64,000 nt of DNA from Octopus vulgaris. Its lineage: Eukaryota. Made by a program: the position numbers and the translations under genes. The notes beneath the pieces were generated by a model. The model did no database searches. It saw only the letters and a program-made list of their open reading frames with translations, and had not been told where the DNA came from. Shown here piece after piece: positions 1 to 64,000 of the stretch. The stretch's first letter is position 1, and every line of letters begins with the position of its first letter. The stretch lies in NCBI GenBank assembly GCA_951406725.2, contig OX597829.1:27652001-27716000 (forward strand), read 5' to 3'.

Positions 1-134
1 TCATCTAGTACAAAATATCACTGTCTCATAGCGCTCTGCGGTATTTAACTACTGAGATGCCACAATCATGCTTTTTATGATGTTGCTTGAGATAGACAAA
101 CGCATGTTATATATGAAAACACGCGCACATACAA

Positions 135-284
135 GGCACAGCTGTCGTTATGTGATAAGAAGTTTGCTTCCTAACCAATGGCTCCGGCTTCAGTCCCACT
201 GCGTGTCACCTTGGGGAAAGTACCTTCTACTAAAGCCCCATGTTGACCAAAGTTTTGTGGTTGGATTTGGTAAGAAACCTTCCG

Positions 285-290
<6 letters not shown>
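135..290 (+). mobile_element. SINE family A, 5' half (diverged); its 3' half resumes at about 1724
   Basis: Matches head of the 19192 copy (ttcagtcccactgcgtg..caccttggg..gaccaaag..ggatttggta) and runs into (CA)n. Confidence 0.75.
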
Positions 291-334
<44 letters not shown>

Positions 335-342
<8 letters not shown>

Positions 343-555
343 TGCTGAAAAGTTCCTGGCTTTAAAAGTTCCGTGAAGGGCCTGGTTGGAAGCCCAACCT
401 TCCGAGTTCTTTTACAGGTCTTAGAAAAGACTGAAGGATCACTGCAATAAGTGTGTGAATCTGAGAGGGGAATATGTTCGATAAAATCATAATTATCTGA
501 TCCTCTTGTATTTTCTTTTACCCACCAAAACCAGGAACTTTTCAACACCCTATCG
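335..555 (+). mobile_element. mariner-derived MITE
   Basis: TIRs cgagggggtgctgaaaagttcctgg / ccaggaacttttcaacaccctatcg, TA on the right; interior encodes a mariner transposase C-terminal remnant (CNKCVNLRGEYV). Confidence 0.8.
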
Positions 556-576
556 TATATATCTCTATATAATATA

Positions 577-623
<47 letters not shown>

Positions 624-625
<2 letters not shown>

Positions 626-810
626 CTCCGTCTTCCCTTCCTTGGATCTTTCCTTTTTCTATATTTCTGACGAAGAGCTTCGCTCGAAACGTTTAACCCT
701 CCTCTTTCTTTCCTTTCCTGTGCGTCCAAAACACTATACTTGTTCCACGTCCTCGCGTTGTTGTGTTTTCTCTTTGTGTTTTCATGTTTGGATTGACTTT
801 AACTATATAT
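624..810 (+). mobile_element. Penelope-like terminal-repeat remnant between (TA)n tracts, with hammerhead-like core at 667-692
   Basis: Homologous to the reverse complement of 51900-52065; contains CTGACGAA-GAGC-ttc-GCTC-GAAACGT. Confidence 0.55.
667..692 (+). ncRNA. putative minimal hammerhead ribozyme core
   Basis: CUGANGA(A), 4-bp stem II (GAGC/GCTC), GAAAC; activity untested. Confidence 0.45.
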
Positions 811-815
811 ATATA

Positions 816-1207
816 CTAGCAGTATCGCCCGGCGTTGCTCGGGTTTGTAAGGGAAATAACTATAAAGCATTTTTAGAGAGTTATAGCCAAAAAATAGCAA
901 AAAAAATGCATTAAAAATGGAAAAAATATGATGGTAAATTATTTTAAAATCGCTGACTCATCGTAGACATTTTTAGAGAGTTACTTCCCTTATATTTAAA
1001 AAATATCCATTAAAATGGAAAATAATAATGGTAAATTATTTTTAAAATCGTAGACTATTTTTAAAATCGCTAATACCCAGAAGGGCTCGATATGAATCAC
1101 GACTATAAGATACCCGGTTTTGGTTAAACTACACCGCAAAATGTGGGAGTAGTTAGGAATCTAAATCGGAGTAGACAGACACACAACCTTACTTTTATAT
1201 ATAAAGA
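816..1207 (-). mobile_element. non-autonomous Helitron
   Basis: Minus strand: 5' TC, 3' GC-rich hairpin (cccgagcaacgccggg) then CTAG, inserted between A and T with no TSD; 3' ~70-100 bp shared with 42825-43202. Confidence 0.8.
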
Positions 1208-1349
1208 TATAGTGTTTAAAACAGTTTGATTCGGTTCCAGAAGCCTTTTAAGTAATACATATAATTCCTACTAAACGTGTTGATTGACCTTTTCTTCCGT
1301 TTGTCCACTCTCTCGTGAATGTATGTATAAATATAATATATCTTATAAG

Positions 1350-1662
1350 ACTCCGCCGGTTACGACGACGAGGGTCCCAGCTGATACGATCAACGGAACA
1401 GCTTGCTCGTGAAATTAACGTGCAAATGGCTGAGCATTCCACAGACACGTGTACCCTTAACGTGGTTCTCGGGGATAATCAGCGTGACACAGAGAGTGAC
1501 AAGGCTGACCCTTTGAAATACAAGTACAACTCATTTTTGCCAGCTGAGTGGACTGGAGCAACGTGAAATAAAGTGTCTTGCTCAAGGACACAACGCGTCG
1601 CCGGGAATCGAACTCACAACCTTACGATCATGAGCCGAATGTCCTAAGCCACGCGCCCTCAC
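1350..1662 (-). mobile_element. tRNA-headed SINE family B (head B + tail X)
   Basis: Box-B-like gagttcgattccc, conserved tgtccttgagcaagacactt segment; 3' ~180 bp closely matches 17411-17592. Confidence 0.8.
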
Positions 1663-1718
<56 letters not shown>

Positions 1719-1723
1719 TATGG

Positions 1724-1932
1724 GTGTGTGTATTTATGTTTGTCCCCTTCGACCTCTTCACAATCAGTGTGATTTCTTCACGTTCCTGTTACTTAGTGGT
1801 CCCCGCAAAAGAGAGTGATATATTAGCTGGCAGGTTTTTTTTAAAAATAGATACACAACACAGATCGATTCGTTCGACTGAAAAGTGCTCCAAGCATGGT
1901 CTCAATCGAAAGACTGAAACAAGTAAAAGATA
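1724..1932 (+). mobile_element. SINE family A, 3' half (diverged)
   Basis: tttgtcccc...acttag...gcaaaagagag...gactgaaacaagtaaaagat terminus. Confidence 0.65.
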
Positions 1933-2149
1933 ATATGTCATTGCATAAACAGCTACCGATTGACACTATATGAGAAATTATTTCTCATCTTTCTTATTAT
2001 GTATACCGTAGCAGTAGCAGCAGCAGCAGCAGCAATTAAGGCTGCTAAAACAGCTATCATAACAAAGTTGGTATTTGCTTTTTAGGTCAGTTTATTAGAA
2101 CTGGGCAAGTGTAGCTTGCACCAAAATTCTATGTGCACTTTAAACTTAA

Positions 2150-2329
2150 GTGTATATATATTTATATATATATAAGGAGAGAGAGAGAGATAATGTGTCT
2201 ATATATCTATTTTTGTGTATATGCATATATAAGTACGTATATATATTTATATATATATATATATATACATACATACATATATATATATACATTATATATA
2301 TATATACATACACACATGTATATATATAC

Positions 2330-2362
<33 letters not shown>

Positions 2363-2440
2363 TATATATATATATATACATACATACATATATATATATA
2401 TAGTACATATATATCTTTATATATAGTACATATATATCTT

Positions 2441-2533
<93 letters not shown>

Positions 2534-2544
2534 TTATATATATA
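2150..2544. repeat. compound (TA)n/(TACA)n microsatellite
   Basis: Directly visible. Confidence 0.95.
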
Positions 2545-2910
2545 CTAGCAGTATCGCCCGGCGTTGCTCGCGTTTGTTTCGACCCTTTAGAATTGGAATT
2601 TTTGAAAAGTAAAAATTTTGCATTATGTAGCTTCTTATTCTCTTTAAGTGAACCGAAAAATGGCGACACAGCAGTCAAAAAATCGTAAAAAATAGGGATT
2701 TTCATAGAAAAAAAAGCACCTTTTTGATGTAAATAATTTTCAGTGTTAACATGGTCCGATTTGAAGTTTTTCTTCTTCGGAAGGAAGAGCAAGCCTTCTA
2801 TCATACTCTCAATTTTGGTCAACTTGCGCCGCAGGGCTCGAAGGAGATAGTGTTAGTTGAAGGCTACCAAACCTGCCATACACAGACAACTTCAGCTTAT
2901 ATATATATAT
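2545..2910 (-). mobile_element. non-autonomous Helitron (different interior)
   Basis: Same 3' end ctagcagtatcgcccggcgttgctcg as 816; the 5' end merges into (TA)n. Confidence 0.7.
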
Positions 2911-3386
2911 ATATCATGTGGCCCCGTTAATTTAGGTACCTTTTTTCTCTCTCCATGTTTTTCTCTCTTTCCATCTATTTCCTCTCCTCGTTCCTTTCTA
3001 AAGAAGACTGTAGGCTTGGAACGTCAAAGATTTCTTCCAATTTTCTTTCTTGTCAAACTTAATACACCTTGTCTTTTGTTCCTTCACCTGTCCCTGTGTT
3101 TTGCATATCTTTGAACTATGCGCGTGCGCACGCATGTCTATATATGTAGCTATATGTGCGTATTTTTATCTACGTGTGTCTATGTGTGTACACACGCAGA
3201 TACAGCCGTGCTTTTTATGGAACTAAGTATTTGGCGGTTTTGGTCCCACCGTGTGGATGCTTGTCAACCAACCAGGGTCTTGTACAATTGCCAAGGGTCG
3301 ACCATTGCCTTCTCATTGCAATTGGCGAACAGAAACTGAGGTCTGTCATACACACATACACGCATCGACATGCGCGCACAACCTTA

Positions 3387-3420
<34 letters not shown>

Positions 3421-3600
3421 ATACACACATACGGGGAACAGTTGTTCTTTTTAAGTTCAATTTTTTTTTTTTTTTCATTTATTAAAGTTTTCTCTTGGCA
3501 GCTGCATATATTTTATCGATACTTCAAGCTCATTTCTACCTCATCTACAGGTTGTGTGCTAGTGTTTTGCCTCCGTGTAGCTCTTTTTACTGTGGGTTAC

Positions 3601-3803
3601 TCTTTTACTCTCTTTTACTTGTTTCAGTCATTTGACTGCGGCCATGCTGGAGCACCGCCTTTAGTCGAGCAAATCGACCCCGGGACTTATTCTTTGTAAG
3701 GCCAGTACTTATTCTATCGGTCTCTTTTGCCGAACCGCTAAGTGACGGGGACGTAAACACACCAGCATCGGTTGTCAAGCAATGCTAGGGGGACAAACAC
3801 ACG

Positions 3804-3843
<40 letters not shown>

Positions 3844-4003
3844 CGACAGGCTTCTTTCAGTTTCCGTCTACCAAATCCACTCACAAGGCTTTGGTCGGCC
3901 CGAGGCTATAGCAGAAGACACTTGCCCAAGGTGCCACGCAGTGGGACTGAATCCGGAACCATGTGGTTGGTAAACAAGCTACTTACCACACACCCACTTT
4001 TGC
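3601..4003 (-). mobile_element. SINE family A, full length
   Basis: Reverse complement of 19192-19570 with internal (CA)n and a repeated tcttttac tail. Confidence 0.9.
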
Positions 4004-4533
4004 TCATATTTGTGCACACTTCCTTCCACAATTTGACTGTCAGATCATGGGATTTGTTTCGTCGCATGTTAATTGTAGTCATCGGTTGCAATATTGATGT
4101 ATGTGTGTGCATTATAAATCGTTTTCATTTCATGTCCATTTTCCATGGTAGCATGGCTGGGATGATTCTGCAGGATCTAATGAGTGAATGATTACATCAT
4201 GGTGCACTGTCTGCTTTGATATGCTTTCAACTGCTGGCTGCCTTTCCTGTGCCAACCGTTTTACAAAGTATATTTGGTGCTTTCTTTCTTTTTTTTTTCC
4301 ATTGCAGCCTTAGTTGTGAAAGATCGCCTTGTTAAATTCAAGGCTATTGACTCTAAAGTAGCTTTCCAACTGATGTTGAAACTAAAGAGAATGTGTGAGA
4401 TGATATTAGGTAGGGTTAGACTGGCTGATAAGCGAGGATATATCCTTTAGATATGTGTGTGTGTGTGTAACTATATGTATGTAGTCGTATATATTGTGTT
4501 TAATATTGTTTGATATATGCTGCGTATTTATGA

Positions 4534-4735
4534 CGGCGAGCTAATGGAGTTGTTAACACGCCACACGAAATGCTTTGCGCCATCATTGCTGGCTCTACGT
4601 TCTGAGTTCAAATTTCGCCGTTATATTCTTTGATTTATAAAATAAGTATCAGTTACGCACCGGTGTTGATGTGATCGACTTGCCTCTTTCCACCACCACG
4701 CCTTCAAAAAAAATGTTCAAGCTTTGTGCCTTTTG
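4534..4735 (+). mobile_element. SINE family C (diverged)
   Basis: ggcgagct...acgttctgagttcaaat...aataagta.cagtt..gcac.gg..gatgt.atcgactt. Confidence 0.65.
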
Positions 4736-5254
4736 TAAAAAGTATATTTAATACATATATGAGACATATTAAGTTATGAATTAAAAACTTTGTATGTTGG
4801 TTGTGTGTAATCGAAGAGATGTGATGAATAGATATAGGATTAATTCCAAGAAATATTTTGTTTTTCGCCATCCTTAAGAAGTTTACTAACTGTATTTTAC
4901 CTACATACACTTGTAATAGATTGTCCTTGATTTAGGAGTATGTTTATCCGTTCTTGTTCTTTGTCGCAACTTACATTTCAGTTACAGCTATGCTAGGGCT
5001 TTTTTTTTTTTTTTTTTTAATCTTAGCTTTGTAGAATAGCCAATTATTGTGCTAGTTTTGACTAGTACAAGTAACGTAATATTTCGTGAATTTTTCTCTA
5101 TTTTGTTTATAATTTTACTTGATATATTTTCGAATTAATACCAGTATAATGTCCTTTTTATCTTTAATTTCGTATTCATTGCCATTACTGCAGAGGCTTA
5201 ATAAGCATTAGTTAGCGTCTATTTATTAATTTTTATTTTTATTTCTTTTTTTTT

Positions 5255-5590
5255 TTTTGTAACCGTGTGGGTTTTTGGGTTTAGTTCTACTGCGCGGCAA
5301 TTTGGCCGACGAAAACCTTGTGAATGAACTTAATAAACAGAAATTGAAAAGAAGAAGCTCGTCGTATGTGTGTACATATATATATCTGTGTGTGTGTGTG
5401 TGTGTGTGTGTCTTTTGTGTTTATGTTATGTTTGTCACCCACTACCGCTGGCCAACCGGTGTTGGTTAGTTTCTGCCCGTATACTTAGCGGTTCGACTGA
5501 GAGCCTGATGGAATGAGTACTGTTCGACTAAACCCTCCAATGTTGTACTTCGGTATGGCTGCTATACAATGACTGAAAACGATAAAAGAT
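5255..5590 (+). mobile_element. SINE family A (old, diverged)
   Basis: ggccgac.aaaaccttgtga..., (TG)n, acttagcggttcg, aatgactgaaaac. Confidence 0.6.
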
Positions 5591-6920
5591 AGTGAGTTTT
5601 AGGTATAAGTCATTTTTGGGCTTCATATAGATCATATTCACTTTTTTTATTTTATGTTGCTTTTGGTTTTGGAATAGTACATGCCTTGAGTTTTGTAGGG
5701 ACCCTCTTCTTTCACAAGTACATTAATTTTTCTGTGTTTTCTCTGTTATTTTTTTTTATGTCCTATAATTCCCAGACAGCATTTTATTTATTCATTTATT
5801 TATTGACACTTTGGACACAGGTTTGTACGGAAACTGTAATGGTTTCCAATGCAGCCACTAATGACGAGATATCTGCGTCTATTTAGACGGGTTAATACTC
5901 ACCCATTTTTTGCTTATGAACCCCACTCCCACCCTTTGATTCCTATTTTGCTTTACTGGATCGCCATAGCCATACAACGTATCTAAAAAATTCAAATATT
6001 ATTAGGAATTGTATTTGAACAACGTTCGAACATTTTGCGTACTGTAGAAGTATAAACGATTTATTGCAGATAAATTTTAACAACAAAATCTTGTATGGAC
6101 CCCGGTAGAGAGCCACGAACAGTTATCTTGACGCTTATCAAACCGTTTGTAGTGTTCCCCCGTTCTGGTTCGTTCATTTTGGTCTTTATTGTAGTTTTGT
6201 ATCCAGCATATGAGTATTATCTCCATTTGTAGCTCTTATTATTTATGGTTTTCCCTCATTATCTCTGACATGGGATTAGGTCTCGTTTAATTTCTTCTCT
6301 TGTCTCTTATTTTTCGTTCTACGGTTTATCAATGTCTTATAGGTAACTACACCTGGATTAATGTTTTGGTTTCCTATTTATGCTGGTTGGCCAAATTCAG
6401 TAGTTTTCAGGATTTGTTACGTTAGGCATTCAACTAAGCCATGTTAGATTTGTAATGTGTATGTGTGTGCGTGTGTGTGTTATATTTATATATATGTATA
6501 TACTGTTATATAACTATCCGTTAACATCGCAACTATTATGAACTTCCCATATTCGAGACAATTCCTGACTTCCTACAATCCACTCTTATTCACATATATA
6601 TATTATATATATATTTGCAATTTGCATTTTTTGTCAATATGCTATATAAGTAAAGATATGTTATGAACTGATTTCATACCTGTTGACTTACTGTCCATAT
6701 AATTTTGTTCTGTTATGCACATACCAGCTCGATCATTATGTTACCTATAGTCAATCCTCATTTAACCTGCTATCACATCCCTGCAGAAGCTGAAGTTTGG
6801 GTACAAATTCAAACTGAACACGAATTATCTAATATCGAACTGATATTATCAAATTCGAACTGAGCACTGATTATCTAATACCATTGACATCTTATTACGA
6901 ACAGTATATGTGTGCGTATG

Positions 6921-6962
<42 letters not shown>

Positions 6963-6996
6963 ATGTGTGTGTGTATTATATGCATGTACATACATG

Positions 6997-7040
<44 letters not shown>

Positions 7041-7356
7041 AATCCATGTATATGTATACATATAGAGCAGACAGACATGTATGTATGCATGAGGTATGTA
7101 TGAAATATGTTGGTGTGTGCGTGAAAAACTGAAAGCATTTCTTCGGTTTACACTGTAGATTGTTTTCAAGTATCGATTGAAAAAGAACAAACAAAATTTG
7201 AACAATTATCTATTGACATGGGAATAAATACTATTATCGTATATATATATATATATATAACGTATGTGTATGAACAAACATATTTACGTTATACACATAA
7301 TAGCACATTGATGCCTGTCCTAACAATGGTTTTTATTTTGTATCCAAGATAGGAGG

Positions 7357-7617
7357 TTATCTTGTTTCTATAATGTGACTATTTATGGATGATGTTTGTT
7401 TTGAAGGTTCAGGGCCTTTATTAGATCGGCTCTGATATTTTCCTATTTCTTTTTTGAATATTCTAACAGTTGCTTCGCTACGTTTATTTAGAATGAAGTG
7501 TTTCTTCTCAGTTTCTCTTTTGGACACATTGCGTTTTGAGGTTGATTTTGATTGAGATAATCTAAATTTCATTTTCCAGAGAAATGGACTTTCCAGACAT
7601 TTGACACTACTATTCAA
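7357..7617 (-). pseudogene. possible decayed retroelement (Penelope-like) coding fragment
   Basis: Non-microsatellite basic ORF (VSKRETEKKH...) loosely reminiscent of the PLE region after the RT; no diagnostic motif seen. Confidence 0.2.
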
Positions 7618-7644
7618 TCTTGAAAATATTTATCAAAAATGTAT

Positions 7645-7839
7645 CTTTTATCTTTTACTTGTTTCATTCATTTGACTGTGGCCATGCTGGAGCACCGCCT
7701 TTAGCATATTGACCCCCCCCCCCCAGGACTTATTCCTTGTAAGCCTAGTACTTATTATATCGGTCTCTTTTGATTAACCGCTAAGTTACGGGGACGTAAA
7801 CACATCAGCATCGGTTGTCAAGAGGTATTGGGGGGACAG

Positions 7840-7872
<33 letters not shown>

Positions 7873-7946
7873 CGATGGGCTTCTTTCAGTTTCCATCTAC
7901 TAAATCTACTCACAAGGTCGACCCGGGGCTATAGTAGAAGACACTT
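7645..7946 (-). mobile_element. SINE family A, 5'-truncated
   Basis: Matches 3601-3925. Confidence 0.85.
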
Positions 7947-8169
7947 TCACTATCGAAGAAGTGATACAGTAGTGAAAATGAAAATCTAAAGCAGAAATGA
8001 TGAACTGGTATTTTCGAGTCCTCATCATAATCCTTGTTTGCTTGACCAGACAGATTTTCTGTGGCAAGGTGCACTTCCCGTAATATGTATCCACGGCAAT
8101 ATTTTCCATAGCCGAACATGTTTCCCCTCACGGAAGATGGAAAACGAAGGACACCGCAATCGCGCACGC

Positions 8170-8205
<36 letters not shown>

Positions 8206-8386
8206 GATGCTGGAAATCAAATTCTCGATGTTGCTTGTTACAGCTGAAGCTACATTTCAGTGTTATTTTTAAAAAGTTTGTGTTAGTTTTGGCGGAAAGT
8301 CATCGTGTGTATACGTGTGTGTGTGTACACACACATATAGGTATTATGGTGATGCAATGCAAACAGGAAAAATACAACTCAAAAAA

Positions 8387-8793
8387 CTCTTTTACTTGTT
8401 TCAGTCATTTGACTGTGGCCATGCTGGAGCACCGCCTTTAGTCAAGCAAATCGATTTATTCTTTGTAAGCCTAGTACTTATTCTATTGGTCTCTTATTGC
8501 CGCCGAACCGCTAAGTTACGGGAACGTAAACACACCAGCATCGGTTGTCAAGCGATGTTGGGGGACAAACACAGACAAACAAATATATACACACACGTAC
8601 ATATATGTATGTATGTATATATATATATATATATACGATGAGCTTCTTTCAGTTTCTGTCTACCAAATCTCACAAAAGCTTTGGTCGGCCTGAGGCTATA
8701 GTAGAAGACACTTGCCCAAAGTGCCACGTAGTGGGACTGAACCCGGAACCAAGTGGTTGGTAAGCAAGCTACTTACCACACAGCCACTCCTAC
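8387..8793 (-). mobile_element. SINE family A, full length
   Basis: Matches 3601-4003 and the reverse complement of 19192-19570. Confidence 0.9.
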
Positions 8794-8815
8794 GTGTATG
8801 TATATTTTTTTATTA

Positions 8816-8939
8816 ATATTTAACAGAAGCAACAGAGTTACTCAAACGGCCAAGAGTTTCAGGTGTTGGCACTTGTCAAGTTGTGACAACGCGCGGAACT
8901 CTCGGCCCTTTGAGTAACTCTGTTGCTTCTGTTAAATAT
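8816..8939. repeat. 124-bp fold-back (long hairpin)
   Basis: 31-bp perfect outer inverted repeat (8816-8846 / 8909-8939) extending imperfectly to a ~10-nt loop. Confidence 0.9.
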
Positions 8940-9187
8940 ATACATAGATATGTAGCTTCTCCAGTCGTTGACGAATCTCTCGAGCGAAACAAAATGTTCT
9001 TCAGATTCACGTGTACTGATAAGAATCTTCATTCTTGGCCTCGCTGCCGTGAATTTTATTCTAGAGGTCCTGACATTGGGCCCTTGAAACTGTCAGCACA
9101 CACACACACACACACACAACGTGTATGTGTTTTTGTGTGTATATGTATATATGTGTATCTATGTGTAAGTATGTGTATGTATATATG

Positions 9188-9238
<51 letters not shown>

Positions 9239-9760
9239 TCTTAACATGTTCTTATATTATTATCTATGTATATATGTATGTATATGCGTGCGTATTTGTA
9301 ATTGCAAGCGTAATTCTATTTTGACTCTTCTTTTTTACATGCTTACTAATTTGTCATGTTTATGATTGCATAAAATAATCGTAATGGTATTTTGATTAAT
9401 AATAATAATAATATTTTAATAACTTTAGGCTTGTTTTAATTTATAGTTTTTTTTTAAAATTCATTATTCATGTTACTAAAGAGTCATATTACTATATGAC
9501 CTGTACAAAGAGTTAAGCCTGAATAAAACGTGAGATTCATATGAAAACTGCAATATTTGTGTTGTGATGAAACAATTGATCTATACTAACTAAAAGGAAG
9601 GGATAGAATCGCATATCTAAAAATTGGTCTTATATAATCTAGAAATGTTGATTACGATGAATTTGGGAAATTTTTTTGTTCCGAAGGCATTATAAGGTTC
9701 TGATACACAGGCATAAAAGTGTTAAAACTAAGAAGATTAGAACACATATATATACACATA

Positions 9761-9919
9761 CACGACAGGCTTCTTTTAGTTTCCGTCTACCAAATCCACT
9801 CACAAGGCATTGGTCGGCCCGGGGCTATAGCTGAAGACACTTGCCCAAGATGCCACGCAGTGGGGACTGAACCCGGAACCATGTGGTTGGTAAGCAAGCT
9901 ACTTACCACACAGCCACTC
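9761..9919 (-). mobile_element. SINE family A, 5' half
   Basis: Matches 3843-3998. Confidence 0.85.
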
Positions 9920-10518
9920 GAGAAGAAAGCACGAAAACTTGCGAGATCGGCAGCAGACGAGAAGACTTTGAAATATAGGAAGGGATAGAAGGAAGTGTAA
10001 GAGTGGACAAGATAGGACAAATGGATAGGATGAGAAAGAGTACTACAAAAGTGATGGAGAATTAGAGTAGCAACATGATTGAATAACGAAGGTTGAGTAT
10101 GAAAGAAAAAAAGAAATTAGTTTGTATGTGATAAGATGTGTTGGGAAATGAGAAGGGTATGGATGCAGATTTTGATCGAGAAGCTACTAAAATGTATAGA
10201 TAGAAAAGAAATTGGCAAATAAAAAAAAAAGTATGCGAGAATAAGGAATAAAGAAGGAAAGTGAAACTAGAAGTCGAGTTAAAGAATAGAAAGTCAGAGA
10301 ACTGCAGGACGTAGTTTGGAGTTGTGAAACGTACGAGTAATTGCAAATTACATGCATTTTTTGTTGTTATGAATATCTGCAGTAAAACAAGTAGTCATAC
10401 AGCCTAAGCAGGAGTGGTGTTAAAGTTTTTAGATCGTAGCTTTAGATGTTCATTGTATTGACTTTCTTCTCGATATAATTTCTGTATTACATTCTCGCCT
10501 TTCAGCTCTGTGCGTGCA

Positions 10519-10563
<45 letters not shown>

Positions 10564-10604
10564 CGGGAGTAGGGTGGTAAAATTAGTGATAGTCATGTTT
10601 ATTG

Positions 10605-10741
10605 ATTTACTTGTATCAATCTCATTGGCTTACGGCCATGTTGGGGTTTATTCGATCAAAGGGGTTTACTCGATCAAATCGACACCAGTGCTTATCATTT
10701 TTTCGTTTCTTCTTTCATTCTTCATCTTCTTCTTCTTCTTC

Positions 10742-10787
<46 letters not shown>

Positions 10788-10898
10788 CATTATTATTATT
10801 AATCTGGTACTTATTCTATCATCGTAAGCAAACTAACACCAGTTATCAAATGGTGGCGCGGACAAAAACATACGCGCGCGCACACAAACACACATACA

Positions 10899-10957
<59 letters not shown>

Positions 10958-11110
10958 CAGACTTCTTTTAGTTATTATCTACCTAACTCATTCGCAAGGC
11001 ATTAAGTGTCAGCCCTGGGCTAAAGTAGAAGCCACTAGCCCAAGATACCGTACAGTAGTCAAGTGGATGCGAAGCGAAATTCTTGAGTCACACAGCCATG
11101 CATGCGCCTG
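10605..11110 (-). mobile_element. SINE family A (diverged) with expanded (TTC)/(TTA)n and (CA)n tracts
   Basis: Family A blocks interrupted by microsatellites. Confidence 0.6.
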
Positions 11111-11439
11111 TTGGGTTGATTAATCAATTACATGCCTCATTTCAGGCTTTGCTCCCAATACACCATGATTAACGTATTAAGTAGGGCATTTGAAAGAATT
11201 ATATACCCTCACACAGTTGTATGAGTGAGTAATGGATATTGTCCGCCAATGAGCGGGGGAAGAATATGGATATTCGGTAAATAAATGGATAAGGTTTTGA
11301 AAAATTGCAGTGAATTATTCCTTAGCATTTTACAAATTTTATCATCTCCCAGTAACACTTGATATCACCATAGTTTCAAATTCTAGTTGAAATCACGACG
11401 TTATACACACTTCGTGTACACATACTTATATTTTCATAC

Positions 11440-11502
11440 ACATACACACGTTTATATACGTATATGTATTTGTGTGTGTGTGTGTATACATGCACGTACA
11501 CA

Positions 11503-11545
<43 letters not shown>

Positions 11546-11590
11546 ATGTATGTATATATATATATGTATGTATATATATATGTATGTATG

Positions 11591-11639
<49 letters not shown>

Positions 11640-11746
11640 ATATATGTATGTATGTATGTATGTATATATATATATGTATGTATGTATGTATATGTATGTA
11701 TGTATGTATATATATGTATGTATGTATGTATATATATATATATGTA

Positions 11747-11785
<39 letters not shown>
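11440..11785. repeat. compound (TA)n/(TATG)n microsatellite
   Basis: Directly visible. Confidence 0.95.
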
Positions 11786-11786
<1 letters not shown>

Positions 11787-12206
11787 ATATCGTGTGTCTG
11801 TCACTTCTCTAAGCCTTTGATTCCGAAATATCACATTTTCATTTTGAAAGGTCATATTCACAAAAATTTCGGAATATCAAAGATGTTGTAAATTATCGCT
11901 GGAATTAATTGCTTGCGAAAAACTATTTGGTTTGGTTGTTTGAAAGCTTGATAGTGGGCGTAAAGAATTTATTAGAAGTATTGTGACTAAAGAAGAGGAA
12001 ACCTTGAAAAATACGATTTTTAATTTTTAATTTTTTTTATTTTAGACAACTGAATTTGAGAAAACTCCTAAAGATGCCCTCTTTTTTTTTATCTTTTTTT
12101 CTTTAATAAATTCCAAATGCACTGAAAATTGTGGTTGTAAACATCGCGTACCTCTTGAATTTTCTAATTCTCCAATAGTTTTACGGCAACAGGCATTTCA
12201 TCGAAT

Positions 12207-12636
12207 GGCATTCCAAAGATGGTTAGTGCCTCCCCACTACCGATTTTGTTTCCTCATATCAACCAGAAAAATGATATTTTTTCAGTGAAATTTTCCGCAA
12301 ATATCTTTCAAATGGTGTAGATTCCATTTATATGGGAATTTGTTGTATTAGAAAAACAAAACTTAGTGGGCATTCATAGATACATACTGACACACATTAC
12401 ATATTTATCTACCAAATGAAACTTCAAATTTTGAAACAATTTACGTGGCGTGTGTCACTATGTATGGGTGCTTGACCGCCATCCCCCTCGTCCCCCTCAC
12501 ATTAAATTCCGATATAATCATAATCTTACACCACCTGAAAGGTATTTGTAGAAATTTTCATTAAAATATATCCATTTTTCTGAAAGTTATGAGGAGACAA
12601 AGTCGGGGTGGGTGGGCACACTTGTGTAGGTATGCC
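12207..12636. mobile_element. old fold-back MITE with ~120-bp diverged inverted arms
   Basis: ccgattttgtttcctcata..cagaaaaatg..aaattttccgcaaatatctttcaaatggtgtaga is mirrored at 12520-12636. Confidence 0.6.
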
Positions 12637-12919
12637 TAAATCTTCACATCTCCTCCACATTATCACCTTTACAAGTAAATAATTATCGTGTGTAAATTTT
12701 TATTTAATATAAATTGAGAGAAAAATGCAGGCGAAAACAGGCATTTCATTTTTTCATCACCTTCAGGGTGGGCCATGTTTCATCATCCTCATCACCGTCT
12801 TCGTTGTCATCATCATCGTTATCGTCGTCGTTGCTATCCTCTTTCAACAACATCATCACCAACGCTATTTGTCTTTTAGTAGTGCATCATATTTCAGGTT
12901 TACCATTAAAATATAGACG

Positions 12920-13487
12920 CCGGCGAGCAATTAGAATCGGTGGCACGTTGGGCAAAATGCTTAACAGTATTTCGTCTGCCGTTACGTTCTGAGTTCAAAT
13001 TCCGCCGAGGTCGACTTTGTCTTTCATACTTTACGGGTCGATAAATTAAGTACCAGTTACGCACTGGGGTCGATATAATCGACTTAATCCGTTTGTCTGT
13101 CCTTGTTTGTCCTCTCTGTTTAGCCCCCTGTGGGTAGTAAAGACATTGGTATTTCGTCTGCCGCTATGTTCTGAGTTCAAATTCCGCCGAGGTCGACTTT
13201 GCCTTTCATCCTTTCGGAGTCGATTAAATAAGTACCAGTTACTGGGGTCGATATAATCGACTTAATCCGTTTGTTTGTCCTCTCTGTGTTTAGCCTCTTG
13301 TGGGCAGTAAAGAAATAGCTATTTCGTCCGTCTTTTTTAGGTTCTGATTACAAATTCCGCCGGGATCGACTTTGCTTTTCATCCTTTTTGGGTCGATAAA
13401 ATAAGTACCAGTTAGGCATTTGAGTCGGTGTAATCGACTAGCCCCCTTTCCCCCGAAATTGCGGGCCTTGTGCCAAAATTTTGAAAT
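12920..13487 (+). mobile_element. SINE family C with three tandem ~170-180-bp body units
   Basis: Units begin tatttcgtc at about 12968, 13150 and 13320; one head and one tail. Confidence 0.85.
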
Positions 13488-13789
13488 TTATAGACAGTGA
13501 TATAAAAATTAAGTTTAGCTTCATTTCATTTCAATTAATGAAAAGCAATGTAAATATTAGTGGACAGAAAAAAAATATGCTTTAGTTTTTGTAATAAGGT
13601 TTTTGCACAAATTTATTCCCCCCCCCGTGTTTTTAATGGCATATTTAAAATATATAAGTTATTTTAAGTTAATGTAGAGTTCTACTCTGTTAAAGTCTTG
13701 ATGAATTTTAAACAGTTTACGAACTTAAGTAGTTTCAAATCTTATTATGCAATCTGGTTTTCAATAAATTTACTATCTTTTATTTTTTA

Positions 13790-14285
13790 TATCTTTCACT
13801 TACTGGACTTCGACCAAGCTTGGAGGGTTTTAGTCGAACAAATCGACCCCACCATTTAATTTTTAAAGAAAATGTTGCTACTTTATCAGACTTTTATGGT
13901 GAACTGTCAAGTTAGGGACTGTAAACAAATCAATATCGATTGTCAAGTGGTCGTGGGGGACGTTCACACATATTTAGTGTACAAAAATGTCCTCCAAATC
14001 CACACACTCATATGTTTGTATTTGTGTGTATATATACATACATACATATATGTGTGTGTGTGTGTGTGTATGTATACACACACATACAAACATATATGAG
14101 TGTATATATATATATGTATAAAGCTTTGTGTGTGGATTTGGAGGACATTTCTGTCCACTAAATGCACACACAAGGCTTTGGGCTGCCTGGACTTATTGTA
14201 CAAGACGCTTGTCTTAGGTCCCACTACGTGGGACTAAGCCCCAAACCATGTTCTTGGGAGGCAAAACACCGCCACAACTGCGCCT
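13790..14285 (-). mobile_element. SINE family A (diverged) with an internal 35-bp inverted repeat
   Basis: Family A blocks at both ends; IR at 13972-14006 / 14129-14163. Confidence 0.6.
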
Positions 14286-15033
14286 ATATTTATATTTATC
14301 AGTTTATTATATTATGTTTATCTCTGTTTAAATTAGGTCTACACCTGCATTATTTTTGTACTCTTTTTTTTTTAGGATGACTCGTAGTTAGCCTTGCATG
14401 TAAGTCTCGCCTCTTCACATCCACTTATATATATCTATCTATTCATTGTGAAAGGCTTACAGATTTGAGCGGGAACGGAATACCACAAGGCATGTTGTTG
14501 CCTGATCCTCACATACTTCTGCCAATCCTCCACCCTGGATTGGTTCTTTTCTATTCAATCCCCAAAAAGGCAAAGTTGACCTTCGCGGGATTTCAGCTTA
14601 GTCAGAACGAACACCATGAGGTATTTACGATTCCTTTCTTGCCTGAAGATCCTGTGCGAAACCCAGGGTAGCAAAAGACTGATTCGACTAAAATAAAATA
14701 AAAGATTGTGTGCGTGTGTAAAAGATAAGTGATTTTTAAGCAACTCTCATATTAAACCTCTGAAAAGCAGCTAGTGATGCATTCTTGCCTGGACTCAAGA
14801 ATATTCATAACTTTGTAGCCAGTGTTTGCAGCAGGAATCCTTAAAGTGGGTGGTAGTAAAAATTGGTTCAACATTTTTGCTGGAAATATCATGGCTTCAA
14901 TACTTTGACCCCTGCGCGCGCATGTTGGTTCTGGCTGCTTGCTTATTTTAATACAAATAGGCTCAGCGAATGGTTTGTTATGGAGCTGGTATAATTATTT
15001 GCCCCCACTGATATATATATATATGTATGTATG

Positions 15034-15098
<65 letters not shown>

Positions 15099-15156
15099 GT
15101 ATGTACATACACACATATAAGGGAAGAAGGTGTACGTTACGCCGCAATAATATATG

Positions 15157-15213
<57 letters not shown>

Positions 15214-15262
15214 CATGAGTCATAGAATAATTGTTTATATTAAGGATTTGGTATTTATTTTA

Positions 15263-15513
15263 TCGGGCTGTCAGATAAATCCCTTCGTTTATTCCCCCTC
15301 CCTACCTAGCACTCTGTCTTCGTATGTCAGAAAAGTGGTAAAAATTATTCTAATTTCAAAAGCGATGAACAAAAGTTAGTTGAGGCAAGAAATAGAACTA
15401 CAAAATGCCATAAAATACTACCGTAAAAATAGTTTTCGTTTTAATTCAAATAACGTTAGAAGGATTAAGATAAAGAAGAAAGGGGGAACAAATGCTTTTA
15501 TCTGACAATTCAG
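15263..15513. mobile_element. Tc1/mariner-type MITE (family of 29464 and 41178)
   Basis: TA-flanked TIR gg.tgtcagataaa / tttatctgacaa. Confidence 0.65.
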
Positions 15514-16027
15514 TATCATATATTAAAAAAATGTTGGACAAAATCAAGAATAGAAAGTTTATTGTATACGAAAGAGGAAATACTTTACGAACCAAAAACA
15601 TAGTCTTTCACGTGTTTGTCGTAGCTTCAATTTATTTCTCCTGTGTTTAATTAATTTAGGACCGACATTAAGTACAGATGAAAGTGAAGCAAATATTTCA
15701 ATGTAGAATGGCGGTGTGTGACACCCTGAATTTTAGAGTAACATACAGTGCTTTTGCATTGGAATACTCAATCCAAATCACACACAAAAAAAAAGTAGTT
15801 GGGTGCTGTAGAATTTCGTGTGCAATGTTGGCTTTCTCATCTCCGAGTGTTGCTACATTTTTCTTTTTGTTTTCAATTACTCTGAAATTATAGCTTGTTC
15901 GTGTTTTGGTAATAAGATAGTATATAGTTTTTATGGAGTTTTTCAAACATTAAAATTTGCAGAACTAGCGAGCCACCTCCAAATAAATGTCTAATTAATA
16001 TGTAACTCTATACTAATTTATACGTAA

Positions 16028-16196
16028 GACAACCGATGCTGGTGTGTTTACATCCCCGTAACTTAGCGGTTCGGCTAAAGGGACCGATAGAATAAGTAAT
16101 AGGCTTACAAAGAATAAGTCCCGGGGTCGATTTGCTCGACTAAAGGCGGTGCTCCAGCATGGCCGCAGTCAAATGACTGAAACAAGTAAAAGAGTA
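16028..16196 (+). mobile_element. SINE family A, 3' half
   Basis: Near-identical to 19403-19570. Confidence 0.9.
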
Positions 16197-16269
16197 GTCT
16201 CTCATAAACCCTTGGTTCTCATTCTTCTTAATTTTGTGGCACACTTGAAGTCAGTCCATCCGTCCGCCC

Positions 16270-16730
16270 TTCCATCCATCCATCTTCGCTGCCCATTATT
16301 CCTGGGAGGATAGTGGGAATGGAGTTCACAGATAACCCCTCCATAGGGTTCTATCGGAAGCAGCTTTCCAAATGAGACTATGGATGTTATCCAACCATCA
16401 CATTTTTGGTTTACTCAATCTCATGCCGGTTAGCTTGGCTTGGAGACTCTGTATCGCGATCCGTTTCTGTGTCACTCTAATCACATATTCATAGCACCAG
16501 AGCTGTGACCTCTCAGTGCGAAGAAGAAGCTGCTCGACCTGGAGAGTCTCCTTGATATATAAGTTATGCACTCTGTCGAGTAACGTTTCCCGAAAGATTT
16601 TTCGGTGGAATCGAACTTCGACTGCTTGTATTCGCGATCGTATTTTTTTACTCAAAACTCATGACCATCGGTTGAAATTAGGTTCAAAAACAGAATTGAA
16701 AATGAGCGAGTTTGGCCTTTTCTTTTACTA
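16270..16730 (-). mobile_element. RTE-clade LINE 3' fragment (decayed)
   Basis: ORF 16398-16655 RSRIQAVEVRFHRKI..LLDRV..I..TLQVEQLLLRTERSQL resembles the RTE/Rex3 ORF C-terminus. Confidence 0.75.
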
Positions 16731-17141
16731 GTCTCTAAGTAAACCCGCAGTTCATTCTTTTTTTTACCTCATTGCACACTAGCAATCAATTTTTTTAAAA
16801 TTGCTGTAATATTTCATATGAAAATTTGATGAAAAAGCAACCATAAATTATTTTTTACGGTCAAGATTTTAGAAAAAATATAGCATACAATTGTTTGCTT
16901 GGTTTTTATTAATTTTACTTGTGTAGAATTAACTAAATCCTGAATAACACGTTTTTCAAGATGCTAGTTTTTCTAAAATTCCACTGCACAGATATTTCCT
17001 TGCAATGCACCATTCGTCAACCCAATGATCCAAACTAAGGACAGCCAAATTGTCGGATAAGATCAATGATTTTTTTTGGTATTTTCTGTGTTAAAGAGCT
17101 GTCGCATATACTTTTATAATTATATTAATAAATTAACTCTC

Positions 17142-17830
17142 GTGAAGGTGTGTGGGCTAATTGTTAGGGTGTTGCTCGTAAGATCGTGGTTTCCATTCTG
17201 GCACCCGGCTTGTGTGGAGGCGCAATGGCCCAGTAATTAGGGCAGCGGACTCGCGGTCTTAGGATCGCGGTTTCGATTCCCAGACCGGGCGTTGTGAGTG
17301 TTTATTAAGCGAAAACACCTAAAGTTCCACGAAGCTCCGGCAGGGTGGTGGTGGTGAACCCTGCTGTACTATTTCACCACAACTTTCTCTTACTCTTTCT
17401 TTCTGTTTCTGTTGTACCTGTATTTCAACGGGCCAGCCTTGTCATAGTCTGTGTCACGCTGAATCTCCCCCGAGAACTACGTTAAGGGTACACGTGTCTG
17501 TGGAGCGCTCAGGCACTTGAACGTTAATTTCACGAGCAGGCTGTCCCGTTGATCGGATCAACTGGAACCCTCGTCGTCGTAACCGACGGAGTGCCAAACA
17601 ACCAACCACCCGGCTTGTGTTGTGTTCTTGAGCAAAACACTTCATCTCACTTTGCTCTGCGATCACTTTGACACCTGACGTGTGTGGTACAACGTGCGCC
17701 TGATCAGGCAAGTTGATTTTATGGAGCGCGTGAGCTAACTTGTAGCTGTAAGCACATACATTCAATCACTATAAAACAAATTATCTCTGCAGGGTATTCA
17801 ACAAAAAGTTGTGGGATCCTCGTCTTCGTT
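17142..17830 (+). mobile_element. SINE family B (head B + tail Z), split by a younger SINE
   Basis: Head at 17142-17201 continues at 17621 (tgtgttcttgagcaaaacacttc); homologous to 22800-23097 (-). Confidence 0.7.
17216..17606 (+). mobile_element. tRNA-headed SINE (head B2 + tail X) with a 14-bp TSD
   Basis: Box A/B-like tggcccagt..ttagg / ggtttcgattccc; TSD cacccggcttgtgt at 17202-17215 and 17607-17620. Confidence 0.9.
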
Positions 17831-18317
17831 TATCCACCAATAAAATATACCGAGGCGTTAAAATAGATTAATTTCTGTTTGTTGAAGCTTTTTCTTTTAT
17901 TGCAGTTAATACTTTAAAATTCAAATGGTAGGTTATATGTTTAAAAGTAGGTTTTTCTTTTTCTTTCTTTTTTTTTAAATAGCATTAAAGCTCAAATATC
18001 TACATATATAAAACTTAAGTTCTGCATGGCGCTCGTGAGCAGTAGTTTGGCCACCAGTTGATCTAAATCAACGGTTCTCGACCATTTTTTTTTCTTTAAT
18101 CTATGGATCCTTTGATTACTCTTTTATTCTGGTGGACCCCATGCCATTTGATGTTTAAAAACTAATTTTATATATACTTCTTTCCTATTTTGTTCATCAC
18201 ACATTTTACTTGTGTAGACTGAACTACGTACGCAAACATTTGAGAAATAAACCTAGCTGTTTCTTGCAATAAATACATTTTAAGCAAACATTTTTTATGG
18301 ACCTTTAATATAGAACT

Positions 18318-18640
18318 GTGGAGGCACATGGCCTAGTGGTTAGAGCAGCGGATTCGCGGTCGAGGTATCGCGGGTTCAAATCTCAAACCGGACGATGTGT
18401 GTTTATGTGTTTATGAATGAAACACCTAAGCTCCACGCGGCTCCAGCAGAAGGTAATGGCGAACTTCTGCTGAGTCTTTCATCGCAACTTTCTCTCACTC
18501 TTTCCTCCTGCATCTTGCAGCTCACCTGCGACGGACCGGCGTTCTGCCCAGGTGGGGAACCTATAAGCCAAGGAAACCAAGAAACCGGCCCTAATGAGCC
18601 AGGCGTGGCTCGAGAAAGAAAAGAGAGAGGAGAAGAAGAA
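18318..18640 (+). mobile_element. tRNA-headed SINE (head B2 + tail Y)
   Basis: Head and middle match 17216-17405; tail matches the reverse complement of 55475-55572. Confidence 0.8.
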
Positions 18641-19191
18641 TAAAGAGCTACGGGTCCCCAACTTACTATTTTGCTTGCGTGGCCCTCTTGATCTAAACCA
18701 GGGGTAGGAGAAACTTTTTAGTGCGGCGGGCAAAAATTTCCAGTGAAAAAGTCCGCGGGCGGACCACAAGTTATAACTCTTATATCTGTGTAAATTTGTA
18801 TGTATTTATGTATAATTCGATATACATTAATAAAGATAGTTTACACATTACACATTAAATAACATATAAATAACAATAAATTAGCATGTAACGTCTTCAT
18901 TAACGCCACCACTGAATTTGGGATGTTTATATTACTTATGCGGTATTCTATATTTTCCAGTTAGAGTGTAGTTGGGTGTCAAGGGGATGATACAAACCTA
19001 TCGATATGTGTTTTATAGTGAAAACAAAATTTCCGTTCAAATAGCAATTTCCGAACGATTTCTGTTGGAGTCTAACCGTTTTAAGTCGTAGTGGAAACGC
19101 GACCTATGAATATTGTATAATTCATATGAATATTGTATAAATTTTATAATTGAAAAATTTATTATATTTAGTACATATTTTGTATATATGC

Positions 19192-19570
19192 GCAGGAGTG
19201 GCTGTGTGGTAAGTAGCTTGCTTACCAACCACATGGTTACGGGTTCAGTCCCACTGCGTGATACCTTGAGCACGTGTCTTCTACTATAGCCTCGGGCCGA
19301 CCAAAGCCTTGTGAGTGTATTTGGTAGACGGAAACATAAAGAAGCCCGTCCTATATATGTATGTCTGTGTGTGTGTATGTCTTTGTCCCCTGAACATCGC
19401 TTGACAACCGATGCTGGTGTGTTTACGTCCCCGTAACTTAGCGATTCAGCAAAAGAGACCGATAGAATAAGTACTAGGCTTACAAAGAATAAGTCCTAGG
19501 GTCGACGTGCTCGACTAAAAGGCGGTGCTCCAGCATGGCCACAGTCAAATGACTGACACAAGTAAAAGAG
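19192..19570 (+). mobile_element. SINE family A, full-length reference copy
   Basis: tRNA-like head (tggctgtgtggtaag...gggttcagtccc), internal (TA/TG)n, end ...caagtaaaagag. Confidence 0.9.
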
Positions 19571-20136
19571 TTCGTGGATAGTTAATAGGTTGCATGTGGT
19601 GCTAAAGAAGGAGCAATAACTCCCTGAAATATGCATACACATCTATTACCTATTTTCCCATCTTTGATCGCTTTGTTTACATTAGACATATACCGATACG
19701 AAACGTAATAACTCAATGCTGGCTATAATTTCTATAGAAAATCTGTAGAGAGCCTTTTAAGAAAAGTGATTTAATAGCACCGCTAACACAGTAGGACTCA
19801 ATATTGACTTTTAAAGCGTTTGATATACTTTGTAATATATATCATAGCTACATAACATACCAATAGAAATAATGCTCTTCAGGATCTGGCTATTCAGTTG
19901 TATAAGATTTTGCTTATTTTCTTTCTGTTTTACAAGTGATTCATCGGATTCGAAGGGCGTTATAGTCATACTAGCGTTGTTGTGCCGATAGAGAAAAAAA
20001 TGTGAGGGTCTGTTTATATTAGTTGTGTCCTTTGAGTTAACAAAGACATTGCTTTCTCTTAGATGATAAAAATGTCATAAATTTTATATAAAAATAAAAA
20101 TTAGTGAAAATTAGTTTAATTCAAAAAAAGTATATA

Positions 20137-20645
20137 CCGTAAATCCTCGTGTATAATCCGCATTTCCCCCAAAAATTTAAAGGTCAAAATCCCTAGTGCA
20201 TATTTTATAAAAATGAAAATTATTTTCTTAGCAATATCCGAGTCTCTATTTGCTGCCCGGCAATGTTTATTCAGACGCATTTTGTGATGTCGATCGCGAA
20301 AATACCTTAAGCTAAGCCTGAAAGCAATGAAGTCATAAAAGAATCATCCATAACTTACAGTAAGCAACATTTATTAAACGTTATTATTGTTATTACCGTT
20401 ATTTCTTTATTTTCTGCAAACAAAATGCACAAAAAGGCTACACGTTTGCATTATGTTATATATACAATAATAATAAAGGACGTTACCGTATACATTTTTA
20501 CAAACCAAGGGCGTTATATAGACCTTAACTCAAGTTAGAGAAGGGGTGCGTATTATACACAAGGTTTAGGTTTTTCAGAAGTACAGCACCCTAAAAATCC
20601 CCTACGTATTAAACTCAAGGGCGAATTATACTCAAGGATTTACGG
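20137..20645. mobile_element. Tc2/pogo-like non-autonomous DNA transposon
   Basis: TA-flanked ~25-bp TIRs ccgtaaatcctcgtgtataatccgc / gcgaattatactcaaggatttacgg. Confidence 0.8.
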
Positions 20646-21094
20646 TATATATATATTACTTAATTCGTTAATTATATATATATATATATATAACGCAAAA
20701 GTAATAGATTGGCTTTCTGTTTCTATATCAACATTCTTAAGCATACAACGCTAAATGATTCATTATAAAGTTTACAAATTGTGTCCTGTAAAATATGAAA
20801 CAAGTGGTGTGTGTGTGTGTGAGAGAGAAAGAGAGTAGATGTAATCGAATACACATGGATATGTTAAAATGAATATCTTTTTCTACTTTTCTGTCAAACA
20901 GACCAATCCCTCTTAACTCGCAGAGAGAGAGGTAAACAACACATCCGTTTACAATTATCGACGTTTATCCGATTACAAACAAAAACAATGGCTAAAATTC
21001 CTGTTGTTTTATCATTTGATATACTTTGTTTTAGATTTTGGGACATACACTGTTTTGTGCCTCATGTACATATATAATACACACACACACATAT

Positions 21095-21157
21095 ATATGT
21101 AGATGATATATAAATTTATATATATATATATTTATATATATGTAGATAATATAAATT

Positions 21158-21200
<43 letters not shown>

Positions 21201-21262
21201 TGATAATATATTATATATATGTAGATAACATATATATTATATATATATTATTTATATATATA

Positions 21263-21313
<51 letters not shown>

Positions 21314-21411
21314 GTAGATAATATATAAATTTATATATATATGTGTGTGTGTGTGTGTGTAGATAATATATTATATATATATATGTAGATAACATATATA
21401 TTATATATATA

Positions 21412-21444
<33 letters not shown>

Positions 21445-21512
21445 ATGTAGATAATATATAAATTTATATATATATATTTATACATATGTAGATAATATAA
21501 ATTTATATATAT
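21095..21512. repeat. AT-rich minisatellite (atgtagataatatataaatttata units) with a ~180-bp higher-order duplication
   Basis: Directly visible. Confidence 0.85.
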
Positions 21513-21687
21513 TGCCACTATATCATGCCTGTTCGTTAACCAGCTAGAAAAGACATTTTCCTGGGGCTAAAATGTAGTAACATAGTTCCGTATAGAACAA
21601 CCATGTTATAATGGCAAAAAATACGTTGTCATCTAGTATCGTTACTACTTAATATCTCATTCAAAGATTTTAGAACTAGCTACTTTG

Positions 21688-21689
<2 letters not shown>

Positions 21690-21769
<80 letters not shown>

Positions 21770-21771
21770 TG

Positions 21772-21803
<32 letters not shown>

Positions 21804-21857
21804 TGTATATATATGTATGTATATATATATGTATATATATGTATGTATATATATATG

Positions 21858-21922
<65 letters not shown>

Positions 21923-22175
21923 GTATGTATATATATATGTATATATATGAATGTATATATATATGTATATGTATGTATATATATGAATGTATATATATAT
22001 GTATATGTATGTATATATATGAATGTATATATATATGTATATGTATGTATATATATATGTATGTATATGTATGTATATATATATATATATGTATGTATAT
22101 ATATATATGTATGTATATATATATATATATGTATGTATATATATATATATGTATGTATATATATATATATGTATG

Positions 22176-22208
<33 letters not shown>

Positions 22209-22255
22209 GTATATATATGTATATATATGTATGTATATATATATGTATATATACG

Positions 22256-22286
<31 letters not shown>

Positions 22287-22335
22287 GTGTATATATATGT
22301 ATATATATGTATGTATATATATATGTATATATACG

Positions 22336-22373
<38 letters not shown>

Positions 22374-22529
22374 TATATGTATATATATGTATATATATGT
22401 ATATATATGTATGTATATATGTATATATATGTATGTATATATATATGTATATATATGTATGTATATATATATGTATATGTATGTATATATATATGTATAT
22501 ATATGTATATATATATGTATGTATGTGTG

Positions 22530-22574
<45 letters not shown>

Positions 22575-22669
22575 GTGTATATATGTATATATATATATAT
22601 GTATGTATGTGTGTATATATATATATGTATATATATATATGTGTGTGTGTGTGTATGTATATATATATG

Positions 22670-22706
<37 letters not shown>

Positions 22707-22795
22707 ATGTATATATATATGTATATATATATATGTGTGTGTGTGTGTATGTATATATATATGTATATATATGTGTGTGTGTGTATGTATGTATA
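21690..22795. repeat. 1.1-kb compound (TA)n/(TATG)n/(TG)n microsatellite
   Basis: Directly visible; source of the 300-400 aa YI-repeat ORFs. Confidence 0.97.
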
Positions 22796-22799
22796 TTAT

Positions 22800-23097
22800 G
22801 GACTCTTCCGTTGTTTGACGACGTATGAGGTTTCGACAATTTCTTACCGAACAACCACACATGATTTGTTTATAGTGATCAAATGTCTGTGTACATATAA
22901 GCTCACTCGCTCCATCAAATCGACATTACTTGTACAGGTGTAACCGGGTACCACATGTCAGATTTCGAAATGATCGCAGAGCAACGTGAAATGAAGTGCT
23001 TTGCTCATGAACATAACGCAACGCCCGGTCTGGGAATGGAACCCACGATCTCACAATCGTGAGTGCAACACACTAACCACTAAGCCATGCGCCTTCA
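22800..23097 (-). mobile_element. SINE family B (head B + tail Z)
   Basis: ctaaccactaagccatgcgccttca head; tail matches 17640-17825. Confidence 0.7.
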
Positions 23098-23624
23098 TAA
23101 TATATATATACACACACACACACACCACTTAAAAGTGGATATTGCGTTAGAACGCACAAGTACTGCGATATTTACCACGAGAGAAAAAATTTCATGTTTT
23201 TTTTTTTTCTGTGCATATAAGTGTGTTTATATTTGTGTGTGCGTGTACGGGCGCACGTATATAGAAGATAATTATCCATAACTTAACACGTACATGTGCT
23301 TTTTATATGTGTTTGCACTTGAAATTCATGGGCTACAAGCAATGGACTTAGTGTCATACATTGCTCCATTCAACAAATCAGCCGTAGATTTTTGCTCCTT
23401 CGAAGACATGCGAAGTAAGAGTTCTTTTACTTGAAAAACAAGTAAGGATTAGCGGCAACAAGGGCTTCAGGCTTGTAATAATAATAATATAGTCTTTAAT
23501 GCGTGATTACATGGTAAAACGGACGTTAAAACGAATGGGCGAATTCATAAATATCTGTTTTGCGCGCGCACACGCACACCCACACACCCACACACACACA
23601 CACACAAATAACATCTATAACACA

Positions 23625-23837
23625 TCTTTTATCTTTTGTTTCTGTTTTTAGATTATGGCCATGCTGGGCACCGCTTTGAACGGTTTTACTCGAATGAATC
23701 GACCTCAGTACTTATTTTTAAAGCCTGGTACTTATTCTGTCGGGCTCATATGCCGAAGCGCTAAGTTAAGGAGATGTAAACAAACCAACGCCGGTTCTCA
23801 AGAGCTGGTGGTGGAACAAACGCAGACACAGATATTA

Positions 23838-23925
<88 letters not shown>

Positions 23926-24062
23926 ATTTATTTACGACGGGAGTCTTACACTTTCCGTCTACCAATCCACTCTCAAATCTTTGGCCTGTCCGGTACCACG
24001 TATTGGGACTAAACTCAGAGCCACGTGGTCGAAAAGCAAACTTCTTACCACACAGCCTCGCC
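23625..24062 (-). mobile_element. SINE family A (diverged)
   Basis: ggccatgctgggcaccgc..., tttccgtctaccaatccactc, cttaccacacagcc. Confidence 0.7.
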
Positions 24063-24794
24063 TTCGCCAAAATAGGATGAAAAACAAAGTGGACATCGGT
24101 GAAATTTGAACTCAGAACGTAAAAAAATGCTGTCAATCAGTGAAGCGTGCTGACGATTCTACCAGGTCGCCGCCATGTTTAAAGAAAATGCTTATAACAT
24201 TATATATATTTTGTATATATAGGGTCTATATATGTTTACATATATATGCACACACACACACATACATATATATCTATGCATAATACATATATTTATGTGT
24301 GTGTGCGTGTATGTATCAAAGCAATTTAGAAGATTAGAATTGCCATTAGAAGTAGATCTCAAAGTGAGATAACCTTCACAAACGTCTGTCAATTACACAA
24401 GTGCAAAAATACGTGTGGCAACATCTATTTGTCATTAAGTAGGTTGATGCTAAGTAATGTAGTAATGGTATAGAAAAGTGCCAAATAAACTTGAAATAAG
24501 TTTAAGACTAGCTCCGTTAAATATATTAACGTTTTACTGTTAGAAAAATGACAAAAACAAATACCAAAAAAAAAAAGCACTTGAATGAATGTACGGAAAG
24601 GTTTTTCTTCTTTTTTTTTTCAATTTATTTGAAAAAAAAAAAAGAAAGAAAGAATAATCTGCGAGTACCGTCCATTCTTTTATAACAGTAATTTGGAAGG
24701 AAAAGATCTGCTTCAGTTTTTATATTCATAAAAACATTGGTTTTACGAAAATTTGTTGCGTTAATTCGAAGAATTAGAATTAACCTCTTTTTAA

Positions 24795-25002
24795 TTTTGG
24801 CACAAAGCTAGTTATGTCAAGTGGAGGCAACAAGTTGATTGTATCGATCTCAATGCTTCAAAGCTACTTTATTTTATCGACCCCGAAAGGGATGAAATGT
24901 AATGTCAACCTCGGCGAAATTTGAACTCGGAACGTGAAAAGTCGGAAGAAGTGCCGCTAAGTATGTTGTCCGGCATGCTAACGATTCTGCCAGACTGTCG
25001 CT
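24795..25002 (-). mobile_element. SINE family C
   Basis: ttttatcgaccccgaaagggatgaaa..gtcaacctcggcgaaatttgaactc..gctaacgattctgccag. Confidence 0.75.
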
Positions 25003-26689
25003 CTCATTTATCTGTGGAATTAATGAAATATTTCGTCATGGATTGATTAACAGATTGTACAGACCCCCTTTTTTTAAGTATAGACTATTAAATGAAATTT
25101 TTAATCATGATTTAAAAGAGGGGATGGGGACAAACGTTATTTACACAGTCTGTTTCTTTCTTCACTGTCGCCATCATCACCATCAAGAGATGCCTTTAAA
25201 GGATTGAGTAAAAAGTGAGAACAATAAGAAATGTGGTAATATTAGGTAGTTAAGCGTCTTGTAAATCTGACTGACCTATTATAAAATATTGATCTTTTTA
25301 ATTTTGTTGATTTATATAGATATGTCGTTCACCTCTTTATAATTATGTAAGAAAAAAGTCACCACCATTACCGTATGCTATAAATGAAAGTAATTTTGGA
25401 TCTATTTAGATTTTTCTGTAATCTAAATAGTTTAGTTTCGAAATTAGTTCTTTTTTATACTTCCACTACAATATAAATTAGAATTACATGTCTTACGTAT
25501 TCACTCTTAACTCAATACGCGTTGGCTGTTTCAAACCTTTATGTGCTAACTGCTGTTGTATCTCGTCTATGGAGAAAAACGCTTCCTTTCAGACGAATGT
25601 GCGTTCTTAACACACTCGATTCGTTAGCGTAAAGAGCACTAAATCAAAAAGTACTAACAGAAGAAATAATAATATAATTAAACTTTCTGGAGGTATTTAA
25701 TTATCACACTTGTAAGTTTGTCCAGTGCCCAGCATAGTTCACAGCCGCTGTTTGAAACCGATAATCGAATAATATTCTGAAATGACGAGGGTGTCTCGTC
25801 GTCGTTTATCGAAATCTAGAAATAGCTAAATCTCGCTAAAACCGCACCTTTTTCTTTTTTTTTTAATGGCGACAATAGATAATGTAGGAAAGGTTTGCCA
25901 ACGACTGGGAAACCAGGATGGGCATGTCTGGAATGCTTTGCCGCATAGGTTTGCTTGATCATGGACCAAACCGTACGTTCTTTTTCTTAATCAGTCTATT
26001 TTTCGTGTCGATCTTGAATGATTATTTGCGTTTAATTATTGTGTACACGTTGTTGAAAATGCAGAAAACTCTATTGAAAATATGAATAACAGTAAAAATA
26101 TAGTCAGGCTCAGTCAGACCCATCTTAGCAAGCCTCATAGGCCTCCTGGCAAAGCAATGCATTGGACCCCCATATACTTTAATTGACAGATTAAGCACTG
26201 GGGCTTCCTGCCAACAACTAACTGCCCAGTGCACCTTTGTTTTAGAACAGCACTGGATTAATAAGAAGGAATTTGCTGGTCATAGTTAATACAGATCGAA
26301 TAAGCTGGAATAGAATCGTGATATACTTATAGAAAAAAAATCATATCGTCTTAGAAAAAGAATAAGTATCGCATACTAAAGTAGTGATATGATTCGTTTG
26401 GTGTTAGAGACTTCTCTCCAATACTAACTATGATGCTAACCATGACTTTTGGTTGAAGTTTAGCTAGGGTTAGAAACAGGTCCTAGCAGCAAACAGATGG
26501 AAATGTGATATGAGAGGGTTTCTACAAGAAAGGAACTAATTTAACTAAATTGAAATGACGAAGCGGATCAAATGTTTAATTAATCGGCAGAATTATGTTT
26601 CAGGACTGAATTTAGAGATTAAAATTGTTTATGTGGATGGTGATAATTTCTCGAAAAAATTTGATTATATTAAAAGATTCTTGTCCTTT

Positions 26690-27062
26690 TATCTTTTGTT
26701 TCAGTCATTGGACCGCGGCCATGCTGGGACACTGACTGGAAGGGTTTGATCGAACAAATCGACCCTAGTACTTATTTTTCTTAAGTCTGGAAATTATTCT
26801 ATAAGTATTTTTTGTTGAACCGCTAGGTTACGGGGACGTCGCCTACCATCGCTGGTTGTCAAGCGGTGGTGGGAGATAAACACAAGCACACACAAATTTA
26901 TATATGATGAGCTATCAGTTTTCGTCGACCAATCCACTCACAAAACCTTTGTCGGTCCGGGGCTATAGTAGGAGACACTTGTCCAAGGTGCTGCGCAGTG
27001 CGACTGAACCTGAAACTATATGGTTACAAAGCGAGCTTTTTAACCATACCGCCATACCTGCA
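26690..27062 (-). mobile_element. SINE family A (diverged, near full length)
   Basis: All family A blocks in order. Confidence 0.75.
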
Positions 27063-28399
27063 TCCCGCCAAAAATGTTTTTCGTAAAATGTCAACAATCT
27101 TTTGTTTGCAGTTATATGTAGAGGAAGCTTCGATAAAAGCGTAAAAGAACGACCTTTTGATATAAGCAACTACTGCCGACTCAAACCAGTTTCTGAAGAA
27201 GAAAAATAAATTGAACCAATTCCCAGTTGTACGTAGCTTGGTCGCATTCCCAGAAGAGATGTCCCCTATTTTCGACATTTAGATCAATGAGGCATATAGA
27301 ATTAAATGAGTGATTTAAAGCCTTCTATAACATTGAACTAGCTACATGTTCGATCATTTTATCCAGATTTTGCACACCAACATAGTAATGTTGCTTTGTT
27401 TAGCAATATGATGTTGGAATAAGAATAATTCCGTATTTGTAGGAAACAATACCATGAGTCTCTAATGAGACTTCCAAACATTCCTTGAAGTTTGAGATTT
27501 CCTAATGACTATCATTGGTAGTGCATTCTACTATATTTTAGAAGTATATCGATTTCAGCATTTTCTCCCATGTTGATGAAGATCGAAGCAGTTTCTGGAA
27601 ATAGGTCGGTAAAAGTTAGTCAAGAACACTCTAGCTGAAATGCACGTACACTGATGTATCTAAGGCTGACGCAAGTAGTTGTCTTCATAATCGTACAAGA
27701 TGTGTGTGTGTGTGGCGGGGCGCAAGGCCAGTTTGTTAGAATACTGAGAGATATAAAGAAAATTTCAACGGTCTTTTCTTATAAAGTTGACTGGAACCAT
27801 AAACTTATTATGGATAAAATCCTGTTTCTTGTAAACTAAGGTCTGAAAAGCTGTTCGTTATTCATGGCTAATGATTTCAATAAATAAAATCATATTAAGT
27901 GGAGAGATGACAATTAGAACATATTTTGCGGTTGTTAACAGTAGGGTTGAAGTAAAATGGTAGCCAATCTATTCATTTGTTGATATTGATAATCAGAAGA
28001 TATATTGTAAGGGTTTCGTAGCGAAGACAAGACAGAATAACAGCGTGTGTTGAAGCGGATCCTATTAAGGTAATGTATTAAAAGAATCCGAGTGGCATTA
28101 TACTAGTATTGAAATGATAATGGCACAAGTCTAAATGAATCTCGTGATCGACCGTAACTGAGCAAAGTTGAGAGCGCTAATAGTAAGCGGCAAGATTAAA
28201 GAATCGCCATGGCAGTTTGCAACTATGTCCTGTTTTGCTTTATTCTTCGATTTATCTTGGAGGGAAAATGTTATGTACGAAACGGCTCTGATTAAAAATT
28301 TCTCTTGAAGGAAACCAGTAGTGGCTGACAACTGGAGGTTTTCACAGCCATCATAAAACACAATTTCCATACGGTAGGATCTCAAACTTTCCTTTCTTG

Positions 28400-28690
28400 T
28401 TCTTTTACTTTTTCCAGTCATTGGACTGCGGCCAATGCTGGAGCACCGACCTAAAGGGTTCAGTCAATCAAATAAACTCCACTGCTTATTTGTAAATCTA
28501 GTCCAATTCTATTGGACTATTTTTGCCGAACCTCTCAGCTGCGGTAACGTGAAGTCACGAACACCGGTTATCAAAAGGTGTGAGAAAGCAAAAGTACGCG
28601 CGTGCGCACACACTCGTTCACACACATACCAATCCACTGAAACGGCACTGATTGGTTCAAGAATGTAGTAGAAGACATTTGCGCCTAAGA
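28400..28690 (-). mobile_element. SINE family A (diverged)
   Basis: cagtcattggactgcggcc.atgctggagcaccg...ttttgccgaacc...gtagaagaca. Confidence 0.6.
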
Positions 28691-29463
28691 TGAAATTTTT
28701 GCTTTTGTACTTTCTTAAAGAAGCTAACGTTCGAAAGATAAACAAGGATGACGAACACACAAGGTTATTGAACTATACTTAATTTCATCATGAAATGAGA
28801 CATTGAAATAATTTCACTGAACTCTTGAATGCTTGTAACATTGCTAATATATAGCATTTTTAGGTCGTTATTAACAAAAATCTTTAAAAAAAAAAAAAGA
28901 TCAAAATTAGGTTGGAATGGGCCTTTTTAATCCTGCCTGTGAAAAAATACTAAATTGTCAAATGTTGCTTAGTCTAGACTGGCACAATTTTCAAGGATTA
29001 TTATTATTATCATTTGATTTATCCACTCCAGTACTTGCAAGATAACTTATTTTTATCAATTTAGAAAGAACGACAAGCAATAACGATCCGGGCAAGATTT
29101 GAACTCGGAAAATGAAACAACATAACCAAATGGAAGACGATAATTTTGTCTAAGGCTCTTCTGATTCTACCATCTGCTCTTCGATCGAGAGTTTTATGGA
29201 AGAAACTACAAAATTTCGCCGCAGAATTTAGAGTGCCCCCCCCCCGCCGCCGCATTCTCTGTGTCTCGTGTTATAAAAATAGAGTTTCTGTTTCTCAAAC
29301 GAATCTTACAATAAATGACATTTAATACATTGTTCTGAGAACGTTTTTCGCCCGAATCCTTTATTTATATATATATATATAATTCTTCCTTTGCACTTCA
29401 ATAAGCGTCATATATTTAGGGTTTTGACACGTTAATTGTGAAAAATAATAGGGACATTAAATA

Positions 29464-29688
29464 TTAGGCTGTCAAATAAATTCCTTTTTCTTTCTTTTAC
29501 TTGCCACTCCATCGTCATTTGTCTGAAAAGAAGTAAAATTTATTCAAATTTCAAAAGTGGTATACAAAAGTTGTAGAGGAAGAATAGAGGCATAAAACAC
29601 TACGGTAAAAATATTTTTCGTGTTCAGATAACTTTGGAAAGAATTAAAATGAATGGAGGAAAATGAACGAATTTAACTGACCACCTTA
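29464..29688. mobile_element. Tc1/mariner-type MITE (family of 15263 and 41178)
   Basis: ta|ttaggctgtcaaataaattc ... gaatttaactgaccacctta; interior similar to 15263. Confidence 0.65.
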
Positions 29689-30884
29689 TGTGTGTGTGTG
29701 TTTTCTGCACCTCAATATTTAAGATTTTGGTGCCCTAGCTGTAAAAGATATAGGAAAATATAGAAAACAAGGCTGCATAATAGCGGATAGAATTTGTAAC
29801 AGTTGCTGTTTTTTGTCTTTTTTTTGTTGTTGTTTTTGCTCAATTTTCAGAATTAGGTTAGTAAAATTGTATTCAGTAGTTAAATATGAATTCTTGACAT
29901 CATGATGTAGAGATGAATTAGGGCTGTTTGCAGATCTAGCAAAATCTGCCTTATTATATATTGCCTAACATTGTAAATTTTGTGAAATCTGGCAACCTGT
30001 TTATTATTATTATAACACGAGGATGAGTGGAAATATTACCGGAAGTGAAATCTTTCCGTAGAAAGTAATTCCACAGTTCCTCTATGTTTGCTTCGATTAC
30101 AAGACAGGCTTGTTATTAAATTTATTCAATTGTCTGTAAGTTATGTGTTTTAAGTAGCCTACGATCGTGCCTCTATGTTGTTAGTCGAGATAACAACCAA
30201 ATTCTAATAAATTACAACCTACTGGTTTTTTCTAAAAACGGAAGGACACATTACAGAATGTATTCGCATGTGAAAAGACGAGATCGTCATAATTGAAATA
30301 CCTTTGATCATAGATGTAAATCGTGACTAGACAACAAATACGTACAGGTACAAAGTCAATTTTCCGGACACTGATAGTCCGTAAAATTTTATAATCCCAA
30401 CTAATGTACAAATACCCTTACATTTAATTTGATATGCATTTAAATTAGATTATGTTGACCAAGGTGACCACCTCTGGTTCGGAAAAAAAAATTTGTAATC
30501 CGGAAAGGTTCCGGAAAATCGATGTGCGTCTATTATAATTGTTAATACTTTATAAGTCCTTTTTAGTTCAACTCTGCCCTAATCCACAATATCTGCTGCT
30601 AGATCAAAGTGATCATATCATCGATCGTCATAAGAAGTTTCATAGCAGCTGAGGTATGCCATCGGGTTTAAGTTCATCACTGACGTGATATGCCCTTGGA
30701 TTGGGAGGACTCCATTCTCTCTCACTCTCTCAGTTAAGGACTTGTTTGCTTTGAAAGGAAATTGAATAACGAGATTTTTTTTTAATGGTATCTAACCTAC
30801 TCTCCTGTTTTACGTTCCACAACATTTAAGTAAGAGATAGTGTAATAAAGGAAATCAGACATCAAACGTCTTTTTATATTGAGA

Positions 30885-31040
30885 AGGTGTGGCTGTGTGG
30901 TAAAAAGTTTATTTCCCAACCACACGGTTCCGGATTCATTGTCATTGCGTGGTACCTTGGGCAAGTGTCTTCTACTATATTCTCGGGCCGACCAAAGCCT
31001 TGTCAGTGGATTTGGTAGATGAAAACTGAAAGAAACCTGT
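30885..31040 (+). mobile_element. SINE family A, 5' half
   Basis: Matches 19195-19350. Confidence 0.8.
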
Positions 31041-31127
31041 GTTTGAAAAGGTTTAACGAAAGCGCTCACACACTAGAAAAAAAAACTTTTCCGAAAAAGG
31101 TTAGTAACATCCTCATAACATATTTTC

Positions 31128-31472
31128 TGTTTTACATGTTTCAGTCATTTGACTGCGGCCATACTGGAGCACCGCCTTTAGTCGAGCAAATCGACCCCGG
31201 GACTTATTCTTTTGTAAGCCCAGTACTTATTCTATCGGTCTCTTTTGCCGAACCGCTATGTGACGGTGACGTAAACACACCAGCATCGGTTGTCAAGCAA
31301 TGCTAGGGGGACAAGCACACACATACATACATACATACATATACATATATACGGCAGGCTTCTTTCAGTTTCCGTCTACCAAATCCACTCACAAGGCATT
31401 GGTCGGCCGGTGCTATAGCAGAAGACACTTGCCCAAGATGCCACGCAGTGGGACTGAACCCGGAACCATGTG
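31128..31472 (-). mobile_element. SINE family A, young, lacking ~35 bp of its 5' end
   Basis: Near-identical to 3615-3965. Confidence 0.9.
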
Positions 31473-31570
31473 AATAAATTTTACTTCTTTTCAGACAAAT
31501 GACGATGGAGTGGCAAGTAAAAGAAAGAAAAAAGAATTTATTTGACAGCCTAATATTTAATGTCCCTATT
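31471..31570. repeat. 100-bp inverted copy of 29447-29546
   Basis: One mismatch in 100 bp by manual comparison. Confidence 0.9.
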
Positions 31571-31654
31571 TCGTAACATTTTTTAAAAAAATCATCTTCA
31601 CACTTCAAAAACTGTGTTAAGTAATCCTCATAGACTTTCATATATATATATATA

Positions 31655-31883
31655 TATCTGTGTGTCTTTGAGTCTCTGTCTCCCATCGCCACTTGACAAC
31701 CGGTGTTGGTGGGTGTGTATACGTCCCCGTATCTTAGAAGTTCAGCAAAAGAGATCGATAGAATAAGTACCAAGCTTTAAAGAAAAAGGAACTGGGATCG
31801 ATTCGTTGGACTAAAAATCCTTCAAAGCAGTACCCCGGCATGTCCGTAGTCTAATGACCGAAACAAGTAAAAGATAAAAGATA
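31655..31883 (+). mobile_element. SINE family A, 3' half (older subfamily)
   Basis: cttgacaaccggtgttgg..acgtccccgta..gcaaaagaga.cgatagaataagtac..gaaacaagtaaaagata. Confidence 0.75.
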
Positions 31884-31913
31884 AATCGATATTCACCTAT
31901 ATAACTGTAACTG

Positions 31914-32170
31914 TGTGAAGGCACGTAGCCTAGTGGTTAGGCTGTTGCACTCACGATCGCTAGATCGTGGGTTCGATTCCCAGACTGTGCGGCGCGTTGT
32001 GTTCTTGAGCAAAACACTTCGTTTCACATCGCTCCAGTCCCCCTTCGATGAGGGGGGATTGTTGACCTGCTCGTATAGCCAGTGGTGTGGCGTCATATGA
32101 AGGCTAAAACAATGCAAAAGCACATTGTGACCAGCAATGTGTAACACCTAATAGCCTGGTCGGTCACGTG
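31914..32170 (+). mobile_element. SINE family B (head B + tail W)
   Basis: tagcctagtggttagg..gggttcgattccc..gttcttgagcaaaacactt; tail distinct from other copies. Confidence 0.75.
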
Positions 32171-34034
32171 AACTCTAACTTTAATGCGCATACATTATAT
32201 TTCTCAGCCTTGATACTCCTATTAAGGCATCGGAATCGGTTCGTTGTGTTATATATTATGGAAGGGTTTGCATTCGAGGTACTTCGTTGATGAAAGACGT
32301 TACGCACGCACACAAAGTCGAATAGTGTCTGCGGGACTCGGACCCACATCTGTAAACATGTCTTAACCTAATATTTACGCGCTGTTACTTAGAGCATTAT
32401 CTACTTCGAGTTCCACCCTTTAAAACAAATTACTTCACATTCTCCCGAAGTTTCTCAATTCTTATGACGTAAACTATGTCTCTCTCGATACACACACACA
32501 CACACACACATCAAATGGTTTATGAGCATTTGAGTAGGGCAAAACATTCGTTCATGTAGAGATTCTTCCTATTTCCTTGTGTGCCTTCAGCGACGACACC
32601 AAGAGTTTCAACCGAGAATTGCTAACTGTAAGCTAGTCCAAACGTTTGACTTGAACAGTCAACTGTTGTATCGCCGGTGACGCGGCATATATTGCATGAC
32701 GTAGTTTTAGGCGTACTGTCGTCTTCGGAAAAAGATGACATCGTTACGGCTGAAAAAATATTGATCTTGGGCCTAGGCAATCGGAATTGACCTAAAGCTA
32801 AACAACAACAGCACTTAAACCATTGATCATTCGACTTCTAGACGAACACCTTTGTCGATCTTCAAGCCAAATCTTATAAATTTAAATAACTTCTTGCGGC
32901 TCCTTGGATTGGTAATCCATGTATTAACGATTTAAGTTGAAATAAATCAGTTTCAGTATGGTGGGACCCATACGGTATTTTTCTGTACTCTATGGTTAAC
33001 ACTTCAGAAATAAGGATTTCTTATTTTGTGGTTCAGAATAATAAGGATTTTTTCTTGTTTTGTGATTCAGAATAATAAACACCGAGATTTTGTACCATTC
33101 ATGCATGCCTTTGTGGCTAGGGTTTCATGAAAAGTAACCTCAGATTTGACGAGGATGCAACGTTGTCTTATTCTCTGAATATCATCTCACCACACATAAT
33201 TTTTATTAAGTATAATAGCTTCTAGACATTCGTTTAGTTATTGAACCTATCCATCGGTGGTGGGTGATTATCTAGATTAAGATTCGATCTCTAAAATTCT
33301 GTTTCACAGTTATTACGTGTACTACTGTAATGAACATGCAACTTTCATGAAACAAGTAGTTTTTTTTTTATATATTTATTTATTGTGCAGCGGTCAAATG
33401 ACTTGACAGTATCATCTGCGAGCAGCAATTCTCGTGGTTAGTTCATGAAATTTTCATTATATTTGCAATATTACAATATTCATTATATTTACAATATAAA
33501 TGAAGATGGTAAGGATAGATTTGTCAAGTAAGCCGCCTTCAGTGGATTTATCAATAGTTAAGTCAAACTTCGTGGAAACAAAAGGTAAAAATCGAATTAA
33601 ACTCGCAACGTAAGAATATTAATTAGATTAAATGCTGGAAACAATAATTATAACTGATATAAGAAGAACAATGTAGGTAGGAAGTTAGACAAAATATGTA
33701 AGGTGGCGTTAGTGAATGAAAACAGGGAGTAGATATTTTATTACCTTACTTCCCTCTTTATTTTCTTTTATTGGCATCAACATACATACTGGGTGTTCAT
33801 ACTTCATCTTTACAACCGTCACAATTTGTTGCATGTATTAATGTTAAAATCGTCTAGATGTGTTGCGTGCAACCAGTGGAGCCCACGTAGAAGTATTCTG
33901 ATGTTTCTTATAAAACTTTATGTTTTCCAGTAAACTCTGTTGAGTTATCTTTATTTCTCATCTTGTTCTGAATTTTTCAAATTGTTAACGTAATTTACGA
34001 ATACTTTATATTTTGCATAACTTCTCATCTAGAT

Positions 34035-34402
34035 TGCTCACCACATCGTTCCGTATTCAGTCACACTGCGTGGCACCTTGGGCAAGTGTCTTCTATTATA
34101 TCCTCGGTCCGACCAAAGCCTTGCGAGTGGATTTGGTAGACGGAAAGTGAAAGAAGAGAATCGTTTATAGATTTATCTATGTGTGCGTGTCTTTGTGTCT
34201 GTGTTTGTCCCCTACCATTGCTTGACAATCGGTGTTGGTATGTTTACGTCCCCGTGACATAGCGGTTTGGCAAATTGAAACCGATAGAATAAGCACCCGG
34301 TTTAAAAAGGAAATAAGTAATAAGAGTCGATTAGTTCAACTAAAATTCCTCAGGGCGATGCTTCAGTATGGCCGCAATCTAATAATTAAAACAAATAAAA
34401 GT
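34035..34402 (+). mobile_element. SINE family A (diverged)
   Basis: Family A blocks in order. Confidence 0.75.
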
Positions 34403-34460
34403 ATAAATATCATTTACACCATTTTACAGAACTCCAAGCAAATTACAATACTATTTTAAT

Positions 34461-34655
34461 AGCGAGCTGGCAGAATCGTTAGCATGCCCGGCCAAATGCT
34501 TAGCGTCTTTATGTTCAAAGTTCAAATTCCGCCGAGGTCGATTTTGTCTTTCATCATTTCGGAGTCGATAAAATAAATACTAGTTGAGCACTGGAGGTCG
34601 ATCTAATCGACTTAACCTATCTCCTGAAATTGCTGGCCTTGTGCCAAAATTTGGA
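34461..34655 (+). mobile_element. SINE family C
   Basis: gcgagctggcagaatcgttagca...ttcaaattccgccgaggtcga...gctggccttgtgccaaaattt. Confidence 0.8.
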
Positions 34656-36092
34656 AGCAATAATGAAAAGTATTTTACATTGATATAAGGGCTGGATGAA
34701 GTCGTATATTTAAACCTGAATTTGAAAGCGGTGTATGCTTCATTAATCCAAGAGGGACGGTAGAATGCCGACCCCGGTAGTATTTTCACTTTGTGCATAA
34801 CAAAATGCAATCAAATATAGAACCTCACTGCTCACTCGTGTCTATACCCCCACCTCCTGTCTCTACCTAATGAAATTTGCTTTCCTTCAGTCTTATCTCA
34901 CTAAATAACTGGTGCTGATACTTGTTTGTTAGCGATTCAACAGAAATTCGAGCGTCACAAATCGGCTACATTGAAACACAAGTAGAATGCTATTAGTCAT
35001 TTGTGTGCTTCATCTTATTCCAACTGTCAATCGTAGATACACAATTTTTATTTTTACATATCGACAGCGACAGAGATCTAAAATAACTTCTTTTGACAAT
35101 TTTTTTTTGTGGAGATGTGGGCGTTTTTCTCTGATCAAACAGGATGTAAGTAATTGATTGGCTCGATGCAATCGACTAATCCAATGCTTCAGATATAACC
35201 TTCTACTTCCAGTTAATTTCGGGCCATATTCTCTGTGCACCCTAATAAGCAGTAGAGTATTGTATAGAGAGCAGTGTATCAGTCTATACGACGTATTTCT
35301 TCCCTACCTTTTCAGTCTATATGCCTACTGGTTATAGGTGGTGTCGAGGACACATACTGGATATGAACTCTGTAGGGACTTCATAATTATTGTCCTATTC
35401 TTGCAAAGGTTTTGCAAACTCCACCCTCCGAACTCCCAGATCATAACTGATGCACTAAGATCTACGGCTCAGAGACGCTCCAGATGTGACCATACATCCT
35501 TTTATTTTTCTGGATAGTGTATCTAGGACTACATTATCAGTGGATGGTAAGGTGTGAGTTGAGGGAGATTTGGTTTCTATTTCGAACAACCACGCAGAAC
35601 CTTTCTCATAGGATCGCGTTTATACAGTTATTGTTTAGCCCCTAAGTGGTCAGTCTTAATCAAGCTGGTCTGTAATCAAAGGCATTCCATCCGTGATCTC
35701 TCTGTCTCGTATTTATTGGGTTGGATGTGTAGATGGATTTGATGAACATTTGTATATTATCAGTTGTCAACTTAACTGCTACTCGGAGGAGAAGGGGGGA
35801 AACACTGTACCAATCATTACAGGGTACCGATATAGAAAACGTGGACTGGTGGCTGAAATATATCGTTGTAGTAACTTAAAGTAAACCTCATGAAATTTAA
35901 CGACACGTTAGATGCTCAGCATAATAATAACTCTAAGTATACATAAATCTTGCTGTTACGTTACAAAACTAGTGTTCGCAATGAGAAAGAATTCAATTGC
36001 GTAATTAAAACCTGATCTCACATTAGCACATGACCAGATATTGAAAGAAAACCGGATTTGGTGAGTGTTATGACATCCATGCCCTTTCTTAA

Positions 36093-36333
36093 CCCTTTGC
36101 CTGTCCAAAACATTTCCATAAGTTTGTCCTAAATACCCATGCATGATTTCAGACTTTTAGTTTGTTTCAAGCCTTTGTTTCATATGTTCTACGTAAAATA
36201 AAGCTTTACTTTCCTAAGTCCCGAGTTATTCTGGTGATTAAAAAACAAAAAAAAAAGGGGGAACGTGTATCGTGAGGGCCAGAGAAATATTTATTGTGTA
36301 TTATTACATCTGATACACAAGACAGGCAAAGGA
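36093..36333. mobile_element. piggyBac-type MITE
   Basis: TTAA|ccctttgcctgtc ... gacaggcaaagga|TTAA. Confidence 0.75.
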
Positions 36334-37194
36334 TTAAAAAATTACTCATGAAGAATGAAGGCAAAAATTAACAAATATAGTGGTGTCGTCGGCTGATTAT
36401 GCACTTCCTTTACACAATTTCTATCTTCGTTTTTTATTAATGTTAGAAACTGTGAATAGCTTCTTTAGTTAGTTCAGTTGTTACACTGAATTAAAGTGTA
36501 CAATAAGGAGCGTTTACAGAAACTGGGAGTGTGTTGTTAGGCGCTACTATTTACTTAAATCTCGCCGAAGATGACTTTGCTTTACATACATCGTAAGGCA
36601 ATAAAAAGCATGTGCAGGATTAAGTTCTCTAGACCAAATTCCTGTCCCACCCAACCCCTCCTCCAAAGAACTATGGTATTTGAGCTCATCTGACAACAAA
36701 TCATAAAAATGCCCTATATTATTAACATTTCCTGTGATGATTCAGTCTTTGTTGTTGCTGGAATTTCGTAACGTTTTTTTTTTTGCTTTCCTAAATGCTT
36801 CCTGTCAGGTGTTGTTTCACGTCGTATACAGCTAGCTGGCTGACGACGGTTCTGTCTCACGCGTTAAGTTTACTGCACGATAATCTAGAGATCCAACAGT
36901 GTATATCTGCTCCTTCTGGTCAATTTTCTGTTAAACACAATTTATCTCAAAATTGTACTTAATTTATTTCAAAAACGGTTTGTATTAAGTGCATATAATG
37001 AGTGTGTGTGTGTGTGTTACATTTTTGTAAGAAGAGAAGTGATAAGAACTTCGAAGTTTCGGTCTGCAAACTTTCACTGGACTAGCAAGCCTTTCGAATT
37101 AATTATCACCAGTCTTCTTGTAAAAGTATAATAATGTACTTTACGAAAAGTATTGAGTAATCCTTCAATTTAATATAAAATTGTTATAATTCCT

Positions 37195-37345
37195 TAGACT
37201 TCTTTCCTTCTCTAGACCTTTCCTCTTTCTCCTTTCTGACGAAGAGCCATGCTCGAAACGTTATACACACATTTTTTTTCCATCTTATATCGAGCGTCAA
37301 CCTAATACATTTCATGTGTGCGTTTTTTTTTTTTTACTTTTGTTG
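37195..37345 (+). mobile_element. Penelope-like remnant with hammerhead-like core (37236-37262)
   Basis: CTGACGAA-GAGC-cat-GCTC-GAAACGTT, downstream gagcgtcaa, followed by (TCTA)n(TA)n. Confidence 0.55.
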
Positions 37346-37375
37346 TTTTGTTATTCGTAAGTTTCTATTTCTATT

Positions 37376-37428
<53 letters not shown>

Positions 37429-37431
37429 ATC

Positions 37432-37489
<58 letters not shown>

Positions 37490-38351
37490 GTATAGATGTC
37501 ATTCAAATGGTTCTCAGAAAGTTATACGATGTCACACCGGTACACAACTCTGGGCTGTACGGTTCCTCATAGCTGAAACAGCTGTAAGCTAATTAAAAGT
37601 AATTACGTAACTCTTGCTCTTTTATCATTTATTTATTAATACGTAACATTACACTCTGTACAATGAAGTACCAGTATATTGAATTCTGCCAAATGATTGT
37701 TTGTACTGCTATGACTCAGTAGAATCGTTAAGATTTGTGCATGTTATCTAATGTGCAAAGTATTATAATGGCGACAACTGTCGTGATTTATACATTATGT
37801 CGTATAATCTTGTGTGGGCCTTGTTACTTTGGCAGATGGACTACATATAGTTGTGATGACACATCTATCTTAATGCTGGCAATGTCGGCAGCAGTAGCAA
37901 TAGTAGTAGTAGTAGTAATTACATGTCTTTTTGAGCACGCGCGTGCGTGTCTGTTTATATATCTATTGCTATTTGAAGAGATGCAGTAGTTTATATTGTC
38001 ACAATGTTTATTGCAAGTTATTCTTCATAATCTGTTAGTAAGAAAAAAGCGCACAGGGTATCACCGAGTACAGTTTTTACATGAAATTACTACAAAAACA
38101 AGACCAAAAAACACCAAAAAAACTCATTAAGCGTAAGCATGGGTGCGTGGTTAAGAAACTCGCTTTGCGATCACGTGGTTTCAGGTTCATTCCCACTCTT
38201 CAACACCTTAGGTAGTTGTCTTCTACTGCAGTGTTTGTGTCCTTGTAGCTTTGTTTTTACTTTTTTCTGTGACTTATTGGACTGTGGATCCCAATTAGCA
38301 ACATAGCCATCAAAAATTTTTTTTTTTAAAGCCCAAAACATTCTTTTTTAA

Positions 38352-38491
38352 CCCTTCAGCATTTAAACCAATCACATCCGGCCCAAAATATTCTACACCT
38401 TTTGTGTTCAAACTGGAGAAATACATGATTAATTCAAAACAATGTCAATAAATAAACTTGCATTTGACAGAGTAATCTCAATGCTGAAGAG
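38352..38491. mobile_element. short piggyBac-type MITE
   Basis: TTAA|cccttcagcatt ... aatgctgaagag|ctaa. Confidence 0.6.
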
Positions 38492-38837
38492 CTAATGCTA
38501 AAAAATTATGCTACAAGACATAATTTGTGGCTCTTGTTTTTATTTTGTTTTGTAACTCTGAGTTTAACAAATTTTGTGGGGTCTTTCAGGTTGTGGTTTC
38601 AATAGAAATAGAAGCCTAACCCATGAAGAAATTGAATTGATTGCCGCGGCTTGTTAGTTTGATTGAAAGTCGATTTAAAAACGCCTCATTTTATTCCTGC
38701 TTCATGACGCGCTGCTTGGCCAAGTGTGGATATTTCACCTTTGGGATGACATCTCAAAGAGGATTCTTTACAAATATCAAATGCACCTATTTGCTGCAAT
38801 GTTATCCACCCTCTCTCTTTCTCTTTCTCACCTTCTT

Positions 38838-38886
<49 letters not shown>

Positions 38887-38889
38887 CTA

Positions 38890-38939
<50 letters not shown>

Positions 38940-38947
<8 letters not shown>

Positions 38948-39075
38948 AAATTTACAGAAAAACGAAGACAGCTGTTTAAACAACAAGCAGGTGTATTAGT
39001 TTGACGCTCGGGAAGGTGAGAAAGTCCTTTTACGTGTGGATCCTACGCTCTTCAACTGAAAGGAAACGAGAAAAT
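38940..39075 (-). mobile_element. Penelope-like remnant (degenerate core); partial second copy at 39232-39312
   Basis: gtattagtttgacgctcggga matches the family at 37195 and 51900; abuts (TA)n. Confidence 0.45.
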
Positions 39076-40070
39076 TAAAGTTCAAAAAAGTTCAAACGTC
39101 GTGGTGTATTGGAGCGATTTTTCATCAACTGAAGAGTCCAGTGAAATCCATAAGTATATCCAGTAGTAATCCGGGTAGAATGCTGGTAAAGCAGGATAAA
39201 ACTGGTGCGACCACATGAGCGTATAATATATATAGTTGAAATTTTCAAAAAAACAAAACATGAAGACATGTATATAAGCAACAAGTAGATGTATTAGTTT
39301 GACGTTCGGGAAACAGACACACACACTATACAAATGCACACGCTGAAATTTTACACACCTTCCGTTCACCATATTCATTCACAAGGCTTTAGTCAGTCTG
39401 GAGTTATAGTAGAAGACGCCTGTCCATGGTGCTGTGTAGTGGGATTGAGCCCTAAACTACCTGTTTGCAAAATGAGCGTGTCTGTTTAAAAAAAAAATTC
39501 CATAAGTTATCGTTGAGTTAATCATTTTCACGTGGTGTTTACACAACCTTCCCACCTATTAATGAGACTTTGAAAACTAAACTGTATTTCATGAGCGGAC
39601 AAGTCCACCATTCCTGGGATGGGAGTGCGGAGATCGAAAGAGGAACAGGTAGACAAATTAGCATGTTTATTAAATTTGTCCAACACCATGATTATAGAAA
39701 GAATAAATGGATGTAAAAACTGCTTTGTCATCACATGAATAAACAGTGTGGTTGGAGCGGTTACGTTTTGGGTGAGGACACGCAATCGTTTGGTCTGAGA
39801 AGCGCTGGACAAAAAAAGTACTTGTAAAAAGTATGTTTTGATTTTCTTTGTAGGAACCTTAGAGTTTACCGTGTTATATGTTTCTGTCTTCAAACTTGAA
39901 AAGACGGCAAGTAAATAAAAATAAAGTTATCATGTAGTATATTTAAGTAAATCAATCGATTTTAAGGAATGAATATTGAAGCTAATCTTTAGTCAAAATA
40001 TATAAATTTTTCTTTTTGCTTACGGGTAATAATTCTCAGTCGAAAAGAAATTCACGACGTCTGTCCTGCC

Positions 40071-40116
<46 letters not shown>

Positions 40117-40239
40117 TCTCCCCTTTCTTCCTCTCTCATCTCTTTCTCCTTCTCTCCTCTCTCTCTCTCCCCTGAAGATTGTCTTTTGGCTCATTCATTA
40201 TCCAAACTAGCACAAGTCCATACCATCAACGATTGGTAT

Positions 40240-40330
40240 ACAGTAATCCCTCAACTATCATGGGTGTTATGTTCCAAAAAACCCCTGCGATAGGTGAAAA
40301 TCCACCAAGTAGAAACAGTACTGTACTGAA
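40240..40330 (+). mobile_element. Tigger/pogo-like left-end fragment
   Basis: TA|cagtaatccctc...aacccctgcgataggtgaaaatcc; no matching right end seen. Confidence 0.45.
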
Positions 40331-40650
40331 TATTTTTTTTTTTTTTGTTATTTCTATAATTTGTATATATTTATTTTATTATAAATACAAAAGCAACACC
40401 ACGGAGGAATCGACGTAAGCTTAAATAACAAACCACGATATGGCGAGGAATATCTGTATCTGTTTCTGAGTTTTCTATTGGTCTCTCCCTTTCACTAAAC
40501 ACATCACCACATTTTTTTTCCATATAAAACACACACACACACATACACTCGCGCGTGCACACACACACGTGCGCACACACATACACATGTATTTGTGTGT
40601 GTGTGTATATATATATATAGAGAGAGAGATAAAGAGTAAAAGAGCTACAA

Positions 40651-40765
40651 ATAGGTTCATGCGATGAAAACAACTCTGACAGCATTTCGTAACACGTCCT
40701 CAGGATTGTGTGAAGGCATCAGACATGTTAGAAAATGCTGACTTGTTTTCATCGCATGAAACTAT
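40651..40765. repeat. 115-bp imperfect fold-back
   Basis: ttcatgcgatgaaaacaa / ttgttttcatcgcatgaa (18-bp perfect) plus inner cagcattt..taaca.gtc arm. Confidence 0.8.
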
Positions 40766-40889
40766 TAGCCTCTCCTAAAAATATTTACTCCATCACGGAA
40801 CCGTACACTATATATTATTTTATATATTCCTAATATTCAAGAATTCTGAGTTGTATTTTGTCAGCCTTTCCTTATTTTATATCTCTGCA

Positions 40890-40909
40890 ATTACTACTAC
40901 TACTACTAC

Positions 40910-40960
<51 letters not shown>

Positions 40961-41123
40961 TATTATTATTATTATTATTATCATTATTATTATTATTATA
41001 ATTATCATTATTATTACTATTATTATCATTATTATTATCATTATTATTATTATTACTTTTATTATTATCATTATTATTATCATTATTATTATTATTATTA
41101 TTTATCATCATCATTATCATCAT
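40890..41123. repeat. (ATT)n/(ATC)n trinucleotide microsatellite
   Basis: Directly visible. Confidence 0.95.
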
Positions 41124-41177
41124 CAAAAACAACAGACGTTAAGGTAGATGTTAAGTACAGGTATTTTCTTCGTTGTA

Positions 41178-41442
41178 TTAGGTTGTCAGATAAATTCGTT
41201 CGTTTTCTTTCTATTTTTTTTTTTTTTCTTTCATTTTTTTCTGCTTTTCCTACTTGACAATCCATCGTCATATGCCTGAAAAGGTAAAACTCGTACAAAT
41301 TTCAAACACGATAAACAAAAGTTGCAGGGAAAGAATAGAGCTACAAAAACGAAAAAGTAAAAGAACACTGGAAAGGATTAAAATAAATATGACCATAAAA
41401 AAAATAATAATAACGAACGAACGAATTTATCTGACAACCCAA
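41178..41442. mobile_element. Tc1/mariner-type MITE
   Basis: 27-bp TIRs ttaggttgtcagataaattcgttcgtt / aacgaacgaatttatctgacaacccaa (1 mismatch), TA on the left. Confidence 0.8.
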
Positions 41443-41481
41443 TGCATTTTATAACTTATTAATAACTTTACTTGATCAGAG

Positions 41482-41583
41482 TGTTTTAAACTTTTTTTTA
41501 CATTCAATGACCTTTTTATTTTCCTCTGTATTTTTTTTTATTTTTCAGGTAAGTACTTTTGAAGTTTGAAGATGTTGGTAAGA
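41482..41583 (+). other. candidate recursive splice site (ttttcAG|GTAAGT) with a 29-nt cryptic exon 41549-41577 and second donor TTG|GTAAGA
   Basis: 65-nt AG-free pyrimidine-rich tract, branch-like tgAc at 41510, juxtaposed consensus acceptor and donor. Confidence 0.55.
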
Positions 41584-42406
41584 TGACATTTTCTTTTAAT
41601 TGCAAAAAAAAAAAAAAAAAAAGAAAAAAAATTAAGATGCTAAAACAAAACAAAAAAAACAAATAAGTAAGCATTTAATACAGGCGACTGTTTCAAAGTG
41701 TTCAAAAAGACAAATAAGACCGAAAAATGAATGAAGAACAAAAATATTTCTTACAGAAACTGTATAGTGTTGTTAGTCTATGGTTTGCTATTAGCAAACA
41801 TACTTCGAAAATGCGTTATGCTTTTTTAAAAATCTCCATTTTTTAATAATATCCAAAGGTGTGTATGTGTGTATACATTTAGCTTGATGTAGTTATTACG
41901 GCTAGCTCCATGCTGGAGCAGTGCGTGTGTGTGTGTGTGTGTGCATGTGTGTGTGTGTGCGTGCGTGTGTGTAAGTTCCTTTCTTTTTACTGTTTAACAC
42001 GTATCATTTGCAAACAATAGTTCCTTTTGCAACTAAACTGAAGCAACGATGAAATTACCAAATATTTCGCAATTTTTCACTCACTCTCTCTCCTCCCCCG
42101 CTCTCTTTCTCTCTCCTCGTCTTTCGTTCATTCTCTTAATTTTTTTAAAAACCATGTCAGTGACTAGTGTTATTTCGGCATTTGTGTCAAAGACTAGGAT
42201 TTTTTTATTTTACATGTGTCATATACCGAAATATGAGTGCTTCTCCTTGGAGTGGGGGGGAGCATTAAATAGAAATTAATACCGGGGGGGGGGGGCAAAG
42301 CGAATATTAAGGGTAACAGGTGCAATCAGTTGTATTTTTTAATTGAACACACCACTAATGCACTAATAATCTTTTAATTGTGATTAACCTGTCGTTAATC
42401 ATGTTC

Positions 42407-42458
<52 letters not shown>

Positions 42459-42738
42459 CGTGTGTGTGTGTGTTGAGTATTAAATTTTGTTGAGCTGGAG
42501 CTAGATGTCAGGAGGAGGCTTGCGAAAGTCTTAATAGAAGAAAAAAGGGAGATAATTAAGATAAAAGAAAAGGGTCGAGAAGTACTACCTTAATTTCAAG
42601 TTAATTTGTTAGGCCTCACAAGGTTAGTCATTAATATTCTTCCCCCCCCCCCCCACACACACACACAGACACTCACTCACGCCTTGCTAGGATAGGAGGA
42701 GGTCATTGGAATTGAGAGGTGTCATCAATCACAATTAA

Positions 42739-43316
42739 CCTTTTTGCCTGTCCGAAGAATTTTTCGTAAGTTTGTCCTAAACATCCATGGTTTTTTTTTT
42801 GTTTGTTAGCACTCATTTCATACATCTTCTTCTCTCTCTATATAAACGGCAGTTTGTCTGTGTGTGTTTCTGTGTGTCTGGTAGGTTGTACCCTCACCCT
42901 GACCACGGCTTTCAACCGATTCTGATGAAACTTGACACACACATAGCCCAATGTCATAATTCAAAACTAACGCAGCGAAAATTTTGAAAAGTTACCCCAG
43001 TTCTGAAAAAAATCGATAAATTCGACATGGGGTCGAGAATCAGAAACACAAACCACAAACTGTCATGGGGACGCAACTCCACCTTTTTTAACTAAAAAAA
43101 AAATTTACCATCATTTTTTTCCATTTTTTGGCTATAACTCTCTAAAAATGCTTTATAGTTATTTCCCTTACAAACCTGAGCAACGCCGGGCGATACTGCT
43201 AGTTCTGAATAATTATCAAGCTTTCCTTTCATATGTCCATGTTAATCTGGACGTTGAAAAACTTGGGAATGTGTATCAGGGAAATACGACCTGTGTATCA
43301 CAGGACAGGCAACGAG
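42739..43316. mobile_element. piggyBac-type MITE (family of 36093) split by a Helitron
   Basis: TTAA|cctttttgcctgtcc..taagtttgtcctaaa.. and ..ggacaggcaa; the halves are collinear with 36093-36333. Confidence 0.65.
42825..43202 (+). mobile_element. non-autonomous Helitron
   Basis: A|TC ... gagcaacgccgggcgatactgCTAG|T with no TSD; shares its 3' end with 816-1207 and 2545-2910. Confidence 0.85.
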
Positions 43317-43344
43317 TACTGGATTTCGAATATCTATCTATCTG

Positions 43345-43675
43345 ACCCTCCAGCCATCTTTTCCACCCACTTCGCCTAATAATAGGGTCATGAGTTTAGA
43401 GTCCAAGGGAACCTCCTCCGTACGATCCGATCAGAAGCAATTGTCATTAGGCCTCCCAAGCGTGATTAACTGAGACTATGGATATTCTCCAACGATCTTG
43501 TCCTTGGTCGAGCCCTTGGTCTCCTATCATTTGGCTCGGCTTGAAGAATCCGTCTTGCAATCCTTTCCTGAGACATTCTGAAATACATGTCTGTAGTCCC
43601 GGAGTTGTCACCTCCCTATGCGAAGAAGAAGCAGCTCAACCTAGAGAAACCTCCGAGCTACACAACTTCTCGAAT
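43345..43675 (-). mobile_element. RTE-clade LINE 3' fragment (decayed)
   Basis: Minus-strand translation VELLLLRI...RMSQERIARRILQAEPNDRRPRARPRTR; same family as 16270. Confidence 0.7.
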
Positions 43676-44120
43676 ATCATATTTTAAAATCCCTAGTTTC
43701 AACTACAAACAGTCCTGCTAATGTATAAAAAGTGTTATTAAAGTAATATGTACAATGTGTGCGTGAATATGAAATGTGTAACGCAAACCTTATTGCAACA
43801 GTAGTACTTCCATTTGACTCCGCCTCCTAGCCATTGAATTTTGTATTAAGCTTAAAGTTACTGTTGTCATCAACAACACACATTTATGTGTGTGTGTGCG
43901 CGTGCGTACGTGTGTGCGTGTGTGTATATATACACATACATTTATATACGATCAAACAAACTCATTGTAGGTCTGCGTACCTTATCACTTACTGCTTCTC
44001 ATTAAATTCTTACCTGTAAACGGGAAGAATGACTCTGTCCGAAACGTTTGACTTTCCACTCCCCACGGCAAATTCACTATACTGTTTTGCCGATTTTTTC
44101 TCTGTGTGTGTGCATGTGTT

Positions 44121-44171
<51 letters not shown>

Positions 44172-45603
44172 ATTGCAAAAAGCCTAAATAACAAAGAAGC
44201 TAAATTAACTCGCAGAAGAACCATACTGGTTCTTCTTATTAAGACCACACAAAATTTTACTTACAACTTTGGTTTATATCTTAATAGTATTGTCCATTGT
44301 GTAGTGTTAGAAAGTTTCGTTGCGTTTCTGCAGTTTGGCTAGTGATACGATTCGATTCTGGTCGCAGGATTTCGGCTAAAGTGTTTCATACTTTGTAGTA
44401 GTGTGTACATATATTTACTATTGCGAAATAAACGAAAAGTGAATATAACTGATTTTATATGTTCTTTTTTTGCTGACAAAAATAGCTGTTACATAATGTA
44501 ATTGTATCAGATTTAACACACACTCTCGGATCAAGTCACTTACTCAACTCAGAAATAAATAATTTTATTGTTGAAAGAACGGATCTATAAATAAAAAAAG
44601 GAGAAAATATCGCTGAATCAATCAATAAATGATCGATTCAATGCCCTTTTTTGGGGGGAAAAAAAGTCGATTGAAAATGTTGGAATGACACTGCCTTCAT
44701 CATCACCATATACATATAAATGCCATTATATAAATTTAATTAAGTCGTGGAGCTGGCAAAAGCATCAGTGCATCGGACGAAATGCATAGCGGCATTTTTC
44801 CGGCACTTTACGTTCTGCGTTTAAATCTCACCAAGGGCAACTTTTTCTTTCATCTTTTTGAGATGAAAGACCTGAGGTCAATGTAATAAGACTAATCTCT
44901 TTAGCCCTATACCAAAAGTTGAAATTGGGTTGTCATTCCGAACATGTTCATGTAATCTTCAGAATTCATCAGTAAGAAATCAGATGCCTGAATCATCTTG
45001 GTTTAGCCTGACAATTCCCTAATGTGAACCAAGTCGATGAACAACACCAATGAAAATAAGACAAAAGAGGAGTACCATTGCACACTACAAGCAGTGGAAG
45101 TTGGCGCACGAAGGTTCCTCGCAGCCCACATGTGTCAGCTCAGAATCAAAGATCGCAAAAGAACAGCAACGATGAAACGCCTGTTAGAGACAGCTACGAT
45201 GAGCTTAATGTGGCCATGAGCAACGGAAGACGGTAGCTGGAGCTGAAAAAGAATTCTGCAAATCACTACTAAACGGATAATAGGATAAAAATCCAGATTG
45301 AAATAAATCCTCAGTCCAATTTCTTTTAGTAGTCGTCATAGCTAAGCGATATACACCATAGTACAGGGAAATAAGATTACCTAAAGGGTCCAGGTTCAAC
45401 CCTCACCCACCCACTACTCAAGGCAGCGTTTCGGAAACAATAAGAGGAAATTTAGGAGTTATGACCAAGGCAGGCCCGTCTCCCTTAGACTGTCAACAGG
45501 CTAAATCACTTGCTGGCGGGAATCCATCTGAAGGTTTCTCCTGCTGTCAATTGACCTTCTAAGAGAGTTTCCACCAACTATTGTTATTGAATTATTTAAA
45601 ATA

Positions 45604-46146
45604 TTGGGTTGTCCGGAAAGTTCGTGCCGATTTATAGTAGCTTACATTTCGACTTATTTTAGAACATGGTTGAGTCCATAAAATAGGATTTGACTACACC
45701 TCCTTTTAGAGCACAGTTTAAGCTATCTTTTCTTGGAAGAAGGTTTATGTTCCTATAACTTATGTTAATTTCGTAACCCTTTAAAATGGAAGGTAAGAAA
45801 GTTCATTTTCGGTACTTGATGCTTTGGGAACCAGACAAAAATTGCTACAGCTCGGCTGGAATGCGTTACCCCACCCTCCATATTCACCAGATATTGCTCC
45901 TTCGGATTTCCACTTATTCAGGTCTCTGCAGAATAGTGTTAATGGTAAAAATTTCAATTCCTTGGATGACGTAAAAAGACACCTTGATGAATTCTTTGCC
46001 AAGAAACCACCTCAATTCTGGGAAGAGGGTATTTTCAAGTTAAAGGAAAGATGGTTCATATTTGGTTGATTAAAAATGTAATGGCAAGTATTTATTGACC
46101 TTTTTCTTTCCTTTAAAAATCGGCACGAACTTTCCGGTCAACCCAA
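45604..46146 (+). mobile_element. internally deleted mariner transposon
   Basis: TA TSD, 30-bp TIRs (1 mismatch); N-terminus MEGKKVHFRYLMLWE joined out of frame to the C-terminus LGWNALPHPPYSPDIAPSDFHLFRSLQN. Confidence 0.93.
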
Positions 46147-47238
46147 TATTATTTGTTCAGTTGATTTAATTATTTATGCTATTCAAATGAAGTGACATTA
46201 TTTTACCTCTGATTTCATTTTCGATCACTGTTTATGCTAGTCTATCACCCATTGGAGGTTGATAAACTAAATAGTATTATAAGTATATAGTATATATGAA
46301 TAGTGTAATACTTATAGTATATGTAGATAAACAGAGGTGTATAGGGATTGATAAACTAAATACTATATTATATTTTATATTTGTATGTATGTATGTGTAT
46401 GTATGAATGAAAGTATGCATGCATACATGCATGTATGTATGTATTTTTGTATGTATGTATTTTTGTATGTATGTATGCATGTATGTATGTATGTATATTA
46501 TTAATAAGTATATAAATATTATACTGTGTAGATCTATATAGGTATATAGGACATTATGTAAGAAACATACTCACGCCATGATAAAATATTTCAGTATTAT
46601 TGTATTTATGAAATTTAAATGGTATTTAGCATTCATTCATTGTAATTTAAAAAAAAAGGAGAAAACATTTTTTTACTAGTTAAAATTCGCAGCATTTTCT
46701 GCAAGCCTCCCTCCCGCCTTCCTTCATTCCGTGACTATATTTCCGTTCTCCGACATACTAGCAATAAGTTTAGCTATTTCATATTTTAGCATTTTCTTTC
46801 GGGGATTTATCTCTCTGTTAGCGATATCAAAAAGAGTGCATTTTGAACCAAAGAGTGCATTTGAGAGGTTCTCTCATGGTATCTACCGCAGTATAATTAG
46901 TTCCAACAGAACATCCACGTATTTAAGTGGGGGATAAATATTACTTCTTTCGCTCTCTTTTTTTTTTTAATTCTAAAGTGCCTAAATGTTGTGGGTGAAG
47001 AAAACCCTGCAAGTCTGTATTAGGAAAGAAATCCCTCAATCTGTCTGTGTGTGTGTGTGTGTTTTCATAAACACAGAACATAAACAGTTACAATTCTGAG
47101 GCAATGCTGGATATCTGTTTCTTATTAACCAATAATATTATATCTTCTTCATCGTAGAAAAAGAAAGGGGGAAGAAGTAGCAGCATATATATATATATTT
47201 TTTTTCCTTCTTCCTTTCCTTTTGAAAACACCAACAGC

Positions 47239-47273
<35 letters not shown>

Positions 47274-47751
47274 CCACAGCAACAGCAAGAGCAAATTCCG
47301 TGGTAATTTTTTTTTTTGCCTTTTTTTTCTTTCTTTTTTTTGGCAGGTGTACTGGTATTACTACTGCATCACAATAAAACTAATCTATCGCTCACATGTT
47401 CTCTATTCGTTTTGTTGTTTATCTTGTTGTTGTTGCTGTTGTTGTTGTAGTAGTTGTTGTTGTTGTTGCTTTTATGACTGACATGTGATGTAAATTATTG
47501 CGTGTTTTACTATTAAGATACAAGATAACAAAAGGTAATAATGACAGTAAGCACATTAATCCCCACTACAGAGGAAACAGACACACGCACATTCGTATAG
47601 AGTGTGTGCTCGAGCGCATGTGTGTGTGTGTGTCCGTGTCCGTGCATTTGTGTTTGTGTACATCAAAAGCCTACATTTTGTGTGCTGTGAGCTTAGATGA
47701 ACTCTGCACACCTACTAACGATAGTAAATTCATTATTATAAATGCTAACGT

Positions 47752-48728
47752 AGGCGCGGGCATGTCCTTCTATGTGTAGTTTAATGAGCTCACTTTCCAA
47801 CCACGTGGTTTCGAGTTCAGTCCCCATTCTGTGACACTGTGGACAAGTGTCTCTCCAGCTATATCCCCGGGCGCGAAATTTTTTTTCCTACGAGAATTCC
47901 AGACCCCAGTTATGAACTCATTTGCATACAGCCAATCAGAGCTCAGCTATCAAACAGATTTATGAGCGCAAAACAAGTGAGGGGCGATAAGTTAAGGTCA
48001 CTTGGGTAATGAATGACCATGTTTCTTTTCTCTTTTAATAATGCTTGTTGTTCTTGTTTCAACCATGCGTAGTTATTTGTATTGTTGTTTACTTTCTAAA
48101 ACAGCATGGGTAGAGGGTTGCTAGCACATCACCCTCTACCCACATTTTTCCCCATCCACATCTTCACCATATGGGGCCCTAACAAAATCCGATTATAGGT
48201 ATAGATGCAAATCTATCTAATTACTTTCACCTAAAATTAGGCATAACTTGGTGATCGGTCGATTTACAATACCGTCTTGAGTTTACTTGGTAGAGTGTGT
48301 TTGTTAACTTGACAGGGGGAAGGTGAGCTCTGATTAGTTGTATGCAAATGAGTTCATTGCTGGGGTCCGGAACTCTCGTGGGAAAAAATTTCGCGCCACG
48401 GATCGACCAATGTTTTGTGAGTGAATCTGGTAGACGGAAGCTGTATGAAAAAAGCCTATCGTCTGTATGTGTGTGTGTGTGTGTGCGTGCACGCGCGCGT
48501 TCGTGCATTTTGCGTTTCTCCCTTACAACATTGCTTCACAATCTGTGCTGGTTTATTTACTTCCCCATGACATAGCGGTCCTGCAAAAGGAATCGGTAAA
48601 ATAAATAGCGGGCTCTAAAATGAAAAGAAAAAGGTATTGTGATCGATTCGTTCGATTAAAATCCTTCAATACGGTGCCCCAGCATAGCCGCAATCTAATG
48701 ACTGAAACAAGTAAAAGATAAAAAGATG
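47752..48728 (+). mobile_element. SINE family A (old) split by a MITE
   Basis: Head to ctatatcccc (47868) resumes at gatcgaccaatg..gtgagtgaatctggtagacggaa (48401). Confidence 0.75.
47870..48397. mobile_element. MITE with ~75-bp TIRs (possibly PIF/Harbinger-like)
   Basis: ggcgcgaaattttt..cgaga.ttcc.gaccccag..atgaactcatttgcataca.c.aatcagagctca is mirrored at 48324-48397; possible 3-bp TSD ccg/acg. Confidence 0.85.
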
Positions 48729-48978
48729 ATAAAAATCTCACTCCTTACTGCACTTCTTTTTTCTGTCCCTTATTATGAAATATTGTGGCGGGTATTCTGA
48801 GACAGCACATCACACACACACACACCATAGAAACTAAGTTGTATCGGAACTGATACGATATGATGACGAGCCGGCGATTAAAATGATGACCGAAAATGAG
48901 CGATATTTCATCAGCACACAAATTATACTCATTTTTTACATCGAAATGCCTTATGTATCCTTTTAAAATCTTTTATCG

Positions 48979-49147
48979 TTACCTCCGCCTTAATATTTGA
49001 GAGCGGTCGGGTTCATTTTTAGTATTCTTGTTTGTGAGATCAATCGAGTTTATTTCAGATATTCCCATTTTCAAAATCAACTCTGGCTAATCGTTGAGAT
49101 CACGGTATTGCCTTGGCGGAGGTTTGCGCTCTCAGAGTGCTCCTGTT
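48979..49147 (+). mobile_element. Helentron-associated (HINE/DINE-1-like) short element
   Basis: Subterminal IRs acctccgcc (48981-48989) / ggcggaggt (49115-49123), then hairpin gcgctct-c-agagtgc and a T-rich end. Confidence 0.6.
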
Positions 49148-49599
49148 TGTTTTTTTCTTTTAGTTATTTAAACCATTTAACTGCAGCCATCCTTGAGCAG
49201 TGCCTTCAAGGGTTTAGTCAAGCGAACCTACCCTAGTGTTTATTTTAAATCTGGTATATTTATTCTGGTGGTCTAGTTTGATGAACCGCTAAGTTCAAGA
49301 CGCAAATAAATTTCCACCAACTGTCAAGCGATGGCAGTGATCAAACACAAACACGCGCGTGCGCGCACACACATGTACGATGATGATGTTGATGATGATA
49401 TTTTCTACATAAGGCGGTGTCCCAACATGGCCGCAGTCAAAATGACTAAAACAAATAAGACTTTAAAAAAAGGCTTTGATTCTGTAAACGAGCAATCTGG
49501 TCTGTTTATTTTAATGACCTATTAATGTAAACAGTAAATTTCTTTGCGCGATAAGACGCTCAGCAAGAAATGGAAACAAAATTGAAGGAAGAAGAAAAG

Positions 49600-49600
49600 C

Positions 49601-49633
<33 letters not shown>

Positions 49634-49727
49634 TAATAATAATAATGATCATGATAACAATAATAATGATGATCATGATCATGATAACAATAATAATAAT
49701 AATAATAATAATGATGATCATGATAAC

Positions 49728-49774
<47 letters not shown>

Positions 49775-49810
49775 TGATCATGATAACAATAATAATAATA
49801 ATAATAATAA
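49600..49810. repeat. (AAT)n microsatellite with repeated atgatcatgataac interruptions
   Basis: Directly visible. Confidence 0.95.
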
Positions 49811-50367
49811 ATGCCCTGATGCAGTACCAGGCAGTGGCTCTCATGGCTTCCCATCTTAACTGATTGGAAGTGTTATCATGTGCATTTTTTATGTCTTGGT
49901 ATAAAGGATGGGCTACAGCAAATATTCTGCTCAATACCACAGATTTGCTTGTCAGTTGTTTGACCATAACCAGTTGAGCATGTTCCTTAGTGGCTGACGA
50001 TGTGTGCATCCCTGATCACAAGCAGAAGTAGTAGGGAAGCATCATAGCCATGTGTTGAGAGGAATTCTTTGGAGTTTGAATAATTCACCTCTGGAGACAT
50101 GGGTGTTTCGTACAACATCCTTAAACAACCCTTATTCAAGAACCTTTTGAGCGGGATGGGCTACTCGACCTGAAGAAAATTCTAACTGGGCCCCACCTGC
50201 AAGGTCATGCGCTGTTTATCTTGTATGAGATCACCATGTCACGCACATATGGTTGTGATGCATGTGCCTAGTGTACCCTTATCAGACGGGTAGTCATGAT
50301 GGGTATACTGGGTTTCGTATATTGTACCTCAGTGTCACTTTGATGGCATGCACTGCTCTCTCACTCA
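49811..50367. mobile_element. ~560-bp higher-GC insert bounded on both sides by (AAT)n; probable microsatellite-targeted element
   Basis: Sharp compositional boundaries inside an (AAT)n array; no clear ORF or TIR. Confidence 0.45.
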
Positions 50368-50373
50368 ATAATA

Positions 50374-50409
<36 letters not shown>

Positions 50410-50573
50410 GAATAAATAACAATCCTTTCTACTATATATACAAGGCCTGAAGTGTTAGATGGCAGGCAGGCTAGTCGATTACAACGAACCCAGTACTCAA
50501 CTAATTCTTGTTTTATCGACCCCGATTCTGCCACCTCACCGTCTTAATCATGATGACGACGATGGTGGTGATG

Positions 50574-50661
<88 letters not shown>

Positions 50662-50697
50662 ATAGTAGTAATAGTAGGAGTAGCAGCAGCAGTAGCG

Positions 50698-50742
<45 letters not shown>
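50574..50742. repeat. (TAG)n microsatellite
   Basis: Directly visible. Confidence 0.95.
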
Positions 50743-51614
50743 ATAAACACGGAGTACACGCGATAATAGAAGTGTCTGGATGTAGGTCAAGTTCTAATTT
50801 TAGATCCAAAATCTTTTCGATGTATTAATGGACGTATCGTTGTTTTGAAGTAGTGTTTTGATGTACGCTTGTACTTGTTTCGCTTTGGTTTTTAATCCCA
50901 TATTTTTCCAGCCGTCTTTTGGTGTGTTAAGAGTTTTCCTAAAATACCATGAAAAACTCTTTTCATTTCCCTGTGAATCTCACATCAGCTAAGCAAACTC
51001 TTCCATAACATTTCGCTTGAGCTAGGCTTAATTTGCTACGGCGAAAAATTCATTCAATACATACATAGAAGCACACAAATATCGATTACTATATTAGTTT
51101 CTTAAAATATTTCTTGAAATGTGGTATCATCCCTCAGAACAATCAGGAATTTCATTCAATTCTATAGTTTGACTAAATTTTATAATTTCTAACTTCTGTG
51201 CGCAATGTTACGTTTGAGAAGTTTTTGTGACTCCTTCGTAGAAGGAGGCTTCATCAATACTGCCAAAAAATTTTCAGATGTGAAATTTGAGTGCGTATTA
51301 GTTAAAAACATGACATTCACCTTCATTTTAGATACACTTTTCTTTCTTATTCTTTCTCGTTGTTGTTGTTATTGTTGTTTCTCAAACAACATATAATATT
51401 CCTCTGTCTAGAAGAGAAACTACGTCCGGTCTAAGTTTCCATTAACTCTATCTCTAGCGTTCGTATTTTTTTATAACGATTTACAATACCGTTTAACTAA
51501 CCGCTGTTGCCCTTTCCCGTTTATTTACTGCTTGGATGTTCAAGTTTAAGATGTTTAGACTTTAATAGTAGCATCACTATTGGTTTACTCTGTGTGTGTG
51601 CGTGTGATAGTGTG

Positions 51615-51677
<63 letters not shown>

Positions 51678-51899
51678 GTACACACATTTGTTTAGAGCAA
51701 GTACCTTTGAATGCGTTCACGATTTATGGATATTGTAAATAATATTTCATAATATCCTATAGATGTGAAAATGTCATCGCAAATAAACATGTGGTATGCG
51801 GAAGTGTATGTCGTAATACATTAATAAAGTCTAAAATTTTCCATCCGCAAGTCATTTTCGTTATTACTATCTATCTATGTATATATATATATATATGTA

Positions 51900-52220
51900 T
51901 ATAGTTAATCCAAACATGAACAAGCAAGGAAAAACAACGCGAGGACATGGAATAAGTACAGTGCTATTGGACGCTCAGGAAAGGAAAGAAAAGAAAGAGG
52001 ATTTCACGTTTCGAGCGGAGCTCTTTGTCAGAAATATAGAAAAAGTCCAAAGAAGGGAAGACGGAAACAATTCAAGTAAACGAATAAAAACAGACAACAT
52101 GAGGATGTGCATATGAAACATGTTACTTGACGCTTGGTGAAAAGAGAGAGTTTTTGACGTTTTGAGCATAGCTCTTCGTCGGAAGGGAGAAAGGGAAAAG
52201 TCCGAAGAAGGAAAAGAAAT
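51900..52220 (-). mobile_element. two tandem Penelope-like remnants, each with a hammerhead-like core (52006-52031, 52156-52182)
   Basis: First unit is the reverse complement of 624-810; cores ctgacaaagagctccgctcgaaacgt and ccgacgaagagctatgctcaaaacgtc. Confidence 0.55.
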
Positions 52221-53417
52221 CGCCAACGAAAAGAAAGAAAGTAACAGAAATATAAAATATGCATTTTCTACATGTATCTTCTGCGTTGCTCTTTGATTTG
52301 ACATTCGAACTTCTTGCCCCACCAGAAGTAGCCAGGAGTAATCTAAGATCTCCCTTACTGTATCTCTTTTTCTTGGACTGCCGCCAGGAAATATTTACAT
52401 TTAACTTGGACGGAAATTATGATAAATAGCAGCAGAAATATTTATCAAAATTATCGGCTATTAATAAATTCTCCGTGAAATTTTCCTGCAAAAAAAGGAA
52501 AAAAAAAAGAAAACAAATAAAGGATGACATATTTAAAACATCAACAAACAAAAAAACTCATTAACTGCTTTAAGATTAATATTTTTTTATATATCTGTGT
52601 GTGTGTGTGTGTGCGTGTGTGTTGCCTCACACACACACACACACACACACATACTGGCGTTTCGGCATAAGATACAGATAGTATAAGTATCAAACTTTAA
52701 AAAAATAGGTATTGGGGTCGGTTTGTTCAACTAAACTATTCAAATGGTGCTACAATTAAAAATGAATTATAAAGAATTCCGGAATAGACTGGTTTGGCAT
52801 AGAACGTAGAACAGTGGATCAAAAAGAAATTTCTTCCAGTATTTATCTTTCATTTCTGTTACTTCAAATTCGGACGAAGCTGACTCTGCTTTTACTTTTA
52901 CAATGTCCTCATCCTAACGAAATCGATGAAATAAAATATATTGGAAAGAATCCGATTCATTCGTCTACGCAGGCTTGAAAGATCAGTTTTAAAAAATAAA
53001 ATAAGTTTCAGAAAACAGCTGCATAAAGTTTTCGAAAGGTGACGGATTGTGTTACAAAGTAGCAATAAATTAACATTTTGCGAGAAAGTAGTGCGTGCGT
53101 GTGTGTGTGTGTTTGTGTGTGTGTATGTGTGTGTATGTGTGTGTGTTGAATATATGTATGTAATAATATATATGGGTGTATTTATGTGTATATCTACATA
53201 CGTACGTACAAGAACGCTGTAGTTCGCTTATAATAGGGGATTTGAATGGGTTAACGGAACCTGTAGAGCTAGACATTTCCATGACTGTTTTTTTCTTCTT
53301 CTGAGGATGGGCCTTTACACCTGAACTATAAAGGTTTTGTGAAACATTCCACATTGTCAGAAGCTTTCCTATTTTCTCATTTTTCCCTTCGTATATGTGC
53401 ACGCGTGCGTGGGTGTA

Positions 53418-54735
53418 CGAGGTGCGTTCAAAAAGTATCCGTTGTTACTTTTTCCTGCCGAAGCTAATGCCACGTGACCAAAAACCCTTTGGATGGGACG
53501 TGATGCTACCTTTCCTGCGCATGCGTGAACATTTTCGCGCCGATAGGCCGCGTCAATTTCCGGTTGCTACGCCTAGAGTACAGGCGTGTAGTGTGCGTTT
53601 GTCGGATTTTCGTTTCCCCGCAAGAAAACCGATCTTATCGAGCAGAGATATTACATGAAATTTTGCCAGGAGCTTGATGATACTCAAGATCGCACCATCC
53701 AGAAGACTCAGCAGACCATTGGCGATGAAGCCATGGACAAAACTCAGATCAAGGAGTGGTACAACTGATTCAGACATGGCTGCACCTCAGTAGAGAGCAA
53801 GGCACACTCAGGGTAGCCATCCACAAACCAGAACGATTGAGAAGGTTCAGCGAATGATCGTGGAAGACAGTCAGGTAACAATCCAGGAAATTGTTGATGA
53901 AGTGGGAACAAGCACAGGATCAGTGCATTCCATTTTAACGGAGGATTTGTGCATGTGGGGAGTGTTGGTGAAATTCGTACCCAAGGTACTGGCGGAGCAG
54001 CATAAGCAACTCCGAATGGAAATCGTTCAGGATATGCTGGACTGTGCAAACCACAACCCGGACTTCATGAAGACTATCATCACCGGCAATGAGACTTGGG
54101 TTTATGGTTACGATCCGGAAACCAAGTTCCAGTCCTTCCAAAATGAAGCATCCGTAATCACCAGAGCTCCTAAAAAGCACGACAGGTTCGCAGCAATGTG
54201 AAAGTAATGTAACCTGTTTCTTCAACTCCCGTGGTATCGTGCATCATGAATACACACCAATCAATCATTAAGGAAGCTATAACCTGGAGGTTATACGTTG
54301 CTTTCGTGATGCTATGCATCGAAATCGGCCAGACGTGGGTGGCGAAGAATTGGCAACTTCACCATGACAATGCGCCCGCTTATTCTGCCCACATAATCCA
54401 AGCTTTCTTAGTCAATAACAACACATCACTTGTTCGACAGGCTTCCTACTCTCCTGATTTTGCAATGTGTGACCCCTGGCCCTCCGCCAAACTGAAAACC
54501 ATGCTGAAAGAGAAACGATTTCAGTCGCGAGAGGAAATTATGAGAAAAGCGACAGTTGGGTTCCGTAAGCATTCCAGAGGTGCTCCAGAAGTGTTATCAG
54601 TTGTGGCAGAACCACTGGGAGAAGTGTGTCAACTTCCAAGAGAAATATTTTGAAGGCGATCAAATGATAGTTGTGAAATGTACAAAATTGTTTTATTTTC
54701 ATGCTCAAAGGTCAGATGCATTTTGAATACATCTC

Positions 54736-54736
<1 letters not shown>
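53418..54736 (+). mobile_element. full-length decayed mariner transposon (~1.3 kb)
   Basis: TIRs cgaggtgcgttcaaaaagtatccg / cagatgcattttgaatacatctcg, TA on the left. Confidence 0.9.
53640..54665 (+). pseudogene. mariner DD34D transposase pseudogene (stops and frameshifts)
   Basis: EQRYYMKFC..GDEAM..QIKEWY*F HTH region; KFVPKVL; IITGNETWVYGYDPETK; LHHDNAPA; YSPDFAMCD; WEKCV..YFEGD. Confidence 0.92.
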
Positions 54737-54790
<54 letters not shown>

Positions 54791-55227
54791 TGAGAGAGAG
54801 AGAGAGAGACAAACAGACAGACAGACGGATAGATATGCCTACACATATACATGCATACGTAAATACATGCGACGGACTTTTATGGTTTCCGCCTATCAAA
54901 TTCACTCAGAAGGCATTGGTCAGTTTGGCGCTAGAGTACAAGACCAATGTAACACGCAGTGTAGCCTGAACTCGAAACCCTCTCGTTGGGGGAGCAAACT
55001 ACTTTTTAGCAATACAGCTCACTAAAATGTTAAGTATATTTCACTGATTCAAGAAATCAAGTACTAAATACAAATAAAAATATATTTCAATATAATGGTA
55101 TTGATTAAGACAGTTTAATAAATACCAGTTGAACACTGGGGTCGATGTAATCAACTTAGCTAGCCCCTTACCCAAAACTGCTGGTCTTGTGCCAAACATT
55201 TGAAATCAGTATAATGGTACGAATTAA

Positions 55228-55440
55228 GGCGGGGGGCTGGAAGCATCGTTAGCACGTCGGGCTAAATGCATAGCGGCATATCGTCCGTCTTTGCGTTCTG
55301 TGTTCAAATTCCGCCGTGATCGACTTTGCACTTCACCCTTTCTGTGCCGATAAAATGAGCACTGGGGTCGATGTAATCGACTTACCTCCTTCCCACCACA
55401 CCCCGAATTTCCTGGTCTTGTGCCAAAGTTTGAAACCAGT
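55228..55440 (+). mobile_element. SINE family C (an extra 3' fragment precedes it at 55118-55208)
   Basis: Matches 34461-34655. Confidence 0.8.
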
Positions 55441-55455
55441 ATAATGATATAGATA

Positions 55456-55723
55456 GAATAAATAAAATAAATGCGCCCTTTTAAAGCCTAGCCAGGCTCA
55501 TGGGCCCGGTTTCCCGGTTTCTATATGGCATATGTGTTCCCCAGCTGGACGGGATGCCAGTCCATCGCAGCGTTACTCATTTTTGCCAGTTGAGTGGACT
55601 GGTGGAACGTGAAATTAAGTGTTTTGCTCAAGAACACAACGTGTCGCCCGGTCCAGGAATCGAAACGACGATCTTACGATCATGATGCTGACACCCTAAC
55701 CACTAAGCCACGCGCCTCCACAT
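55456..55723 (-). mobile_element. SINE family B (head B + tail Y) with an 11-bp TSD
   Basis: TSD tgatatagata at 55445-55455 and 55724-55734; (TTTA)n-like tail. Confidence 0.88.
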
Positions 55724-56129
55724 TGATATAGATACTGTAATATAAATATCGCATATAACACCCAACTCTACACACTCTCCTAGTGTGTTTATTAAACACT
55801 TGTCCTTTGATTACGTAGAAGTCATATCAACAGGCGCACAAGCGATTTTTAGCCTCTTGGTCTCTTGTGAAGAGGTTGCTTTTGATGTACATTCAGAGGA
55901 GTGAGGTCTCGGTTTTTTTTCCCCTTTCGGTAAACAGGAAAATATTTCGTTGTTTTATTTGTATATTCTTTTATTCAATATTTTTTCTTTTAAACCACAA
56001 AATATATCTATTCCTATTACCGTAAGCATTCATTCAATACAAATATTTTGTTACTACATTTATTTTTCTTTTCGATACGAGAATAAATGTTTGGTTTAAT
56101 TTTTCTTATTTGTTTCTTGCTTTGTGGCT

Positions 56130-56130
56130 T

Positions 56131-56176
<46 letters not shown>

Positions 56177-56329
56177 CATTATATGTATGTGTATATATAT
56201 ATATGTGTGTGTGTATGTATGTATATGCTTGTATGTATATGCATGTATAAGTGTATGTATATATCTATATATATATGTATATATGTATTTATATGTATGT
56301 TTATATATATATGTATATATATATGTGTA

Positions 56330-56361
<32 letters not shown>

Positions 56362-56845
56362 CATGTATACACACACATATATATATGTATATACACACAC
56401 ACATATATATATATATATATACATACATATATATACACATATATATACATATATATACATATATATATACATACATACATATATATACATATATAAATAC
56501 ATATATATAAACATACATATATATGCATACACATATATGTACACATGCATATATATGCATACATATATATATATATACATATATATGTACATATATATAT
56601 ACATGCATGTATATATATATATACGTATATAAACATACAAATATATACGTACTTATATATGAATATATATATATGTATGTATGTATATATACATGTATGT
56701 ATATATATGTACATATATATATATATGTATGTATATATATATTTATGTATATATATATGTATATATATATATGTTTATATGTATGTATATATATGTGTGT
56801 GTGTGTGTGTGTATGTGTGTATGTATGTATATGTGTATGTTTGTG
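56130..56845. repeat. compound (TA)/(TG)/(CA) microsatellite
   Basis: Directly visible. Confidence 0.95.
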
Positions 56846-57201
56846 TATACTTTATCTTCTTTTCGTATGCATCTATTCTTCTTACAGTTTTTTTTTTATC
56901 AATAGCATCCAGATGTTTAAGAAACTTATAGTGGTGACCTCTTGTCAGTTTTTATATGACCGTGCTGGTTAACGTTCTTGTATACTAAAGGCCGTCTTAC
57001 TATTATGTCAAGAGAATCTTTAATGCATTTTGCGACAGTAACCACGAAAGAAATAGTCATCTATATACACCTCATCGTATCTGCATAAACATCGTTTCTA
57101 TTTCTGAGCGTTATACTAATACATCTGTTTGTTTTATACACCACCTGTCTTCGTCTTTTGTTTTTTTTCGTGAACTCTCCATATATATATATATATATAT
57201 A

Positions 57202-57390
57202 TCTTTAACGTGTTTCAGTCTTTGAACTGCGGCCATGCTGGGGCACCGCCTGGAAGAGGTTAGTCGAACAAATTGACCCCAGTACTTATTTTTTAAGTAC
57301 TAATATATATTCTATCGATGTCTTTGCCGAACTGCTAAGTTACGGGGGACATAAACTTTGCAATAGCAGTTGTAAAGCTGTTGTAGGAAA
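57202..57390 (-). mobile_element. SINE family A, 3' half (diverged)
   Basis: tgtttcagtc..actgcggccatgctggggcaccgcc..tagtcgaacaaat.gaccccagtactta. Confidence 0.7.
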
Positions 57391-58035
57391 TGCACACACA
57401 CACACACACATTTCTATATATTATTGGACATAAGACACGATTATTACACGAAGTGACTGGCATGTTAGTTCGAGACTGTCTTTGCTCTTTCTTTCTTTAA
57501 GATAATCCAGACGGCCTAATTGATATCTCTTTATAGGTTCATAGCAAGTTAACTAACATCCATTCGATGCATTTCAATAGAGTTTTTTTCCAAAATGTCT
57601 CCATGGGAAATCTTTGCTACTTTTAGATTAGCTTTGAGCTTATCCTTGTATCTAGCCATGATCTTCCTATGATACTCCTTCGATTATGAAACTGGAGCTG
57701 GCTATACACTTAGGGACTTTTAGAATTAGAATTAAGTTGTCACTCACTCTATCTCATGACTTGACATAAATCCATCTTAATTTGGTTGATTTCCGAAAAG
57801 TGTGTGTGTAGTGTAGTCTAGTCTAGTGTGGTGTAATGTGTCTTGTGTATACAAATAAATATACGACTGCCACTATTAAATTTAGAGTTCCACGGAGATT
57901 ACCACGTGAAATACACGTTATTCTGTTGGAGAAAATACTGGATACTTAATTTTCTCATGTAGGGTATCAAGTCATTTTATAAACTAAAAGATATATTACT
58001 GAAAGTGTATAATTCACACACACACGCACACACAC

Positions 58036-58099
<64 letters not shown>

Positions 58100-58439
58100 C
58101 GTAAATGCTTATACATTGTTATGGTGTTGCCATGGAATTTCCATGTTCTTAATGTGGTAATCACAACCAGGGTGAATTCTCCATCTATTCGTAATTTTAT
58201 AGGCAATATTTACATTGAAAAAAAAAAAAAAGAATAAATAAATGTTTTTGCTTTCTTATTTATATATATAATAGTGAACAATAATGTCCACCTTATTTTC
58301 CTTGTAAGTTCTGATTGTTTATCGTTTTGCGAGACTGTTAACGTTTTGGGATTAAAGATTAATTCTTGGAAGTAACATACGTTAATTATTCTTTAGACCA
58401 TTAATTTGACTTAAGTTTTAATTCTTATTCTTATAGTTG

Positions 58440-58712
58440 TTGTTGCTTGTTCACTTTGTACTTCCTATTCTTACATGCTGTAATGCCAGGTCCAAACTAA
58501 TAAGCCTGAAAGGAAAGATGTAAATTTACTGCACTCTCCGTAACAATGTAAGCTGTTACAACTAATGCGATCTTCTAAACTGCATATGTATTGATGCTGC
58601 TCGAAATATAATTGCCAAACTTTTCCATGCCATCCTTCCTGAAGCCTAGTGCTCCAATCACCACAATTATTTTAGTCTCCAAATTCCACATCTTGTTGGT
58701 TTCGATATCCAA
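58440..58712 (-). mobile_element. R4/Dong-clade non-LTR retrotransposon 3' fragment (restriction-like endonuclease C-terminus)
   Basis: LDIETNKMWNLETKIIVVIGALG..K.G.EK....I..*KIAL..TA.I resembles the R4/Dong/Rex6 ORF end. Confidence 0.7.
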
Positions 58713-58883
58713 TTCTTCTTCTTCTTCTTCTTCTTCTTCTTCTTCTTCTTCTTCTTCTTCTTCTTCTTCTTCTTCTTCTTCTTCTTCTTCTTCTTCTTCT
58801 TCTTCTTCTTCTTCTTCTTCTTCTTCTTCTTCTTCTTCTTCTTCTTCTTCTTCTTCTTCTTCTTCTTCTTCTTCTTCTTCTTC
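58713..58883. repeat. pure (TTC)n, about 57 units
   Basis: Directly visible. Confidence 0.97.
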
Positions 58884-58973
58884 ATTCTTCTCCTTCTCCT
58901 TCTTCATTGTTCATCTTCTCCTCCTTCTTCTTCTTCTACTTCTCCTCCTCCTCCTCTTCCTCCTCCACATCAC

Positions 58974-59009
<36 letters not shown>

Positions 59010-59648
59010 TATTCGAGGTACCTAAATTCCTCTACAAAAACAAATACTCTGCTTTTAACAAAACTGGCTTCCAATCTCGATATTTAAGCCCTTATTTTTA
59101 TTTTTCATCACATCATTTTCTCCATTCATTTACTCCCTTCTATTTATTTGTTTGTTTATTCTTTTATTTATATTATTCTTTGTTTCTTATCGTATGGTTT
59201 ATTCATTTAAATACTGAGGGACAGTCAAACATCTCTCAGTATTTAAAGGTAATCATTGTGATAAACTTATTCTTTCTTATTTTATCTCATTTTAAAATCT
59301 TATTGTACTTGTCTATTGTCATCACTTCATTATACATTCCATATATGATATTTCTAGTATTTGTAAAGAGTAAAATCTGTCGAATACATATATTGTCTGT
59401 GATATTATAATGAAACTATTTGCTATTTATAGCAGAGTCTGGTGTTTTATCCTTTCATGAAATGTTCTGTTAGTTATTTCCCAGCACGATTATATTTTAT
59501 AGCCGTATGTGTATATATATATATGCATATGCACTTTACATGTGTTTTGATGGATGATGTAGTGTCGTTTTATGTAACTTACACGCGCTACGGAACAGCT
59601 GTGGACTAGTGGAAAAACATCTATTCTCCCACTTCACTCATTCGGTCA

Positions 59649-59715
<67 letters not shown>

Positions 59716-60590
59716 GTATGTATGCATGTACATATACATATACACACATATATACCCATATACGCACACACACGCGCGCGTGCGCGCGCACACACACAAG
59801 TGTCTCTGGTAACTTGAGTTACTACAAATAGCGGCAAAATTTCTCTTAAAACACGACCTTTCATTAAAAGAAAGACACAAATTTACAGTATATCAGGAAG
59901 AAAATTTTTTAAAAATCAAACTATGCGATGGTATGCTACATCAGAGGCAACTCTTGGCTAAACAAAACACAGACAAACATAGTTCACATTAAAAGCTTAT
60001 CTGCTAAACAATATTAATAAAGTTGACGGTATATCTTCGAATTTTCATTCCCTGGCAAAACTCCGTGTATTTTAAACATTTTCTCATTATGCGCTAAGTC
60101 ATAAAGATTGTTGAGGCAGAGTTGCCTCCCTTAGCTAAAGACCTCAAAATTGTGTGATCCGACCACGTTTACGAGGTTATTTTTGTAGGAAAATTAGTTG
60201 TGCAAAAGCATACTTCATTTAGTAGCCGAAAGATTACTGAATCTTTTCATAACTCATACGTCAAAATTTGCAACTCAGTTTTCGAATCCGTAAGGAACAT
60301 ACGCGCGCGTGCACACACACACACACACACACACAAACTCTGTCTTATGTGTGTGTGTGTGTTTCTGTGTGTATATTGTATACCGCTGCTCACTCTGGTC
60401 CTGTCGCATGGGTTTCAGATGAGATACCTTCCGCTCTAAATACCGTTGTTCTTTGTCAACTAAATTAGGCTGACGAATCGTGAAATGTTGTATCCAGATG
60501 CAATCACTTGTTTTTCTGTCAAGTATTAATCTGAGTGAGATTTAATCACCCACTCTGGATCTCTTTTGCTTACATTACCAAAATAACATA

Positions 60591-60657
<67 letters not shown>

Positions 60658-60764
60658 ATAATGAGGGAGATAAATTAATATTAATTTTAATTCCTTGTAG
60701 TTTGATCGTTGATGGTCTATTTCTAGCATACGGCCGACTCCCTAGCAGTAAGCCCTGCCAATAT

Positions 60765-60822
<58 letters not shown>

Positions 60823-60926
60823 ACTGTGACGAAACCAACGATTAACGAATTTTTCGACGTTTCGGTCAACATTTTCATTGAAAAATATATTTGATGGTCT
60901 CCTTTAAGAAAAATGAATCCTTCATT

Positions 60927-62149
60927 GGGTCTAGTTGGTTTGGCTGCCAAGCATTTCGAAAATTAGAGCTTATCGAAAATTTTTTAATTTGGCACATTAA
61001 TATACTTTTCCAAACTGAATTGCTGAAGTTATTTCACTTTTGCCAGAAAAAAATGTTTTAAAAAGTTATAGAGGTTTAAAATTTGATCATTTTCATTCAG
61101 TTAGGAAACAGTCATTTTGTGCGTGACTGCACATTTTGTTGTCAACATTCTGAAAATAGTACATGTTTTCAATATTTGTAAACAACGTGTTTTGTAGTTT
61201 GAAGCATTCAATATGCATTTAATGATTTATCCAAGAAACATTATTTAGCTGTTATTTTTAGCACACTTCACAACCACTTCGATGACAAAAAGAAATTTGT
61301 AAACAAGTAGTTTTAAGCATTCAATATGCATTTAATACAAATGCGATGAACAACACGTTACATGCGATAAACATATTACAATTTTTCCCCACAAATGGTT
61401 TCAATACGGTTTTAAATGAAAGATTTGGAAGAATTAGATGAAGTTCTCCAGTAATTTTCTTTCATGTAAATAAATGTTTGTTAATTAAAAAATTTGCCAG
61501 CAAAATCTTATAAAATGACAATGTTCTAAAGATGTACACATTTAGATGTTATATATGAAAGTAAAAGTGTAAGCAAAATATGCTTAAAAAGCAAACATTT
61601 AAGCATGCAATAAGCAACACACTGCAAAATATTTTTGAAATTAAAAACGAAAGTTAGAAATACATTCAATCAATTTCTCAAGCAAATCACAATTTATGTA
61701 TCTCCTGCGCCACATAAATTCACAGGGATATGAATCTACCACAGAACGGTGAGTGCCACAGCGTTGTTTATTACCTCGCTTCACAGAGGACCACGCACTC
61801 TCTCCTTGTTGAGTGTGGATACCATCTTTCGGATTAACAAAAGTTGTTTCAGTATATTTGTCAACACGCAGATAAAAGAGTTCTCGGTTCCGCTTGTTAT
61901 TATGGAAACAGACACATGTTTTCTCGCAAGCAAAAGTGGTCTCATGTTCCCCTTGTTACTATGGAAACGGGCATGAATGTGTCTGTGGCACACGATTGGC
62001 TGAAATTTCAAACTTTAATTGCTAATAACTATTTATTGATTTATAGCGAAGATAATTTCACGGCCTTCATTAGCCAATAAAAGTGTATCATTACATTGAA
62101 AATGAAATCAATTTGAATAGACTTAGATCCAGCCAAATCGACTAGATCC
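60927..62149. mobile_element. 1.2-kb non-autonomous DNA transposon with a 9-bp TSD (MULE- or Merlin-like)
   Basis: TSD tccttcatt at 60918-60926 and 62150-62158; ~20-bp imperfect TIRs gggtctagttggtttggctg / cagccaaatcgactagatcc. Confidence 0.8.
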
Positions 62150-63020
62150 TCCTTCATTTAATGTCTAACTGCTTTTATGTATAACTGTACATAAAAACAT
62201 GTACGAAAGTAAATACGCACTCACACACACACACTAGAGAAAGAGAGAATGAGTGAGTGAAAACGAGTTTACTATATTAACGTATAAACTTGAAACTCGC
62301 ATTTAGTATTTGTGTTAAACATTTTCAATATTTTCTTGCTCTCTGGTCTCTTGTCTCACTCTCGCTCGTTCTGTCTTTCAACCTTACCCCCGTTTTTCTG
62401 AAACGCGCGCGCACACACACCACACACACTAAACATGTCGCACTTAGTGATTTATAAAACGTGCAGCGCCGCTTTACTTGTAGTGAAAGTATAACGTTAT
62501 TCAGATGTTACTACTAACGGTTCCCCATTTATTCTGAAGGAATGTCTTTTCTTTCAAGATAACCCCCTACTGAGAGGGGAGAGAGAGAGAGACAAAAAGG
62601 CAGACAGACAGAGAAATAAAGACGTTCTTTTAAAGAACAAATTCTGATGACGTTGTTTGGACGGTAGAAATGAGAGTTTAAGGCGTCAGAAGAAGTCCGG
62701 TAAATATTTGTTAAAACATTACTTCGGAAATGATTGAAAGATATTTTCGAAAATCTGTATTGATGGAAATAAATTTCTGCGATTCTCTGTCTGCGATATT
62801 TATTTATTTATTTATTTATTTGTTTGTTTTTTGTTTGTATTTTTTTTGTCACACTTTCATCCTTATTATATTTGTACTTTGTAGTTTGGAATTGAACAAA
62901 AATTACAATTTAGTGTATGAACCCTATAAAGTTTTGAGGTTTAAAGGAAAGGTTCAAGTCCTTATTTTGTGAAAACTTTATTAAATTAGAATAAACTGTG
63001 ATATTTCAAGACTTATATAA

Positions 63021-63195
63021 AGGTGAGTTGACAGAATCGTTACTGCGCCGGGATAAATGTTTAGCGACATTTCGGTCGACTTAGCCATTCATCCTTTTGG
63101 AGTCGATACATAAATACCAGTTGAGCACTGGGGTCGATGTAAGTGACTTATCTCCACCCCGACCTTGCTAACCTTATGTCAAAATTCGAAACCAA
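63021..63195 (+). mobile_element. SINE family C (diverged, internal deletion)
   Basis: ggtgag.tg.cagaatcgtta...ttcatccttttggagtcgata..taccagttgagcactggggtcgatgtaa. Confidence 0.7.
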
Positions 63196-63717
63196 TATTT
63201 CAAGAATTATAATGAAAAAGAGTGTCTAAATTCTGTATGAAGTGGTCGAAGTAACTGGTGGGAAGACGTTAAATCTATTTATAAATATTTACAAACCAGT
63301 TAGTAGCATTGTGTAGCTCGTATGCAATAAGATATGTACTCGCAGTAATTCGTAATTGCGTTTGTTTGAAATTATTCTTGTAATTAGAGGAGTGGATTCT
63401 GTTCCGGACGTCGTCTTTTAAATATCATACTCTCAAATGATCAAGGCGCCATGTGAGATAACTTCTTTTTTTTTTTTTTTTTGAATAGGTCAACTTATTT
63501 TAAAAGAAAAGGCTCAATTTTTGATAAACAAAATATCTGTGCGTTTTGATATTTCGAGTTGGACAATAATCTTCCAACACATATGTGTGTGTATACACAT
63601 TATAGATATATATGATATATGTTTGTATGTACATATATATGCGTATATATCATCATCATCATCATTTAACGTCCGCTTTCATGATGGCATAGGTAGGAAC
63701 ACAGACACACATACTCA

Positions 63718-63777
<60 letters not shown>

Positions 63778-63784
63778 AACACAC

Positions 63785-63905
63785 AAGTACAAAACAAGGT
63801 GAAGAAAAATAGAACTCGAATAGTGTAATATGCTTTTATGAAAGCTGCAAAATTATCACAAAGCTTTTACTCAGAGTTTCATGTTCCCGTTCGTCGGACG
63901 ACTGT
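63785..63905 (-). mobile_element. Penelope-like remnant with a degenerate hammerhead core (63868-63897)
   Basis: Minus strand: ccgacga-acg-ggaa-cat-gaaa-ctc-t-gag-ta. Confidence 0.4.
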
Positions 63906-63958
63906 GATGAATGCTGAATTAAAATCGTGATTGTATATGTAATATAGTGTTATTTAAA

Positions 63959-64000
63959 GGCGGTGAGCTGGTAGAAATGTTAGCACGCCGAGCGAAATGC
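63959..64000 (+). mobile_element. SINE family C head (runs off the window)
   Basis: ggcggtgagctggtagaaatgttagcacgccgagcgaaatgc. Confidence 0.7.

Follow-up and report, generated by a model that had tools for sequence, protein, structure and literature searches.

A tandem acceptor and donor at positions 41548/41549 of the window (the whole 64-kb stretch of Octopus vulgaris DNA analysed here, G000:C16:27,652,001-27,716,000 of a 2.8-Gb genome) is, with a probability of roughly 0.84, a recursive splice site, or ratchet point, in the first intron of KDM2. The first splicing step is found in RNA contigs that join the distal first exon of the gene, exon 1a, to position 41549, and we infer the second step, in which the donor regenerated at the junction would be used. 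The 327-kb intron is thus likely to be removed in steps.

The host gene lies on the + strand, and the window falls wholly within intron 1 of its distal-promoter isoform, in agreement with the giant + strand intron proposed in the original prediction. Exon 1a ends 40.6 kb ahead of the window and exon 2 starts 222 kb beyond it. The gene features that frame the window are as follows.

Window 1..64000, + strand: segment of KDM2 intron 1, which spans G000:C16:27,611,379-27,938,220 (326,842 nt; placed by tblastn of P0018/P0001)
L104:3882, L104:8901 and L105:1650: proximal alternative KDM2 first exons, which bypass the giant intron (one is a weak 45% match)

The downstream exons encode JmjC, CXXC, PHD and F-box domains, the JmjC piece scoring under the Pfam cut-off, and an O. 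vulgaris KDM2A-like protein is 100% identical to a downstream exon. In isoform X2 of O. bimaculoides (P0018), 13 codons of exon 1a are followed directly by exon 2 in phase 0, and the same direct join, lacking the 29-nt segment that follows the site, is present in four Haliotis species and in the chiton Liolophura. The occurrence of this join in O. bimaculoides, Haliotis and Liolophura indicates that it is a conserved product. The recorded O. vulgaris KDM2 protein begins at a proximal first exon; the three proximal first exons lie no more than 9 kb from exon 2, downstream of both recursive sites proposed here, and the one giving Met-Cys-Thr also starts the cuttlefish protein P0029. No host-gene exon was recognisable in the window by ORF lists and composition-based exon scans, which returned repeats and transposon pieces only. 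The 13-codon exon 1a likewise escaped ORF and exon scans and was revealed only by the loose end of an RNA contig. An Orai channel gene on the minus strand (L002:9619-9999, L005:2445-2690) is placed head to head with exon 1a, 26.6 kb apart; human ORAI1 and KDM2B are probably neighbours as well.

The elements around the site itself are all on the + strand.

41482..41546, + strand: acceptor tract of 65 nt, free of AG and 78% pyrimidine
41508..41511, + strand: weak candidate branch point TGAC (A at 41510), the sole branch-like match in the tract
41547..41548, + strand: used 3' splice site AG, which receives exon 1a in the X2 and X8 contigs
41549..41556, + strand: putative regenerated donor TTG/GTAAGTAC, 8/11 consensus matches
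41549..41577, + strand: cryptic (RS) exon of 29 nt, missing from mature exon 1a-exon 2 proteins
41572..41577, + strand: ATG TTG, in frame with exon 2 upon inclusion, heading no listed protein
41578..41585, + strand: the cryptic exon's own donor TTG/GTAAGATG, 6/11 matches, unspliced in both contigs
41604..41622, + strand: genomic A19 run, likely an internal oligo-dT priming site

The original prediction described an AG-free tract ending in ttttcAG/GTAAGT with a second donor, TTG/GTAAGA, 29 nt further on, and each of these elements is confirmed: the AG at 41547-41548 is followed by GTAAGT at 41549-41554, and the 29-nt segment runs up to the TTG/GTAAGA donor at 41578. This YAG/GTAAGT is the sole instance on either strand of the 64-kb window. 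The site has a G/GTAAG donor at +29, and among intron windows drawn at random 1.2% contain such a donor within 85 nt. Other elements of the prediction carry less weight than they were given. The branch-like tgAc is present as TGAC, but it is a weak match and does not conform to YTRAY. Stops do fall in all three frames of the 29-nt segment (41567-69, 41550-52 and 41560-62), but they are weak evidence because GTAAGT itself forces one stop, and random 29-mers beginning with GTAAGT have stops in every frame in 13.5% of cases. Only frame 0 matters, and it contains a stop: read in phase 0 after exon 1a, the segment gives six codons and then TGA. Similarly, the two TGAAG words are present and rare (0.025% by chance), but the comparison was chosen post hoc and the doubling is a 7-nt tandem repeat, which leaves it little weight; both the all-frame stops and the doubled TGAAG were dropped as independent support. 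The ATG TTG at 41572-41577 begins two bases past the frame-0 stop and reads in frame into exon 2.

Repeats are found elsewhere in the window. Positions 41245-41443 give contig matches of 85-95% with long loose ends in three runs, which come from other loci of a repeat, and this stretch is probably a dispersed, transcribed repeat. Frames at 45797-46069 and 53794-54653 resemble decayed pieces of mariner-type transposase, and 12968-13414 is a tandem repeat with 2.5 copies of a 182-nt unit.

Use of the acceptor is documented by sequencing contigs. The RNA search listed 24 runs, all as contigs, four of which (X1, X2, X8 and X9) were compared with positions 41105-41920, contig matching having masked 41593-41674 as repeat. 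The junction from exon 1a to 41548/41549 is present in two of the four runs, from two studies and under two organism labels, as a 115-nt contig of depth 4.85 in X2 (record 10; organism A, study P2) and an 83-nt contig of depth 5.9 in X8 (record 12; organism B, study P5). Both contigs match 41548-41592 without a mismatch, so that 45 nt across the site are identical in organism labels A and B (two labels only), and both carry the same 27-29 nt of extra sequence ahead of 41548. This extra sequence matches L007:9349-9377, the end of exon 1a, exactly and is single-copy in the genome; the base after L007:9377 is a G, which is common to the acceptor, and GTAGGT comes next. The junction skips 82,170 nt, the distance from the end of exon 1a to the site, with GT..AG ends, and such a join across 82 kb implies spliced RNA, although none of the runs is registered as an RNA library. 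The original prediction had envisaged reads joining an upstream exon to 41549, and the X2 and X8 contigs contain this junction and continue into the intron.

Both junction contigs run unspliced across the donor at 41577/41578 into the downstream intron, so that they represent an intermediate from which the upstream segment has gone and to which the downstream intron is still attached. The X8 contig has 11 letters beyond 41592, which by length arithmetic is the distance to the A19 run; this run at 41604 probably primed reverse transcription and so let the intermediate be captured. We rejected a reading in which GTAAGT simply closes a U-rich exon lying upstream, since the contigs join exon 1a at 41549 and not ahead of it. 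X1 and X9 have no junction contig, and their missing cover at the site carries no weight. No inclusion junction of the 29 nt appears among the contig matches displayed, which cover all but three loose ends and two pieces; a short match could escape there, and rare forms are dropped in contig assembly. In the accessible text of the fly studies, exon-to-site junctions are taken as direct evidence of recursive splicing, with high confidence kept for sites in saw-tooth patterns (Pai et al., PMC6110457), and lariats were added as evidence by Duff et al. (10.1101/006163).

A second acceptor joined to GTAAGT, of the same build, is found in the same intron at G000:C16:27,880,511 (L099:4490-4560), 187 kb downstream of the first. 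Its cryptic exon is 38 nt long, has a stop in frame 0 and ends in TTG/GTAAGT, with no ATG. YAG/GTRAG occurs 16 times in the whole intron, both strands counted, and only two instances have at least 14 pyrimidines in the upstream 20 nt; these two are both on the sense strand, both have GTAAGT and both are followed by TTG/GTAAG downstream. The two sites split intron 1 into segments of 82,170, 186,963 and 57,709 nt. That they are duplicates of each other was considered and is unsupported (P about 0.13).

Donors were scored by their matches, out of 11, to the donor consensus. At the first site the regenerated donor scores 8/11 and the cryptic exon's donor 6/11, both with exonic TTG, and the native donor of exon 1a scores 7/11. 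At the second site the corresponding scores are 8 and 7, a one-base advantage for the regenerated donor. In the mechanism that we propose, the donor at 41578 would define the 29-nt cryptic exon, within which the acceptor at 41548 would be recognised, and step 1 would join exon 1a to 41549 with the downstream intron retained, as seen in the contigs. TTG/GTAAGTAC would then beat TTG/GTAAGATG, and the 29 nt would be removed with the next segment. The same step would follow at the second site, 187 kb on, with its 38-nt cryptic exon, and exon 1a would end up joined straight to exon 2, as in the conserved product. Were the 29 nt included by accident, the frame of exon 1a would run on for six codons and then stop. 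A donor-competition model of this kind is supported in flies, where donor strength fails to explain every case (accessible text of PMC8605326). Speaking against recursion at this site are the weak candidate branch point and the cryptic exon's donor, which matches at 6/9, below the 7-of-9 cut used genome-wide, the G/GTRAG test that it passes having been chosen afterwards. Moreover, the 82- and 187-kb segments are longer than any reported for flies, where the maximum is 63.6 kb (10.1101/006163), so that further sites may have been missed.

A further point against recursion is that an ordinary cassette exon with its downstream intron still in place gives the same intermediate. On this reading, which we consider unlikely, the 29 nt would be included through the donor at 41578 and act as either a poison exon or a start switch; in the switch version, exon 1a would become part of a 19-codon upstream ORF and KDM2 would restart at ATG TTG. 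The original prediction offered a start exon ending in ATG TTG as its alternative, and this part of it stands to the extent that the two codons, two bases past the frame-0 stop, keep the reading frame of exon 2, in a gene with several very short alternative N-termini. However, no sequence among the 41 listed for KDM2 begins with Met-Leu ahead of exon 2 (these were drawn from four KDM2 clusters, with 24 in two cephalopod clusters, and including many fragments), and the short N-termini come from the proximal first exons no more than 9 kb from exon 2. Both contigs are unbroken over 41577/41578, an argument that is weak to the extent that contigs drop rare forms. The cassette reading also meets a second site that has no ATG, and it leaves unexplained why the best donor of the region stands at the start of the exon. 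Expressed RS-exons occur in flies too (accessible text of PMC8605326), and a minor included form would fit recursion as well.

We regard as very unlikely a cryptic last exon, in which RNA joining exon 1a to 41549 would be cleaved and polyadenylated near 41604 and distal KDM2 truncated. The length of the X8 contig is compatible with an end at the A run, but that run is genomic and could prime oligo-dT alone, and neither AATAAA nor ATTAAA occurs between 41549 and 42263, the first after the site being at 42264. The X9 contig lies further downstream, at 41675-41861 (though it could be DNA), and a last exon would leave the same-strand series of such sites across the genome unexplained.

This series was defined by the strict pattern Y12-N-YAG-GTAAGT, which has 154 matches in the 2.8-Gb genome versus 43 for the reversed pattern. 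The acceptor tract at 41548 holds an A, and the site therefore falls outside the 154. Controls with GTAACT and GTAATT in the same context number 89 (243 for GTAABT minus 154), and scaling them by background counts (188 to 537, taken over both strands of 464 kb of C16) gives an expectation of about 31. The strict sites are thus in 4.9-fold excess (154 versus about 31), with about 120 above chance. A GVAAGT control was set aside, its counts having been swamped by one repeat; by eye, the C1-C4 rows outside repeats number 18 and indicate a similar enrichment of about 7-fold. The pattern TTTYYTYYCAGGTAANT, whose matches were dominated by a repeated GTAAAT form, was also left out of the counts.

The strict sites are clustered on one strand. 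For the 98 of 154 sites used in this test (100 listed, two C14 rows dropped where the listing ended; lengths of C9-C12 taken as lower bounds), all 12 pairs of neighbours less than 300 kb apart are on the same strand, where 1.8 pairs are expected and 12 were reached in none of 5000 simulations. Within 1 Mb, 19 of 22 pairs from the same 98 sites share a strand. The control set (31 of 89) has one pair closer than 300 kb. Together with the five sites in a single 515-kb intron described below, the motif excess and the one-strand pairs bear out the enrichment on the sense strand of long introns that the original prediction anticipated. Same-strand clusters of strict sites occur at the following places.

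C13:56.7-57.8 Mb, - strand: cluster of strict sites
C9:104.96-105.62 Mb, + strand: cluster of strict sites
C8:15.1, 21.8 and 50.9 Mb; C6:97.1 Mb; C5:10.7 Mb; C3:9.6 Mb: further clusters of strict sites, each on one strand

Strict sites also tend to be followed by a second donor. We compared the first 70 sites, four of them copies of one repeat retained in the counts, with 31 of the 89 controls, asking for a donor of at least 7/9 at +20 to +100. Such a donor follows 31/70 sites, 4/31 controls and 200/1260 background windows (Fisher P=0.0016). At a cut-off of at least 8/9 the difference (13/70 versus 2/31) is not significant (P=0.097), and in the post hoc test for G/GTRAG the counts are 19/70 sites and 0/31 controls, with 1.9% in the background. 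Among the 41/79 sites that have a donor of at least 7/9, cryptic exons have a median length of 57 nt. We also observe a dispersed repeat family (L040, L042, L060 and L138), with copies about 80% identical, which already contains an acceptor with GTAAGT and is a possible source of new sites.

Splicing noise at the KDM2 site, namely a chance strong acceptor in an AT-rich intron that is occasionally used and functionless, would fit the roughly 31 of 154 strict sites expected by chance, the four repeat copies among the 70 examined and the low contig depth (4.85 and 5.9), but is made most improbable by a junction whose sequence is identical between two studies and between two organism labels, and by the twin site in the same intron, both sites then having a G/GTAAG donor at a chance of 1.2% each.

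The largest group of sites within one gene is found on C13, in a DUF7044-family gene orthologous to O. sinensis LOC115218431. Coding exon 1 of this gene ends at 4,341,582 and the next coding exon begins at 4,856,824, and the intervening intron of about 515 kb (4,341,583-4,856,823; L213, L184-L188, L198) contains five sense-strand strict sites versus 0.014 expected. All five begin with GTAAGTAC, as does the native donor of the gene; 4/72 other sites do so. Their cryptic exons are 45-55 nt long and mutually similar, with 8 of 10 pairs above the 95th percentile of unrelated pairs, and a resemblance of this type is absent from control segments at +100 and from the other clusters, KDM2 and seven more. 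Duplication is one reading of this likeness and shared constraint another, and the pattern was noticed before it was tested. Taken genome-wide, it is quite probable that octopus has a fly-like system of recursive splicing, with well over 100 ratchet points with cryptic exons that subdivide introns of 300-500 kb, in much longer strides than in flies. That such a system also includes stepping stones multiplied by copying within a growing intron, in at least one gene, is a tentative and rather doubtful extension. If true, copying within introns would be a way in which recursive sites arise as introns expand.

The KDM2 site probably represents a mechanism known from flies and mammals, in a phylum without a described case in the literature searched. 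Our search, which covered mostly openly accessible journals and main texts, found no description of recursive splicing in molluscs. A used cephalopod site would add a third major bilaterian lineage to recursive splicing and would make it possible to test whether recursion goes back to the common ancestor of bilaterians or re-evolves wherever introns grow huge. Cephalopods have large genomes, with introns swollen by repeats. The analysis also supplies a concrete list of sites for total-RNA data (154 strict sites, two sites in KDM2 and five in one C13 intron), and it bears on annotation, in which such cryptic exons can pass for microexons or start exons.

Among known systems, the accessible text of three sources describes Drosophila ratchet points with cryptic RS-exons in Ubx, kuz, Bx and luna (10.1101/006163, PMC8605326, PMC6110457). 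The octopus site shares with them a tandem acceptor and donor within a long intron, an annotated donor joined to an unannotated AG/GT, several sites per intron, and a short cryptic exon (29 nt at the KDM2 site, with a median of 57 nt for the octopus class, and about 50 nt in flies) that has a weaker closing donor and is out of frame or contains a stop. It differs in scale, the KDM2 intron being 327 kb with segments of 58-187 kb, whereas fly introns are 11-133 kb with segments of 2.6-63.6 kb (accessible text of 10.1101/006163). It also differs in its host, a mollusc, in a cryptic exon that ends with an in-frame ATG TTG, and in its documentation: saw-tooth patterns and lariats have been shown in flies, whereas the octopus site is documented by junction contigs. 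Poison cassette exons and cryptic last exons similarly place a short stop-bearing exon in a long first intron, but they are either included through a donor of their own or terminate the transcript, outcomes that were not seen here, and they need not begin with GTAAGT. The proposed order of events, in which an exon is first defined and the regenerated and downstream donors then compete, with inclusion leading to a premature stop, is that of mammalian RS-exons (PMC8605326, PMC5126111). These two sources, which relay Sibley 2015 and Blazquez 2018, accept just nine mammalian sites as definitive among those that are intronic and fully suppressed. With about 120 strict sites above chance, octopus stands nearer to flies, which have more than 500, than to mammals.
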